A DNA stretch of 64,000 nucleotides from Phoronis australis (Eukaryota > Animalia > Phoronida): assembly GCA_002633005.1 (NCBI GenBank), contig NMRA01000253.1, positions 507,251 through 571,250 of the forward strand, given 5' to 3'. This document shows positions 1 to 64,000 of the stretch, piece after piece. The position numbers and the translations under genes are program-made. The notes under the pieces were generated by a model. That model had not been told where the DNA came from. It saw nothing but the letters and a program-made list of their open reading frames with translations, and made no database searches. Position 1 is the first letter of the stretch, and the number at the start of each line of letters is the position of its first letter.

Positions 1-2504
1 TTCAAAATTTTGTCTGATACCCGGGGTAGATCTAGTATACGACCAAATTGTTAAATTGCATAAGTCCAGGGCAATAACCTATCGAATGGAGAACAGTCAC
101 AAGATGTTTCAAATTTCAATACAAGAGTCAGGACGTGATCACACTATGTACAGTATAACATGCCCAAAATATTGTGCGGGTTAGCAAATTGACGTTGCAA
201 CTTTATCTTTTTGAATTTCATGGAATTTGACCTTTGCAGCGCCACCCAATCATAACCAGTATGTAATAGGGGCGAGTTGGACACCATGCGGAATTATAGA
301 TGGAGAGAGTGATTTGCTTGTAGCATCTTTCTTCCATCCATAATCCTTTACATCTAGTCCTGGTTACATTCCACCACATGACTGGTAATGGGCTCCGTTT
401 ACGTATACATTTTCTGTGAATATGTCGGTGACAGTTTGGGGGCAGGCATGTATCCCTTGCCGTTTTTCTTCCCCATACTAGATGTCGGATTCCTGACTTC
501 TTTCCGATTCTTTCCATTCCAAACCAGACACATTAGTACCCTGTTTTATAACATCAGAAAAATTTGCATTAATAGTGCCAATGGCGGACAGGACATGTCC
601 AGTCTTCAATATTTTAACGATATTTAACTCCATAATAGCTTGCCACCGTGTTACACCCCTACAGCACCTGGGGAAGGAGGAGACACCCACAATATCGCCA
701 CGTGTTTCCAATGTTTAGAACTGTTCTAAGCTTACAAGGTGATTTCAAGGTTGTGGTATTTAAAGTAGTGTCCCATGCCATTGTAATGCACACGTAGCAC
801 AAATACATTTTTGTCATCGGAAACAACCTAAAATTTGTTAAGTTCACATGCACATTTGACCTCCTGCAGCGCAGTAATGGAGCCGGCTTCTTCGTGGGAC
901 GTACTCAGATAATACCCACAACCAATATCCTAGTACTGTAGTAAGGGACAGGGACCTTCATCAGCAATTACCTACTGGTGTTCCTTAGCTACTGCCAGCT
1001 TTTCTCGAACATTCTCTGTCCAATGTTTATTGGGTTTTATGTACATTAATACTCTACGCCATGTCTTTGGGATGCACCTTGGAATCCAACAAATCGATGC
1101 TGGTATCTACTTTTGTCAAATTTGTGCAATATCCTGGGCATCTGCATCGAGACATCATGTCTTACTTTAGTCTATGTAATAGGTTTCAGACCTGTTTCAA
1201 TCTTGTAGGATAAATGGCAACTCGTACCCAGAGCTTAAATTCTCTACTTAGAGGGGAATTCTCTATTATGTCCCTACTACTGTTTTCCTACCTCATGAAT
1301 GTGGTCCCTATAAACTGATCGCTCCGAGCCCCATTCAAGTATTCACCCAAGTCATTGAACTAATGGTGTGTGGAAATACATGTAGGCAAATACTACAGTG
1401 CATCTCTTGGAATTTAAAGGTCTAAAACTGTAGAGCTCACATTACACAAAAAATTCTTATTTCATATTCAAAAAAGAGAATCTGAAAATTCATCATGCTA
1501 CAACCTGCAAATAAATTTCTTTAAATTCATTGGCAACAGAAACATGGGTGTAAATATCTATAACTAACCTCTGGTGTCAGATGCAGCAACTATAAGCACA
1601 AGTAGAAGTTTGAATAAGGCAGTTGTAATTTGTTTAAATTATCAATTATGCAAATTTATGATGACCATGAAAACATGAGACATCAGTATTCGAAAATAAC
1701 CTACGTGTAATTCCCATCAGGAGTGTCTTTTATTTGTATAATTGATGTAAATTCATCATAAAATAACTTGAAAACTGATTTCATTAAATTAATTGACCAC
1801 ACGAAATGGGTGCAGATGTTAAATTGTTAACCTGGGATGCCTGGTGCATGTCCTTCAGCAGAATTTTGAATCATGGCAGCCCTAAGTTGCAAATATTATA
1901 TAATTTGCATATATTATGCAAATTCACGATGTATTCAGAACAAAACAAGCTCCATTAAATTCACTGATCATGGAAGCACAGGTGAAAACATTAAAGTAAC
2001 CTTCTGCAGTGAATGGTAAGAGCGTTCGTTATAAGCAAAAATAGAATTTTGAATAATGGTGGCCCTAATTTGCATTAATTATGCAAAGTTATCATGCAAA
2101 AACATGCAAACTGATTTCATTCAACTAATTGACCATTGAAACATGGATGAAATATCATCATAATCCACTCTGATGATTGGTACCATAATTATTAGAACAA
2201 GTTTAATTTCTAATAAAATATGCAAATTGACAATGTATCTACCAAAAACCTGTACTATTGAATTTTCTGACCATTGAAACATGGGCGAAAACATCAAAAT
2301 AATCTTAGTATGTAAAATATAAGAAAAATAGAATTCTGCATAATGGCAAACTTAATTTGCATATTTAAAAAATGCTGAAGGGTTGCGAACGGTCACCACC
2401 CTAAATCATAATTACCTATGCCTAGGCTACAGGATACAGCAATGAAAAAAAACTTTATCCAGCAAATCCAGATAAAGTAAAAAACAGCATTTGGCTCCCG
2501 GACA
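1..2504 (-). mobile_element. Decayed AcademX-like DNA transposon, truncated by the window edge
   Basis: Minus-strand 218-711 gives frameshifted pieces resembling the XPG-like and Cys-rich C-terminal part: 'LLLPQVL*GCNTVASYYG', 'IVKILKTGHVLSAIG...VIKQ', 'FTENV..GAHYQ', 'LDVKDYGWKRD...LAP'. Region 1600-2400 has repeated ATGCAAAT/ATTTGCAT motifs and ends in ...ggctcccggaca, close to an Academ TAG-type terminus. Confidence 0.6.
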
Positions 2505-3298
2505 GTATTTGAAAGAATAGTCGTCAACAGTAGACTTCTGATACGAAAATTGCGTCAGAAGGTATTTAAAGCTCAACCAAATTGTCAAACATTAACATAA
2601 ACAGTGAAATGAGACCCAGAATAAAAACTACACACCTTCTTTAATCTCAATTTTTTCTTCATCTGTAATGAATCGAAGCACGTATTACTTAGGTGAACAT
2701 GTCGATTAAATAGTTACACATGCAGCGGACATGGTGTATTTCGATTTCGTGATAATTTGATCACTCGATACAGAAACTTCTCTTCATTAACTTTAAGGCA
2801 ACGGGATTTTGTGCAATTTAAGTTAGTAGCCTTATACTGATGTGAACTGTATTTTCTAAAGAAGGAGATAGTATTACATTTTGGCCTGGTTTTCGAAATA
2901 CTTTTGAGCGGAGGCGGTCACGCAAGAATCATACACTGTGAAGTAGCAGGGTACAAGTGACTAACCGATGTGCGGCATTGCGGGGCTCCAACGTGCATGG
3001 CAATGCAGTTTGGGCCTCATTAATAAACATCCCCTTGATGTGAAAAACAAAAGGAATGCATATAATCTAATTAGTCCAAAATCTAACCGCAATTACATTT
3101 CATTTTATTGTAAAACACGACGCCTGAGACGCGGTCAGTAAATCGACAGTCGTTTGTAACAGAGTTAATTTTTAACCTACAAACCAGAACTCAATACGTC
3201 GGCAGATGGAAAAGGGATACCAGCCAACCTTACCGAGGTAATTCCATTTTTTCGCGCACATACCCCGGACTATGCAACGTGTGTCATGCACTAAATAT

Positions 3299-4361
3299 AC
3301 CCACCTAATACGATATTTATAACATCAAAACAACAGGAACAAACAATGCTTGAGATGACAAAATGCTCAATCGATTTGGTGGTCCAAAATTCGCAAACTC
3401 TTGCCACGGTAACGTACCTCCTGCGTACACGGCGATATCTTGTACATACGTAGGTGATTTTATTAAGCATATGAACGTAAAATTGTTATTTAGTGGCACC
3501 TCAGTAACGAAAATTCCATCTAGGGCAAAAACAATTTAAAAGCAGGGCTATTTTACCGCAATGTCCACAAAACTTAGGACAGTTCTCAAGTCCCCAGTCC
3601 TTCTGACTTCCAGAGCAAATGTCCGTCTTGCTGTGCTGGTTACACGTAGTTAGTTTGTCCTCACATTCTGAAATAACATGTAACACACCCAGTTTCAATC
3701 AACCCCATAGTAAACCACATTGTCTATTTTAATTTACACAAGAGCAGCCAAGGGTGGGCGCAGCCAAGGGTGGGCGCAGCCAAGGGTGGGCGCAGCCAAG
3801 GGTGGGCGCAGCCAAGGGTGGACGCAGCCAAGGNCCCACCTAATACGATATTTATAACATCAAAACAACAGGAACAAACAATGCTTGAGATAACAAAATG
3901 CTTAATCGATTTGGTGGTCCAAAATTCGCAAACTCTTGCCACGGTAACGTACCTCCTGCGTACACGGCGATATCTTGTACATACGTAGGTGATTTTATTA
4001 AGCATATGAATTGTTATTTAGTGGCACCTCGGTAACGAAAATTCCATCTAGGGCAAAAACAATTTAAAAGCAGGGCTATTTTACCGCAATGTCCACAAAA
4101 CTTAGGACAGTTCTCAAGTCCCCAGTCCTTCTGGCTTCCAGAGCAAATGTCCGTCTTGCTGTGCTGGTTACACGTAGTTAGTTTGTCCTCACATTCTGAA
4201 ATAACATGTAACACACCCAGTTTCAATCAACCCCATAGTAAACCACATTGTCTATTTTAATTTACACAAGAGCAGCCAAGGGTGGGCGCAGCCAAGGGTG
4301 GGCGCAGCCAAGGGTGGGCGCAGCCAAGGGTGGGCGCAGCCAAGGGTGGACGCAGCCAAGG
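3299..4361. repeat. Near-identical ~530-bp tandem duplication across an n gap (3834)
   Basis: 3299-3833 and 3835-4361 align with a few substitutions and a small indel (atgaacgtaaaattg vs atgaattg). Confidence 0.9.
3744..3833. repeat. 16-bp minisatellite (GCAGCCAAGGGTGGGC), about 5.6 copies; second array near 4272-4361
   Basis: Units read directly from the sequence. Confidence 0.95.
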
Positions 4362-5479
4362 CACATAAAATGAGGAACGAAATCCTATAAAGAAGAGTTT
4401 TACATTTTTAACTAATTCAACAGGCCACGTAGAACGTTTTCATTCTTTTAAAGATTTCTGTTAATCAAAGTCTATAAAGCATGTAGTCAAACGGATGATG
4501 CAACGAGTAGCCCACATTTCGAAAATGCAGTGGGCCATGTAGACCAACGCTCCAACTTCGCCAACCAATCATTGCAGTTCCGTTATTTTCTGAAGTAACC
4601 TTACTACTGTAGGCCTACTCTCACATTTCACTGGAGTGATTTTGTATGGTTTTGCGTGAATCTTACGTTTGTTTCTTGTGAGTTTCTTGCATCTGCGAAA
4701 CGCATCCTTAGTACAGTCTTCCGCAGCGCTACCACAGATAAATGTGTTGTGTTCCGTTGACTAAAGACAAGAATAGTTATTGTGTTCACGTGCAACATGA
4801 AGCTTTCCTTGATCTTGTTTTCGCAAGTTTCTTGCCACTACGGCAAGCTTACGTCAAGACAAATGAAAATTTGCATTTTGCCCTAGTGCGCATGTCCTGG
4901 GCACTGTATTGTCTTGGCTTTTGACTAGGAATCATTTTGCGGTTGGCTTACCTTGTTTCACGACATCAGGCTAGAGCTAAAAGCCAGAAATGTGTCTGCA
5001 ACTCATAGTCAAGAACAGACTAAATTACAGCTTAGATAAAGCCAAAAGATAAAACTCAACGTCTGACCGTGGAGTGGAAAATGGTCCAAGGATGAGCCTG
5101 GAACGTATGATTGTGCAGGATATATCGACTTAATGCGCCGAAAAGCCATTTTCCAGCTTCCAGCCGATCAAAGTGACTGCCCGAATGTTACTTCGTTCCA
5201 TGTAGCCGCATTCCGCCTTAATTGTTTAGCTTGCTAAAAACGGAAATCGATATAGGCCTCTCGTTCTCATTAAATCGGTCTTATAATAGTCCTTACCGTG
5301 ACAGGATTCCATTTCCGTTATCAGCAAGAACAACGTAATCATTCGCGATTCAAGAAAACCCTTCAGAATTACTGGAGTTCTCCAACCGTAAAATTACAAA
5401 TTAATGCAAAACGTTAGGCCTACCCATTATCTGCGATTAGAGTTACCGGTTCATGCGGCAACAATTTAAGATCAAGTGA

Positions 5480-6260
5480 GCTTGGTAATGTTTACCAAAC
5501 CCCCGATTTCTTCAATTAAGACTTCAGTACAATTTGGTATCTACTTTCTTGTCGCCAAAAAACCACCTTTCAGTATTTGAAAGTAGGCCCCCTCGCTTAA
5601 ATAACACAACATTCGTTCTCTCCAAATTAACTTGCAAGTTCCAATCTCGAGTTAAACTTTTCGAGGACTGTAGCCCAACAACAGTATTCGACACCAGCAC
5701 TAAATCATCCGCAAAAACAGAGAAACTATATCACAACACGAGGAGACACGTATACCTCTGCCTACATTTTCTCTAATATCAGACAATAGTGTGCTAACAA
5801 ACACCGAGAACAGCCAGGGACTTAAAACACATCCTTGCCGGACACCAACTGTACAATTAAAATAGCGCGCGGTCTGTGATTGTACCATAACATACGATTG
5901 TATAGAGTCGTACATGCGCAAAATCTTAAACGTTTTTCCACTCAGACTTTTCGTTAAAAGGGCACAAAATAAACGGGAAATATCCACATTATCAAATGAC
6001 TCATTAAAATCAACCAATGCGCAATATACATTCCCCTTACGTTTAGTGACATGTTTCTGGATGATACTCTGTAGGAAACAAGTGTTAACGATTGTAGAGT
6101 ACCCAGTCCGAGAGCCTGCTTGTTCTTCCGGGATACATTTCGTGTTATTCGACTATTCAACTATACGAGAATAAAGAATAGTTGTAAAAATTTTATTAAT
6201 ACTATCTATAACGTAGATCCCTCTATAATTATTTGGATTAAATTTGTCTATTTCTTAGTA
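5480..6260 (-). mobile_element. Non-LTR retrotransposon RT fragment (CR1/L2-like), degenerate
   Basis: Pieces 'NPNNYRGI', 'EEQAGSRTGYST', 'VDFNESFDNV', 'GVRQGCVLSPWLF', 'FADDLVL...GLQ', 'WNLQVNLERT' in order, with frameshifts. Confidence 0.85.
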
Positions 6261-8862
6261 ACTAGGGTCGTTTCCGGTTCTGTTCGTTGACAAAAACAAC
6301 TGTCACAACTCGAGATTGAGACAGAGGACACTTGGGAAATGTCGGTTTAGTGTGACAGACATGTCGATAAATACCTGTACATGTAGTCATTATACAGTGT
6401 CAGAATAAATATGGATTAAGTAATTAGTAAGAATAGATCCATTTTAACTGAGTTGCCCAAAATTTGTGCACATGTACTTTTAAATCATGGGATCAAACTT
6501 GTTGGCATGTATTTTAACGTCAAAATCTATTTTTAGATGGTGTTTACTACTTTGGTTTTGCGTCAAAGCATACTAGAGATTCTAGAAATTTCTGAGAGCA
6601 AATTGTATCAGCCAATGATATGATTAGCCAATCGCTAAATAACTAGAATATTATAATATGGGCTGAAATCAAGAAGATATGCAGATCAGCCATGGTAGTT
6701 GAAGCATACAGACTTGCTACAGTGTACGGAGGAAATTGTACTACAGAGCCAACTCGTGGAATATTCTGAAGAGGATCTTGGCAAGGGCAAGGGATAACGA
6801 AGAGGAAGTTAACTAAGAGCTTGTCACTTGCATCGTAGGTAGTAAGATACTGCCTGAAGTGTTGCGTCATGGGAGTCTGTGACCAGCAAGAGGAATCCTG
6901 GGTAGAAAAAAGTGCCCGCAAGTGTTGCGGCGTCACCAGAGACTGTGACCAGCAAGTACATTGTCGCAATACAGTATGTGTAGTTCGAAGATTCACCCAC
7001 AGGGCTGTCATCTAACAAGTGGAGACTCCTACAACTCGGATATTAGCAGACAAGTCTTTTAATTAATTTGATTGATTGAAGTAATCTTTAAAGGGGGCAT
7101 TGTCAGTTACTCTTCTTTGTAGTTGATTACTTAATTAAAAACAGGTTTGACTTGACTAATTAGTGGTTATCATACAATAAATTAATTACTGGATTTAATC
7201 ATTATCTCTCCATCTACGCACAATCGTAAAGCATAGCTACCTTTTAAACAAACCCACATTCAATCTCCGACGTAAAGGGAAAGTTTACGTTGAACCCCGT
7301 AATGATGTAGCGATCTATCTTGTGTTCACTACTGTAGCTCTTATCTTTCAAAAAGTGCTAGGGATCTTCTGGAAACTGATATTGCACCAGGCAGCACCTG
7401 GTTCCTTATGAGTTTTTGAGCACTTGCCTGAACGGTATTGTTTAAAATCGAAAATTGATAAATTATCAACATCTTACCCGTGTTGCCTAATGTTTGACGA
7501 CGGCACAGTAGCTGTGTAGCTTAGATAGTGATTAATTAGACCTACTCAATTTGGGCAGCTAAAGTCGTGACGTAAACGTGCTTTCTGTGAATATTCTGTT
7601 TCAACTTTAGAACATGTAAACGTCATTATTCGCTATAAATTATTCTAAAGATCGTACGGAATCTCACAACGTTCACAAAACTGTGTCCCTTAATTGGAAA
7701 ATGAAGTGCACATACTGCAATAGCCACAAAATCGTTCGCAATTCCTCCGAGCCCATACTTCGGAACTTCCGGAACAAGAGTCTTTTCCATAGAGGTGACA
7801 TATGCGTATTGCATTCACACATAGTGCACCTGCAATTTTGTAGAAGATTATTATCAATACAAATAGTGTTTTTTAATAAGAAGAACATAAAGTTATGGAG
7901 CTGTTAAATAGCGCCGGCCCTGAACACAAAAATACATGTCAAGATGTTTAGAGAAGTCTGAGGTAGTGTTCTTGGTCGCGTTTTCTACAATAGTTAATCA
8001 CAAGGGCGTCTATATCTTTCATGTGGCCAATTTAGGTTCCCACAGGAAATTAAGATATTGACTGCAGTGAAACTGGCGACAAAACTGCGTGTTTGAGTCA
8101 TTTGCTGTCATGAGCAGATATTACGCCGGGCTACCACGTGGCCATTACGCAATCATCTGTAGCCGACACTTAAGAACATGTTTACCTGAATTGATTGCAG
8201 TCGCCACGCCAGGGTAAACTGCATCGGTTCCAACTGGAAAATATAACGACAAATTCTGTTTAGGAAAGTAAAGTATTCAAGACTGTATAATGGGAACATA
8301 TGGCCTGAATCCCTACCCTAAAAATTACTCATTGTTAATGTACGTTTCACGTAGGTACGTTAATAATTCAATTATTGCTCCACCCCTCTCCTTCTTGACA
8401 AATTAATTCTTCTCAGAGACATCTTAAACAACAAAGTTTCAACTTCGTTTTTAATAGGAAATTTCCACAGAATGCTCCGATCATCTCCGACAAATTTCGA
8501 AATTAGATATCCATTCATATATCGGGTCTTCAGTTCTCGGAAGGTACCGTTTATGCCATCCATTGTATGTCTTTAGTTATACCCATTTTCTTATGTAACC
8601 GCTACCGGAAGGGTGGGGTCAAATGATGGAATCAAGTGTTTGATGGAATGAATAGTTGCTCCTTTTAATTTGTTTATGGTATGATCTTTAGCGAAAAGAA
8701 TCTCCTACAAATATTTCTTGAACCTAAACTTTCTGACAAAACGCAACAATTATGAACAATTAGTGTGTAAGTGCAATTGAACGAAACCAACCTAAAAGCT
8801 ACTGCATCCACCTTACGACCTTTGTTGCAGGAAGAAAATTTGCGCTATTTGTGGAACTCTTA

Positions 8863-9264
8863 CAGCCCAAACTGATTCCTACACCATACTGATTTTACGC
8901 ACTTTAATTTGGCGCGTGTTGGTGAGCCAAACTGAAGCCTACGCCAAACTGGAGCTACCATGAGTTCCAAAACACAGTCAGTGCTTTATGGATTTTCAAT
9001 GCTTCTCAGAACCGAAATTGACGACAAAGAGTGCTCACGTGAACAGGTCTTATCTATTAATTACATGAGGGTAGTGTCCTGCAAAACTACCAGGCACCAC
9101 CCCGCACTCTGTGTCGTCAATTTCAGTTCTCATAACCATTACAGTCCTATAAATTACTGGAAGTAATTTGAGAGCTTAGGGAACATTCAGTTTGGCTCCT
9201 CAACACGCGCCAAACAGAAGCGCGACAAATCAGTTTGACGCAGGCATCAGGCCAGTTTGGGCTA
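8863..9264. mobile_element. ~400-bp MITE-like element
   Basis: Termini CAGCCCAAACTG / CAGTTTGGGCTA, with further CCAAACTG copies near the left end and CAGTTTG copies near the right end. Confidence 0.45.
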
Positions 9265-9595
9265 TAACAAAAACCTCAACAAATGCCGCTGTATCCTCCA
9301 TATCAGAACCGATGCAAAAACTTCGTATAACAGTAATACACCTGGTGCTTAGTAACCTTCTCGATTTAGCACGCATTGCATGATTTAGACCACCATTTCT
9401 GCCTTCGTGGACAAAATCGTGACGAAAAATAATAGGACGTTCACGCACAACTTTCGCCGCGACTGAGTAAAAGTACACTTTTTAATAGCACTCTTCCCCA
9501 TGGAACACTTATTGACGCCAAATCAAGAGAACTGGCGTGTGATGGGAATTGACTGCTACTTCTGATTGTTACATTTTTAAGATTGCCCCACTCAC

Positions 9596-9817
9596 CCTTG
9601 CAACCATAGAGAATTTGAATCTTTTTGATGTCTAGGGAGCTTAGCGCGATACGTTGTCCAATCGAGACACCGCTCTGTTTGGGAGTTATTGTAGGTTTTA
9701 GGGTGTCATTGCTGAATGCTGTTGCAGCGTAATGCATAATGCTGCCGTAGTCATAAGGCTGGCCGAGGTGGTCCACTTGAGTACCAAGGGTGTACTTCAT
9801 GAAATTGTTTTTTCTTC
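9596..9817 (-). CDS. Astacin exon: Met-turn and end of catalytic domain
   Basis: GRKNNFMKY...PYDYGSIMHY...IGQRIALSSLDIKKIQILYGCK; acceptor aatttcag, donor gtgag. Confidence 0.95.
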
Positions 9818-12800
9818 CTGAAATTGTTACCAAAACAGAATCCCTTATTTTTCAACAGCTTCATAAGATAATTGGCATCAATTAAGAGTACATTTCGACG
9901 TAAAGCGAGTTTTAAAAGATAGAGTATAACGAAAATTTTAAGTTAAAATCTCCTACTTACTACAGTCGCGAACTGCGCTAACAGACATTGCACACTCGAC
10001 TTCAAAATGACCTAGATTAAAATAATTGGTTTCAAAATTCAGTTGCAATAGGGAAATGGACTGTCGTTCTGAGATTTGAACTGGTTTTGACTCGTAAATA
10101 CGCGCTGGGTTTTTTCAGTAGAACAGATATGAAATCCTATCAACCGGAAAAAGTCCCGGCCCTCCTAACTTTCACGACCGTGGCTACTTCAGAGGGCAAC
10201 AGGAACTTTGGATTAAATCCTTCTCCAGATGTTCTGAAGTAATTTTCGGCAACGTTTGGAAGAATTCACTAGCACGTTTAGTACGAATCTTAGTATAAAA
10301 GTTGGAAAAAACAAGCCTCACATATTTTGCTAGCCACTAGGTGCCAGTGCCGTATGATCAGAACAGCCAATTAAACGATAGGAAAGCATTGTGTCCGTGG
10401 TATTTCTAAGACGTCTGCTTCCTGAATCATTCTGTGCTTTTCAATCAAACAGGGGTTTTGAGCGAGCTCTGAAACCGATGAGAAATTGAATTGTTGTACG
10501 CGTCCGTGAATATATAGCAATGGAGCGTCAAGATTTCTGCCCGTTGGTAGTTTCAGATGTAGGATTTTACTCACAATCCTGAACTTCTGTGATTTACAGA
10601 TATGACAATGAGTCAATGATTTTGCAAACAAGTGCGAAAGTGAATTGAATTTGAGAGCAAGGAAATTCTCATTGCTCAACTACATGTGATCTATCACAAG
10701 CAGTCAGTTTACAGAAATTTATTGTTGTCACGATAAATGAAAGACCTCTTAAGCAAGCAAGAAAATTAATCAAGCTGATCGACGAAGCAACGAGTTAATG
10801 CTGAGTCATTTACTTGTAGTAGAAAACCAAGACAGTTGTCATTTCCGTTTAACAGTGCGCAAAGAAAGAAGCATGTGCTATCTCCGGAATGCATCATTTG
10901 CCACAAAACAGTCTGGGTTACTACACAACATATTGATAACACAAAGAAAGGAGACATGAAAACTTTTCCAACTTTGAAACATTGACTGATACATGTAAGT
11001 ACCGTAGTTGAAAAACTATGAATTACGATTGAAATCTTCTTGCTTTGGACATACAAAAATTAATTCTTGGCTTGAGGTCCGAGCTTGTTCCTAATTTTGG
11101 AATTTGGCACTCAAGTGATCAGTACTGCTTTTTATGGACTTCCAAGTCTATTTTCAGGCCATGTCATGAAACAATGAAGTATTTGGAATTTGAAACATAT
11201 AAAAAGGCAAAAATCGTCCGTGCTCCAAACAATTTTGGCACAAATTTTGGTGTCCCAAACTTTGGAAGCTGGCCTGAACAGGAGAATTTTTAGCGTAGAC
11301 TGAAAACGTTTTTAGTCTTTCAATTACCACACTCAAAAACAGGACGCGTCGGAATTGAATTTTGTGGTAGGATAAACGTTTTTCAATTCCATGCAAACAA
11401 AACAAAAGGCTGAACATGTGTTGTTTGATGACAGTTGTGATGCCTATTTACTGAAGGTCTGCTTTTGCAGAGAATTTTGATTTACTCTCAGCCTGATCAA
11501 TAAATTTCAGTGCAGTTCAGGAAAGTTCTGTCTTGTGACGAAAATAAGGATGTCCTTGTTGACTGCTTACACGTATATAAAGATTGAGCAAGTGCTATTG
11601 CTAGCTGTAAAACAAAGTTGTCCAAAGGTATACATATATAGGAGAGGTCGATAATTACAGAGTTCCGAAACTCACATTTGATCTTGAAGAGGCGGACACA
11701 CATTTATTTTATAATTAGTGCACGTTCATCGTGCGGCAATCAGTCACTCTTCACTTATTTTCAGAAATCCTGACACAGATGTGGTTCTTTTGGGTTTGGC
11801 CAATGCAATAAGCATTTCTGCATCACTCAAGTTGATAACATAAATAGCTCAGAAATCCAAAGTAATTCATTGAAGTGACTCATCACGTCCAGTTCAGAAG
11901 AACGCTACCACATATTCAGGTTGAACTCAGTGATAGAATCAACTTTACCTCCTATGATTGTTTGCTGTTACAAGCCAAAACAGCAAAATGTCAATGTGCG
12001 ATTAACACACACCGAGTTTGCAACAGGGTGGCTGTTGGAACACGGTTATCTGTAATTTCATTGGACTCTGCCATTAGACCCCGAACAAGTCATGAGAAAT
12101 CTTTACTGCGAAAATAAATGTGAAAAGTGGCTGGTACGTGCAATTATGTGCTCTTGTCATGTTTTGAGTGTATGAATGTCGAGAGTAACACGGTGTCTCA
12201 TTTTTGCTGACAATGATCATGGTGTTGTTGAACTTGTTTGATAAGTCTGTAATATGTTGTTAAATATTTCAAAAACTGTAACAGAAAACATTCTGTACGT
12301 CGTGTTCAGTTGGACTATCAGAACTGTGTTCAGCGTCTTCTCCCCGCGTCGGTTGAAAATGAGCGTCAAATTTGGATAATGTGAATTATGACGTCATGAA
12401 ACCTAATTAAATGAAGAAGCATTAGAAATGTGAGATTATCCATATTTTGATTTAGACATTAAATCTTAGTCAAATTCCAAATGGTTAAAGATATTATTTT
12501 TGACATGACCTCAGAATGCAATAGTGTGTTTGTCGGCCAACAGAAGACGCTGCTAAAACCATTATTTTCCTTTTTAACACTTTTTCAACTTATTATGTAA
12601 TGGTTATCACTTAACTTTTCTTGTCTAGTAAGTTCCAATGAACAAAAACAAGTCAAATTAACATTTAATTTTTGTCAGGGTCGTTAGTTTTTAAGCAATG
12701 CCACATTTTGCAAAATGTCAATTTTCAGTCAGTTTTGTAGAAAACGTGTTGGCCAAAATTTTATTGCCCCCCAAAATTAGTCACCGAAGTGATTTTCTAA

Positions 12801-15800
12801 GCTTCCTTGACTTGAAGTCACCATGGTCTACACGGACCTTTTTATGGTAACAGAATTGGGGAAGATGCTTTCTTCGCCATCTGTTGGCTGGGAATGTAGG
12901 TGAAAGTTCTCAAGCACTGGCATTGCCGGAAATATGCAACCAAGGATAAAACGATATAGGGTTGATATGACTGACATTCTGCACAATGAACAGCAGAGGC
13001 CAAATTTAAATTCGAATTAAGTTTTAACATCAGAGAGAGGTTTTTGTAATGAACAAGAGGTCACGACACCTCTGTCCTCCCTTCTCACATCCTGTTCTGT
13101 GCTGAATTTTGGCATGAAACCAAATTGATAATTCAGTGGCGGATCTAGGATATCACAAGGGGGGGGCCCAACATTTTGTCCGGCTGGAAGCATTTGCGCA
13201 AACTGAACCACGATTGTAGATGCGCATAGCACCGAATGGGGGGAGGTCGGAGGNGTTGGCCAAAATTTTATTGCCCCCCAAAATTAGTCACCGAAGTGAT
13301 TTGCTAAGCTTCCTAGACTTGAAGTCACCATGGTCTACACGGACCTTTTTATGGTAACAGAATTGGGGAAGATGCTTTCTTCGACATCTGTTGGCTGGGA
13401 ATGTAGGTGAAAGTTCTCAAGCACTGGCATTGCCGGAAATATGCAACCAAGGGTAAAACGATATAGGGTTGATATGATTGACATTCTGCACAATGAACAG
13501 CATAGGCCAAATTTAAATTCGAATTAAGTTTTAACATCAGAGAGAGGTTTTTGTAATGAACAAGAGGCCACGACACCTCTGTCCTCCCTTCTCACATCCT
13601 GTTCTGTGCTGAATTTTTGGCATGAAACCAAATTGATAATGACAAATTTTAACCTAAATTTCTGAATTTTCTTCTCTCTTGCACCGGAGCACTTGAGAAT
13701 TTGCGTCCTAACTGCTGTTCACAAAGGCTGAAAACGCAGTCTGCAAGTAATATTTTCAACTTTAATTTTCCGGTGGCCCTACCCATGCACAGGGACATAG
13801 CTTTGTTGGATTTATCCATCTTTGAGAAACGTCATCAATTGTACTTTCTGTTAGTTGTGCATTTTTCAACTGTCTTGAAACAAGGTGGAAGCATGGGGTT
13901 TCATTGACCCAGACCAATGATGACGTCAGAGTCACACACCCGAATTGTGGTTTTTGTTTTTCTTTCTATGGCGTATAGGGCTTGGGTGGAACGTTTGTTT
14001 AGTAAAAACGAAATTAGTTCAGACCTGTTATCACCAAAATCCTCTTTATTCGTATTTTTGGAATATTTTGCAGTCTAATGGCCTCAACCATTATCAAACA
14101 GAGAATCATCTGCTTTTGAGTAAGGAAGCATTACCTAACAGAATTAAAAAAGACTTACACACTTAACTGGAACTTGCTTAACATTTTATGAAGTCATATT
14201 ATAACTAGAAAAATGTATAGTCCATATTGAGATTAACAGTGCGCGTCATACAACAAAAAGTCACAAAAGAATTACCTTTCTGAATATTTTCGTAGTGAAC
14301 AGTCACGTAATCGTCTCTATCAGCGCGTGATTGTTCGTGTAAAAACCCAAGGGTATGCAAAAGTTCGTGCATTATAGTTCCTTTTCTTTCGCATCCACTT
14401 CCTAAAGACAAGGTTTGATTTTTGCCTTTTCGTCCAACTGAAGAGTAACATCTGAAACAAATCCATTACAGCAAATGCTTACGTGCATTAAATTTCAAAT
14501 GCAACCAGCCTTCTATCGTAACAAGAAACTCATTAGTCTGGTGGCATGCCACTAGTTCACGTCCGTCACCTGTAGATCACAGGCACTGGTTATCCTTACG
14601 GATCGTTGTCGCTCTAACATATGTGGGATTAACTAATATTTTCGTTGCAAGTCAAAACATTTACTGAATTACTTTGCCACCACTTTTCGAGTTCATTTCT
14701 TTCACCTGAGAACAGCTTCCACAGTTCATTCATTTCATCGCAGTCCCTTTGTCGCTATGAACACAAACCCCCGCATAAGATTAGAATATGCAAACAATCT
14801 GTATAATCAGCCGGGCAATTGACCTATCGCAAGTTCCGCCCCTATGCGAAAAGGCACATGATACCCGACAATCGAACGAGATGTCAGAGGCAAATACACT
14901 GCCTCTAAACGACGTTCCTGGTGGAATCGATGACTGTTTTTGCACTATTTGAAAACGCTTCGACAGAGACAAGAGGCGATGCTTTACAACAAAAGATCGT
15001 ACGTTCATGATATGGGAATTTGTAAAGGTGACGATGAAAAAATAAGTGCTCGAGGAGCCAGCGAAAATCCGAAGAACCCCTCGGCCTCGGGGCCACCTCC
15101 ACCTGACAAATTACAAAGCCACTGATACGATATGTTCATGTAAAGCTGGGTATGTAGCTTAAAGTCGAATTATCTGTACGATTCCATAGATTTCATGATC
15201 TTTCGAATAAAATCAGTGAAGATTCACCGATATTTTTATTCTGTCGTCTGCTAAATTTCGCCAAATGAAAAGTAGGTCACAACTGGTGGGACTCCTGGAG
15301 TAAAGTAGGTCATAGATTACAGACAACACATGCACTATAGACAGAGATCGTGTAACTTCGTACATAACAGCCACAGGCTTCGCATACAAAAGTCAGCCAT
15401 TACACGAATGCTCAAAACAAAAACAGCATAGCAGTTCAGCATGGTAGTGAGCTATTCTAAGTCATATTCCTCGGTTGTATAAGGTCTGTGTTTTATTAAA
15501 TATGTGATCTGACATGAATTTGTTGTTTGTTTGTTTATTATTCTAACTTGGGTTTTAATTATTCCAAATGGATCTGCTCCAGCGTTGGTCATGTACTGTT
15601 ATGATTTGTTTACTTTCTTGAGGCTGAACTGTCCCCTGGAATCTATCCACACACGTTCTTAACAGGATGACACAGAGTTCACAGAAATCAGAGCCAAATA
15701 ACCATTTAGTAATATTGCAACATTGTGATGAATTTTGTATGATTTCCATTAGTTGACCTTAGTGAATCACTAAAACAATCTTAACAACTGTTATTATAGA

Positions 15801-18800
15801 TTGTTTTCTTGAATTGAAAACTTTCAAGTCTCCGTATTGCTCGCTCCAAATGGATTCTTACTGTGGAAATGCGCCATGTTTTTGTCAGACCTTTAAGGTG
15901 CGACTTGCCTTTGGTGAAAGGTGGTATGTTTAACTTAACTCGTCTTGGAAACAGGAGTTCATCAATAGTAAAACCTCTGTCTGCCATAATTTTGTCTTTG
16001 GGTGAAAGGTATTTCAGAAATCCAGATTTTTGAACAATGTATCTGTCACTACCCCTTGCCCCCAAATGCTTTAGATACGTACATGGTGTACCCATTTTTG
16101 GTGCAACTGCAACCATATACTTTGCAGTATTGTGTGATTTGTACTGGCTTTAGGTTTCACCCCCTATCAATGATTTCAAATCAGCTGATCTGCTACCAAA
16201 TACAAAACCCAAGCAGGCACACCAGCTTAGAAGGCTGATTTTACAGACAGGCTGTACTGACTCCAGTGTTTAGTCTAGCATGCCAGTAATGGCGTGACCT
16301 CAATATGGCGCTCCCCAGGAATTCGGCAGTTTCCATAAGGGAATCTGTCTATAGTCTCTGATTAAGTCGACTTGATAGCATTGTTTACGCTTTTCTAATC
16401 TTGTAAAGAAATATTTCGATCAAAAAATTCAGGTTCAGGCTCAGGAACACGCTCATCTCGTCCTAGCCAAACAGTTAGCTCCAGTAGGTCTAGGGCTGGG
16501 GGGCTCAACATATGTTGCCTCGTGGAATTTAGCAAAGTGCGATTGTATGTGCACAGACAGCCGGAAAGTTGCAGGGGCCAGGGATGAAGACCGTTGGACC
16601 TTCTGTTCAGAAAATCTATCGGCGAACTAAAAAAAAACAGGAACACGAGTCCGCCGCGATCTGGGGTCTAAGCCCCCCTTCTCCGCTACCGGTCCTAGTT
16701 ACTGAACTCAATATTTCCTCACGCTTCACGCTCTTGCTGTTTCATTTTGCTTGCGGCAACCAATGGGGGGCTGGCGCCCCTGCCCCCCTCCTAAATCCGC
16801 CTGTGGAATTGTCCGTTTGCACCATTAAGACATTTAAATTAGGCCTACTTTCTTATGAACTTGGCATTTTTTGTAGTTTGTTTCCATAAAGGGACATGTA
16901 GCTTTCATTTAATTGTGAAGGTAGCATGATCACTAAGTCGTGGTATGTTTACAAAAGATTACAAGTCTAATGTGGTACTTGCAAAGATAGGGTATTTACA
17001 AAAGTAACTCATATTCTTTTTTAAAGCTTCACAAATCTAAATATCATGTTTGCACAAATTCAAAATGAGCTCTCTCTAACTCCGAGTCTACAGACATAAT
17101 GTATACTAGAGGTACTCGTCAAAAAGTAATTCAACAGTTTATTTTAATGACAACAGCTCGACCAAGGCTTTGAGTTCCGGCAGTAATCCAGTGCCCTTCC
17201 CTGAGCCAATCGAATCTGTGGATTTTGACCGGAAGAGAAGTTCAGTTGAACACCAGCCTACGGTTTATGAATAACAAAAATGTACCTCTCATACGAAACC
17301 AAATAATGTCCATTAGGTTGAAGTAAATAAAAAACATAAAATATGTCCTTGAAAACAACAATTTCCGGGGACTACCGCTAGAGCGAGTGCTGAGATCCAG
17401 CAGGTGCCTACACAAAAGCGGCCAGACGTAGGAAACTCGGGAGTCAAAATCTGAGATAGTCCTGCACCACAGCCACCAAACTGAAAAGTGCGTATCTTGG
17501 AACTAATATATTTGTGTTCGAGTCATCAAGCAACGCTAAGTTCAGCTGCTCGTGTGGCCGTACAGTTTGATCCATAGTTTACGCTTTTCAACATCGTTTT
17601 TCGGCTTAGGACATGCCAAAAAATGACGGGGTATTATTCTGGAGCAGCATAACGGCTGTCGGTGTTACACACGCCATATCAACACCGTTTCCCCATTCTT
17701 AGCGGACAATTTCTTGAGCTATAGACTAAATTAAGTTTTAGTGGACTACGTGTGGTTTGTCGGGTACAATGGCGGCTTGGAAACGCAGACGAAGGTGTGC
17801 CAAGAATGCTGCGTTCTGATTGGTCAATTAAGCCGTCCGTCATAATCCTGGCGATACGACAAGATTACTTGTATAGGTAAGTTTAATCCTACTCAAATTC
17901 TATGACACTGAAGTTTCTTGACATCTTAGCCATTGTTTCAGTTTCAATTTGAAGCAAGTAATATAAATTTAGTGTTTAGTTTGATGGAAGATTCCAAACT
18001 TGTTTGTGCTCTGTCAATCTCTAGTCGGCTGTTTTATTGACTTTTCTAACTTTGCTTGTATATATCTCCTCTTTCTGTTCAATCTGCTTCAGTAGTGGTT
18101 CAAGACCTCTAAATAACACATGTTAAGAAATCCCTAAGGACACTAACTGACCACTCACTTTCAACAAAAATGATGGATAATCAATCTTTTTGTCCCAAAA
18201 GGCGTCCCCCATTATCCGGATCTGCAATGAAATACTAATTTACTGAGTGTTGTACCAAAATGAATGTAGCTCGTTGAACTTCTTATCTTTGCTTTTGCTT
18301 ATTTCTTTTTCTTTCTTTCTCTTTGCTTCCTTAGGCTTAAATATCCCCCCTCCCCCCTCATTGCGTTGTGAATGCAAAAGCAGCAATGGAGGAAAATTGA
18401 AGAAACAACTATTATGTTACCTTCTGTTGTCGTGTTAGCAAAAAACCAAAGCATTACAATTTAAAGGTGTGCATATTTTGTAATTCTTAAAAAATGTGGT
18501 GTTGAGAGCATGCTCAGACGCAGGTATATCTCGAGTAGTAGTGGCTGCCTACGAGCGAGAGCGTGCCAGCAACATTCAGCATTAGGACTAAATTATCATG
18601 AGTAATATCAGTGTGTCAACAAAGAATATGGTCAGCAGCAGCAGGAACAATAGCACACCCCCACCAGAGGAGCAGCCTCATTCGTCATGTAGAAGAATGG
18701 TCTGTTTTAAGTTGATTGAGACAACTGCATGTTTTGTCAGAAAAGTGACATCACTTTTTCTTTGCACAATGTATGAACTCTGGCAACATCTAAGAATACT

Positions 18801-21800
18801 TTGACACTCTCAGACACAGATTCTATGATGCATCAGGCTCCAAAAAAGCCAGAAAGTCTGGTGATGACCGAAGTATGAACATTGACGTTTGCTTTCAGTA
18901 CATATGTGATGAAATTAAATCAAGACTGAATCAAGGACATGCGTATGACATGGGAGTCATTTGGAATACTTATGAACAGTATCCTAGGAAGTTCGCAACC
19001 TGCTGAACTAGTTTCTATAATGATGTCAAAAAGTCTCTTGATGACACAGCCAGTTTCGTACGGAATAATGGCCTAAATAATGGCCTATTACTTTATCCTC
19101 CGAAATATCGTGAACGTACTATTGCGTCTTCAATAACCTCAATGAATGCAAGTGATGAAAACGGTGATATAAGATTTGACTCGGTCCAGAACAATGATGT
19201 GCTGGACATTGTACATACCGCTCTGAAATTACGAAATGATTTGTTAGAAACATCTAGCCACAGTGGATGGAATGGTATTAACAGGGAACATGTCCAAAAC
19301 ATAATACCTTAGAGTGTTTATGTTTTCTTATCAATACTGCTCGGATGAACAGATGTTTTGGACTGTGTCGATGAAAAAGCGAACATCTCTCGACATAGAA
19401 ATATTACAAACATTGCTCAGGGCGTAGTACGAAATGATTTGTTAGAAACATCTAGCCACAGTGGATGGAATGGTATTAACAGGGAACATGTCCAAAACAT
19501 AATACCTTAGAGTGTTTATGTTTTCTTATCAATACTGCTCGGATGAACAGATGTTTCGGACTGTGTCGATGAAAAAGCGAACATCTCTCGACATAGAAAT
19601 ATTACAAACATTGCTCAGGGCGTAGTTTTTTAACTTTCTAACTGACGGAAGTTGACACCAAAGCATATTGGTCTTGGCCTTGCTCTAGGCTACGAGGTCA
19701 GAAAAAGATTTGTTTTCAGCTGCAGGTTACACAATTGGAATGGACATCATAAGACGAATAAACACTTCGATTTACAACTGAAATAATGAACAGATATGAA
19801 CAGAACAACTGATTCTATATCTGGTGGCATAGAACCATATTCGCCTGGTAAGATGATATTGTCATAAGTCGTCAACATTGGTGTATTAGAGAAGACGGTT
19901 GATAGAAAAAATGCATTCATTGCACGCAAATGATGCTGTGGCAAAGGAGCCCTTGTCAAAGGACTGTTTGATTAGAGTGCAATTAGCAGAAAGAATGCTT
20001 TAGACACCAGAACTTTGAAAAAGTAACGTGATCTTGATTACGCACCGAGATTGTAGAGCAGACCACATCCTCCTAGCAATGCTGGCGCCCAGTCTGAGGA
20101 ATGGTTTTATTGTACACAGATGCAAGATGGGGCACAGCTGAAGAGCATGGCCTGGTCAACTTTGAGAATGAATTATTCAGAAACGATTCCACAATGGTCA
20201 GCCTTTAATGCAGCCATAATTTAATTCTAGTTTTCATGCATGATTCTCATCGATTACCTTTTTCATGCATCTTTCAATTTTCTGCTTTTAATAATATTTT
20301 TATGCTGTTTATGTTAGTTGCCATGGTAACCATTTTTAATTATCAAAAACTGTGTGCTTCTTGATGTGATATAACTTTGAAAAACTCATCTTTTTAACTG
20401 GTGCAACACATGCTCAGAAATCGGAAATTTTTGCATATTGCTGAGCCTGGAACTGTGCGTTAGTCATATTACGTAATGCTACCTAGTTACCATGTCAACA
20501 AAGTATGTTTCAGCTTGGAAACACAATTACGTCTAAGAGAGGGTCACCAGTTTAGTACTATAAGCATTCATTATCGGCAATTAACATGGTTTTGCCATCA
20601 AAACTAAAATAGAGCTTATTTTCAGTGCCGCCGATCCAATACCTGGTTACCATGGCAATGATGCATATTTTACCTTGGTAATACTCTTGGTGTCAAGGGT
20701 GAGACACTGGAGCCATTACTTTTTAATTGAACCTGAAATTGCTGGTTTTGGGTGTCAAAATACCTGGTTACCATGGCAACGTTGCATATTTCAGCCTGGT
20801 AACATCCCTAGTCTTCAAAGGAGGGCCACTGGAAGTTATTAGAGCATGGTTACCCGCTTCTAACATCACTTTGCCATCAAACCTAAAATTGATGATTTTG
20901 GCCGGCTGACTAGCATGTTTACCAAGCGTAGGGCCTCATTTTTAATTTCAAAACTTGTTGCAATACTGAATATCTGTGCGGATGAATCTTTTATCTTTAT
21001 TTAGAGCTAACTTTAAAATCGACATAATCTTGCCGATTTCTCAGATCCACCTGTACCGCGTTGAAATTTGGTTACTTCTTATCCAGGTTCCGCGAGATAT
21101 TTTTCAATCCTAGTTTCATTGTACCGTGACATAATAGGACATGACCTGCTGTTTTTTGCACAAAAGCCTTGCGTTTTGCATAGCAGTCAATTTAAAGGAG
21201 TAACCTGACAGCTTTTTGGGGGATATCGCCATGCTTTCGTTTGAAGGATGTTTCATTATATCGACTAAGGAGTATTTGTGCTATGACTTCACCTTTGTTG
21301 TAAATAAAAATTTGACCTAAAATGTGTGGCCACGTTATACTAACAACGACTCGTAAATACAAACAGTGCTTTCATAATTCCTTGTTTTTCTTTCAGAAAA
21401 TATATAAGACAGTCTCAAAGTGTGCGGAACGGTTCCGCACTTTTTCTATATCCACTTAGGGCCATAAAAAATGGTATGAAACAAATCTATACCTTACCCT
21501 AAAATGTTTACATTGATACATTTTTATTTCCTCAATTAGCATTTTCTTAATTAGAAGTTCAATTTTTGCAGTCAGTGCGGAATATTCCGCAGATTTGCGT
21601 AATATTCCGCACTTACAGAATACTGCGCAAGTTTTGTGGAATACTGTGACTTGCGAAATATTATGTATATTTTGTGGAATAATAATGAAAAATAATAATT
21701 TATTTTTAAAAATCAATGTGACAGTTCCCGAAGGGTTCCACAAACAGAAAAGTTTAGCACAGGACTAAAATTTTTAATTTTCTCCCGGCCCAATAAACAT

Positions 21801-24800
21801 TCCATTCTCAATAGCACTGGACAGTAAAATGTGCCCACTCTCAATAATTAATCAATGTGACGGTTGCAGAATGGTTCCACATGCGGAACGGTTCTGCAAA
21901 CAGAATAGTTTTTTGGAGCACTCATTTTTTATAATCCTCATATCAACCAATAAAGTTAAATGCATTTTATAATCAATACCACTTCAAAGTATCAATGGTA
22001 CAATCCTAATAATAATTACTTGATCAATGTGACAATTGCGGAACCGTTCCGCATGCGGAACCATTCCGCGTGCAAAACCGTTCCGCGTGTGGAACCGTTC
22101 CTCTTGGGTAACGATTTCCCAAACAGAATGGTTTTGTGTTGTATCTGATTTTTCAAATAAATTTAAAATGCATTCCATTCTCAATACCACTTGAAAGTAT
22201 CAATGTGACGATCCTAACAATAATTAGTTGATCAATGCGATTGTTGCAGAATGGTTACGCATGCAGAACGGTTCCGCAAACAATGCTTTGTGGAGCTTAC
22301 TAATTTTTTTCTTGTGCATTAAAGTTGAAATACATTCTATTCTCTATAACACATCATTGTGTCATCATGAATAATGATTATCAGTGAGGAACTTGCTGAA
22401 TGATTTGTGATGCAGAAACCTAGTTCTAGCAGACTCGGAAAAAATTGACATCCTGTCTCTGCCATTTTAACGCTTTTGGTAGAACGTCATCACCAGCCAC
22501 GGAACATTCAAATCTTAATGTGCAACAAACATAAAACATAAATGTATCAGCATTTCTACAATTATAATTAATAAACAGGACAGTTACGGAACCATTCGGC
22601 ATGCGGCACCGTTCTGTGTGGGGAGCCGTTCCGCATGGGGATCGATTTTCCAAACAGAATGTTTTTTGGGGGGTTATCTGTTTAGCCCAATAAGGTTAAA
22701 ATGCATTCCATTCTCAATACCACTTGAAAGTATAACAATAATTAGTTGATCAATGTGACTTTGCGGAATGGTTCCGTATGCAGAAAGGTTACACTAACAA
22801 TGGTTTTGTGGATCTCATAATTTTTTTAATTCCATGGCATTTTTGATTTTAGAACATTAGACATCCACGAACCCCTCTGAAATCAACCATTTGTTGAGTA
22901 TTTTTATCATAAAAATTGCGGAAACGTATTTTGAGCATCCCTAACAACCATAATAAAACTTGCACAATTAGCGTATGCTTAAATAATGTTTATGTACAAC
23001 ATTTGAACAGTTGTAATTTGAACAAAAATTAAAATTCAAAAATCAGATGAGTGTAATTGGTACACTGTGTAATCTGAGTGCGCACACAGTATCAAGTACA
23101 CTCGGATTCACATTTTCGAGTTTTCGGAAACGTGGCGTTTAAGTATATCTCATGGGAAAGTGGGTGACTTAATAGAATATGCATGAAGCAAAAATCTCAC
23201 AAACACCTCTATTGCCTCAGGGCGTGGGACGAGGGGGTCATGGGGTCGAGCATTTTTTATTACTTGGTTTACTTATTTTTAGCAGAAAAATGAAAATAAA
23301 AATAACATTATTTCATGATCGCTTCCAACTTGGCCTGCTTTGACAACTTTATACAAATTTTGGCAATTTTGCATTTCCTCAAAAGCTGGAAACTCAGGGG
23401 AGCAGATATAAACAGGTGTTAGTGGCAACTGTCGTATTTTTTCAAAATACAGAAAGGTGGTGGATCTAAACCAAGGTTTTATGTAAGGTAACTTACATAA
23501 CGGGGCTCGCCAGTTTTGTTTTTTGATAGATTTTTTGTAAGTTTTTTTGTATTTTGGTTTTAGTCTGCTACAAATCTGATCACATTTGTTTTTGGACAAA
23601 ATATGAGTATGAACTTTAAAATTAGTGCAGATGTAAACAAAGACTCACTGTAAAGACACAAACAGTGCTGTTTCTTATCCATTCATTGCCAACTAGTGGC
23701 ACTATAGATTTCTCTGGTGTTCAGGTGTTAGACAAGGATAATGCCACCCTCAGTCTCCTCTTAAAAGAGCTATGTAAATACTGTTGAATCATGTTGAGCA
23801 CTATCTCAATAGAAACATTGATTCATTAGAGGCCCAACTGTTATGATTTCTGGTTTTTCCCCTCACAATGCAGTTTGAGGTGTACCTGTAGAGTCTATTC
23901 TCCACCTACGTCACCTGATTGAATAATGTGAACTTTTGTTTTGAGAATGGTTTATAGTGAATAAACTGAAAGACTGATAAACATGTTGTTGTTCACATAC
24001 GCGCTAGTTTTAAATTTTGTACTACAAATCTGTAATAAAAAGTGGGGGCCACCCATTAGTTTTTCCCCCGTGTGATCGAACAGGAATACCTTGGGCAATT
24101 AATGTGAGAATTCAACTCTAATCGAATTAGTGCGTGCAATCCTCTTGAAAATGGTATCGTTTCATTGCAGGATGTTAATTTTATATTGCAACGGCTTCAA
24201 TAATATTTTCCTTTTTAATGGTTTTCTTATATCAGTGTTACAACATATTTTTCCATGATCTTGGGTACCTCAGAATTGAGCATTTTGGCTTCTATGCAAA
24301 AATTTAATCGAAAAATCTTAATTTTTAATTTTTTCATTAATGTCCTGTGTATGTGCAACTACATGAGCAACAAAGTAGGGTCCCCGAATTAGTCTTCAAG
24401 CTACATGTATGTTAGCTCAAACAGAATATTCACTTTCTCAAAAATATACTAAATTTCACAACCACAGATTCGATTCACCACATGATGTTTTTTTATTTTT
24501 AATGGGAATGTGAAAAATGTTTAAGTTAAAGGGAGTAAACTAACGAAACAAATTTCATGATCAATGAATTAAAATTTGCTGGTGTACAAGGAATTAAGAT
24601 GCACACTTGTATAATGTCTACACTTTTGTTTGTCATAGACTTTATTTACGAATGAGTAGAAAGTAAAAATAGCAAAGTACCATTTGAATGACCACGTGAT
24701 TCAATAGCCTAAATGATGGTAAAATATTGTTCTTGTTAAATAAATTTGGATGTGCAAAAATGCGGCTGCCATAGTTTTGGGTTCTCCTTGTTATACCAGT

Positions 24801-27800
24801 AGATTCCACATTTTAACAATTGCCAAAGTTGCCATTTTTCCAGTTTAACAAGTAGTGAAGTAAATGTTTTCAACCTACCACTCTAGCCAAGCTGTGGGAA
24901 TCTTTCTTGACCACTGAAGTTAAATTACTAATCTCCTGTTGTCCTCTGGTAATGTGATGCAAACAGAGCAATAAGTGGTCAGTGCAGCCCTAAAGTCAAC
25001 CAGTGTGTCAACTGGTTTATAACAGTTAAACTTTGATTCAGAGATTTTGAGATTGTACACCCAGAAATTAGGAACCTGATGAAAAGCAATGCTGTAAAGC
25101 AGAGGTTTGATTATGGTAAAAAGTAAAACTGTAAACAAAGAAAAAAATTGAAATTTATGAAAGACAGAACAACAAATTTCGGGCCAAAAGAATCAACAGG
25201 CTAGTAGTTCATTTGTCACTTCAATCTTAGTTTTTTCAATCTCATTAATGTTGTTACCAGAATTAGTGAAGGTGGTGTGGGGTACCATTGCCAGTTCTTG
25301 TAGTCTGTCTTAAGTAAACAAAATTTGAGAAATTTCACTAATTAACTCTTACAGACATTCACACACATAATTTGGAAATGGTGATAACAAAGATGATAAA
25401 AATACCAATAATAATAATACCACCAATAATAATAACACCTGGTAATTCTGCTATTACTAATAGTAATTAGAACAATAAAAACATGTAGTAACTACTGCTA
25501 TGGCTACTATTTAAATGGCAGAGGAAACTGAGACTGTTGGGCTCTGGAAATGAAAAAATATTATACCCCTATGGATATGGAATTTTGTGGTATTCAAAAG
25601 GCGCTTCGATTTTTAAAAGAATTTCGACAGAGTTGTATAGATAGAGAAAATCAAATGTAGCAAGAAGCTGTAAATTAGATACGTAGCAATTTTTCAAATT
25701 ACATCTTGAAAAGGAAAATATTAGACATAGAGAAACCGTATATGAGGTCTCCCAACTGGCACATATTTGATGCACAAATCATTCACTGATGATAGAATGA
25801 TAGAGCTGGGACAACATTTTGGAATGCTGAGAGGATTTAAACTTCGTTCAATTTGTGACATTCGAAAAATTGAAAACAAGTACCTAGAATTAGTTTTAAG
25901 ATTCCAGTTGTCTCTTGAGAACTGTCCATATATTTTTTAAACGTTATGCAATCAAATGAAGAGATATAAGTGTATAAGAAATTTTGTGAAGTTCATGTTT
26001 TTGCTAATAAGTGTAAATCGTCTGTACTAAACCTTGACTGAATGTGAACGTAATAATAATGATGATGAGCTCCACCAAGCCATTGTTTCTGGAACCATTC
26101 TGCTTTTGGAACAAATCCGCAACAGTCACATTGGTCAACTAATTATCGTGAGGATTGTCACGTTGATGTTTTCAAGTGGTATTCAGAATGGGATGCATTT
26201 TAACTTTATTGGGCTAAACAAAAACCCCGCAGAACCATTATGTATGGAAAATCGTTCCGCATGCGAAACGGTTCCGCAACTGTCACATTTATTAAATAAT
26301 TATTAGGCTAGAAATTCTGATACATTTATGTTTATGTTTATGCTTCTTGCACGTTAAGGATTGTCACATTGATACTTTCAAGTGGCATTGATAATGAAAT
26401 GCATTTTAAGTTGATTGGACAAAAATACCCTGCAAAACCATTCTGTTCTGGAAATCGCTCCGCATGCGGAATAGTTTTGCATGCGGAACGGATCCGCATG
26501 CGGAACGGTTCCGCAACTTCCACATTTATTGAATAATTAATGTTAGGGTAGAAATTCCGATACATTCATGTTTATGCTTGTTGCACATTAAAATTTGAAT
26601 AGTTCCTGGCCTGTGTTAAATTCTACCATAAGCGGTTAAATGGCATAGACAAAATGTAAATTTTTCCCGAATCTGCTTGAGGTAGGTTTCTGCATCATAA
26701 ATCATTCAGCAAGTTCTCCACTGATTAATCATTGTTCGTGCTGATACAATGATATTTTCATGTGTTATTGACAATAGAATATATTTCAACTTAAATATGC
26801 AATAATTTTTTTTAAACAATTGGGATCTACTCAAAACTATTGTTTGAAGAACGCATGCGGAACGGTTCCGCAACTGGCACATTGATCAACTAATTATTTT
26901 TAGGATAGTCACATTGATACTTTCATGTGGCATGGGAATGGGATGCATTTTAAGTTGATTGGGCAAAGCAAATAGCCCTCAAAACCATTCTGTTTGGGAA
27001 ATCGCTCCCCATGCGGAACGGTTCCGCATGCGGAACGGTTCCGCGTTTGTCACTTTTATTAACTAATTATTGTTAGGGTAGAAATTCTCATACTTTTATG
27101 TTTAATGCTTGTTACACGTTAAGATTTGAATATTTCGTAGCTTATGTTAAGGTTCTACCAAAAGCGGTAAAATGGCATAGACAAGATGTCAATTTTTCCC
27201 CGAGTCTGATTCAGGTAAGTTTCTGCATCACAAATAATTCAGCAAATTCCCCACTGATTAATCATTGTTCATGTTGACACATTGAAATTTTCATGTGTTA
27301 TTGAGAACAGGATATATTTCAACTTCAATGTGCAAGAAATTTTTTTTAAAAATTGTGAGCTCCACAAAGTATAGTTTGCGGAACGGTTCCGCATGTGGAA
27401 CGGTTCCACAAATGTCAGAATTGATAATTTCAAGTGGCATGGGAATGGAATGCATTTTAAGTTGATTGGGCAAAAGAAACATCCCTAAAAACCATTGTGT
27501 TTGGGAAATCGCTCCCCATGCGGAACGGTTCCGCAACTGTCACTTTTATTAACTAATTATTGTAAGGGTAGAAATTCTCATACTTTTATGTTTAATGCTT
27601 GTTGCACGTTAAGATTTGAATATTTCGTGGCTTATGTTAAGGTTCTACCAAAAGAGGTAAAATGGCATAGACAAGATGTCAATTTTTCCAGAGTCTGCTT
27701 GAGGTAAATTTCTGCATCACAAATCATTCAGCAAGTTCCTCACTGATTAATCATTGTTCATGTTGACGCATTTATGTTCTCATATGCTATTGAGAATAGA

Positions 27801-30800
27801 ATATATTTCGACTGAAATGTGCAAGATAATTTTTTTATTCCACAAAATATACATAATATTTCGCAAGTCACAGTATTCCACAAAACTTGCGCAGTATTCT
27901 GCAAATGCGTAATATTCCGCAAAGTCTGCGTAATATTCCGCAAAATCTGCGTAATATTCCGCAAAATCTGCGGAATATTCCGCAAAATCTGCGGAATATT
28001 CCGCATGGCAAAAATTGAACTTCTAATTAAGAAAATGCTAATTGAGTAAATAAAAATGTAACATTGTAAACATATTTAGGGTAAGGTATAGATTTGTTTC
28101 ATACCATTTTTATGGCCCTAAGTGGATATAAAAAAGTGCGGAACCGTTTCGCGCACTTTGAGACTAAATAACATAATCTCATTTGAGAAAAAATCGCCTT
28201 ATATGTACTTTTACTACTTGACACAGCGTAGTATTTTAGGAAATAGACTTTGTATTAGCTTTCCTAATTAAGGTCCAACATAACTTTAAGACCAAGTTTT
28301 CTTTTCATCCAAATAGTACTACACGAACACTAAAATCACATTCCATCGGCTCATCGAAAAGAAAGCGATATTCTAGTGAGCAAAAAGAGACACGCGCCAG
28401 TGGATAGCCGGGAGCGAACAACTTCAGTGATCGGACGTTGGCTAATGACAATGGGTTGGAAGCATAACATACATGTAGATACGACCGGGTCGTTAAAAAC
28501 AATGTCTGAGTGCTGTAGAGCTAGATTTCATTTTCACTGACAGCCGGTTACTGACGCCACAAGCTCTACGAGGCCATGCAGTGGCCCCGGATATGCAACC
28601 CGGCGGGGGCGAAACGAAAGCCCAATTATTCGAGAAATAGCTAACGTTGGTAATGGGTCACCTCATTTGTTAAACAAACGGTCGAGATTTAAAAAAGTGC
28701 GAAGCTTGAAGCAGTCTTCTGTCTATCCGGTGTGCCGACCACATAAATATAGATTATTACATGGCGAAGTCGTTATCCCCCGTTATCTAGAGTCCGAGTG
28801 GATTTTGGAGAATTATCGCTCTTTCAGAGTTGCATGAATTTCCTCCAAAGTGATAAAGTTTTCAAGTTCGACTCGGCTAGACTGGTTCAATTTAGGCATT
28901 GGGCACGATGCCAAATTTTCATTTAAATTAACATCAACAAAGACACAGTCTTTACAGGAGTATAAATTTTTTTAAAGAAGTGATCTCCGAGAGGATAGTG
29001 GATTGTTCCTTGATAACAGCGTTATTGAAGCTCAGTAGCTTAGTTGCAGCCTTATTCACCAAATTTCGTTTTTCTAATGCACAAAAAAAATTTGTTGGGT
29101 TTTCGCCATTTTCAACCCAGTTGGCTCTCGATCTGACCATTACTCCATGCATGTATTATTTGTGGTAATCCTCATATTCTCACTTCTTATTTTGCAATAG
29201 AACAGCAATTTCAGGGTCGTCATTGAACCTATCTTGTAAGGACATTAACTGCTTTTCCAAGACTTTTTCTTTTCTATTTTTTCTTTATTCTTAGAGATAC
29301 AATATGGAAGTTACCGTTCGAATATTAACCAATATCTTCTCCAAAAACAATTGATCAGATACATAAAACTGAATATCATCGGAGTCAATTTCTTGTTTTT
29401 GTTCAAATCGTATATTGCATATTGCTTTTTCGTACACAAAATCTCATTCTTGACAAGATTAATACTCTTTGTAGTGAGTTATTAAATTTACAAAACCCCG
29501 GTTTTTTGAACGTAGTCATTGTATAGTTAAGACGACGTTGCTATGGTCCGATCAGTAGACCGACTGTTTTTTCACCTTTTCAATACGAGAGAGTAATTGT
29601 TGGGTAACAAGAAAATAATCGAGCCTAGCTTTTTTAACTAGGTTTGTCCTGGGCCCGGTCTCCAATCTCCGTACTCAGACTCATACTCGACATTTCATAC
29701 TCAAAATCGTGCTCAATGGAGTCGTACTCAAAAAATCGTATCTAATGTCGTATTTCGAGTAGACTTCAAACGTACTCAAATCTGACACTCATACTCCAGT
29801 TGCTATGGAACTCTGTATGATGTGAAATGCATAATCACGCAAAGCTGCGCTGATTCATCGCTTCCTATTGGAATAGACCACCCCAGGAATTAGGCCTACA
29901 TTATCGTCTGCTGTCGCTACACCTACAATAGTATGTCTATAACGTGGAATTCTGAGTGTTCTGTAACTGTTATTCATTTTTTAGTTTCAATAAATATTCT
30001 TATGCCATTTCTTTGATACATTTGGCAATTATTAAGCTTTACTTCTTGAGTTTCTCACCCAGTCCCGAAAATGTCTTAAGAAATTTGTAACAGCTTATCA
30101 CATCACATCTCTGTTGCTAATTTAGTCTTGACATAAAACCCATTGCTGTGTAGACCTACGCTGATGTCAAACTTTGATACTGTATCTTTATATTTTACCG
30201 GGATGTATGAAGTGAGTTGACATTTGGCACGTGAGTTAAAAAACAATTTTTGCGCAGGCATACAGAGTTCACCAGTGGCAGTGAACGGGACGAGACATCT
30301 ACTTAGAAATCGGCAAACAAAATTTGGAATTCCATTTGGGGATTGAGGAATTATAGATGACTAAGTTATGATGAGAAATGTACCTGACAGGGAAGCGAAC
30401 TTTTTTTAACTTCCCTCCGCTCCTCGTCTTTTGGAAACCCTACAAAACGTAGGCACACATACCGAAATAAGGGAAGCACAAACTTCTCACACGACTTTTC
30501 CCACAACTGCTTTCGACGCTTGTTATGACTCGTCGACAAGGGATTACAATGTGCCTGTTGCCAGGAATTGTAGAGGTAGAATGGCGGCCATAACATACAG
30601 TGATACGGCGGGTTATTAAGGTGAAGAATAAGATTTAAGATGAAAACTATTATCTCTGAACTGAAATTGAAGTGCTGAAATACGGTAAGAGGGCTTATTT
30701 TTTTTTTTAGATTTGCTGTGTTTCTTGGTTCCCTTTCGATATTTTGTTCTGTGGCTCGTATTTATTTTCGAGTACGATTTCAAGCACACTCCCATACCAA

Positions 30801-33800
30801 ACTTGAAATTTGAGCATAGACTCCGATTTTTTACTCAAAATCGTACTCGAAATATAGATGAGATACACTTCAGTTCGAGTACACTCGAAAACTGAGTACG
30901 TGCTCGAAATTTCGAGTACAGATTTTTCGAGTATGTCATTGAATACACCAAAGCTGAGTCTGTACTCGAGTTGAGTATGAAGTGTGAGTTTGAGCATGAT
31001 TCGAGTCTGAGTACGGAGATTGGAGACCGGGCCCTGGACCATGAAAACGTTTTGGCTGAGGGATGACAAACATGGATCCGTAAGATCAAGAGCCACCTTC
31101 ATCTCCAGCATTTGGTCACGCGCTTTAGGGTTATTTACTGAGATATAATTATGACAATGAAGATGAAAATCTTGAACCAAATTAAAATCGCTACAAACAA
31201 TAACAAAATAGTTATTGTAACTGGCGATTTTCTGTGAAATGTTATTAAAAAATTGAGGGCTATCTTTTTTTGTCCATAAATATTCACCAACACAATACAG
31301 ACACAGTTATTTACTTCACGCTCTAAAATTAGGAGATTTTCTGCAGTATCCGAAGCAAAAGACAGAACTTTAAATTCAAAATTACTATTAAACAAGATAG
31401 CGACACCCCTGGAATCACTTCGAGCATGGCAGAAAAAACAGTCATATCCCCACTGAGCTCGAATTATGGATTCTTCCGCAGCAGTAAATTGAGTACCTTG
31501 TAGGCAGAAAATAGTGTACGCACGCTGCCTTATAATATGACCCTGTGAGTCTTGACTGGCAATTTACCTATCGCCAGGATTTTGAGTGACAGCTTAACTG
31601 ACCATTTAGAACAGATCATTCTTGACACACATTCGTTTCCAAGTCGCCACTTTACCCGACAAACAACACGTTGCCGGGTAAAACTTATTGTTTGTTAGTC
31701 GACATTACGCAAGGGGGCGGAGCTTGCGATAGGTCAATTGTTTCTGATATGGTCGCAGAGCCAGCCCGCGAGTAATTTTATAAAAGTAGAATCTTACCTT
31801 TTATACCCAGAATATGCAGTTTTTCTAGATGTTAGAGCTATGTCAGGACGATTTCGCAATTTCTGACCAAAGGCATCATCTTACCCGTTGAATGGCTGGA
31901 TGTTTACATAAGCTTTTTCTTTATATCTTTTGGTGAATTGGATGCACTTGCTATTTCCCACTTTGGTAACGTCCATGATTTCTTGCATGGCTGCCATGAT
32001 GGAGTTCTTCGTTGATTGTGCTGAAAGCAAATATGGATGGAACTACATCTCCTTGAAGATAGCAGAACGATGTTTGAAATAAATGAAAACAATGACAACA
32101 ATGCACATTGTAATGTCATGACGACAAGGCTGTTGTTAATATCATACCTTGGCTTCATTAAATCGCAGTTGCATCTTTCTCCAGACAACAACTACGTTTG
32201 TCTTATCCACGTTTCTTTCAGAAGTAAACTGTAGATTTCGGAGCAAATTCATTGATCACTAATTTACATCTTTATGGATATGATATATCAACGGAAAAAT
32301 CTTTTTTTGTGAAATCTGCTGAAGAGGAAGTGCGAGCAACAGCCAAACTCACATCTGTTTAAACGCGTTTTTTAAAATGGTGTTCCCGATGTGAGACTCG
32401 ATTCAAAAGCTTTAATGAATCTTTTTCTAACGTAACTTAGGTCAAAATCGGAGTAACTAAGTTTTTAGCCTCGTTTCATGGAATTTGTTATGACCAAAAT
32501 TAATGCTGAAAACGGTCGAACTGCTAAGACCGAAAGTTAGCCTGCTACATATTATGTTTAGGATTGGTTTTGGTCTAAATGACCACAATTTACAACTATC
32601 ATGATCACTGTAAATTGTTGAGGAACAAATTCGTCTAACATTTTTCACAGTCTAATGTCAAATTGAAGATCGTATGCTATCGCGGATTCGAGAACCTGCA
32701 AAACACCAAACTCTATGAAGTGCGAATTACCTCACCTGTGAAATGGTATGTAAAGTATTATTTGACCGGTTAGAGGCGATAATGAATACACCATGTTCAG
32801 GACAGTAGGTTTATATTTGAAGACTAAGTACCGAGAGAGCTACTTCCTTCACAACAATTTATAACTACTCTACGTAGTAATACGATAATACAGCATTCCC
32901 CCTCTTTAGCAAATACGGTCGTAAAGTAATGATAAATGGTGATAACTTGAGCTTGTAGTAGTTCCTAAGTAAGTAAGTATGATTATGTGAATAAATGTCT
33001 TATTAAGGTGGTGTCCTAATATTTAAAAAAAATCCTTGTAGCTAGAGGGTCTTCTTGCAGTCTTTCGCACCGATCTCCTGACGACGGACTCTGGTTTAGC
33101 TTCTACTGGTGTATTGAGAGAACCCACTAATGTGTCGGTAGATGTTGCGTGAGTAGGCGTGTTGTCGCTGAAATTAAAACTAGTGCTATTGGGGGTTTCG
33201 ACAATACAACTGCCTGGGTTCGTGTCTTGGTGTAAGACGGTACCCGGGTGCCAGGTCTTGGTTTCTTTGTCGAGAATTATAACATGCGGGCAACAAAACA
33301 ACCCTGGAAGCGTTTGTTGGACATGATTGTCTTTTATTTGTAGCTCGTTCATCCAATCTTCTGCGATGTGCACCCTCACCAGGTTCAGAGCGGCTCGGTA
33401 GAGTAGTGACGACTGGTCGGCCAAATAACAATTCCGATGGTGATGGAAGCTTTGAGTCAATCGGCATGGCTCTGAGCTGAAGCAGTGCTAAGGCGATATC
33501 AGACTTTTGTCGCAAGCACTTCTTCACAACAGACATAATGTGTCTTATACGGCATTCGATGAAGCCATGGCTGCAGGAGTAGTGAGGTGAGCTGGTGACA
33601 TGCTGAATGTCCCAGGAGGTGACAAATTCCTTGAAGGCTGCACCGGTATATTGTGATCTGTTGTCTGTCATCATTTCGTCTGGTTTTCCAAGCAGAGCGC
33701 AGTAGTCTCTAATCATCTTTGTTACAGCACGACAGGTTACTGACGTTTTTATTTCGTCTTGTACAGGGTATTTCTAATACCAGTCAATGGTCAACAAGAG

Positions 33801-36800
33801 TTGTCTGCCATCGATCTCGAATAGGTCATACGCGATTAACTGCCATGGTCTGGAAGGTGCATCCTGGGGATTGAGGGGTTGTCGAGGGTTACCATCTTGG
33901 AACTCCTAACAAAGTGGGTACGATTTGCATAGTCACTTAATGTCCGCATTGATATTTACTCAGCATATACTGTCTATGGCAAACCGTCGTGTCTTCAACG
34001 TCTTGGTGCCTTTGGTGGAGTTGCCGTAGGATATCCCCTCTCATCTTGTCGGTTATCAGGACTTGTCGTCCCTTGAGCAGGATTCCGGCTTCGACAGCTA
34101 ACTCGTCCCTGAAGGCCCAGTAGGAACGTGCCTGTTCAGGTAAGTCCTTTATAGTCTCAGGCCATCCTTGATAGACAGTGTTTTGATCAGGTTGAGCGTG
34201 GTCTTAGGTGGTTTCCGCTCCAAGTATCTCTCTCTTTTTGTCAGAGAAGTTAATTATGGCCATTTCTTGCCTGACTTTGTCGCGCATGTGAATCCTGATC
34301 TTTCTTGGGGTGTCGACGAACGCTTCAGCATCGGGTTTGAGAACAAGCTTTGCATTGCCACCAAAGCTACCAATCCTGTAGAACTGGACAGGGTATGAGT
34401 TCTTCAGCTGGCCTGTGGTAGTGAATCGTGTTTTCTTCACACTGTCGGTATGTATTGTGATGAGTCTGAGTTTCTCACAGGTAGGTACACCAACAGCAGC
34501 TGGACCAGGGATATCCACAAAATAGAATATTGCAGGGACCCATGTATAACTGCCGTACTGGCAATCAGTCTTAATATGGCCAAAGCATGGGATGTTGTCA
34601 CTGCTGTGCGAGGTGAGTTTTACCTGCTACGCGAGATGCAGGATTTGATTTTGAGCATATCTGGAGACTGGCCATTCATGTGTTTGAAGGTATGAAGCGG
34701 TAATGTGTTGCCTGAACAACCGGAATCTATCTTCAATCTCAATGTGTGACAGGTTGAAGAGTGCATATGAGGTAGATTGATGTTAATGGTGGTACCTTTT
34801 TCATCTCGTGTCATACTGTCTAGGCATTTGATGCTCACAGTACGCGAACATAAGTGCTTTTGGTAGGTCTCGCCATCGTCGTCAACAGGATGGATGTTCT
34901 TGTGAGCCTTTTTCCGCCGGTATGTGACTTAAGTCTGCTCAGACCGGGGTTTCGATTTGTTGCGTCGCCCACGGGAAGGATGATGTCGCTATNTTATACC
35001 TAGACAGGATTGTTCATCCATGAACAACCCTGCCCATGTGGCACATACTGAGCCACAACACCACGTTCCTTACAATATCTCTTTTTATCACTCCGGCTGG
35101 TCTGCTCACTCAGCTTGCCCGGAACCTGCTTTGCAGGTTGTTATAGCCCAGTTGGCTGTTTGGTGTACCCACTTGGTACTTTATATGATATTTGCCCATT
35201 TGGCAGTTTGTACCCACTTCGTACTTGTTATTGAATTTGCCGCTTTGCTCGACCCAGTTGGTAGGCAATTGGCCAATACCCATTTGGTATTATGTACCCA
35301 TTTGGTACTATAATAACCTGTGCCACTTAGTATCCGATACCCAATTACATTTTGGGTATCGGAAATGTGTGTGTTATCTCTTGTAATTAAGGAACCCATC
35401 TGGTTCCTTCTGTGAAATATTTATTTGTAGAGCTGTGACAATGAAATTCCCAATACAACTTAAAATATTTATTATTCTTGTTGTTTTATTTGTCCCCAAT
35501 AGTTAATTTCCGCAGTCTTTCAAAGTTTTTCTAGTTTCACCACATCGGTCCTGGGAATCACAGATATGATTGTGTTTTACCGTTGCCACCATGACGTATT
35601 ATTTGACCGGTTAAAGGCAATAATGAAGACACCAGGTTCGGGACAGTAGGTTTATATTTGAAGACTAAGTACCGACAGAACTACTTCCTTAACAACAATA
35701 TTAACTACGCTACATAGTAATACGATACTATACAACAGTATGCCCCAGCCGTATCAGGGTGTTCTTACTTAAAATGAGATCGCATATGAATTCAATAGCT
35801 GTAATAAAACTCCCATTTAACGTTTAAAGACCAAGATTATGCTTGAAATCATATTTCACGAGAAACCGTAATTAATGTTTTGAATTCACTACAGGTGGCA
35901 AAAGCATAGTTTGTATGTTCACTTAAGTCAATAGTCGACTTAAAATTTAAGATCGAAGGTCAAAAACCAACTTTGTGTTCTTAAAACAATATTTTCTTAA
36001 TATTCGACCTCAGTTTCAATAGATGTAACAATGGTACTATCCTCACGTCTAACCAAGACATCTAGGAAAGGTGAACACGACTCAGATTAACTGATGAAAT
36101 TGATGGACGGCTGCATATTGTTCATGTGGTTGTTTGTATTCTGATGATGTCTAATGAATAGACGAAACATCGAATTAATGTGAACTTTTTCCTTTGTGCG
36201 GCGATTGTTCTTTTTTGGTTCTATTATGGCCAGAAACGGGTGTACTTTTTCACCGCCTTGTTAGTAATGTGCCCAAGGTCCCCACCGAACCGGCTGCCCG
36301 TATCACAGTGAGATATTAAGCACGTCCTGTCTGTGTGAGAGAGACTGTAAATCTGGACAATATAAAATGCCGTCACATGTTTCCTAGTACAAACATCTTG
36401 CGTTATACAGACGAACTTAAGCAGTTCATGAAAATACGGAAACAGTGTGTATCTACGCATAAATAAAGACAACCTACCGAAGGTGTCGTTGATTTTGTAA
36501 TACACTATTCCCTTTGGCCACAATTTTCCCCTGTTGGCCAAAGCATTTCGGTGCTGCAAGAAAAGTCAAAATTGTCTATTAATTTATATACTTGAATTTC
36601 AGTCAACAACCTGCGTGGTATGATTTCAATTTCCACAGTTAGCTTTCCTGGCGAATTTCTGCGACAGCTTTTCACATTTGTTTACAATTCTTCGATCGTT
36701 AATTCTCAATTATTCCTTCAAGCAACGAGCACCCATGAACAGTAAAGCCGTGGCCAGAGGATTAGTCCCCAAGGCTGGTCTTCGATGTTATTTATCTGGA

Positions 36801-39800
36801 AGAAAGCGGCTCATTTCCTAAAACCTGGGCTGATTGTCGTATACGTAACAGTCTCACTAAGGAAGCTAGTCTGACCACGTGCCTCGTTTGCAATGCATGG
36901 CGATATTTCGCTAAGTCTAGCGAGTTCTTGCTTTTCTTAAAAGAAATTGGTTTGACGCAACGTACTCTTTGTCTGACGTCTGCAAAGCCCAATGCGATCA
37001 CGTGTCTTCGCGAGATATTCCATTGTATCACAAGCGAATTACGTTGATTCAATAGCTTTTGCTCTCGAGCATCTGCTAATAGAAAGGGCCTATGGGGTGC
37101 TAACCTGTTTAGCAGATTATTTCTTCCATCTGTCCACTGCTAATTAATTTTCAGCTGCCAAGTACATTTACTGTAAGATCGAAACCAGTGGAGGAAGGAG
37201 CGTTTTCAAGAATGTCCGACGAGTGGCGATTGTGTGTGCAGTCAACTGATCAACACTTACGGAATTTAGGCATGTATGGGTCATAAAATAAAGTAGGCAT
37301 CGCTTATTTGCTAATTAGAAATGCACTCTTCCAATTTCAGTTGAACAACCACCTGTAAATATGAAGCACTCATATTTTTCATACCTTAGGATTAAAGCGT
37401 GCCGGCATGTCGATGTCACCTTCAAACTTCCCCCCGAGCTCTTCCGGATTTACCTCGTTACTTAAACCTGAGGAGTATGAAAAGTTACGTCACACATTAC
37501 ACTCTTTCTAAGATTTAGCTGTCGACGAAAATGACTTGTGTGAAATGCATGTACAACGAATCACATCAAAATAAACCAGACAATTTAAAGCCTTAATCTT
37601 TCAACAGAGTTTTGTTATTCGAAATGTATTGGGCTACTATACAGATCGTCCTTATAATGCTTTGGCAACATAAGAAAAGAACAAAAGAACGTTTAAACAC
37701 CCAAACGCAGTCGTTTTGTCCAAAGCCCACGGTTCGGACCTGCTTAGGCTCACCCCTCGTCTCCCAAGGCTAGAAATTAAAAGTTGGGTTTGGTCAGTTT
37801 TAAAGCCAGTTATGTGAACTAAATAGGAGCGATTGTCGACAATAGTATTCAGTAGTTATTTGAACTTGTTTTGAGTACAAAGGTGAGTCCATCTTGTTTC
37901 AACTCTGTTTTCCCCAAATATGGACGTCCTGCCACTTTGTAAGAACTTCGTTGTACTGGTCGAATTGTTTTGCTGAAAGTTTAAGGTCTCTTAGACAAAG
38001 GGAATTCTGGTTGGTAAGGGTATATTCTAGCCTAAATTTCTGGAATCCTATGGTCAAGAGCATTTAGAATCTTGTGTTCATTTTGTGACCAGAGCAGTAA
38101 TCAATTTGTGATTTGGGGGAGAAAAAGGCCAAATTTCCATTTCTAGTCATGTTTCGGTATCTGGATTATTTTCTGTGGACACCAAGTCCATTGGATTTCT
38201 TTATCTGCGAGAGATTCAATCGATCGTGCTTTATGCAAGTTATGCGATTCTGACAACTGCCATGGAATTTACTGTCATAAAAACTTTTCGCAACTCCGCT
38301 GTTTTTCAGCTGAATTGTCGAGAGCTATACAATGTATCGTGAAAAAGCCGTTTGTCAGTTCTTGATTATTAAGGTTGAAGCCAGATATAAATGTTTTAAT
38401 TCATAAGTGCTTATCAGTTCGCATACCAGGCTGGTTTAAAAATATTTTTAATTCTAAAAACCAAAAGTGTTACCAAAATGCGAAAAATAACAGAGTGCAA
38501 TATAGTAACGTAAAAAAACAAATGAATCAGAGAGGTTAAATAAATGACTAGTTAAGCAATTAAGGAAATAATATCAATAATTTAAAAGATTTCTACCCTA
38601 TAAAGGCAAAGGTTTTAGAATAATGATCCCTCGCAATTGCGGTGGATAATTTAGTCAAGCAGACATCTAAAATTTTATGTCTTTATGTATTACAATTCAC
38701 TGCAAGTTTGGGGCCGTTTGGTGCAATTACATTATTTTGTAAAATTCAGAATGCAGTGACATTTACGAAAAATGCGATAAACTACTCCAACTATCTATCC
38801 GAAATGTTCACATAAAGGTTTTCTGCAAGATAAAAATGGGCATTAACGTACATGTATATCACGTACCTTTGAAATACACTGTGGATAGCGCACCACAGTG
38901 GAGTGTAGGACTTTCCATAAAAGTTTAGATATATTTTTTTTCTTCAGAATGTGGTCCTGGTACAAGCAGTGTGTGTTTCCGTAAACAAAAGACACTGGAA
39001 CACATTTTTACGATTGTTATATTACTAAAGACAGTGGACTCGGAAAAATAACAATATTCAACACCTGTTGTATAGTTGTCCTGGTCAACATTCAAGAAAG
39101 AAAAAAAAACGGGACAACGGGATTGAAAAGAGAGACTTCGCGATAAAAAGCGGGTGAAGTCTTCGTTGCAGTAGACAAAGACGGACTGATAGCGTTTTTT
39201 GCAGGACGGGAGAAGCAACACGCAAAGGTGCCTGACAGCGTTTTTTGTTGTCGCTGTTGTTATTGTACTGTTATGTTTTTATAGGTGAATGGGAAATTGC
39301 GGGTGTCGCAAAGTCCATGAAACGTTCCTTTTTTCTGTTTAGTCGAGCGGGAAAATATGTATATGTCACGTGGTACATGACTATATGATAATATATCAAT
39401 TTGGTCGTGTGTCTAAAGCCGGCATTTAGAGTGCTGTGGCGGGATGGCGCAAAAAGTCAAAACAGTGGGACAATCCAATGTATGCGGTCAGCAACACAAA
39501 GTTCTGGATTGGGTACCTGACGACTTCTTGCACTAAACACAATAGAGGGTATCTAATGCTATGATAGGTTGTTCCGAGTCTGCGTAGTATGCTGTTTTGA
39601 TTGGTTGTCCCGATTCCATTTACTTGTACATGTAGTATGCATCGATCAATAAATGCTCGTAACTGGAGATTAGCTAGTTAACCAATCGCCTGGTAGTGTT
39701 TGTGCGAGTTCTAATTTGGCAGCTGATCTACGGGTTTTTTTCTTTAATGTATCTGATATGAAATTGATGATTTTAAGCACTTTGACGTGTATTTAGCTTC

Positions 39801-42800
39801 AAAGTGTTGGAAATAACAGTTTCATCAAGCGCACTACGTGTGAAGGGGGGAATTCTACTAAAAGTTGCATTGGATGTGCATGTGAGTACTTACGATCTGT
39901 TTGCCCGGGTAACGCTGAGTTAGAAAGGTCGCCAGGCTGCAATTAAAATGAATAATTGTACGATTTAACTTCCGTACCATTCCGAAGACATTTCTGGGAA
40001 CAAAGAACCCTACTGAAAGTAATTTCTGTTGCGTATTAGAAGGTCGGACACTATTGCTGTTACAACCAGTTTTGCGATATTTGTTGGATAAGAAAAACTT
40101 TTTGACGTTATTAGGTTTGACATTATTTTAGTAAGTTTATTACAAATCTTCAATCCTCGTCGATGTCTGCCATCTAAAATCTAGCAGAGACTAACAATTA
40201 AATGCGCGTTAAGGGACCGCCACATCTTTCTTAAAGTAGTAGGAGCGCGGAACTGAACTCACCAGCTCAGTGCTGGGAAGTAAAATGGTAAAGACACTGG
40301 CCTTAATTTAGGTGGAAGTCTGGCTATTTGTTGTGAAATAACCAAAATATAACGGATTTCGGTGTCTTAAAACTTCAATCAAAGCTAATAACTCCAAGAA
40401 ATCCATGCCGTCCAACAATAGTCCCAAAATGGGTTTTCAGCCATTATCCAGACAATGTCCCTTTAAATTACCCTGTCGTTTATCAAGAGGAGTACGGAGC
40501 GTTTGACTACAAACGCTAGGGTTCCAGGTTCGGTTCCACGCTGGTTCTAATCTCATGACTTGATTTTCCTCGCCAATGACATCACTTTGATCACTAATTA
40601 CCAAAATTATTCCTCAGCCATACTGTATTCAGACACTCTCCGTGAATTATACTGGGGTTAAAGTACGAGTTCGTGTTGAACTTCACGATTGCTCAAGCAA
40701 TCTCAGGATTAAGCACGCGGTCGTGTTTGTGGGTAGTTTTATGCTACGTGTGGAAACTGCGAATAACATTTGCTCGACTTTGAGTCACATCAAATGGAAA
40801 AATGTTGATTCTCTGGTGGACTTTGTCCTCAGTCGCGGGTAGGAGCCTAGAAATATGCACAAATTTGACCGTCTTCGGAACATCATGTCTTGTATTCGCA
40901 CATTTCATTTTGAACATTTATATCGAAAGAAATTTGGTCAAGTTATTGATACCGCTGTTTTGCTATTAATGCATCTCTCTTTCGCTGCAGTTTGCTGAGA
41001 ATTTAATCATGGTCCAGTGACTCAATTAAAAAAGATTGATAAAAATCAAACTTCAGTGGACGGGCCTTCTGCATAAATAATTACTTTTACTGTGTTTCTT
41101 TTGATATTTGGTTAAATACACAGACGGGTCTTTGTGGTCCTACCATAGATATTAGTCTATGGTCCTACCATGGATATTAGTCTATGGTCCTACCATAGAT
41201 ATTAGTCTATGGTCCTACCATAGATATTAGTCTATGGTCCTACATAACCTTAAAATCTTAACTGTTTGCAAGCGGCCACTTGAAATTTATCAGGAATACT
41301 AGTCACCCTGCAGATGCAGACGCGCTTTGAATAAAATATTGGGACGTCGACACCTTTCACCTGATTTCTATTATCTGGGATTTTTGATAATCTGAATGTA
41401 CGCTGCCTCTTAGTTCATCATACTGCTTGCTAATGATGGCTTTCGGTGAAACTAATTTTTTGGAATTTTAGTTTTTGTTTCTAAGAAGCCGGGTGCACTT
41501 CCGAAAGTGATTGGTATCAGTTAATTGTCAAAATCCTGCTTAAGTGTCATTTTATTTTCACTGAGCACTAAATAAATTCATCAATGATAAGCGAGTCATA
41601 CGTTCAAGGTATACATTTACACAACCTAGTTAGATAACCGGGTAAATTTCGCAATCCAGAAAGATTTTCTATCTTCAGATTACGGAAAAGCTGCACGATC
41701 AGAATGTTTTTCATTTTGTTCGCGTTGTTTTCATGCGCGTTTGGCTTCTGTCATTCCGATGGTCGCACATACTGCTTACCGACAGCACCCTGTTGGCCTT
41801 CGCAAACGGCAATCAATCAACTGGCAGCAACATTAACGGGGGACTTGGTGCAGCCTGTCGACCCTAAAGATGATGGGAAATTCACGCCCGGGACCTCCTA
41901 CTACTGGGCAACCATGGGATTGTTGAAGAATCGCAGATTTTTGACAAAGCCTGGCATCATTGTTGTGGTCGCCAATGACAACGACGTCAAAGACTGCATT
42001 AGTTTTGCACGGCAGTACAACATCAAACTGGCCGTCATTTCGTCTGGACATGATTATATTGGAAGGTCTGTATAGCTTCCGTAAACTAACATTTCAAGTG
42101 TTCGCTTGGACCAATATTCACTTCATTTCGAAATATCAGTACGAAAGTCTGGATTCTGCAAAGGATTGTTTACGTTTGACATGGGGTGTTGAAGCAAGCA
42201 TCAAATAGCGCAAAAATAGCACAGCTAACACCTATAATAAGTTAGAATATGCTTTGCATCTGAATAAATAATTTACTGTAAATAAATGGAAATTCTTGTC
42301 AATAGAACACAATAGGTATACGGAATCAGTTGCGTCGTTGATGCCATAATAGTGTCTTTGTTTTAACAGGAACACAGCATACGGAAGCCTGCAAATTAAC
42401 CTCTACAATCTGCGCGGTGTCAGTGTCAACGTCAGGGAGACACAGTACTCGGACGGAGGAACAGCGGTTCTTGGCGTTGGAAACAACTTAGCTAAAGTTT
42501 ATGAAGAGGTAAAGCCGTCACCATGGAACAATTACACAGCATCGGCGTTGTTTAGCGCTGCTCTTTTATGTTATCAGTGATGTAATACTTTAATTTGATA
42601 TTTAATTCATTTTGTTCTGTGTGTTAGATATTCGTCATAGTGATATTTAAGTAATTTGGCTTAACCGTTATTTGAGCAGATATTTTACAGAATTGTCGAG
42701 CACTAATTTGCCACTAAATACGCCTTACTTTTTAGTTTGTGAAAGATAAGTAGGGTTATATCTCGGCGTGCTGTAAGCTTACGTAAATATGGGACTCCGT

Positions 42801-45800
42801 ACTGAACCGATGCATATTTGCTGTTACCTCTCATGTTTGATTGCAAGACTTCTCTTTCATTAAGGTTAACTCAAGATTATGAGATGTTTGTTTTAGTCTT
42901 TAGGGTTTACGGAATTCTGTCTGAAAACTGACTGTGATAATTACAAGAGATCCCCGTTACTGCACGAAGTTGCAAAAGAACCTTTACAGACCATGTCCGA
43001 ACTGCTAAAATGAACCTCACGTCGAGACTTTTGGTTTGTTCTTGGGTTTAGAAAGGAAAAATAAAAACCCATTCGCTCTCTAGACACGCGAAGGCATTTG
43101 TATCAGTTTTTAAAGTGGTTGTTTGTAGACTTGACAAATGGGGTCGCAAAAGAAAGAAACACGAGTCAGGTCAAGGTGTGCATCATTTTGAATAAAAAAG
43201 AATCAGAACGCACATGCGCTAAATAAGTCAAACGGAAGTTGTAAACTTCGAACTCGAAATCAAGTGAGCGAGGAAGTAGTGTGGCCTAGAGTATGAATGT
43301 CTGCCTTCAAAAAGGGATTGAAACCAAAGACTGGTAAAGCAGGAAATAACGGATAGGTTGAGGACAATGGTTTTCATTATAAATTATTACACCAGTGGCG
43401 ATAAAATCCTTCCATATAATTCTACGAGCTTATGTTTTCAGTTGTCGACTGTACACAATCGTGTAGTAGTGGGTGGAGCTTCCCCTAAAGTAAGTTTTGG
43501 TGGATACACTCTCGGTGGCGGCCACAGTCCGATTACACGTATGAAAGGACTAGCTGTGGACAATGTCATCCAGTTGAATCTAATCACAGCAAACGGTTCT
43601 ACCGCGTTAGTCGACAAAGGCGGGTACAGTTTGACCGATTCTGAAGGCGTAACAACGTATCATCAAGACCCGGACTTGTTCTGGGCACTGCGAGGTGGCG
43701 GTAAGTAAATATCTGACAGTGCAGGTCTTTTACAGGTAACTGCCAAACCAGGATTGATGTCTTGGTGTTACTTGTCGTGAACACCAAGAATGGGTGTTTC
43801 AAACGTTAGCTGCATCTTTGATGACGTCTTTCTGAATGCACCCAATATATTACTGTGTAAGACAACCTTGTGATCTGCATATTTTTAAGTGCAATCTAGA
43901 TGTATGTTTACACCGTGTTCTATTCAAGGCGGTGGTACATTTGGCATCGTCACATGGATCAAATACAAGCTTCATCTTCCTCCGGACCAATTTCAGTCGC
44001 TGAGTTGTGTTTGGGGGTTTGGGTTAAACCAACAGGATGCGACACCAGCTAAAGAGTTCTTAAAATTTTATGGAAAGTTTCTGCAAACATTTCCAAGAAG
44101 CTGGGGAGGTTACTTGTTGGTTGCTCCTCCCATACCACGTAAGTTACCATTTCTTTTTCACTATAACGCCACGGTATTTCCTTGTCCCTCCCTCCTTCCC
44201 TCCCCCTTCTCTCTCTCTCTCTCTCTCTCTCNCAGAGGTCAAGGTTGCCACAACTGCCAATATGGTATGTCTAGCTAGCAAGCGGAATAATTGAATCGAC
44301 CATTACACTCGGTTATTCTTCGTTTTAGCAAGTGCACTGGTCTTGTGACATCGTTTTTACAGTATACAACATCCCATATGGCTGGATAACACTTTCCCTA
44401 GTACACTGGGGAGACTACGCAGAGGCAATAGAATCATCCAAAGACCTCTTCAGCTGGCACCCCGAGTGGGCTCGTCCAGAGGGCTGCCAGATATCCAATC
44501 ACTCGTCTTTTTGGGACTACATCCACTTGAATAATGACACGGTATACGAAAGACAATACATCTTTAGTGCAAGTGTTCAGCCAGAGACATGGGCCACAAA
44601 TTTCACTGATGACTTGGTGGATTCAATGATGTCTCTGGCTTCAAAGCTGATTTTTGTGGCGGGGACTGCGACACATGTAGGCGGTAAGTGTCGACCTGTG
44701 CATTCCTCTGCTTTTTTATTGCTGGCAGACACACATTAAGTGACTGAAGGTTCTAACCTATTGATGACCGTCAGTCCGAACTGATTACCATACCATTTCT
44801 AACCTAACACTCTTTTTCCATAAAATGCGAGAAATATGATGCTTTCTAACATGTGGTATAAAAGTTGCCATGTCGCTTCATCATTGCAGGTCGAGCCAAG
44901 GAGTTCCCTGGTAATTCATCATCTGTTGTATCCGGTTTCCGGTCCGCAGACCTCGCACTGACAATGGGGGTGGGACTGTCCCAACCAATGCCAGCAACAG
45001 ATCCATACATCATGAACCAATCAAAAGAAGTTTCGTCAGTGGTAAGTCATAAAACAAGTTGATTTGAGATTCACAACTACGGTAAAATGTGGAAATATTC
45101 GAAAGCAACGTTTCTAAGTTTTGGTCACATATCATGCGATAGTCGATCCGTTCTTTAGATGGCGTTCCATCAAGATGCCTTACGTGATCGGCCAATTTTT
45201 TATTGGACCATTAGCCCCTATTGGTGATTTTGGACGCAATATTAGCAAATCGCAAGACGAAAAATATCTTTAAAAACGGAGTAAAGACTCAGGTAGTGAG
45301 GGGAACGTTAGAGAAAAACATGAACGGCGATGTCAGGAACATTATAAAAATAATTTATTCTGCAGCAACTGTTAAGGGATTGATTGTCACGGACGAAAAA
45401 TAGTTTACACTCAAAAAGGTGAGAAATTTTTAGTAATTCAAGTAATACGGAAAAAGTACATTCCAGTTTCTCGTCTTTATCACGAGTCGTCAATATCTAG
45501 TGAAGTGTATGGTGTTGTAAGTATTTCTTGAACTGTGAAATGGGCAGTGTTACAGAAACAGCAAGACAAAATGACGTGCATCTAAAATATCTCCATGAGC
45601 CCCTGTTGCCCAATTGCCGACAGGAGATGTATTTCTCAATAAACCCCAAATGTAGCATCTGCGCCCACCAGTAAAAAACAAACACACGTGCAAAGTGGAC
45701 ATTTTGCGACATAACACGGCGCCATTTTTCTATCCCTTTATTTTCCCTTGCTTCTCTTCAACAGCGGGAAATTTTATTATTTTCCGAAAAATCATTTTCG

Positions 45801-48800
45801 TAAGATACGTAATTTAATTGGAAACAGTAAAAATAAATTGAAAAGCCTTCGTGATTGGTGTATTAAGCACTTGACATAGATGCAAGGTAATATTCGAGAA
45901 TATTACATGTACGCTCAACAGGGCACCGAGGAACATTTCTATCGGTGAAGCTGCAGTCCCCAGTTTGCAGTTCACATTTTTTGTTACTCGAATAAATCCG
46001 CATTTTTCTGCAATATTGAACATTCATTCGTTATCATCCGGGCGTTTTGATGCAGGAAATAGAAGCTTTCAACACGACACCAGTCGTACAATTCACGAAG
46101 GTGTAAACATGATGTATAAATAAGTTAGCCGAAGAACCGTCACTTTTCTAAAAGTCAGTCCTTCGGACAGTGAGTCTTTAGGAGAGAGAAAAGCAACACG
46201 TCGGTAGACAATCAACAAGACGGTATAGGTGACAGCAGGAAGTATCGAGACTTGTCTTGGTCACCAGTTTGATTACGTTAACTAACAGCAAGGCTACAGC
46301 AGACACCGCCGGCGCATGTTTTTGAAATTGATATTGGGCAGTTGTTGCACTAAGTGCCTCTATACAAGGGTGCGCGTCATTCTGAACTTACGAGAGTACT
46401 CTGAAGAAGATTGAAAAAGACTGTCTTTTGTTCAACAGCAGTTGTATTAAATTATTAGTGAGCAATTGTTGGCACTCTGCCGCTTTGATACCCAAAATAT
46501 GCACTCACCTCTTCAGGGATTCATAACGAACATGTGACCACGTTTGGCTTAAAGCAACAGTTGCCTTTCTTAGAAAGAACACAGCTCAAAAATTGTACAC
46601 GGTGCTGCCCAGTAGTATGGAAAACTACACAAGTCGTGCTCATTTTGTTTTTGAAGATCTGTTAACAAAAAGCGTTTATTTAATCAAAACATTAAGTTAT
46701 GTACAAACCTCTACCAAAAGAAGTCCCACTTAGAAATGGAAATTTAAGAAAACATAGGAACCGTCGAAATATCTCCAAAAAGACGGAATAATGGGAAGGT
46801 GAGGTAGGAATAGTAGATATAGCACCGCATAAATGACCGTTTCACGGTTCGTGATTTGTGGAAGATCCGTTCTCCGTAGAGGCGAGAATCCCTTAAAAAC
46901 ACAATAACGCGTAAAACTTCCGCGGGATTTCGCCATGTATTACAACATTGTTAGCGAGATTCTTGCTTCAACCGAAGTTGCCGTTGTCTGGAAACGTAGA
47001 TGTGCTTTCTGTTTTCATTGGTTGGTTTCATTTGGATGTAAAGTGACGTATCCGTCTTTGTTTAAAAGCGTAGATAAGTTCCCAGGTTACCTAGTTTGTC
47101 CAAACTGTCGGTTTTACACCTTTATACGATTTTATCGTTTGTGTCGTACTCGTTTGTGTGAAATTTTGGTTAAATAAATTAAATAAAACGTGACGTGAAG
47201 TTTAACGTTGGTCGACGGCAAAAATACACTCTACACCACATGCTGCTCCAATAGTGTGTCAAATTGACAAACTCATAGCGGATGACGCCACGGAGTACTG
47301 AAATATAAGTCCAATTTCTGTGCGAAAACTAGCTAATGGTACTGGACGGGCATTGGGGCAACTTATTATATTGCACGATGTAGATAATGAAGCCACGCTT
47401 TATTTTCATCTATAATTTTATAGATGTACAAATACATCAACAGCGGCTACTACAACGAACCAGACAGTGAGAAGCCGGACTGGAAGACGTTTTACTGGGG
47501 AGACAAGTATCCCGCGCTCCTTCGTGTGAAACAGAAATGGGATCCTGATAACACGTTCACCTGTCTACATTGCGTGGGCTCTGACCTTGTCTGAAACTGA
47601 CTGTTATGAATTGTGGCTGGAAACAGAACCATTAGATCATATATTGGTTACTGTCGCTTTCTATCCCAATCAGGAAAAACGGATGCAATTTCAAACATAA
47701 CAGTTGCAGTTTTTTTTTGGTCAAACGGCGCCCATGTCCTAGCTGAGAATAACTCACTTCAGCAAATTTATTACATGTGAAGAATGATGCCTTACATAAA
47801 CAAGAGCAACGCGGGCCTTTGAAATGCTCCCACGAATGCACCGCAAACGGTGTGCTTCTTGGGATGTTTATTTGCATCATAAAAATGGCAACTAGATGGT
47901 CAAAATACTTTGAATCCATGCCAAAACGCGAAAATGTCACCGTATTATTAACAAAAAGCTATTTACCACATTTCATGAAAATCTGTCAAGAAAATACAGA
48001 GAAACAGAGGAAAATAGAAAAAAAATAAATTGCCACTAAAAGGCACAGCGTTCATCGGATGCGTCTGAAAGTTGTAGGCTTCCGTTGTCAACTTCACATA
48101 AATATAGTTGCTTAACTTAATAAAAATCCTGTAGAGGGCTTATAGTCTCGACGCATTTCTGGGAAATGTGCATGTTAGAGGCATTTTTATTAAAAGTGAA
48201 GAACCTATCTTTTTAGCATAATTATGGTGTGCTGATTTCAATTATGCTTGTTCCCAAGCTGGGTTTTGAGTTTTTGACCATCTAATTTCCATAAACAAAA
48301 TGGCCGCCAAACCAACAAGATGAGAAACATTCGTGGGACCAGGAGTACAATATGTGACGAATAATTAGGAAATTTGTGCTACAAAAACATAGTATATGTG
48401 TGTTTAGAGCACTTAATTTTGAGAACATATTAATGGACGTCATTAAATTCCCCAAGTATGCTAATTAGCTTCTGCCATTACCGAAAAATTCAAATATCGG
48501 TGTAACTTTATCAATTTGCAGGCAAACATGACAAATAAAGTGTCTATACCTATGTTTTGAAGGTCTAGAAAAATCATTATGTGAAGCTTTTATTTCATCT
48601 TCACTAAGTTACAATTTATGCTCATTAATAAAGCCTGAAAATTAAATTAGAAATCATAATTATCAATGCTTTTTTGCGAACATCTCACTATTTAGATTAG
48701 ACATAAAAGTATTGTAAGCATAACAACATGACTTTTAGCTACTGTTGTAAAGAAATGCATGGCCATATCGTCCCATTTTGGACAGGAACATACTGTTTTC

Positions 48801-51800
48801 AAAGTCGACCAAGCACTCTGCTGCAGATTAATGGAGCTTACGTGGTCGGTCCCAGAATACCAAAATATAGTAATACAGTACATCGTTTAGTGGTTCTTCA
48901 AGTATCAATGAACTTCATCAAGGCCATAGAAGATGACATGAGTGATTCCGGAATAGCTGAGGTGTGTATAGAGAGTGCAGTACTTGGTCACGACCTATGG
49001 AACTGGTCCTCAGTGGAAAGTCGTACATCAAAGTTACAGCATGAGGGCACACAAAGTGTCTTTGCAAGCTCTGTGGCAATCCCTGGTGCCAAGCCTTCTC
49101 TCGTTCTTTGCAGAAGCGACTGTCATGCTTGTATTTCCAGTATGTCTGCAGATAATGATCCATAGAAAATTCCGGAATTGATAACATTTCTCAGTCAGGA
49201 TAAGTTCTGGGCATTTTGTCAACAGTAGGTCTGATGATGTGAATTTCAGCTTCTGGTGGAGTTACATGGACATGGTTCCAATATCGTTGAAGTACACATG
49301 CTTTCAACGGGATGGCATTTGGGAACTGCATCTCTATTCATTTACTCTCATGCTGCCCTACCGAATTATGCCCGAGTGGGGTGCGGTCTTTTTAGTCGAG
49401 ATGCATCAGCTTCCACAGTCTGTTTGGTCAGAGGTTCAAGCAGGAAATTTTGTAGTCAAGCGATCTTCTCATATGCTCTGTCAGGTAGATTCTGACCAAT
49501 GGGTAAATGGGGCAGGCAAAACGGAGGTGGCATCATCGGTAATACCAAAACCACGTCAGCTCTATGGAGGTGGACACTCTCATTACATCTGACATGTCAT
49601 ATAGCTGAACAAACTTACCGCTGTGGGAGTACATAGTTTCTCAATGAAGCCACGAAAGCCAGGAAACTGTGTGAAAATAATGTCGAGAGTTCCCTTCTTT
49701 GCACTTTCCATGGATTGAAGGTCTTCTCGTCCGCAAGGCCTTAGCTGCTACAAACCCTTGCAACAAAAGACCTAGCAACAGCACCAATCCAAGAGTCACT
49801 TTTGCACACCAAGGAACTTGGACACGAACAAATTAAGAAATTTGTTCAAGACAGATTATCATTGAGCAATGCGAAAATTGAGACATGTCAATTCTTGCAC
49901 CTATGCGCAAAAATAATGCCCCCAACATTTGCCAACTTATATGATGTGGTGAAACAAACCAAAGATAAAGATAAAGATAAGAAAATGGATCTTAAGGCAG
50001 ACAGGGATGTACTTCGCTGTCTAGCTACGGCTCATGAGGCAGGTCGGCCAGTTGATTTGCTGTCTGTGCTCAAAAGCGAGCTTCTTCCAGTCCATGTTGT
50101 CTTGCAGAAACGATAGCGAAGCATTGCTGGTAGCTCTTGGGAAGCCTGATGGTGATGTGACCTTCGAAAATTTGGCTGATTCATTCATGAAAACAGTGCT
50201 TAACACAGGATTTCGATATCATAAAATTGATATTGTATTTGACAGATACAGACAAGAAACAATGAAGGACACAACAAGAAAACAGCGCAGTAAAGGAACA
50301 CGGCAAATCAGGTGATTTCTGGAAGGCCGCGATGTACCTCTTCCTCAAAACTGGTCAAATTTTCGGACACTGGCTGAGAATAAAGCAAACCTAGCACATT
50401 TCTTTTCAGAGGAACTGTGTTTGTAGACACCTGAAGACAAAAAGGTTATGGTTGCAGGAGGGTTTAAAGATGAGCTGAAAGTCATTTAAATCATCTAAGG
50501 ATATGACTGATTTGAGGACTCTGAAATTCACACATGAAGAAGCATATGCAAGATTGACACTGCATGCTGTCCACAGTCAGTCGTGTTTTCCAGACACACC
50601 CGATGTTCTACTGCTTCTGGTATCGCACTTTCAACAAATGCAATATGAGCATATCTGACTTATGTCATATATACCTATTGAACCACCTTTCAACAAATTA
50701 CTACGAGACTCACCAACATCCTTGTTTGCTTTTCATGCCGCGACCGGGCTTGGAACCAACTCTTACTTTGCCAATCACATGAAAAAATCATCATGGAAGG
50801 TGATCCTAGAGCATCATAGATTGCTTAAGAACCTCAGTCTGCATTGGTGAACTCACTGAGAAAATTACGACGGCTTCAGAAGTATTTGTCTGTAGAATAT
50901 ACACGACCAGAACAGACCTGTAGATGTAGCACGCCATTTACTATTCTCCAAGCCCGTGAACCCAGAAGTCCTTCCCCCAACGCATAATGCGCCCCGTTTC
51001 CATCTGATGAGAGTGCACTATCAGGTCAAGGTATCGCAAAATGATCATTGTCCCATACCTGAGCTCCCAGCACCCTCTGATATGGGAGGGACACACACAA
51101 ACTTATGCTTGCAGCCCATGCTGATAACACAGAGTAAAATCCCAGACAGCTGCCTAGAGATGGTATTGTGTGCATGCCAGAAACAACGCAACAGTAGACA
51201 ATGCAGATGCAAGAAATTTGGATTTCGATGCATATCATTATGCAGCACATTCATGATCAGATTCCTTGTATGCAAACTGTTTGATTTGCCTGGCTTCAAG
51301 CATGTTAAAAAGTACCAAAAAGTGAACGCTAAAATTGTGTTCAACAGGCCTGAAAACAATTCATGCAACAGGGAATCTAATGTATTCAATAACAATAACT
51401 AAATCGTTTTTTATGAATATAAGATAACGGGATAGTGTGAACATTTGTCCTTATATTCCGTCAAAATAGTGTCACCTTGCTTAACGAGCATCGCAGATTA
51501 ACGACTATTTTTTCCACATTCTGTAAGTATATACATCTACAACCCAAAAGATATGAAGTAAATTACTCCAAAAATGCTTTTAGCATGTTTGTTGACCATG
51601 AACATATATTATTAACACCTCATTTTTCAAGTTAGCCTGCAGGAGCACAAACTTAAGACGCAAATTAAATTGTATGGTAATGGCGGCACCTAATCTTCAT
51701 AATAAGTTTTTAGAGTTGCATTTTTTAGTTTTCATAAGTGATCTATTGCTCAAGAAGTATTTATAAGAAGTGTACAGGTGAGAAATTTCGCCATTTTAAC

Positions 51801-54773
51801 TGGTATATTGTGATTTCTATTACAAAAATACATCTGAACTTGACAATTTGGCCGCCATTTTGTTTATGCTAATTAGATGGTCAAAAATGCAAAATTAGGT
51901 TTGGGAACAGGGTTTGTTGAATTTGCCATGCCTTGATTGTGTGAAAAAGTCTTGTTCCCAACTATTACTAAAAAATGCTTCTAGAACCTTATACAGGGCT
52001 CTTTTCAGGAAATGCGTCTAGACTATCAAGAGATACAGCTGTGGGTGTAAAAAAAAAATCAAAACTGACACTAAGAGGCGCCACAGTAATCGAAGCTGTT
52101 CGAAAATCATCATCAGTTGTCATCTTCACACTAAGAACATATAAGCTAATGTTCACAATCATCCTAAGATGGCGCAAAATATGTCGAATCCGTCCGAACG
52201 AAAAAATGTCATCGTTTCTTTAAAACTAGGGATCCTTCCGAAAGTTGTCGTTTTCCGTTGACAACTTCACGCGCTAAATTTAATAAAGATCCTGCAGCTA
52301 AAAAACAAAACTGCCACTAGGAGGCGCCACAGTAGTCAAAGTCGGAAAATCATCTGCAATCCTCCTCTTCATGGTAAGAACATACGCGCCAATTTTCACA
52401 ATTATCCTCAGAGTGGTTTGGGTGATAGCGGGGGACACCAAAAATACACTCGAGAATAGTAAAAAATGATCACTAGATGGCGCAACATGCCTCAAACCCA
52501 TCCGAAAACGGAAGGATAGCGTCCTCTCATTAATAGAGGCCTATATGCCAAATTTCATGAAAACTGGTTGAGGACCTTTGAAGATACAGAGGCAAACGTG
52601 AAAAACTAAAATTGCCACTGAAGGGCACAGCAGTAGTCGGGTCGGTCCGAAACTCGTCGGCCTCTGTCGTCAACCCGCAACACACCTGCCAAATTTCAGT
52701 AAGATCCTGCAAGGGGTTTAAGACAGCCGTGGACGCCCGGCGGAAGATCAGACAAAGATGACGGCAGTATGCACCTACATATAAATATGTGGGCGCATAA
52801 AAAGGACACAAACACTCTTCTGGTGATTTCAATGCATAGGCGTCTCACTTGAGTGACAAAACGGTATTCAGAGCAATAACAACACACTGTTTCACAGAAT
52901 GGATATCATTTTTATTGGTGGGTGTGTAGTGAGGAAAAGAGTTGCCATTTGGTAATTGCGTTTTAAAAATCACAGTGGAGTGGATAAAAAAGAAGAACGG
53001 TACATAAGCAAATTTAGCTCTATGAGGATCTTTGATGGAGTGGGTGTTCGAAACTTAATATAAATGACCAGTGCCTAAGTTGAACGTGAATCGCATTATT
53101 TTTCGGTTTTCAAAACAGACAAATCCAGTAGACGGTGAGTGTAAGGACATTTTGCATGAGCGGTAAGAGGATAAAACGACTTCTTTAACGGATGGTTCCG
53201 ATAACGAGAATAACATGAAAATAGACCTGATAGAATGCCTTCAGAAGAGTACATTTAGAGGATGATCCGCTATCGAATAACGCAGCGAAACAGTCAACCA
53301 ATACCAATCCACGTCGTCTTGGTTCTGCCAAAGACAGTATTGATGTTAAATCCAACAATGAAGCCTCTCAAATACTATCATTACAGCATGCAAATGTTGA
53401 TTGATCGAACCCGTGGCATGAGGCAACTCCGGTACTCACATTTGGGTTTTGTTACACCAACGCCTGAGCGAGCTTGAACCAGACTGTGACTAACCCGTTC
53501 TAATGTATTCACAACTTAGTGCGCCTGGCTTAGCCACTCTGATGAAGAAAATTTATTCGCTAGTTTCTTTCATAACCCATCGATTTTAACAACTCGAAGA
53601 TGGCTAGTCTTTGCTTTTCAGGTTTGGAAACGGTAACTTTGATCGTTTGTCTTACTTGTTGTTTCTTTTTGTACTTTGGAACTCGAACGCTAAACAGAAA
53701 TGTTGGTTTACGAACGGAATTACATGTAACGTGTTCAATACGCTTTTGGCCAAGCCCATGAATAACGACTAGCTCACGTCAATCTGTGACGGGGCCATCA
53801 AGCTTTTTATGAGCCGAGAAATTCGCTGGATACTCTGAGGTGAACATTGCACGCCTTTTCGTCATCTTGCGTGGTAATTCTCGCTGCGTAGGAGTCATCT
53901 AACAACGTAAAAATTGGGAATGCTCGAAAGATAAGCATCTACTCAGAAACTTCGGCTATGAAACGAAATAAAAGGAAGTGAGATGGGGAAACAAAGATTG
54001 GTTGAAATATCTTCGTGCTTTTGAAGCGATAAGCTGCGATTCAGTGTGCAAAGGTAGAGGTGCTCCCATAATTCATTTGATCCCTACGTGAGGTCGTTTG
54101 GTAGTCGCAGTATTTTACCTGCCACGGGCAATAGACAATTGTTGAATTTTTTAACTTAATCCAGAGTATGCAAGTTACTGGAGTATTTTGCATCGCATTT
54201 ATTCTGGTTTGCACGGCTGCATTTTCCTGTTCTCACGATGTCTGTCTCGTTAGCTTTCACTGCACTGCAGTTAATGCGCAAACTGTTACGTTTTTGGGCA
54301 GCAACGTCAGCCTGTTCAGCACATCTAAACGGTTAGAAACTTAAGTTGACATTAAACGACATGCAGTATTTATTGAAAAAAAAGAAAAAAGTTTCATTAT
54401 TTTCTAATTGGTACGTCCAAATTGTCTGGCACTTATCTGTCAACTGCTTGCATAAGTTGTAAATTTTAACTAATTACTTGATGAGGGCTCCCTCTCAAAG
54501 CCCGTTCTTCCACCGCTTTCTCAACAGCGGCAACCCTTTCTTGATGTTTAGTCCAAATGATAGCTATATCGAAAGATATCTTTGTCAAAATCAATCGAAA
54601 CCAACATATCATATTCCCATAGCTGTTGCACAATATCTCATATGTAACTAAGTAAATTGGTGATTTCTTCCTAGATTGCAGCTTCCACGTTTAGAGATTC
54701 TTACCTGCATAGGTGCAGCTGTTGCCATTCCAATTAGCGCTACAGACAGAAGGAAGGGACTCTTTATCTTCAT
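9596..54773 (-). CDS. Astacin-family (M12A) zinc metalloprotease, multi-exon gene model; 3' end uncertain
   Basis: Phase-compatible GT-AG exons: 54705-54773, 39894-39936, 37385-37467, 36478-36553, 31885-32020, 14276-14451, 9596-9817. They encode a signal peptide, the FEGDI pro-domain motif, an R|NA maturation site, HELLHTLGFLHE, the SIMHY Met-turn and all four catalytic-domain cysteines. Confidence 0.85.
11075..12839 (+). mobile_element. Internally deleted Academ-like element
   Basis: Short terminal inverted repeat AGGTCCG/CGGACCT; internal 'RNPDTDVVLLGLA' near 11760 and a degenerate Cys-containing tail near 12080-12180. Confidence 0.4.
12748..13640. repeat. ~385-bp duplication across an n gap (13254); copy 1 is followed by a MITE start
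   Basis: 12748-13132 matches 13255-13640. Only copy 1 continues with CAGTGGCGGATCTAGG (13134-13253). Confidence 0.9.
14276..14451 (-). CDS. Astacin exon: zinc-binding motif
   Basis: (G)CYSSVGRKGKNQTLSLGSGCERKGTIMHELLHTLGFLHEQSRADRDDYVTVHYENIQK; acceptor tttcag, donor gtaatt. Confidence 0.97.
15339..16350 (-). mobile_element. ISL2EU/Harbinger-superfamily transposon remnant (DDE_Tnp_4-type transposase fragment)
   Basis: ORF 15781-16116 'GSDRYIVQKSGFL...DKIMADRGFTI...LNIPPF...RIHLERAIRR'. Short TIR AGACAGA/TCTGTCT flanked by AT on both sides. Confidence 0.75.
17480..17696 (-). pseudogene. Degenerate THAP domain, transposon-derived
   Basis: 'MGKRC*YGVCNTDSRY' then, after a frameshift, 'PKPKNDVEKRKLWIKLYG', matching the THAP C-x-C...P...W layout. 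Confidence 0.55.
17880..21090 (+). mobile_element. Decayed Academ-like element (N-terminal transposase region); boundaries approximate
   Basis: 'IVHTALKLRNDL...IIP*SVYVFLSILLG', 'RKLTPKHIGLGLAL', 'IPQWSAFNA' with stops; right subterminal region has repeated GTTRCCATGGYAAC motifs. Confidence 0.6.
19230..19625. repeat. 198-bp tandem duplication
   Basis: 19230-19427 and 19428-19625 are nearly identical (one substitution seen: gttttgg vs gtttcgg). Confidence 0.9.
21410..28166. mobile_element. 6.75-kb foldback element with long terminal inverted repeats and palindromic subrepeat arrays
   Basis: 21410-~21680 is the reverse complement of ~27835-28166 ((c)AGTCTCAAAGTG...CACTTTGAGACTA). Blocks at 21700-22820 are mirrored at 26070-27830. 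Many TGCGGAACGGTTCCGCA and GCGGAATATTCCGC palindromes. Confidence 0.85.
27906..28005. repeat. 21-bp tandem repeat (TGCGTAATATTCCGCAAAATC), about 4.5 copies, inside the right TIR
   Basis: Units read directly; fewer units are present in the left TIR near 21575-21610. Confidence 0.85.
28800..31610 (-). mobile_element. L1/Tx1-like LINE ORF2 (APE endonuclease and linker), degenerate, interrupted by a MITE
   Basis: 'IFCLQGT', 'SDSRGVAILFN', 'LVNIYG', 'SDFN', 'TFSWSRTNLVKKARLDYFLV' (after removing the MITE), 'SDHSNV', 'GVMVRSRANWVENGENPTNFFCALEKRN'. Confidence 0.85.
29652..31033. mobile_element. PIF/Harbinger-type non-autonomous element (1382 bp)
   Basis: Perfect ~30-bp TIR GGCCCGGTCTCCAATCTCCGTACTCAGACTC, 3-bp TSD CTG on both sides, and subterminal GTACTC/GAGTAC repeats. 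Confidence 0.85.
31885..32020 (-). CDS. Astacin exon: N-terminal helix and first cysteine
   Basis: (A)QSTKNSIMAAMQEIMDVTKVGNSKCIQFTKRYKEKAYVNIQPFN(G); acceptor ctttcag, donor gtaag; phases 1 and 2 fit the neighbours. Not in the ORF track in this frame. Confidence 0.92.
32751..35737 (-). mobile_element. Ty3/Gypsy LTR retrotransposon, internally deleted
   Basis: ~145-bp LTRs at 32751-32895 and 35592-35737, TSD GTATG, PBS TGGTGGCAACGGT (tRNA-Leu-like), PPT AAAGAGGGGGAA, protease 'LKIDSGCSGNTLP', integrase ORF 33186-33716 ('TDNRSQY', 'TSSPHY'). Most of RT/RNase H is missing. Confidence 0.9.
36478..36553 (-). CDS. Astacin exon: mature N-terminus
   Basis: HRNALANRGKLWPKGIVYYKINDTF; acceptor tttcttgcag, donor gtagg. 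Confidence 0.93.
37385..37467 (-). CDS. Astacin exon: pro-domain
   Basis: LSNEVNPEELGGKFEGDIDMPARFNPK with the FEGDI aspartate-switch motif; acceptor ctcctcag, donor gtatg. Confidence 0.92.
39894..39936 (-). CDS. Probable small astacin pro-domain exon
   Basis: ttaattgcag|43 nt|gtaagt encoding PGDLSNSALPGQTD; phase 0 in and phase 1 out, bridging the signal exon and the FEGDI exon. Confidence 0.65.
41135..41243. repeat. 25-bp tandem repeat (TGGTCCTACCATAGATATTAGTCTA), 4.3 copies, with an internal palindrome
   Basis: Units read directly. Confidence 0.95.
41704..47594 (+). CDS. Secreted BBE-like FAD-linked oxidoreductase (FAD_binding_4 plus BBE domain), 7 coding exons, 537 aa
   Basis: Exons 41704-42065, 42370-42508, 43442-43700, 43929-44138, 44363-44683, 44890-45041, 47424-47594; all GT-AG, 1614 nt in total, no internal stop. 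Signal peptide MFFILFALFSCAFG; 'SSGHDYIGRNT'; 'GGYTLGGGHSP'; 'DLFWALRGGGGGTFGIVT'; C-terminal 'YYNE...W..FYWGDKYPALLRVKQKWDPDNTFTCLHCVGS'. Confidence 0.95.
44207..44231. repeat. (CT)n microsatellite next to an n gap
   Basis: Read directly; lies in BBE intron 4. Confidence 0.9.
47799..52803. mobile_element. Helentron-associated (HINE/DINE-like) non-autonomous element, split by the Academ insertion
   Basis: Starts AACAAGAGCAACGC, a start shared with 61384. Diverged internal tandem subunits (GCCACTA..GGC.CAG...CCGAAA) occur at 48030-48140 and 52060-52720. Ends in the hairpin ATGCACCTACATAT-AA-ATATGTGGGCGCAT followed by an A-run. Confidence 0.5.
48143..52025 (+). mobile_element. AcademX-like DNA transposon with both termini and a decayed ORF
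   Basis: Imperfect ~170-bp TIR (TAGTCTCGACGCATTTC / GAAATGCGTCTAGACTA; inner TTTGACCATCTAATT..AAACAAAATGGCCGCCAAA mirrored at 51847-51890); flanks tta/tca. Protein pieces 'RAHKVSLQALW', 'RDGIWELHL', 'GNFVVKRS', 'DIVFDRY', 'HEEA', 'FHAATG', 'LPPT..FHLMRVHYQ', 'CACQK..CRCKK..C...C' (XPG-like plus Cys-rich tail). Confidence 0.8.
54705..54773 (-). CDS. Signal-peptide exon, probably the first coding exon of the astacin
   Basis: tttctcag|ACAAGACA ATG ... MKIKSPFLLSVALIGMATAAPMQ|gtaag. A candidate 5'UTR exon donor (GAG|gtgagt) lies at 55451. Confidence 0.75.
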
Positions 54774-56094
54774 TGTCTTGTCTGAGAAATAAAATGGAAA
54801 TTTAAAATAAATGTGTCGTCAGAGAATTGCGATAATGTTCCGTCATCCAAGGTTTGGTCCAAAGCTATCACAATTACACCGAAGTATTGAATTAGCGCCT
54901 TTTATATACATTTATGGAACACACTAAGTGCCGCCTTTAAAGACCGCTGATGCACGAGTTCGTTAGCTTGTGACGATGATGCTGGTGACGTTTAGTCAAT
55001 ACACGTGCAAGAAGTAATCGGAATTGAGGTTTCAACAATCAGTTGAATCATGGAACCAATCACAACGGCACTCGAAAACAACGTGATTTGATTTTTGCCC
55101 GTAATGTGACCTATAGTGTGCGTATTTAACAGGTTCCATTTTATTGACCAATTGATTGGGACGGCAACATGATCGCAACATTGGCTACGAACTGTCGTGT
55201 AAAAAGTCAAATCAACCACCGTGATATCGAATATATATTACCAACGGCCCAAATACGTCTTTTTGATTAAAGGTCATCGGTCCTGAACTTACGCAAGCAT
55301 TACTAGTTAGTTGTCGAAGACAAAGCTGAGTTGTCATGTGGTATTCCATAAATAATCAGATTCGCCCAGTCGCTGCATTACGTTTTATTCCAGAGGCGTT
55401 GAAATCAGTCTATTGCAGTGCGGCCATTTGATACTGTTTTCCGTACTCACCTCCTGCACTACTTCAACTGCCTTCTGACATGGAAAGTTTAAAGGTAGGT
55501 CAATGTCGATTCGACATTGTTAGCCAGTTCGATCACCAAACTTTCCGAAAATAGTTTAAAATAATACAATTGCAACAGTATAAATAACACTAAACATGCA
55601 ATGAGGTCCCAAAAGTAAGTAACATCTGGTACAAAACTGTTGATTGTATGAACACCTCTGTCTCAGTTTTCAATTGCTAAATATTATATCGTCTCCAACT
55701 AAGGCCCCGATTCCTATTTTCAGGAAATGATACAAGTTGCACTCAACAGTTTGTGCTGGTGTGGGCTTGAAAAACAGGACCTGGCAGCTCCAGCAATCTG
55801 TTCTACATGGACGGTATATTATGCTCAAGAAATCGCTTTTGATCCATTAGTGTAGATTTAAAGATGACTTGTATTTCCCGAAAGTGGTTTAGCCGTTGAT
55901 ACAGTGTTCAAGTAGCACACGTTTTAAATTCAATATGAACCTTTCTCCAAGCATGTTTTCGTTTTACCAAAGCGTTTAGAATAATTTATACATGTACTTA
56001 ACTTACCACCTAAATATGGCCTAACATGCGACAAAGTAAGCTCGGTTCAAAGCAGTTCGGGGCTCCAGACCATTTAAGTACGTTTTGATCCATN

Positions 56095-56488
56095 ACACCT
56101 TCACTCACTCCAAATTGCAACTGTTTGTGCAGCTTTCGGGCTCCTCCCGAACTTGGTTGCCAATAGTTTAGCCCCAGCAATTCTCGGGCTCCTCCCGAGC
56201 TTGATTGCATCTCACCTTTCGGATCTGAATAACCAAATTGCCCCGTTCTTGCACACACAACTATTAATCAGCGACTGGCTTGCCCGTGTATCAGAACTGT
56301 ATAAATCACAACGCTGCGATACTAAATCATGGAACAACTGGATTGTATAAGTGTGAAATATTGTAGTTATATATTCTTACAATAAACCTATGTGTTATTC
56401 ACCAACTTTTAGTTTTCAATATCACCCTCAGTCCGCACCGGGCTCGTAAAATCGGGGCGCCTTGGTCGTAGATACCGCCCCCGTTACA
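56095..56488 (+). mobile_element. Possible LTR fragment, cut by an n gap
   Basis: AATAAA at ~56381 followed by a ...CCCCGTTACA end; begins at the gap at 56094. Confidence 0.3.
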
Positions 56489-59400
56489 TAATAATAGACT
56501 ATGAGCTGAGAGCACCGTCGTTCGCAAGTTTTTCTCGTAACGAGACAGAACACATGTTTATTTCTGGACTAACAGTTCAGGTATTCGTTCTTAACTGCTT
56601 GAGGCTGTTGCGATCATCTGATATTCAAGTTTTTACGTCCCGTCGGTGCTCCTTATGCTCTTGAATATTTGGTAGTTGTCCAGACCCCTGTATAGACACC
56701 ACACTTTTTCGTATGCTAAAAAGGTGTGTGTAAGCCGATGTTCCAACAATTTTTTTTGCTGGTGGTGTGACTCATACCCAGATGTGCAAAAATGTGTTTT
56801 CACGAAACTTAGTGAGCCAAGTTCATGTGACGAAATCGAGAAGGGTTTTTAATTATCTTAAGAAAAACTCCAGGGACACGTTAAGTGCCAGAAACGTACG
56901 AGGATGCATGGAAATTTCACTGTTTGCCAACAAAAACAAAAAGTTGTCTTACACGGGGGGGGGTTTACCCGACCCCCCGCTCGAAGCCACGCGCCTCGGA
57001 TTCGACCTTTGCGGGAATCCTAAACCCCCCCCTTGCTGAAAACGTAGATCCGCCACTGAAGATTAGAATGAGGTCAACATCGAACGTTCTGCGGCTACCT
57101 ATGGTGTTGACAAAAGTTTGAAGTGTCAGAACCATAGACAGAGTGCGCGCGATGTCTATGATTCCTGTTCTTCTTCAGTTGACGAAAACATTGCTATCAG
57201 CATAAAGAATGACCGTGGGAAATTCATTTTGAGGTGGACACCTGTATCCAAGAATAAAATTAATATTAATACTCTGTATTATCTCACCCTCCGCGTTTCG
57301 TTTCTGTGACGTTGTTTGAGGTTGCGGTATCGTGAAACAACGCCGTCGGGTGAGAGAAGTTGCACCGAATAATTGGAATTGGCTGCAGTTCTTTCTTTTA
57401 GAGTGACCGGACTCAACTGTGCCGTTTTCTTGGCAAGTCTCCGCCGAAATTTTTCTGAGCATTGAAGACATCAGTCTTCTCCTGCGCCAATCAACCTTTT
57501 ATCTGCTACAGAAATGTTATGCCTAATTTTCTACCATTTTAGCACACTTTGTGGCTCTGCTACAATTAGCACTGCCATAATCGTAGTTCTTAATTCCGCC
57601 ACAGTATGCATACTTGGAAGTTAGTTTTGCTAGGTGTTCTCCCAAATTAAGCCACAACAGTTGTTCATCATTAAATGACCCAAATTTCTCGACACCATGG
57701 GCATTTCCGTCAACACAAAACGCACCCTTACCATTCTTAAAAATTCTTATATATGTGCTAATCGCTTCGAAGGACCGGCAGTAAACGTGGCTGGAATGTT
57801 GGCAGCTTCGCGACTAAGTCTACAGCTAACTCCTGTTGAAATTATCCATACTTCAAAATTCTTGTTTGCAGGTGCTGGTAATTGCCTCCAATGGTTTTCA
57901 TAATAAGAGACTAGAAATCCGAGTAGTCACACGCGCCCACTGGTCTGGTGCTGCCTTACATTTTCACTGGCCACCTTGTTACAGTCGACTTGCGCAATAG
58001 CCGAATTAATTAGTGTCCACATCAAATTTTGTGGTCAGTGCCGGGTACAGGCCCATGAGACAAGTTGCAGGTGCAGCAGCAAATTCAGTACGAATTCATA
58101 AACCTTTTTACACACACAATTAAATGCGCAAAACTGCTCCTGTATTTCTTAAACCTTTAATTTAATGCTCAAGCTTTACAACGAGTGCGTGTTGAAACAC
58201 AACATTAACCTTGGACCAACGATGGACTCCTTGCATCAGGACCTTAGTAAGCGGGGGTAGGGCGCGTGCCACCCCAAAAAATTGCATGCCTCAGGGTCAA
58301 ACCGTGGCAACCGATAAAGGTGTGGGGCTGGAGAAAGACAAAAAAGAAAGACTTCGAATACTGATCAGAGAGAAAATTCAAGAGAACATTGACAACTCGG
58401 TATCAGTGTATGGTTTACCATTTGAGGGCCCTGGCCAAGACAATTGTTGTTAGGGTCTACGTTTTTGCAGCAGAGGTCGTCTAAACAACCTTAGAAGTGT
58501 GCACTTAATCATTCATACATGTATTTCGAAAATTCGAGAAAATTTGTAAAGCAAAAATTTTGCGGAGCGTATTAATTCAGTCCAAGTTTTTCAGTGGTCT
58601 ATAAGCAGTGCACTACAGGGGGGTTGAGGGGGCTTTATCCCCACTTTTTTCAGTGCTGCGCCCTCTATACACCTCCGACATGACACTGCCAACTACTCAC
58701 GTGGGGAAGTTGATATTACAAATTTATCAAAAACACAAAACATTCGTGCACAGCACAGAAGCAGCCTTGTGAGAAATGGCCATGCGTCACTGAACTTATC
58801 TGAAGGCTGACTTGCGAAAATTCGATCCGTATCATCAGACCACCATATCGCAAAAAGGGACACTAAACGATAACAGTGATATTCATGAATGTCGGGCAGC
58901 TCTAAATGCTTTACTGAATTAAAAACTAGTCTAATGAAAAAAAATTCACATCGAAAAAGAAGTTCAAGTCATTGCTCATAAATTTGAAAAGATTGTCTTG
59001 GCACTTCCTTGATGCTTGTAGTTCCCTGTAGTATTGTGCAATGAATTTAGGTTCTTCTAAACCGAATCGTTTGCTTGCCATTCCCGTGCATACTGCAAAG
59101 GCTGGACACGTCGTGACTCAGTGACGCACCCACGTTAAAAATAAGGTGTAGTCATGCAGTAGACTGCCCGCATAGAATCCGCGCACAGTGATTGACGGGA
59201 AACTTGAACTGCAGGGGTTGAAGTGTGCATTTTTGGGACACACGTTCATTTTCCCCAGCCGACCGGCAGAAGCTGGACCAGTGGCCGTGTTTCAACAAGG
59301 AATTTTGATACAGCTCTATAGGCCAAGGACTTCGGGATCATACCTTTCAAAAAATGACCGTAATAAAACTGAACTTGAGTCCCGAACTTGACTGGGTCAA

Positions 59401-59692
59401 AAAACGACCTTGGAGCCAGAACACGGGTATAGGTTCGAGTTAAGCCGCACGTCTCAAATGAATCATAGCGGAGCTGACCAGCATTAGTTCGTCGAATGCG
59501 CATGCATGGATCCGAGACTTCCCGGCGACGCCACGACACCGGCCACCGTGGCGGGAGCAAATTTCTTGACTAACACCTGCTTCTAAATGTGGATTTAAGC
59601 AAAATGACGCCAGTCCACGCATACACACATGCAAGCGTATCCAAATACAATTAAATGTATTTTCATGTGAAATCATTCAATGTTCAAAGAAC

Positions 59693-59758
59693 ATTGTGTG
59701 AGTTCTTAGAACATTGAATTGTGTGAGTTCTTAGAACATTGAATTGTGTGAGTTCTTA
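59693..59758. repeat. 25-bp tandem repeat (ATTGTGTGAGTTCTTAGAACATTGA), about 2.6 copies
   Basis: Read directly. Confidence 0.85.
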
Positions 59759-60722
59759 ATTTTCTTAGATCTGCCCAATCAAGTGGAACTGCGTTTCAAG
59801 TTCACTAGGCACCTGAGGGTTCAAATTGGAAGCTCGCGTCGTATGACGTCATATGACGTAGGAGATGCGAGCCTCATTTGCATATATTAGTGACATCTGT
59901 TGATTCAAAAAGGAGAATCATGCCCGAGTACATGCCTGGGAAGAGGCATCTTTTGGAAGGGTAAACGTCATGTTCAAAGCATCCTAGTGCCATTAATATG
60001 CAGTTTTTGGGGACCAAAGTGGTGTCATTTTATAGCTAAAGAGTTAAGCTTTCAAACACAATGCTTGTATTCCAGACGACTTTAACATCTACTTTTGAAT
60101 TCACCTTTGAAAACAGGTTAAAATGCGCTAAAACAGTTGTCTCTTCCTGGTTATCTCTCCCTGATACTAGTTACAAAGATAACAAGCTCAACATCAATTA
60201 AAAGGAATTTCCTCAGCCACCAGAGCATTTTTGAAATTTTCCAAAAAGTGCTCACCATGGGCACATTATTTTCATTGTTAGGCTTCATTTCACATGTTGA
60301 AAAGGTATCCAATCAAAGGACAAAACACTACTAGGTTCATGATGGTCCTTGACCCATGTCATGAAGCTCAGTGGTTTAGATTACCTATTTTAACGTGATA
60401 TAAGTTCGTGATCCACACTCAGTATACTTTCATGTGACCAAGGTACACTGCTATATATTCAAATTAATGGAAGATGCACGTAATTCAGCTGGTTCCTTTT
60501 GCAATTTAATCATGAAAAGATGAAAGCATGGAAATCATAATTTCAGATTTCCACATAGAGTAGACCATTTCTTGGCTTGTACCTGCCTAGGCTGCAACTA
60601 CGGAAAGACATTATTCACCAAATGATTTCTTTCCTAACACTAGAAGAGCAAATCCATCTGATGCAAGCCCTCAATTTCTAATCATTTACAAGCTCAACAC
60701 GCATGGTCTAGCATTGTGGACA

Positions 60723-62565
60723 TTAACTCAGAATATCCTTGTTAATTGTTCCCTCCTGCAGCAGAAAGTCATAAAGTTTCCTAGTCTTATTGACATCCAT
60801 CTTCAGCAGTGCGCGAGCCTGAGCAAGCTTCAGCAAACCATTCTTCTTGCATTCGTCCTCTAGTACAGATTTGCACTTCAGGAATGACATCGGAATCAGA
60901 CGAACAGTTGAGCATAGCTAAAGACAAGCAACAAACAAACACTTGAATGAATTAAGTAATTACATTATTTTATAATTTATTTTTTAACCACTATGAACCA
61001 TACTTCAAAAAACAACTTTCTTCAGTCCTTGAAATGTAAACAGTTGCAACAAAAGCTTGGCAACACTGTCAGGGCTGCTGTAAAAGTGACCTTTCCATAT
61101 GAAATTTCATTAAAACATGGATTACACACTTATAAGCTTCTCTTGACTGCCCCTCCCCCCCCAAAAAAACCCCAACCCACTCATACTGACAAAAAACTTT
61201 ATGGGCTGATCTGAAGTAATAACATTATTTTTTCTGAAACCTCGAATCACTTCAAAATCGAGTATGCAACAAAATGATATTTTATAACAAAAGTGGCTTA
61301 ATGCAACACTTCTTTCAATTTGGGACACAACTATTGCTGAAGTTACCATTCTCCAGAGGCTTATTACTTCCACTGCAAATGACAACAAGAGCAACGCAGA
61401 GCGTTGAAATGCACCAACAATTGCACCCTATATGGTATACTTCTAGGGTTGTTTATTGGTACCATAAAGTGGCCAGTAGAGGGCATATATGTAGTATGTT
61501 GTACTTTGCAAAATGGAAAGGCATGGTCATTGTCTCCTCAATAGGCTAGGGGCAAAATGTGAGTGATCTTCATAATATAAGCACTTCCTATACATCAGTT
61601 GCTTAAAGCACCACAAAAACATAGAATTAAAAACAAATTTACCACCATAAATTTAGTAAAGATCCTGCAAACGGTTTGGNAAAAAACTTTATGGGCTGAT
61701 CTGAAGTAATAACATTATTTCTTCTGAAACCTCAAATCATTTCAAAATTGAGTATGCAACAAAATGAGATTTTATAACACAAGTGGCCTAATGCAACACT
61801 TCTTTCAATTTGGGACACAACTATTGCTGAAGTCACCATTCTCCAGAGGCTTATTGCTTCCACTGCAAATGACAAAAATTTTATGTCACGGGTGACAACT
61901 ATAAAATGTACAAAATACATTTAAAGTAAAATTTGCTGAGAACTAACTTTTATCTTACTGATATCTAGATATCATCCAGAAACAATCTTCTCACAAAAAG
62001 TACTGTCGAGTCCCGCCCACATTGGCACCAGAGGATGGGGCATATTGAAACGCGGCATGCATAGTCATAACAATTGCCTGCATGCTTGAGCCAAATTTGG
62101 CTGATCCAACTGGGTTTTTTTACCATATCAAGCAAACAGCTGGACATTAGGACAGGATAATGGCAACAGGCATCCACATATTAAACATAATATATAAGGG
62201 CATAAAAATGTTCTAATGTAACTGCTACAAATATACCTCTTTTTCCTTGTCATTAAGTTTCTCAAAGCCAGGCAGATCCACAATTTTCAACGGAGGAAAG
62301 ACCCGGCGAGCTGTAAGAGAATTTTTTTTTGGATATCAAGAGTACTGTACAATAGGTTGGCACTATATTTGTCATTTAAGCAACATGAGGTGCCAGTTTG
62401 AACTCAGTTTTCTCTAAAAAACAGTTTGCACTTATTAATCAGTGTTTATCAGCCTTTCCATTCTGTAGTACCTGGCTGAGGTAAGGCAGTGGGTATCCCC
62501 TTGGACAAACTCTCAAGTGCTGCTTGCCGCTGGAGCCAGTTGGCGCATGCTGCTTCGTCCTGATA
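60723..62565 (-). CDS. TADA2A: Transcriptional adapter 2-alpha, last three coding exons (SWIRM domain); 5' part presumably outside the window
   Basis: Exons 62472-62565 (YQDEAACANWLQRQAALESLSKGIPTALPQP), 62237-62310 (ARRVFPPLKIVDLPGFEKLNDKEKE) and 60723-60917 (LCSTVRLIP...LKLAQARALLKMDVNKTRKLYDFLLQEGTINKDILS*). Phases are compatible and the text matches the remembered ADA2-alpha C-terminus. Absent from the ORF track. Confidence 0.93.
61191..61875. repeat. ~195-bp duplication across an n gap (61680); copy 1 is followed by a HINE-like insertion start
   Basis: 61191-61385 matches 61681-61875. Only copy 1 continues with AACAAGAGCAACGC. Confidence 0.88.
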
Positions 62566-64000
62566 CTGAAAGAAGAAGGTAACAAAAGCATTAAAGAAAA
62601 TTTAACAATTAGAATACTGCACCTTTTTTATTCACCAAACAGCAGTAACAGTAATGCAGCTCATGTCAATAATTTTTTGCCAACTGGTTGGAAAAGAGTT
62701 GGCTCTGACCAGACAAGCAGTGGTACACTACACATCATAGGCTTTAGTGCCACTTCTGATTGTGAAGACACTGGACATGATTTTAGTGAAATTCTATCAC
62801 AAAACTACGAGAACTGGGGATTTGTAATAACTTCACAAAAAAGAACAAATTTTGACACTTTTATAGCTCTCGTCTTGGTCCATACAACAACGATGCCAAC
62901 AGTGCATAAAAGTGCCATAAAACTAGAAAACGCAAACCTTTCTTTGCAGATACAGTTCCTCTCCACATGTATCCACTGAACTCGACTATCAGGTAAGTAG
63001 ATATAAGTAAGTAGGTAGTAGGTGGATACTAGATAGGTATTAGCTAGACCCTACGGAGGTACTAAAAAGGCAGGAGGGTAGGTAAGTAGGCGAGAAGGGA
63101 ACAGAAAGATGACAAGTTAAGCACTAGGTAGGCAGCTAAATAAAGTCGAGTATTTTCTTCCAATCTATGAGACTCGCAAATGAAGAATCAAAATTCCTAT
63201 ACATCATAAATTTATCCCAGATTGCGTACTTTTCAAAATCCGAAAACCAGCGCTGAAAACTTGCTTTACGATTGGTTGCACCAAGAATTGAGTACCTGCA
63301 TGTTGAAATTGTAGGATTGAGTGTAATATCACCCACAAACTGCTCATCAGAAACTGACCTGCACATGTCCACATTAGAATCACATGAACAAGAGTCATCA
63401 TCAGAAATGAGTGAGACAAAAGCATGCAACCGAAGATTCATGTTTTGTTGTTTTGCTGTTTACTCTGACGGTCACTAAATGATTTCACTTGGCTCAATAA
63501 CTGGCATTTGTGACATGACTAATTTAGTATGACATCATCAGATCAAAATCTGTGAGCCCCAGATGGCACACGATTAATTGGGTGTTGTTTCATGGAGGCA
63601 AAAAAGAAGTGAAGGTAAGACCTTTACATATAGTGGCACATTAATTTAAAAACAGAGGAACAAAAAACCCATTCCCAACCCAGCCCATTGTTTGATCAAG
63701 TTAAGTTCACTAATTTATTTTATTTTTAGACATTGGCTGAGATCAAAATTCTGACTATGCTGCTGCAGATTCTTCCTCACAGTGAACATAAAATCCTTCG
63801 TCTATGGAATATTTCAAAAGATTCGCCATTTTTCGTACACCATAAGTATATCCCACCTCACATATCAGTGAGAGTATGCCCACATTATGATAGCGGAAAG
63901 ATGTTAAAGCGCTGTAAACCACTAGGTTAAAACGTCCTGTTCTTATTACATGGGATCTGTACGTGGTGCTTAACTCCTGCTCATCAAAGATGTGCACGTC

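What the first reader, a model, noticed from the sequence alone, without database searches (positions are those of the whole stretch)
39937..54704. Intact secreted flavin oxidase gene nested antisense in the first coding intron of a secreted astacin protease
Seen: no convincing signal-peptide exon was found between 39937 and the BBE start at 41704. A clear one (MKIKSPFLLSVALIGMATAAPMQ, canonical splice sites, phase 0) lies at 54705-54773 on the astacin strand and joins in frame to the phase-0 exon at 39936. The 14.8-kb intron so defined contains the whole 7-exon BBE-like gene on the opposite strand. The only gap in this interval (44232) is bridged by BBE exon order, so a misjoin is unlikely. 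Established: many BBE-like enzymes are H2O2-producing oxidases, and astacins process extracellular proteins. Inference: a nested protease/oxidase pair, both secreted, that could be co-regulated or mutually exclusive and act in extracellular matrix, mucus, digestion or defence. The functional link is speculative.
Basis: partly seen in the sequence, partly recalled or inferred. Interest (0 to 1): 0.85.

Follow-up and report, generated by a model that had tools for sequence, protein, structure and literature searches.

The report
Oxidase nested in two-version protease gene
An oxidase gene likely sits backwards inside the first intron of a secreted-protease gene, a common arrangement, but RNA reads join the protease's first exon to a related second exon that is absent from this window, so the protease gene likely exists in two versions.

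Summary
Both genes are real. The 7-exon BBE-like/VAO-type flavin oxidase (537 aa, + strand, 41704-47594) is intact, and all six introns are spliced in RNA. The exon at 54705-54773 is transcribed on the - strand and its donor is used. On paper it completes a 10-exon, 332-aa ShK-astacin. Nesting stays likely, but the expressed protease body is another allele or paralogue, or is hidden by the draft assembly; this is unresolved. Antisense nesting is common (71% of fly nested genes, PMC3814207). No functional link is shown; both genes are on in two runs and off in a third. The oxidase belongs to a mollusc/brachiopod family of likely monocovalent-FAD oxidases; no paper on it turned up in three searches.

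The parts
54705..54773 (-). Astacin coding exon 1: signal peptide exon, phase-0 donor; 5' UTR runs up to about 54870
   Evidence: Transcribed 20-27x in X2/X3, donor used; best of 379 candidates
54900..54908 (-). TATA-like box (TATATAAAA) about 30 nt above where RNA depth falls
   Evidence: Sequence; depth drop at 54850-54880; function inferred
39937..54704 (-). Proposed astacin intron 1 (14,768 bp); this exact splice not seen in RNA
   Evidence: In frame on paper; RNA leaves 54705 for another exon
39894..39936 (-). Astacin exon 2 of the window (propeptide start); 18 of 30 nt identical to the exon 2 read in RNA
   Evidence: zero sense depth in X3, about 177 nt in its bin in X2
37385..37467 (-). 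Astacin exon 3 (prodomain, FEGDI)
   Evidence: little RNA depth at 90% likeness
36478..36553 (-). Astacin exon 4 (mature N-terminus)
31885..32020 (-). Astacin exon 5
14276..14451 (-). Astacin exon 6 (HELLHTLGFLHE zinc motif, SRADRD)
   Evidence: Pfam Astacin E 7e-25
9596..9817 (-). Astacin exon 7 (SIMHY Met-turn)
   Evidence: Pfam Astacin E 4e-19
8186..8233 (-). Astacin exon 8 (linker)
   Evidence: inferred from splice sites and frame
4085..4195 (-). Astacin exon 9 (ShK-like domain); a second copy at 3557-3667 across gap 3834
   Evidence: Pfam ShK E 1.9e-5, above cut-off
2628..2662 (-). Astacin exon 10 (tail and stop)
   Evidence: inferred from splice site and frame
41704..42065 (+). BBE-like oxidase exon 1 (signal peptide, FAD His116); RNA starts about 41643-41684
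42370..42508 (+). Oxidase exon 2
   Evidence: Joints
43442..43700 (+). Oxidase exon 3 (G179, S181, V184, H195)
43929..44138 (+). Oxidase exon 4 (start of substrate domain; second haplotype in RNA)
44232..44232 (.). Assembly gap (single N, size unknown) at a CT microsatellite in oxidase intron 4
44363..44683 (+). Oxidase exon 5
44890..45041 (+). Oxidase exon 6
47424..47594 (+). Oxidase exon 7 (BBE domain, E493, stop); 3' UTR runs on to about 48550
   Evidence: Pfam BBE E 5.6e-12, above cut-off; RNA depth and AATAAA at 48534
48176..51983 (.). Decayed transposon-like element with 71-73% identical inverted ends and broken ORF remnants, inside the same intron
   Evidence: no Pfam hit on four remnants

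Best explanation
An intact, spliced flavin-oxidase gene lies antisense just downstream of a transcribed astacin signal-peptide exon and is likely an ordinary, functionally unlinked tenant of that protease's first intron, while the RNA splices that exon to a related second exon missing from this window, likely because the sampled animals carry a different version (haplotype) of the protease body at this locus. Shown: both gene models, splicing and strand of the oxidase, use of the 54705 donor, the foreign but homologous exon 2. Inferred: exon 1, promoter and oxidase are shared at allelic identity (about 97-99%), and a switch point between 39937 and about 41640 separates them from two old, diverged protease bodies, as unequal crossing-over or conversion between astacin paralogues would leave. 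Inferred from family motifs: the protease is a secreted zinc endopeptidase zymogen with a C-terminal ShK domain; the oxidase is secreted, binds FAD through His116 only (Ser181 in place of Cys), has oxidase-type gatekeepers (Gly179, Val184) and likely oxidises a bulky secondary alcohol with release of H2O2, like its closest solved relative with a known substrate, MtVAO713. The two genes have separate promoters about 13 kb apart, facing each other.
For: Oxidase introns all spliced; exon 1 transcribed, donor used; RNA exon 2 is the best match to exon 39936 among 3457 minus-strand acceptor positions, 18 of 30 against 15 for the next, P 3.5e-5 for that pre-named site, so an exon of the 39936 type does follow exon 1; no better match at an acceptor in 39937-54704 (best 15 of 30 among 805), so the expressed intron 1 should span at least oxidase exons 5-7 in this haplotype; the window's body is intact over 9 exons and has no other signal exon; exon 1 plus UTR in the reads differs from the window at one fixed site and one minor site; the locus is polymorphic, with a second oxidase haplotype in about a third of reads; large haplotype differences are known in a mussel (PMC7653742 abstract); nesting in long introns and on the opposite strand is the common case (PMC3814207 passages). 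Oxidase residues; rules from PMC4898691 and PMC6017366 passages.
Against: The named junction was not seen, so nesting rests on genomic inference. A 40% difference in exon 2 only 1.8 kb from an oxidase exon at about 98% identity is extreme for alleles and fits paralogues equally well. Only 30 nt of the other exon are known. The assembly is a draft with 6 gaps in 64 kb, three flanked by 95-98% duplicated stretches, so collapse or hidden sequence is possible. The one-third oxidase variant class could be a second gene copy. Both genes are on in X2 and X3 and off in X4, which fits shared regulation better than independence, though it is three runs of one study. No DNA reads of any individual were available; no enzyme activity was tested.
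Confidence: 0.42

Rival explanations
1. Two astacin paralogues exist at different places, and their 5' parts (promoter, exon 1 and perhaps the nested oxidase) were recently duplicated or homogenised by gene conversion. The reads come from the other paralogue; the window's gene, with the 54705-39936 junction, is real but silent or minor in these samples.
For: 60% identity in exon 2 is paralogue-like; window exons 2-3 get little or no RNA; oxidase variants at about one third in both X2 and X3 could be a second copy; X2 agreement 0.94 and about 177 nt of sense depth in the exon 2 and exon 3 bins leave room for a minor window-type transcript.
Against: Needs near-identity over exon 1, UTR and upstream DNA; no second exon 1 in the window; no second copy could be searched for (no genome held).
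Confidence: 0.25
2. Assembly artefact: the true exon 2 and its gene body are hidden in gap 44232 or in a collapsed tandem duplicate, so exon 1 and exon 39936 belong to two neighbouring astacin genes and the 14.8-kb intron does not exist as drawn (genes interleaved, or each copy with its own oxidase).
For: RNA exon 2 absent from the window; a gap of unknown size lies in the interval; haplotig-type duplications at 3 of 6 gaps.
Against: The window's astacin body spans 37 kb, a lot to hide in a microsatellite gap; gap 44232 has no flanking duplication; most X2/X3 oxidase reads match the window on both sides of the gap and join exon 4 to exon 5.
Confidence: 0.17
3. One promoter and one signal-peptide exon feed two tandem protease bodies on the same chromosome by alternative splicing; the samples use the body outside the window, other tissues would use 39936.
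For: Same donor and phase for two homologous exon 2 types; intact window body without its own first exon; possible minor window-type reads in X2 only; first-exon sharing is known in humans (PMC2568002 abstract).
Against: Would need skipping of a 52-kb gene with its end signals, or a hidden body in the gap; the window-type junction was not shown in any run.
Confidence: 0.1
4. First reader's functional reading (independent of which body is used): nesting is kept because the secreted protease and the H2O2-making oxidase act together and share regulation.
For: Both predicted secreted; both on in X2/X3, off in X4.
Against: Three runs, one study, tissues unknown; fly nested pairs are less correlated than neighbours and diverge in expression; no paper holds both 'FAD-linked oxidoreductase' and 'astacin'; conservation untested.
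Confidence: 0.12

Closest known systems
Antisense intron-nested protein-coding genes (Drosophila, mammals)
   Same: A multi-exon gene inside a long intron on the opposite strand, with its own promoter; nearly 10% of fly genes are in nested structures and 71% of nested genes are antisense (PMC3814207 passages).
   Different: Here the host's first exon is read into a second exon that is not the one beside the nested gene in this assembly.
ShK(T)-astacins, peptidase family M12A
   Same: Signal peptide, prodomain, HEXXHXXGXXH plus EXXRXDRD, SIMHY, four catalytic-domain cysteines, C-terminal ShK (motifs from PMC9848320 passages).
   Different: No close relative in the databases: best 51% over 237 aa (P0001, Mytilus); two versions of the body behind one first exon.
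Fungal VAO-type oxidases MtVAO615 (6f72) and MtVAO713 (6f74)
   Same: Best solved matches by sequence and by fold of a Lingula homologue (6f74 first, TM 0.74); His157/Tyr159/His237/Glu519 of MtVAO615 align with His116/Tyr118/His195/Glu493; Ser at the Cys site as in MtVAO713, which oxidises ricinoleic acid (PMC6017366 passages).
   Different: Only 20-23% identity for the homologue modelled; substrate unknown; the profile included 8 named fungal rows, which lifts those scores.
Mollusc and brachiopod 'ZEB1-like / VAO615-like / ARB_02478-like' FAD-linked oxidoreductases
   Same: Full-length 31-37% identity; window protein groups with two Lingula proteins and one unnamed one (SH-aLRT 98) inside a clade of 44 rows (99) in a quick tree; none of 43 rows has the FAD cysteine.
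   Different: Long branch (1.27); differs at 5 of 70 highly conserved columns; appears to have two introns that relatives lack (indirect).
Berberine bridge enzyme proper (reticuline oxidase)
   Same: FAD_binding_4 plus BBE domains, His-linked FAD, Gly/Val gatekeepers.
   Different: No 6-S-cysteinyl link; much more distant than the fungal VAO615/713 group.

Membership tests
Intron-nested gene pair | Inner gene lies wholly between two exons of the outer gene model | tested here: met
   Oxidase 41643-48550 lies between exons 54705 and 39936 of an in-frame 332-aa model
Intron-nested gene pair | Outer transcript shown to splice across the inner gene at the named junction (54705 to 39936) | tested here: not met
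   Consensus of 17 (X2) and 20 (X3) reads is another exon; a small minority in X2 not excluded
Intron-nested gene pair | Expressed outer intron spans the inner gene whatever exon 2 is used | tested here: inconclusive
   No RNA-type exon 2 in 39937-54704, but its place is unknown; gap at 44232; no genome held
Intron-nested gene pair | Inner gene independently transcribed on the opposite strand | tested here: met
   Stranded depth and six spliced introns
Functionally coupled nested pair | Nesting conserved in relatives | not testable with these tools
   No animal genome search offered; the look-up of encoding contigs closed
Functionally coupled nested pair | Co-expression or mutual exclusion beyond neighbours | tested here: inconclusive
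   Both on in 2 of 3 raw-read runs, both off in 1 of 3; one study
Astacin (M12A) | HEXXHXXGXXH followed by EXXRXDRD | tested here: met
   Residue 164 onward; motif from PMC9848320
Astacin (M12A) | SIMHY Met-turn with zinc-binding Tyr | tested here: met
   Residue 220
Astacin (M12A) | Signal peptide and prodomain before the catalytic domain | tested here: met
   Exon 1 hydropathy 2.99; FEGDI at 52, within the 20-89 range seen in 8 of 9 homologues checked; the role of this Asp as latency switch is recalled
Astacin (M12A) | Pfam PF01400 above cut-off; two catalytic-domain disulfides | tested here: met
   88 and 69 bits against 22.5; Cys116, 137, 156, 267, pairing inferred
Astacin (M12A) | Zinc-dependent proteolysis | not testable with these tools
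   Needs assay
BBE-like / VAO-type flavoprotein | PF08031 BBE domain and PF01565 FAD-binding domain | tested here: met
   BBE 45.9 bits against 20.6; FAD_binding_4 hit on two single exons (E 4e-4, 9e-5), each below cut-off because the domain is split over exons; full-length homologues carry both
BBE-like / VAO-type flavoprotein | Histidine for 8-alpha FAD link | tested here: met
   His116 in GHDY; 42 of 43 animal-clade rows
Bicovalent BBE-like enzymes | Cysteine for 6-S-cysteinyl FAD link | tested here: not met
   Ser181; 0 of 43 animal-clade rows have Cys
BBE-like oxidase (not dehydrogenase) | Gly and Val gatekeepers of the oxygen pocket | tested here: met
   Gly179, Val184; rule from PMC4898691 passages
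BBE-like oxidase (not dehydrogenase) | H2O2 production and substrate | not testable with these tools
   Needs assay

The most novel reading that the evidence does not exclude
One promoter and signal-peptide exon serve two deeply diverged protease bodies (by alternative splicing on one chromosome, or as long-kept alternative haplotypes), with the nested oxidase, itself carrying two substrate-domain variants, riding in the shared first intron as a co-expressed secretory module.
Probability: 0.12. Interest if true: 0.7.

Novelty: new member of a known kind. Interest (0 to 1): 0.36.

Why it matters
As a nested pair it is ordinary. Two things give it some value. First, the RNA shows that the reference misses a second version of a secreted protease behind an almost identical first exon; if these are alleles or alternative bodies, it is a sharp case of exon-level shuffling between paralogues in a secreted enzyme, with a testable switch point of under 2 kb. 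Second, the oxidase represents a widespread mollusc/brachiopod family of likely monocovalent H2O2-producing oxidases, close to fungal VAO615/713 enzymes, for which my three paper searches listed no study; its substrate is open and easy to assay.

Tried and rejected
No genome of the window's organism is held, so no paralogue or synteny search. The look-up of sequencing runs listed no holder on record as RNA; X2-X4 came by species label and were laid. Both read-laying runs are used, so exons 5-10 of the astacin were not tested. The RNA exon-2 motif and an exon-1 stretch found nothing in JGI metagenome contigs: no evidence either way. No same-species astacin among 14 hits or the 150 best of 3730 representatives, so the other body could not be read. 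A search with oxidase exon 1 found nothing; exon 3 worked. The Atlas did not hold oxidase exon 1; a Lingula homologue gave mollusc and fungal clusters. Earlier findings: none. Rejected: an astacin start between 39937 and 41700 (no candidate exon; sense depth 0-0.42); pseudogene status of either gene (no stops); recent horizontal transfer of the oxidase (six introns, nested in an animal clade; deeper origin not tested); mutual exclusion at sample level. The careful tree did not finish; the quick tree was used. A paper search for the transposon family I recalled (Academ) listed nothing, so the element is left unnamed. No complex was predicted: no binding is claimed. Supplements were not read; none is likely to bear on the claims.

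Full report
WHAT WAS CHECKED. The window is animal DNA (38-43% GC in most bins) from a draft assembly with six single-N gaps; three gaps are flanked by 95-98% identical duplicated stretches, as heterozygous assemblies leave, but gap 44232 is not. No genome is held. Nearest named homologues are molluscan and brachiopod, so the animal is likely a lophotrochozoan.

THE OXIDASE IS REAL. Seven + strand exons (41704-42065, 42370-42508, 43442-43700, 43929-44138, 44363-44683, 44890-45041, 47424-47594), all GT-AG, give 537 aa without a stop. All six introns are spliced in X1 contigs and in X2/X3 reads (62/37, 45/36, 54/49, 48/35, 21/16, 60/41), with RNA on the + strand; X4 shows none of these joints. 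The intron-3 joint is printed two bases off because of a synonymous change at 43699. RNA begins at about 41643-41684 and ends between 48473 and 48634, near an AATAAA at 48534.

THE PROTEASE MODEL IS COMPLETE ON PAPER. Ten - strand exons from 54773 to 2628 give 332 aa with signal peptide, FEGDI prodomain motif, HELLHTLGFLHEQSRADRD, SIMHY, four catalytic-domain cysteines and a ShK-like domain (family motifs from passages of PMC9848320). The exon at 54705-54773 ranks first of 379 open ATG..GT phase-0 candidates in 39937-64000 (16 pass a relaxed filter; none lies in 39937-41703), has no second copy in the window, and is transcribed on the - strand at about 20-27x in X2 and X3 with depth ending at 54705. 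X4 gave 0 reads there; X4 does hold the animal's repeats and a few oxidase reads. X1 gave no contig, which proves nothing.

THE NAMED JUNCTION WAS NOT SEEN. Reads leaving 54705 form one loose end in each run: 17 reads in X2 (agreement 0.94) and 20 in X3 (agreement 1.0), same consensus; one further loose-end row was hidden. It translates to TDGRSSAALG, where exon 39936 gives PGDLSNSALP. It has no match in the window at up to three mismatches. Yet exon 39936 is its best match among 3457 positions followed by a minus-strand AG: 18 of 30 identical, in register, next best 15; chance for this pre-named site is 3.5e-5 (0.12 expected over all sites). Depth agrees: had the junction reads run on into the window's exons 2, 3 and 4, X3 would show about 1.3, 2.5 and 2.3 in those bins; it shows 0, 0.05 and 0.16. 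X2 shows 0.27, 0.27 and 1.84 (with 0.25, 0.05 and 0.82 antisense), and its 0.94 agreement would fit one to three of 17 reads being different, so a minor window-type transcript in X2 is possible but not shown; 51 joints were hidden.

WHAT THIS MEANS FOR NESTING. No exon of the RNA type lies in 39937-54704 (best 15 of 30 among 805 acceptor positions), and 44233-54704 has no gap, so if the reads come from this locus their first intron covers at least oxidase exons 5-7 in this haplotype. If they come from a copy elsewhere, the window's intact body still needs a first exon, and 54705 is the only good one. Nesting is therefore likely (about 0.75 over all readings, my estimate) but rests on inference.

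READINGS. (1) Alternative haplotypes of the protease body behind a shared exon 1 and oxidase, 0.42: exon 1 and its UTR in the reads differ from the window at one fixed and one minor site, most oxidase reads match closely, and large haplotype differences are known in a mussel (PMC7653742, abstract only). (2) A paralogue elsewhere with a duplicated or converted 5' end, 0.25: 60% identity looks paralogous, and about one third of oxidase reads carry a second variant set in both runs. (3) Hidden or collapsed sequence at gap 44232, 0.17. (4) One first exon spliced to two bodies on one chromosome, 0.10 (precedent for shared 5' exons: PMC2568002, abstract only). Attempts to read the other body failed: no same-species astacin among 14 hits or the best 150 of 3730 representatives, nothing in metagenome contigs.

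HOW THE OXIDASE LIKELY WORKS. A search with exon 3 gave 840 hits, 120 listed, led by mollusc and Lingula proteins, 31-37% identical over the full length for the best ones. I aligned 69 of the 120 (43 near-full-length rows from P0015-P0088 and 26 outgroup rows; fragments dropped; the labels of unnamed rows are mine). In a quick tree the window protein joins two Lingula proteins and one unnamed protein (SH-aLRT 98) in a 44-row clade (99) apart from fungal and tardigrade rows. His116 is kept (42 of 43), the FAD cysteine is Ser181 (0 of 43 have Cys), and the gatekeepers are Gly179 and Val184 (42 and 43 of 43), the oxidase pattern in passages of PMC4898691. 36 of 41 rows starting with Met have a hydrophobic N-terminus. 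The closest solved proteins are MtVAO615 and MtVAO713; an AlphaFold model of the Lingula homologue P0035, not of the window protein (pLDDT 90.6), matches MtVAO713 first (TM 0.74). MtVAO713 also has Ser at the Cys site, is a true oxidase, oxidises ricinoleic acid and was inactive on 23 carbohydrates (passages of PMC6017366). Inference: a secreted monocovalent-FAD oxidase of bulky secondary alcohols that releases H2O2; substrate untested.

FUNCTIONAL LINK. Both genes are on in X2 and X3 and off in X4: three runs of one study, tissues not known to me. This speaks against sample-level exclusion and is too thin for co-regulation. In Drosophila nearly 10% of genes are in nested structures, 71% of nested genes are antisense, host introns are long, and pairs are less correlated than neighbours (passages of PMC3814207); expression of nested pairs diverges fast (PMC5174743, abstract). 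The astacin's introns are long anyway (17.4 kb for intron 5) and hold transposon remains. No paper holds both 'FAD-linked oxidoreductase' and 'astacin'; the 20 papers listed in each had no occurrence of 'berberine bridge enzyme' (20 of 78 and 20 of 2,467 seen, listings only).

VERDICT. Observation partly confirmed; interpretation partly supported. A new member of a known kind (antisense nested gene; ShK-astacin; VAO-type oxidase), with an unresolved second version of the protease body as the part worth following. Interest 0.36.

Noticed in passing
window 44004-44107 (oxidase exon 4): A second variant set in the X1 contig and about a third of X2/X3 reads; 7 of 9 listed differences here change the amino acid (residues 279-308, start of the substrate domain; two of the seven only in X1) against 4 of 16 elsewhere (only 40 of 751 rows were shown). 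Allele or second copy, possibly with another substrate pocket.
   Followed up: partly
window 48176-51983: Decayed element with inverted ends (71-73% over about 140 nt) and frame-shifted ORF remnants ending in a cysteine-rich stretch; the oxidase 3' UTR ends inside its left end, near AATAAA 48534. Family not identified.
   Followed up: partly
window 47880-48130 and 52030-52720: Copies of a dispersed repeat flank the element and are very abundant in RNA from other loci (depth 190-240 in all three raw-read runs).
   Followed up: no
window 3557-3667 and 4085-4195: The ShK exon appears twice across gap 3834 within a 534-nt, 98% identical duplication: likely a haplotype artefact, a real tandem exon not excluded.
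   Followed up: partly
oxidase introns at aa 167 and 430; proteins P0016, P0020, P0021, P0023 and others: 15 of 15 short ENA gene calls tested align only within about aa 170-435 of the window protein, suggesting that relatives have one large exon between the window's introns 2 and 5 and lack introns 3 and 4.
   Followed up: partly
window 41135-41243: Tandem repeat of 25 nt, 4.4 copies, about 400 nt above the oxidase start.
   Followed up: no
window 33189-33773 (-), 15784-16149 (-), 5700-6149 (-): Broken mobile-element remains in astacin introns: integrase core (rve), DDE_Tnp_4 and reverse transcriptase fragments.
   Followed up: no
window 21400-28100: Several copies of an AT-rich repeated unit fill much of the 17.4-kb astacin intron 5 (seen).
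   Followed up: no
window 54820-55120: Low antisense (+ strand) reads over the astacin promoter in X3, and a 6-nt deletion at 54907 beside the TATA-like box in all 7 reads covering it in X2/X3.
   Followed up: no
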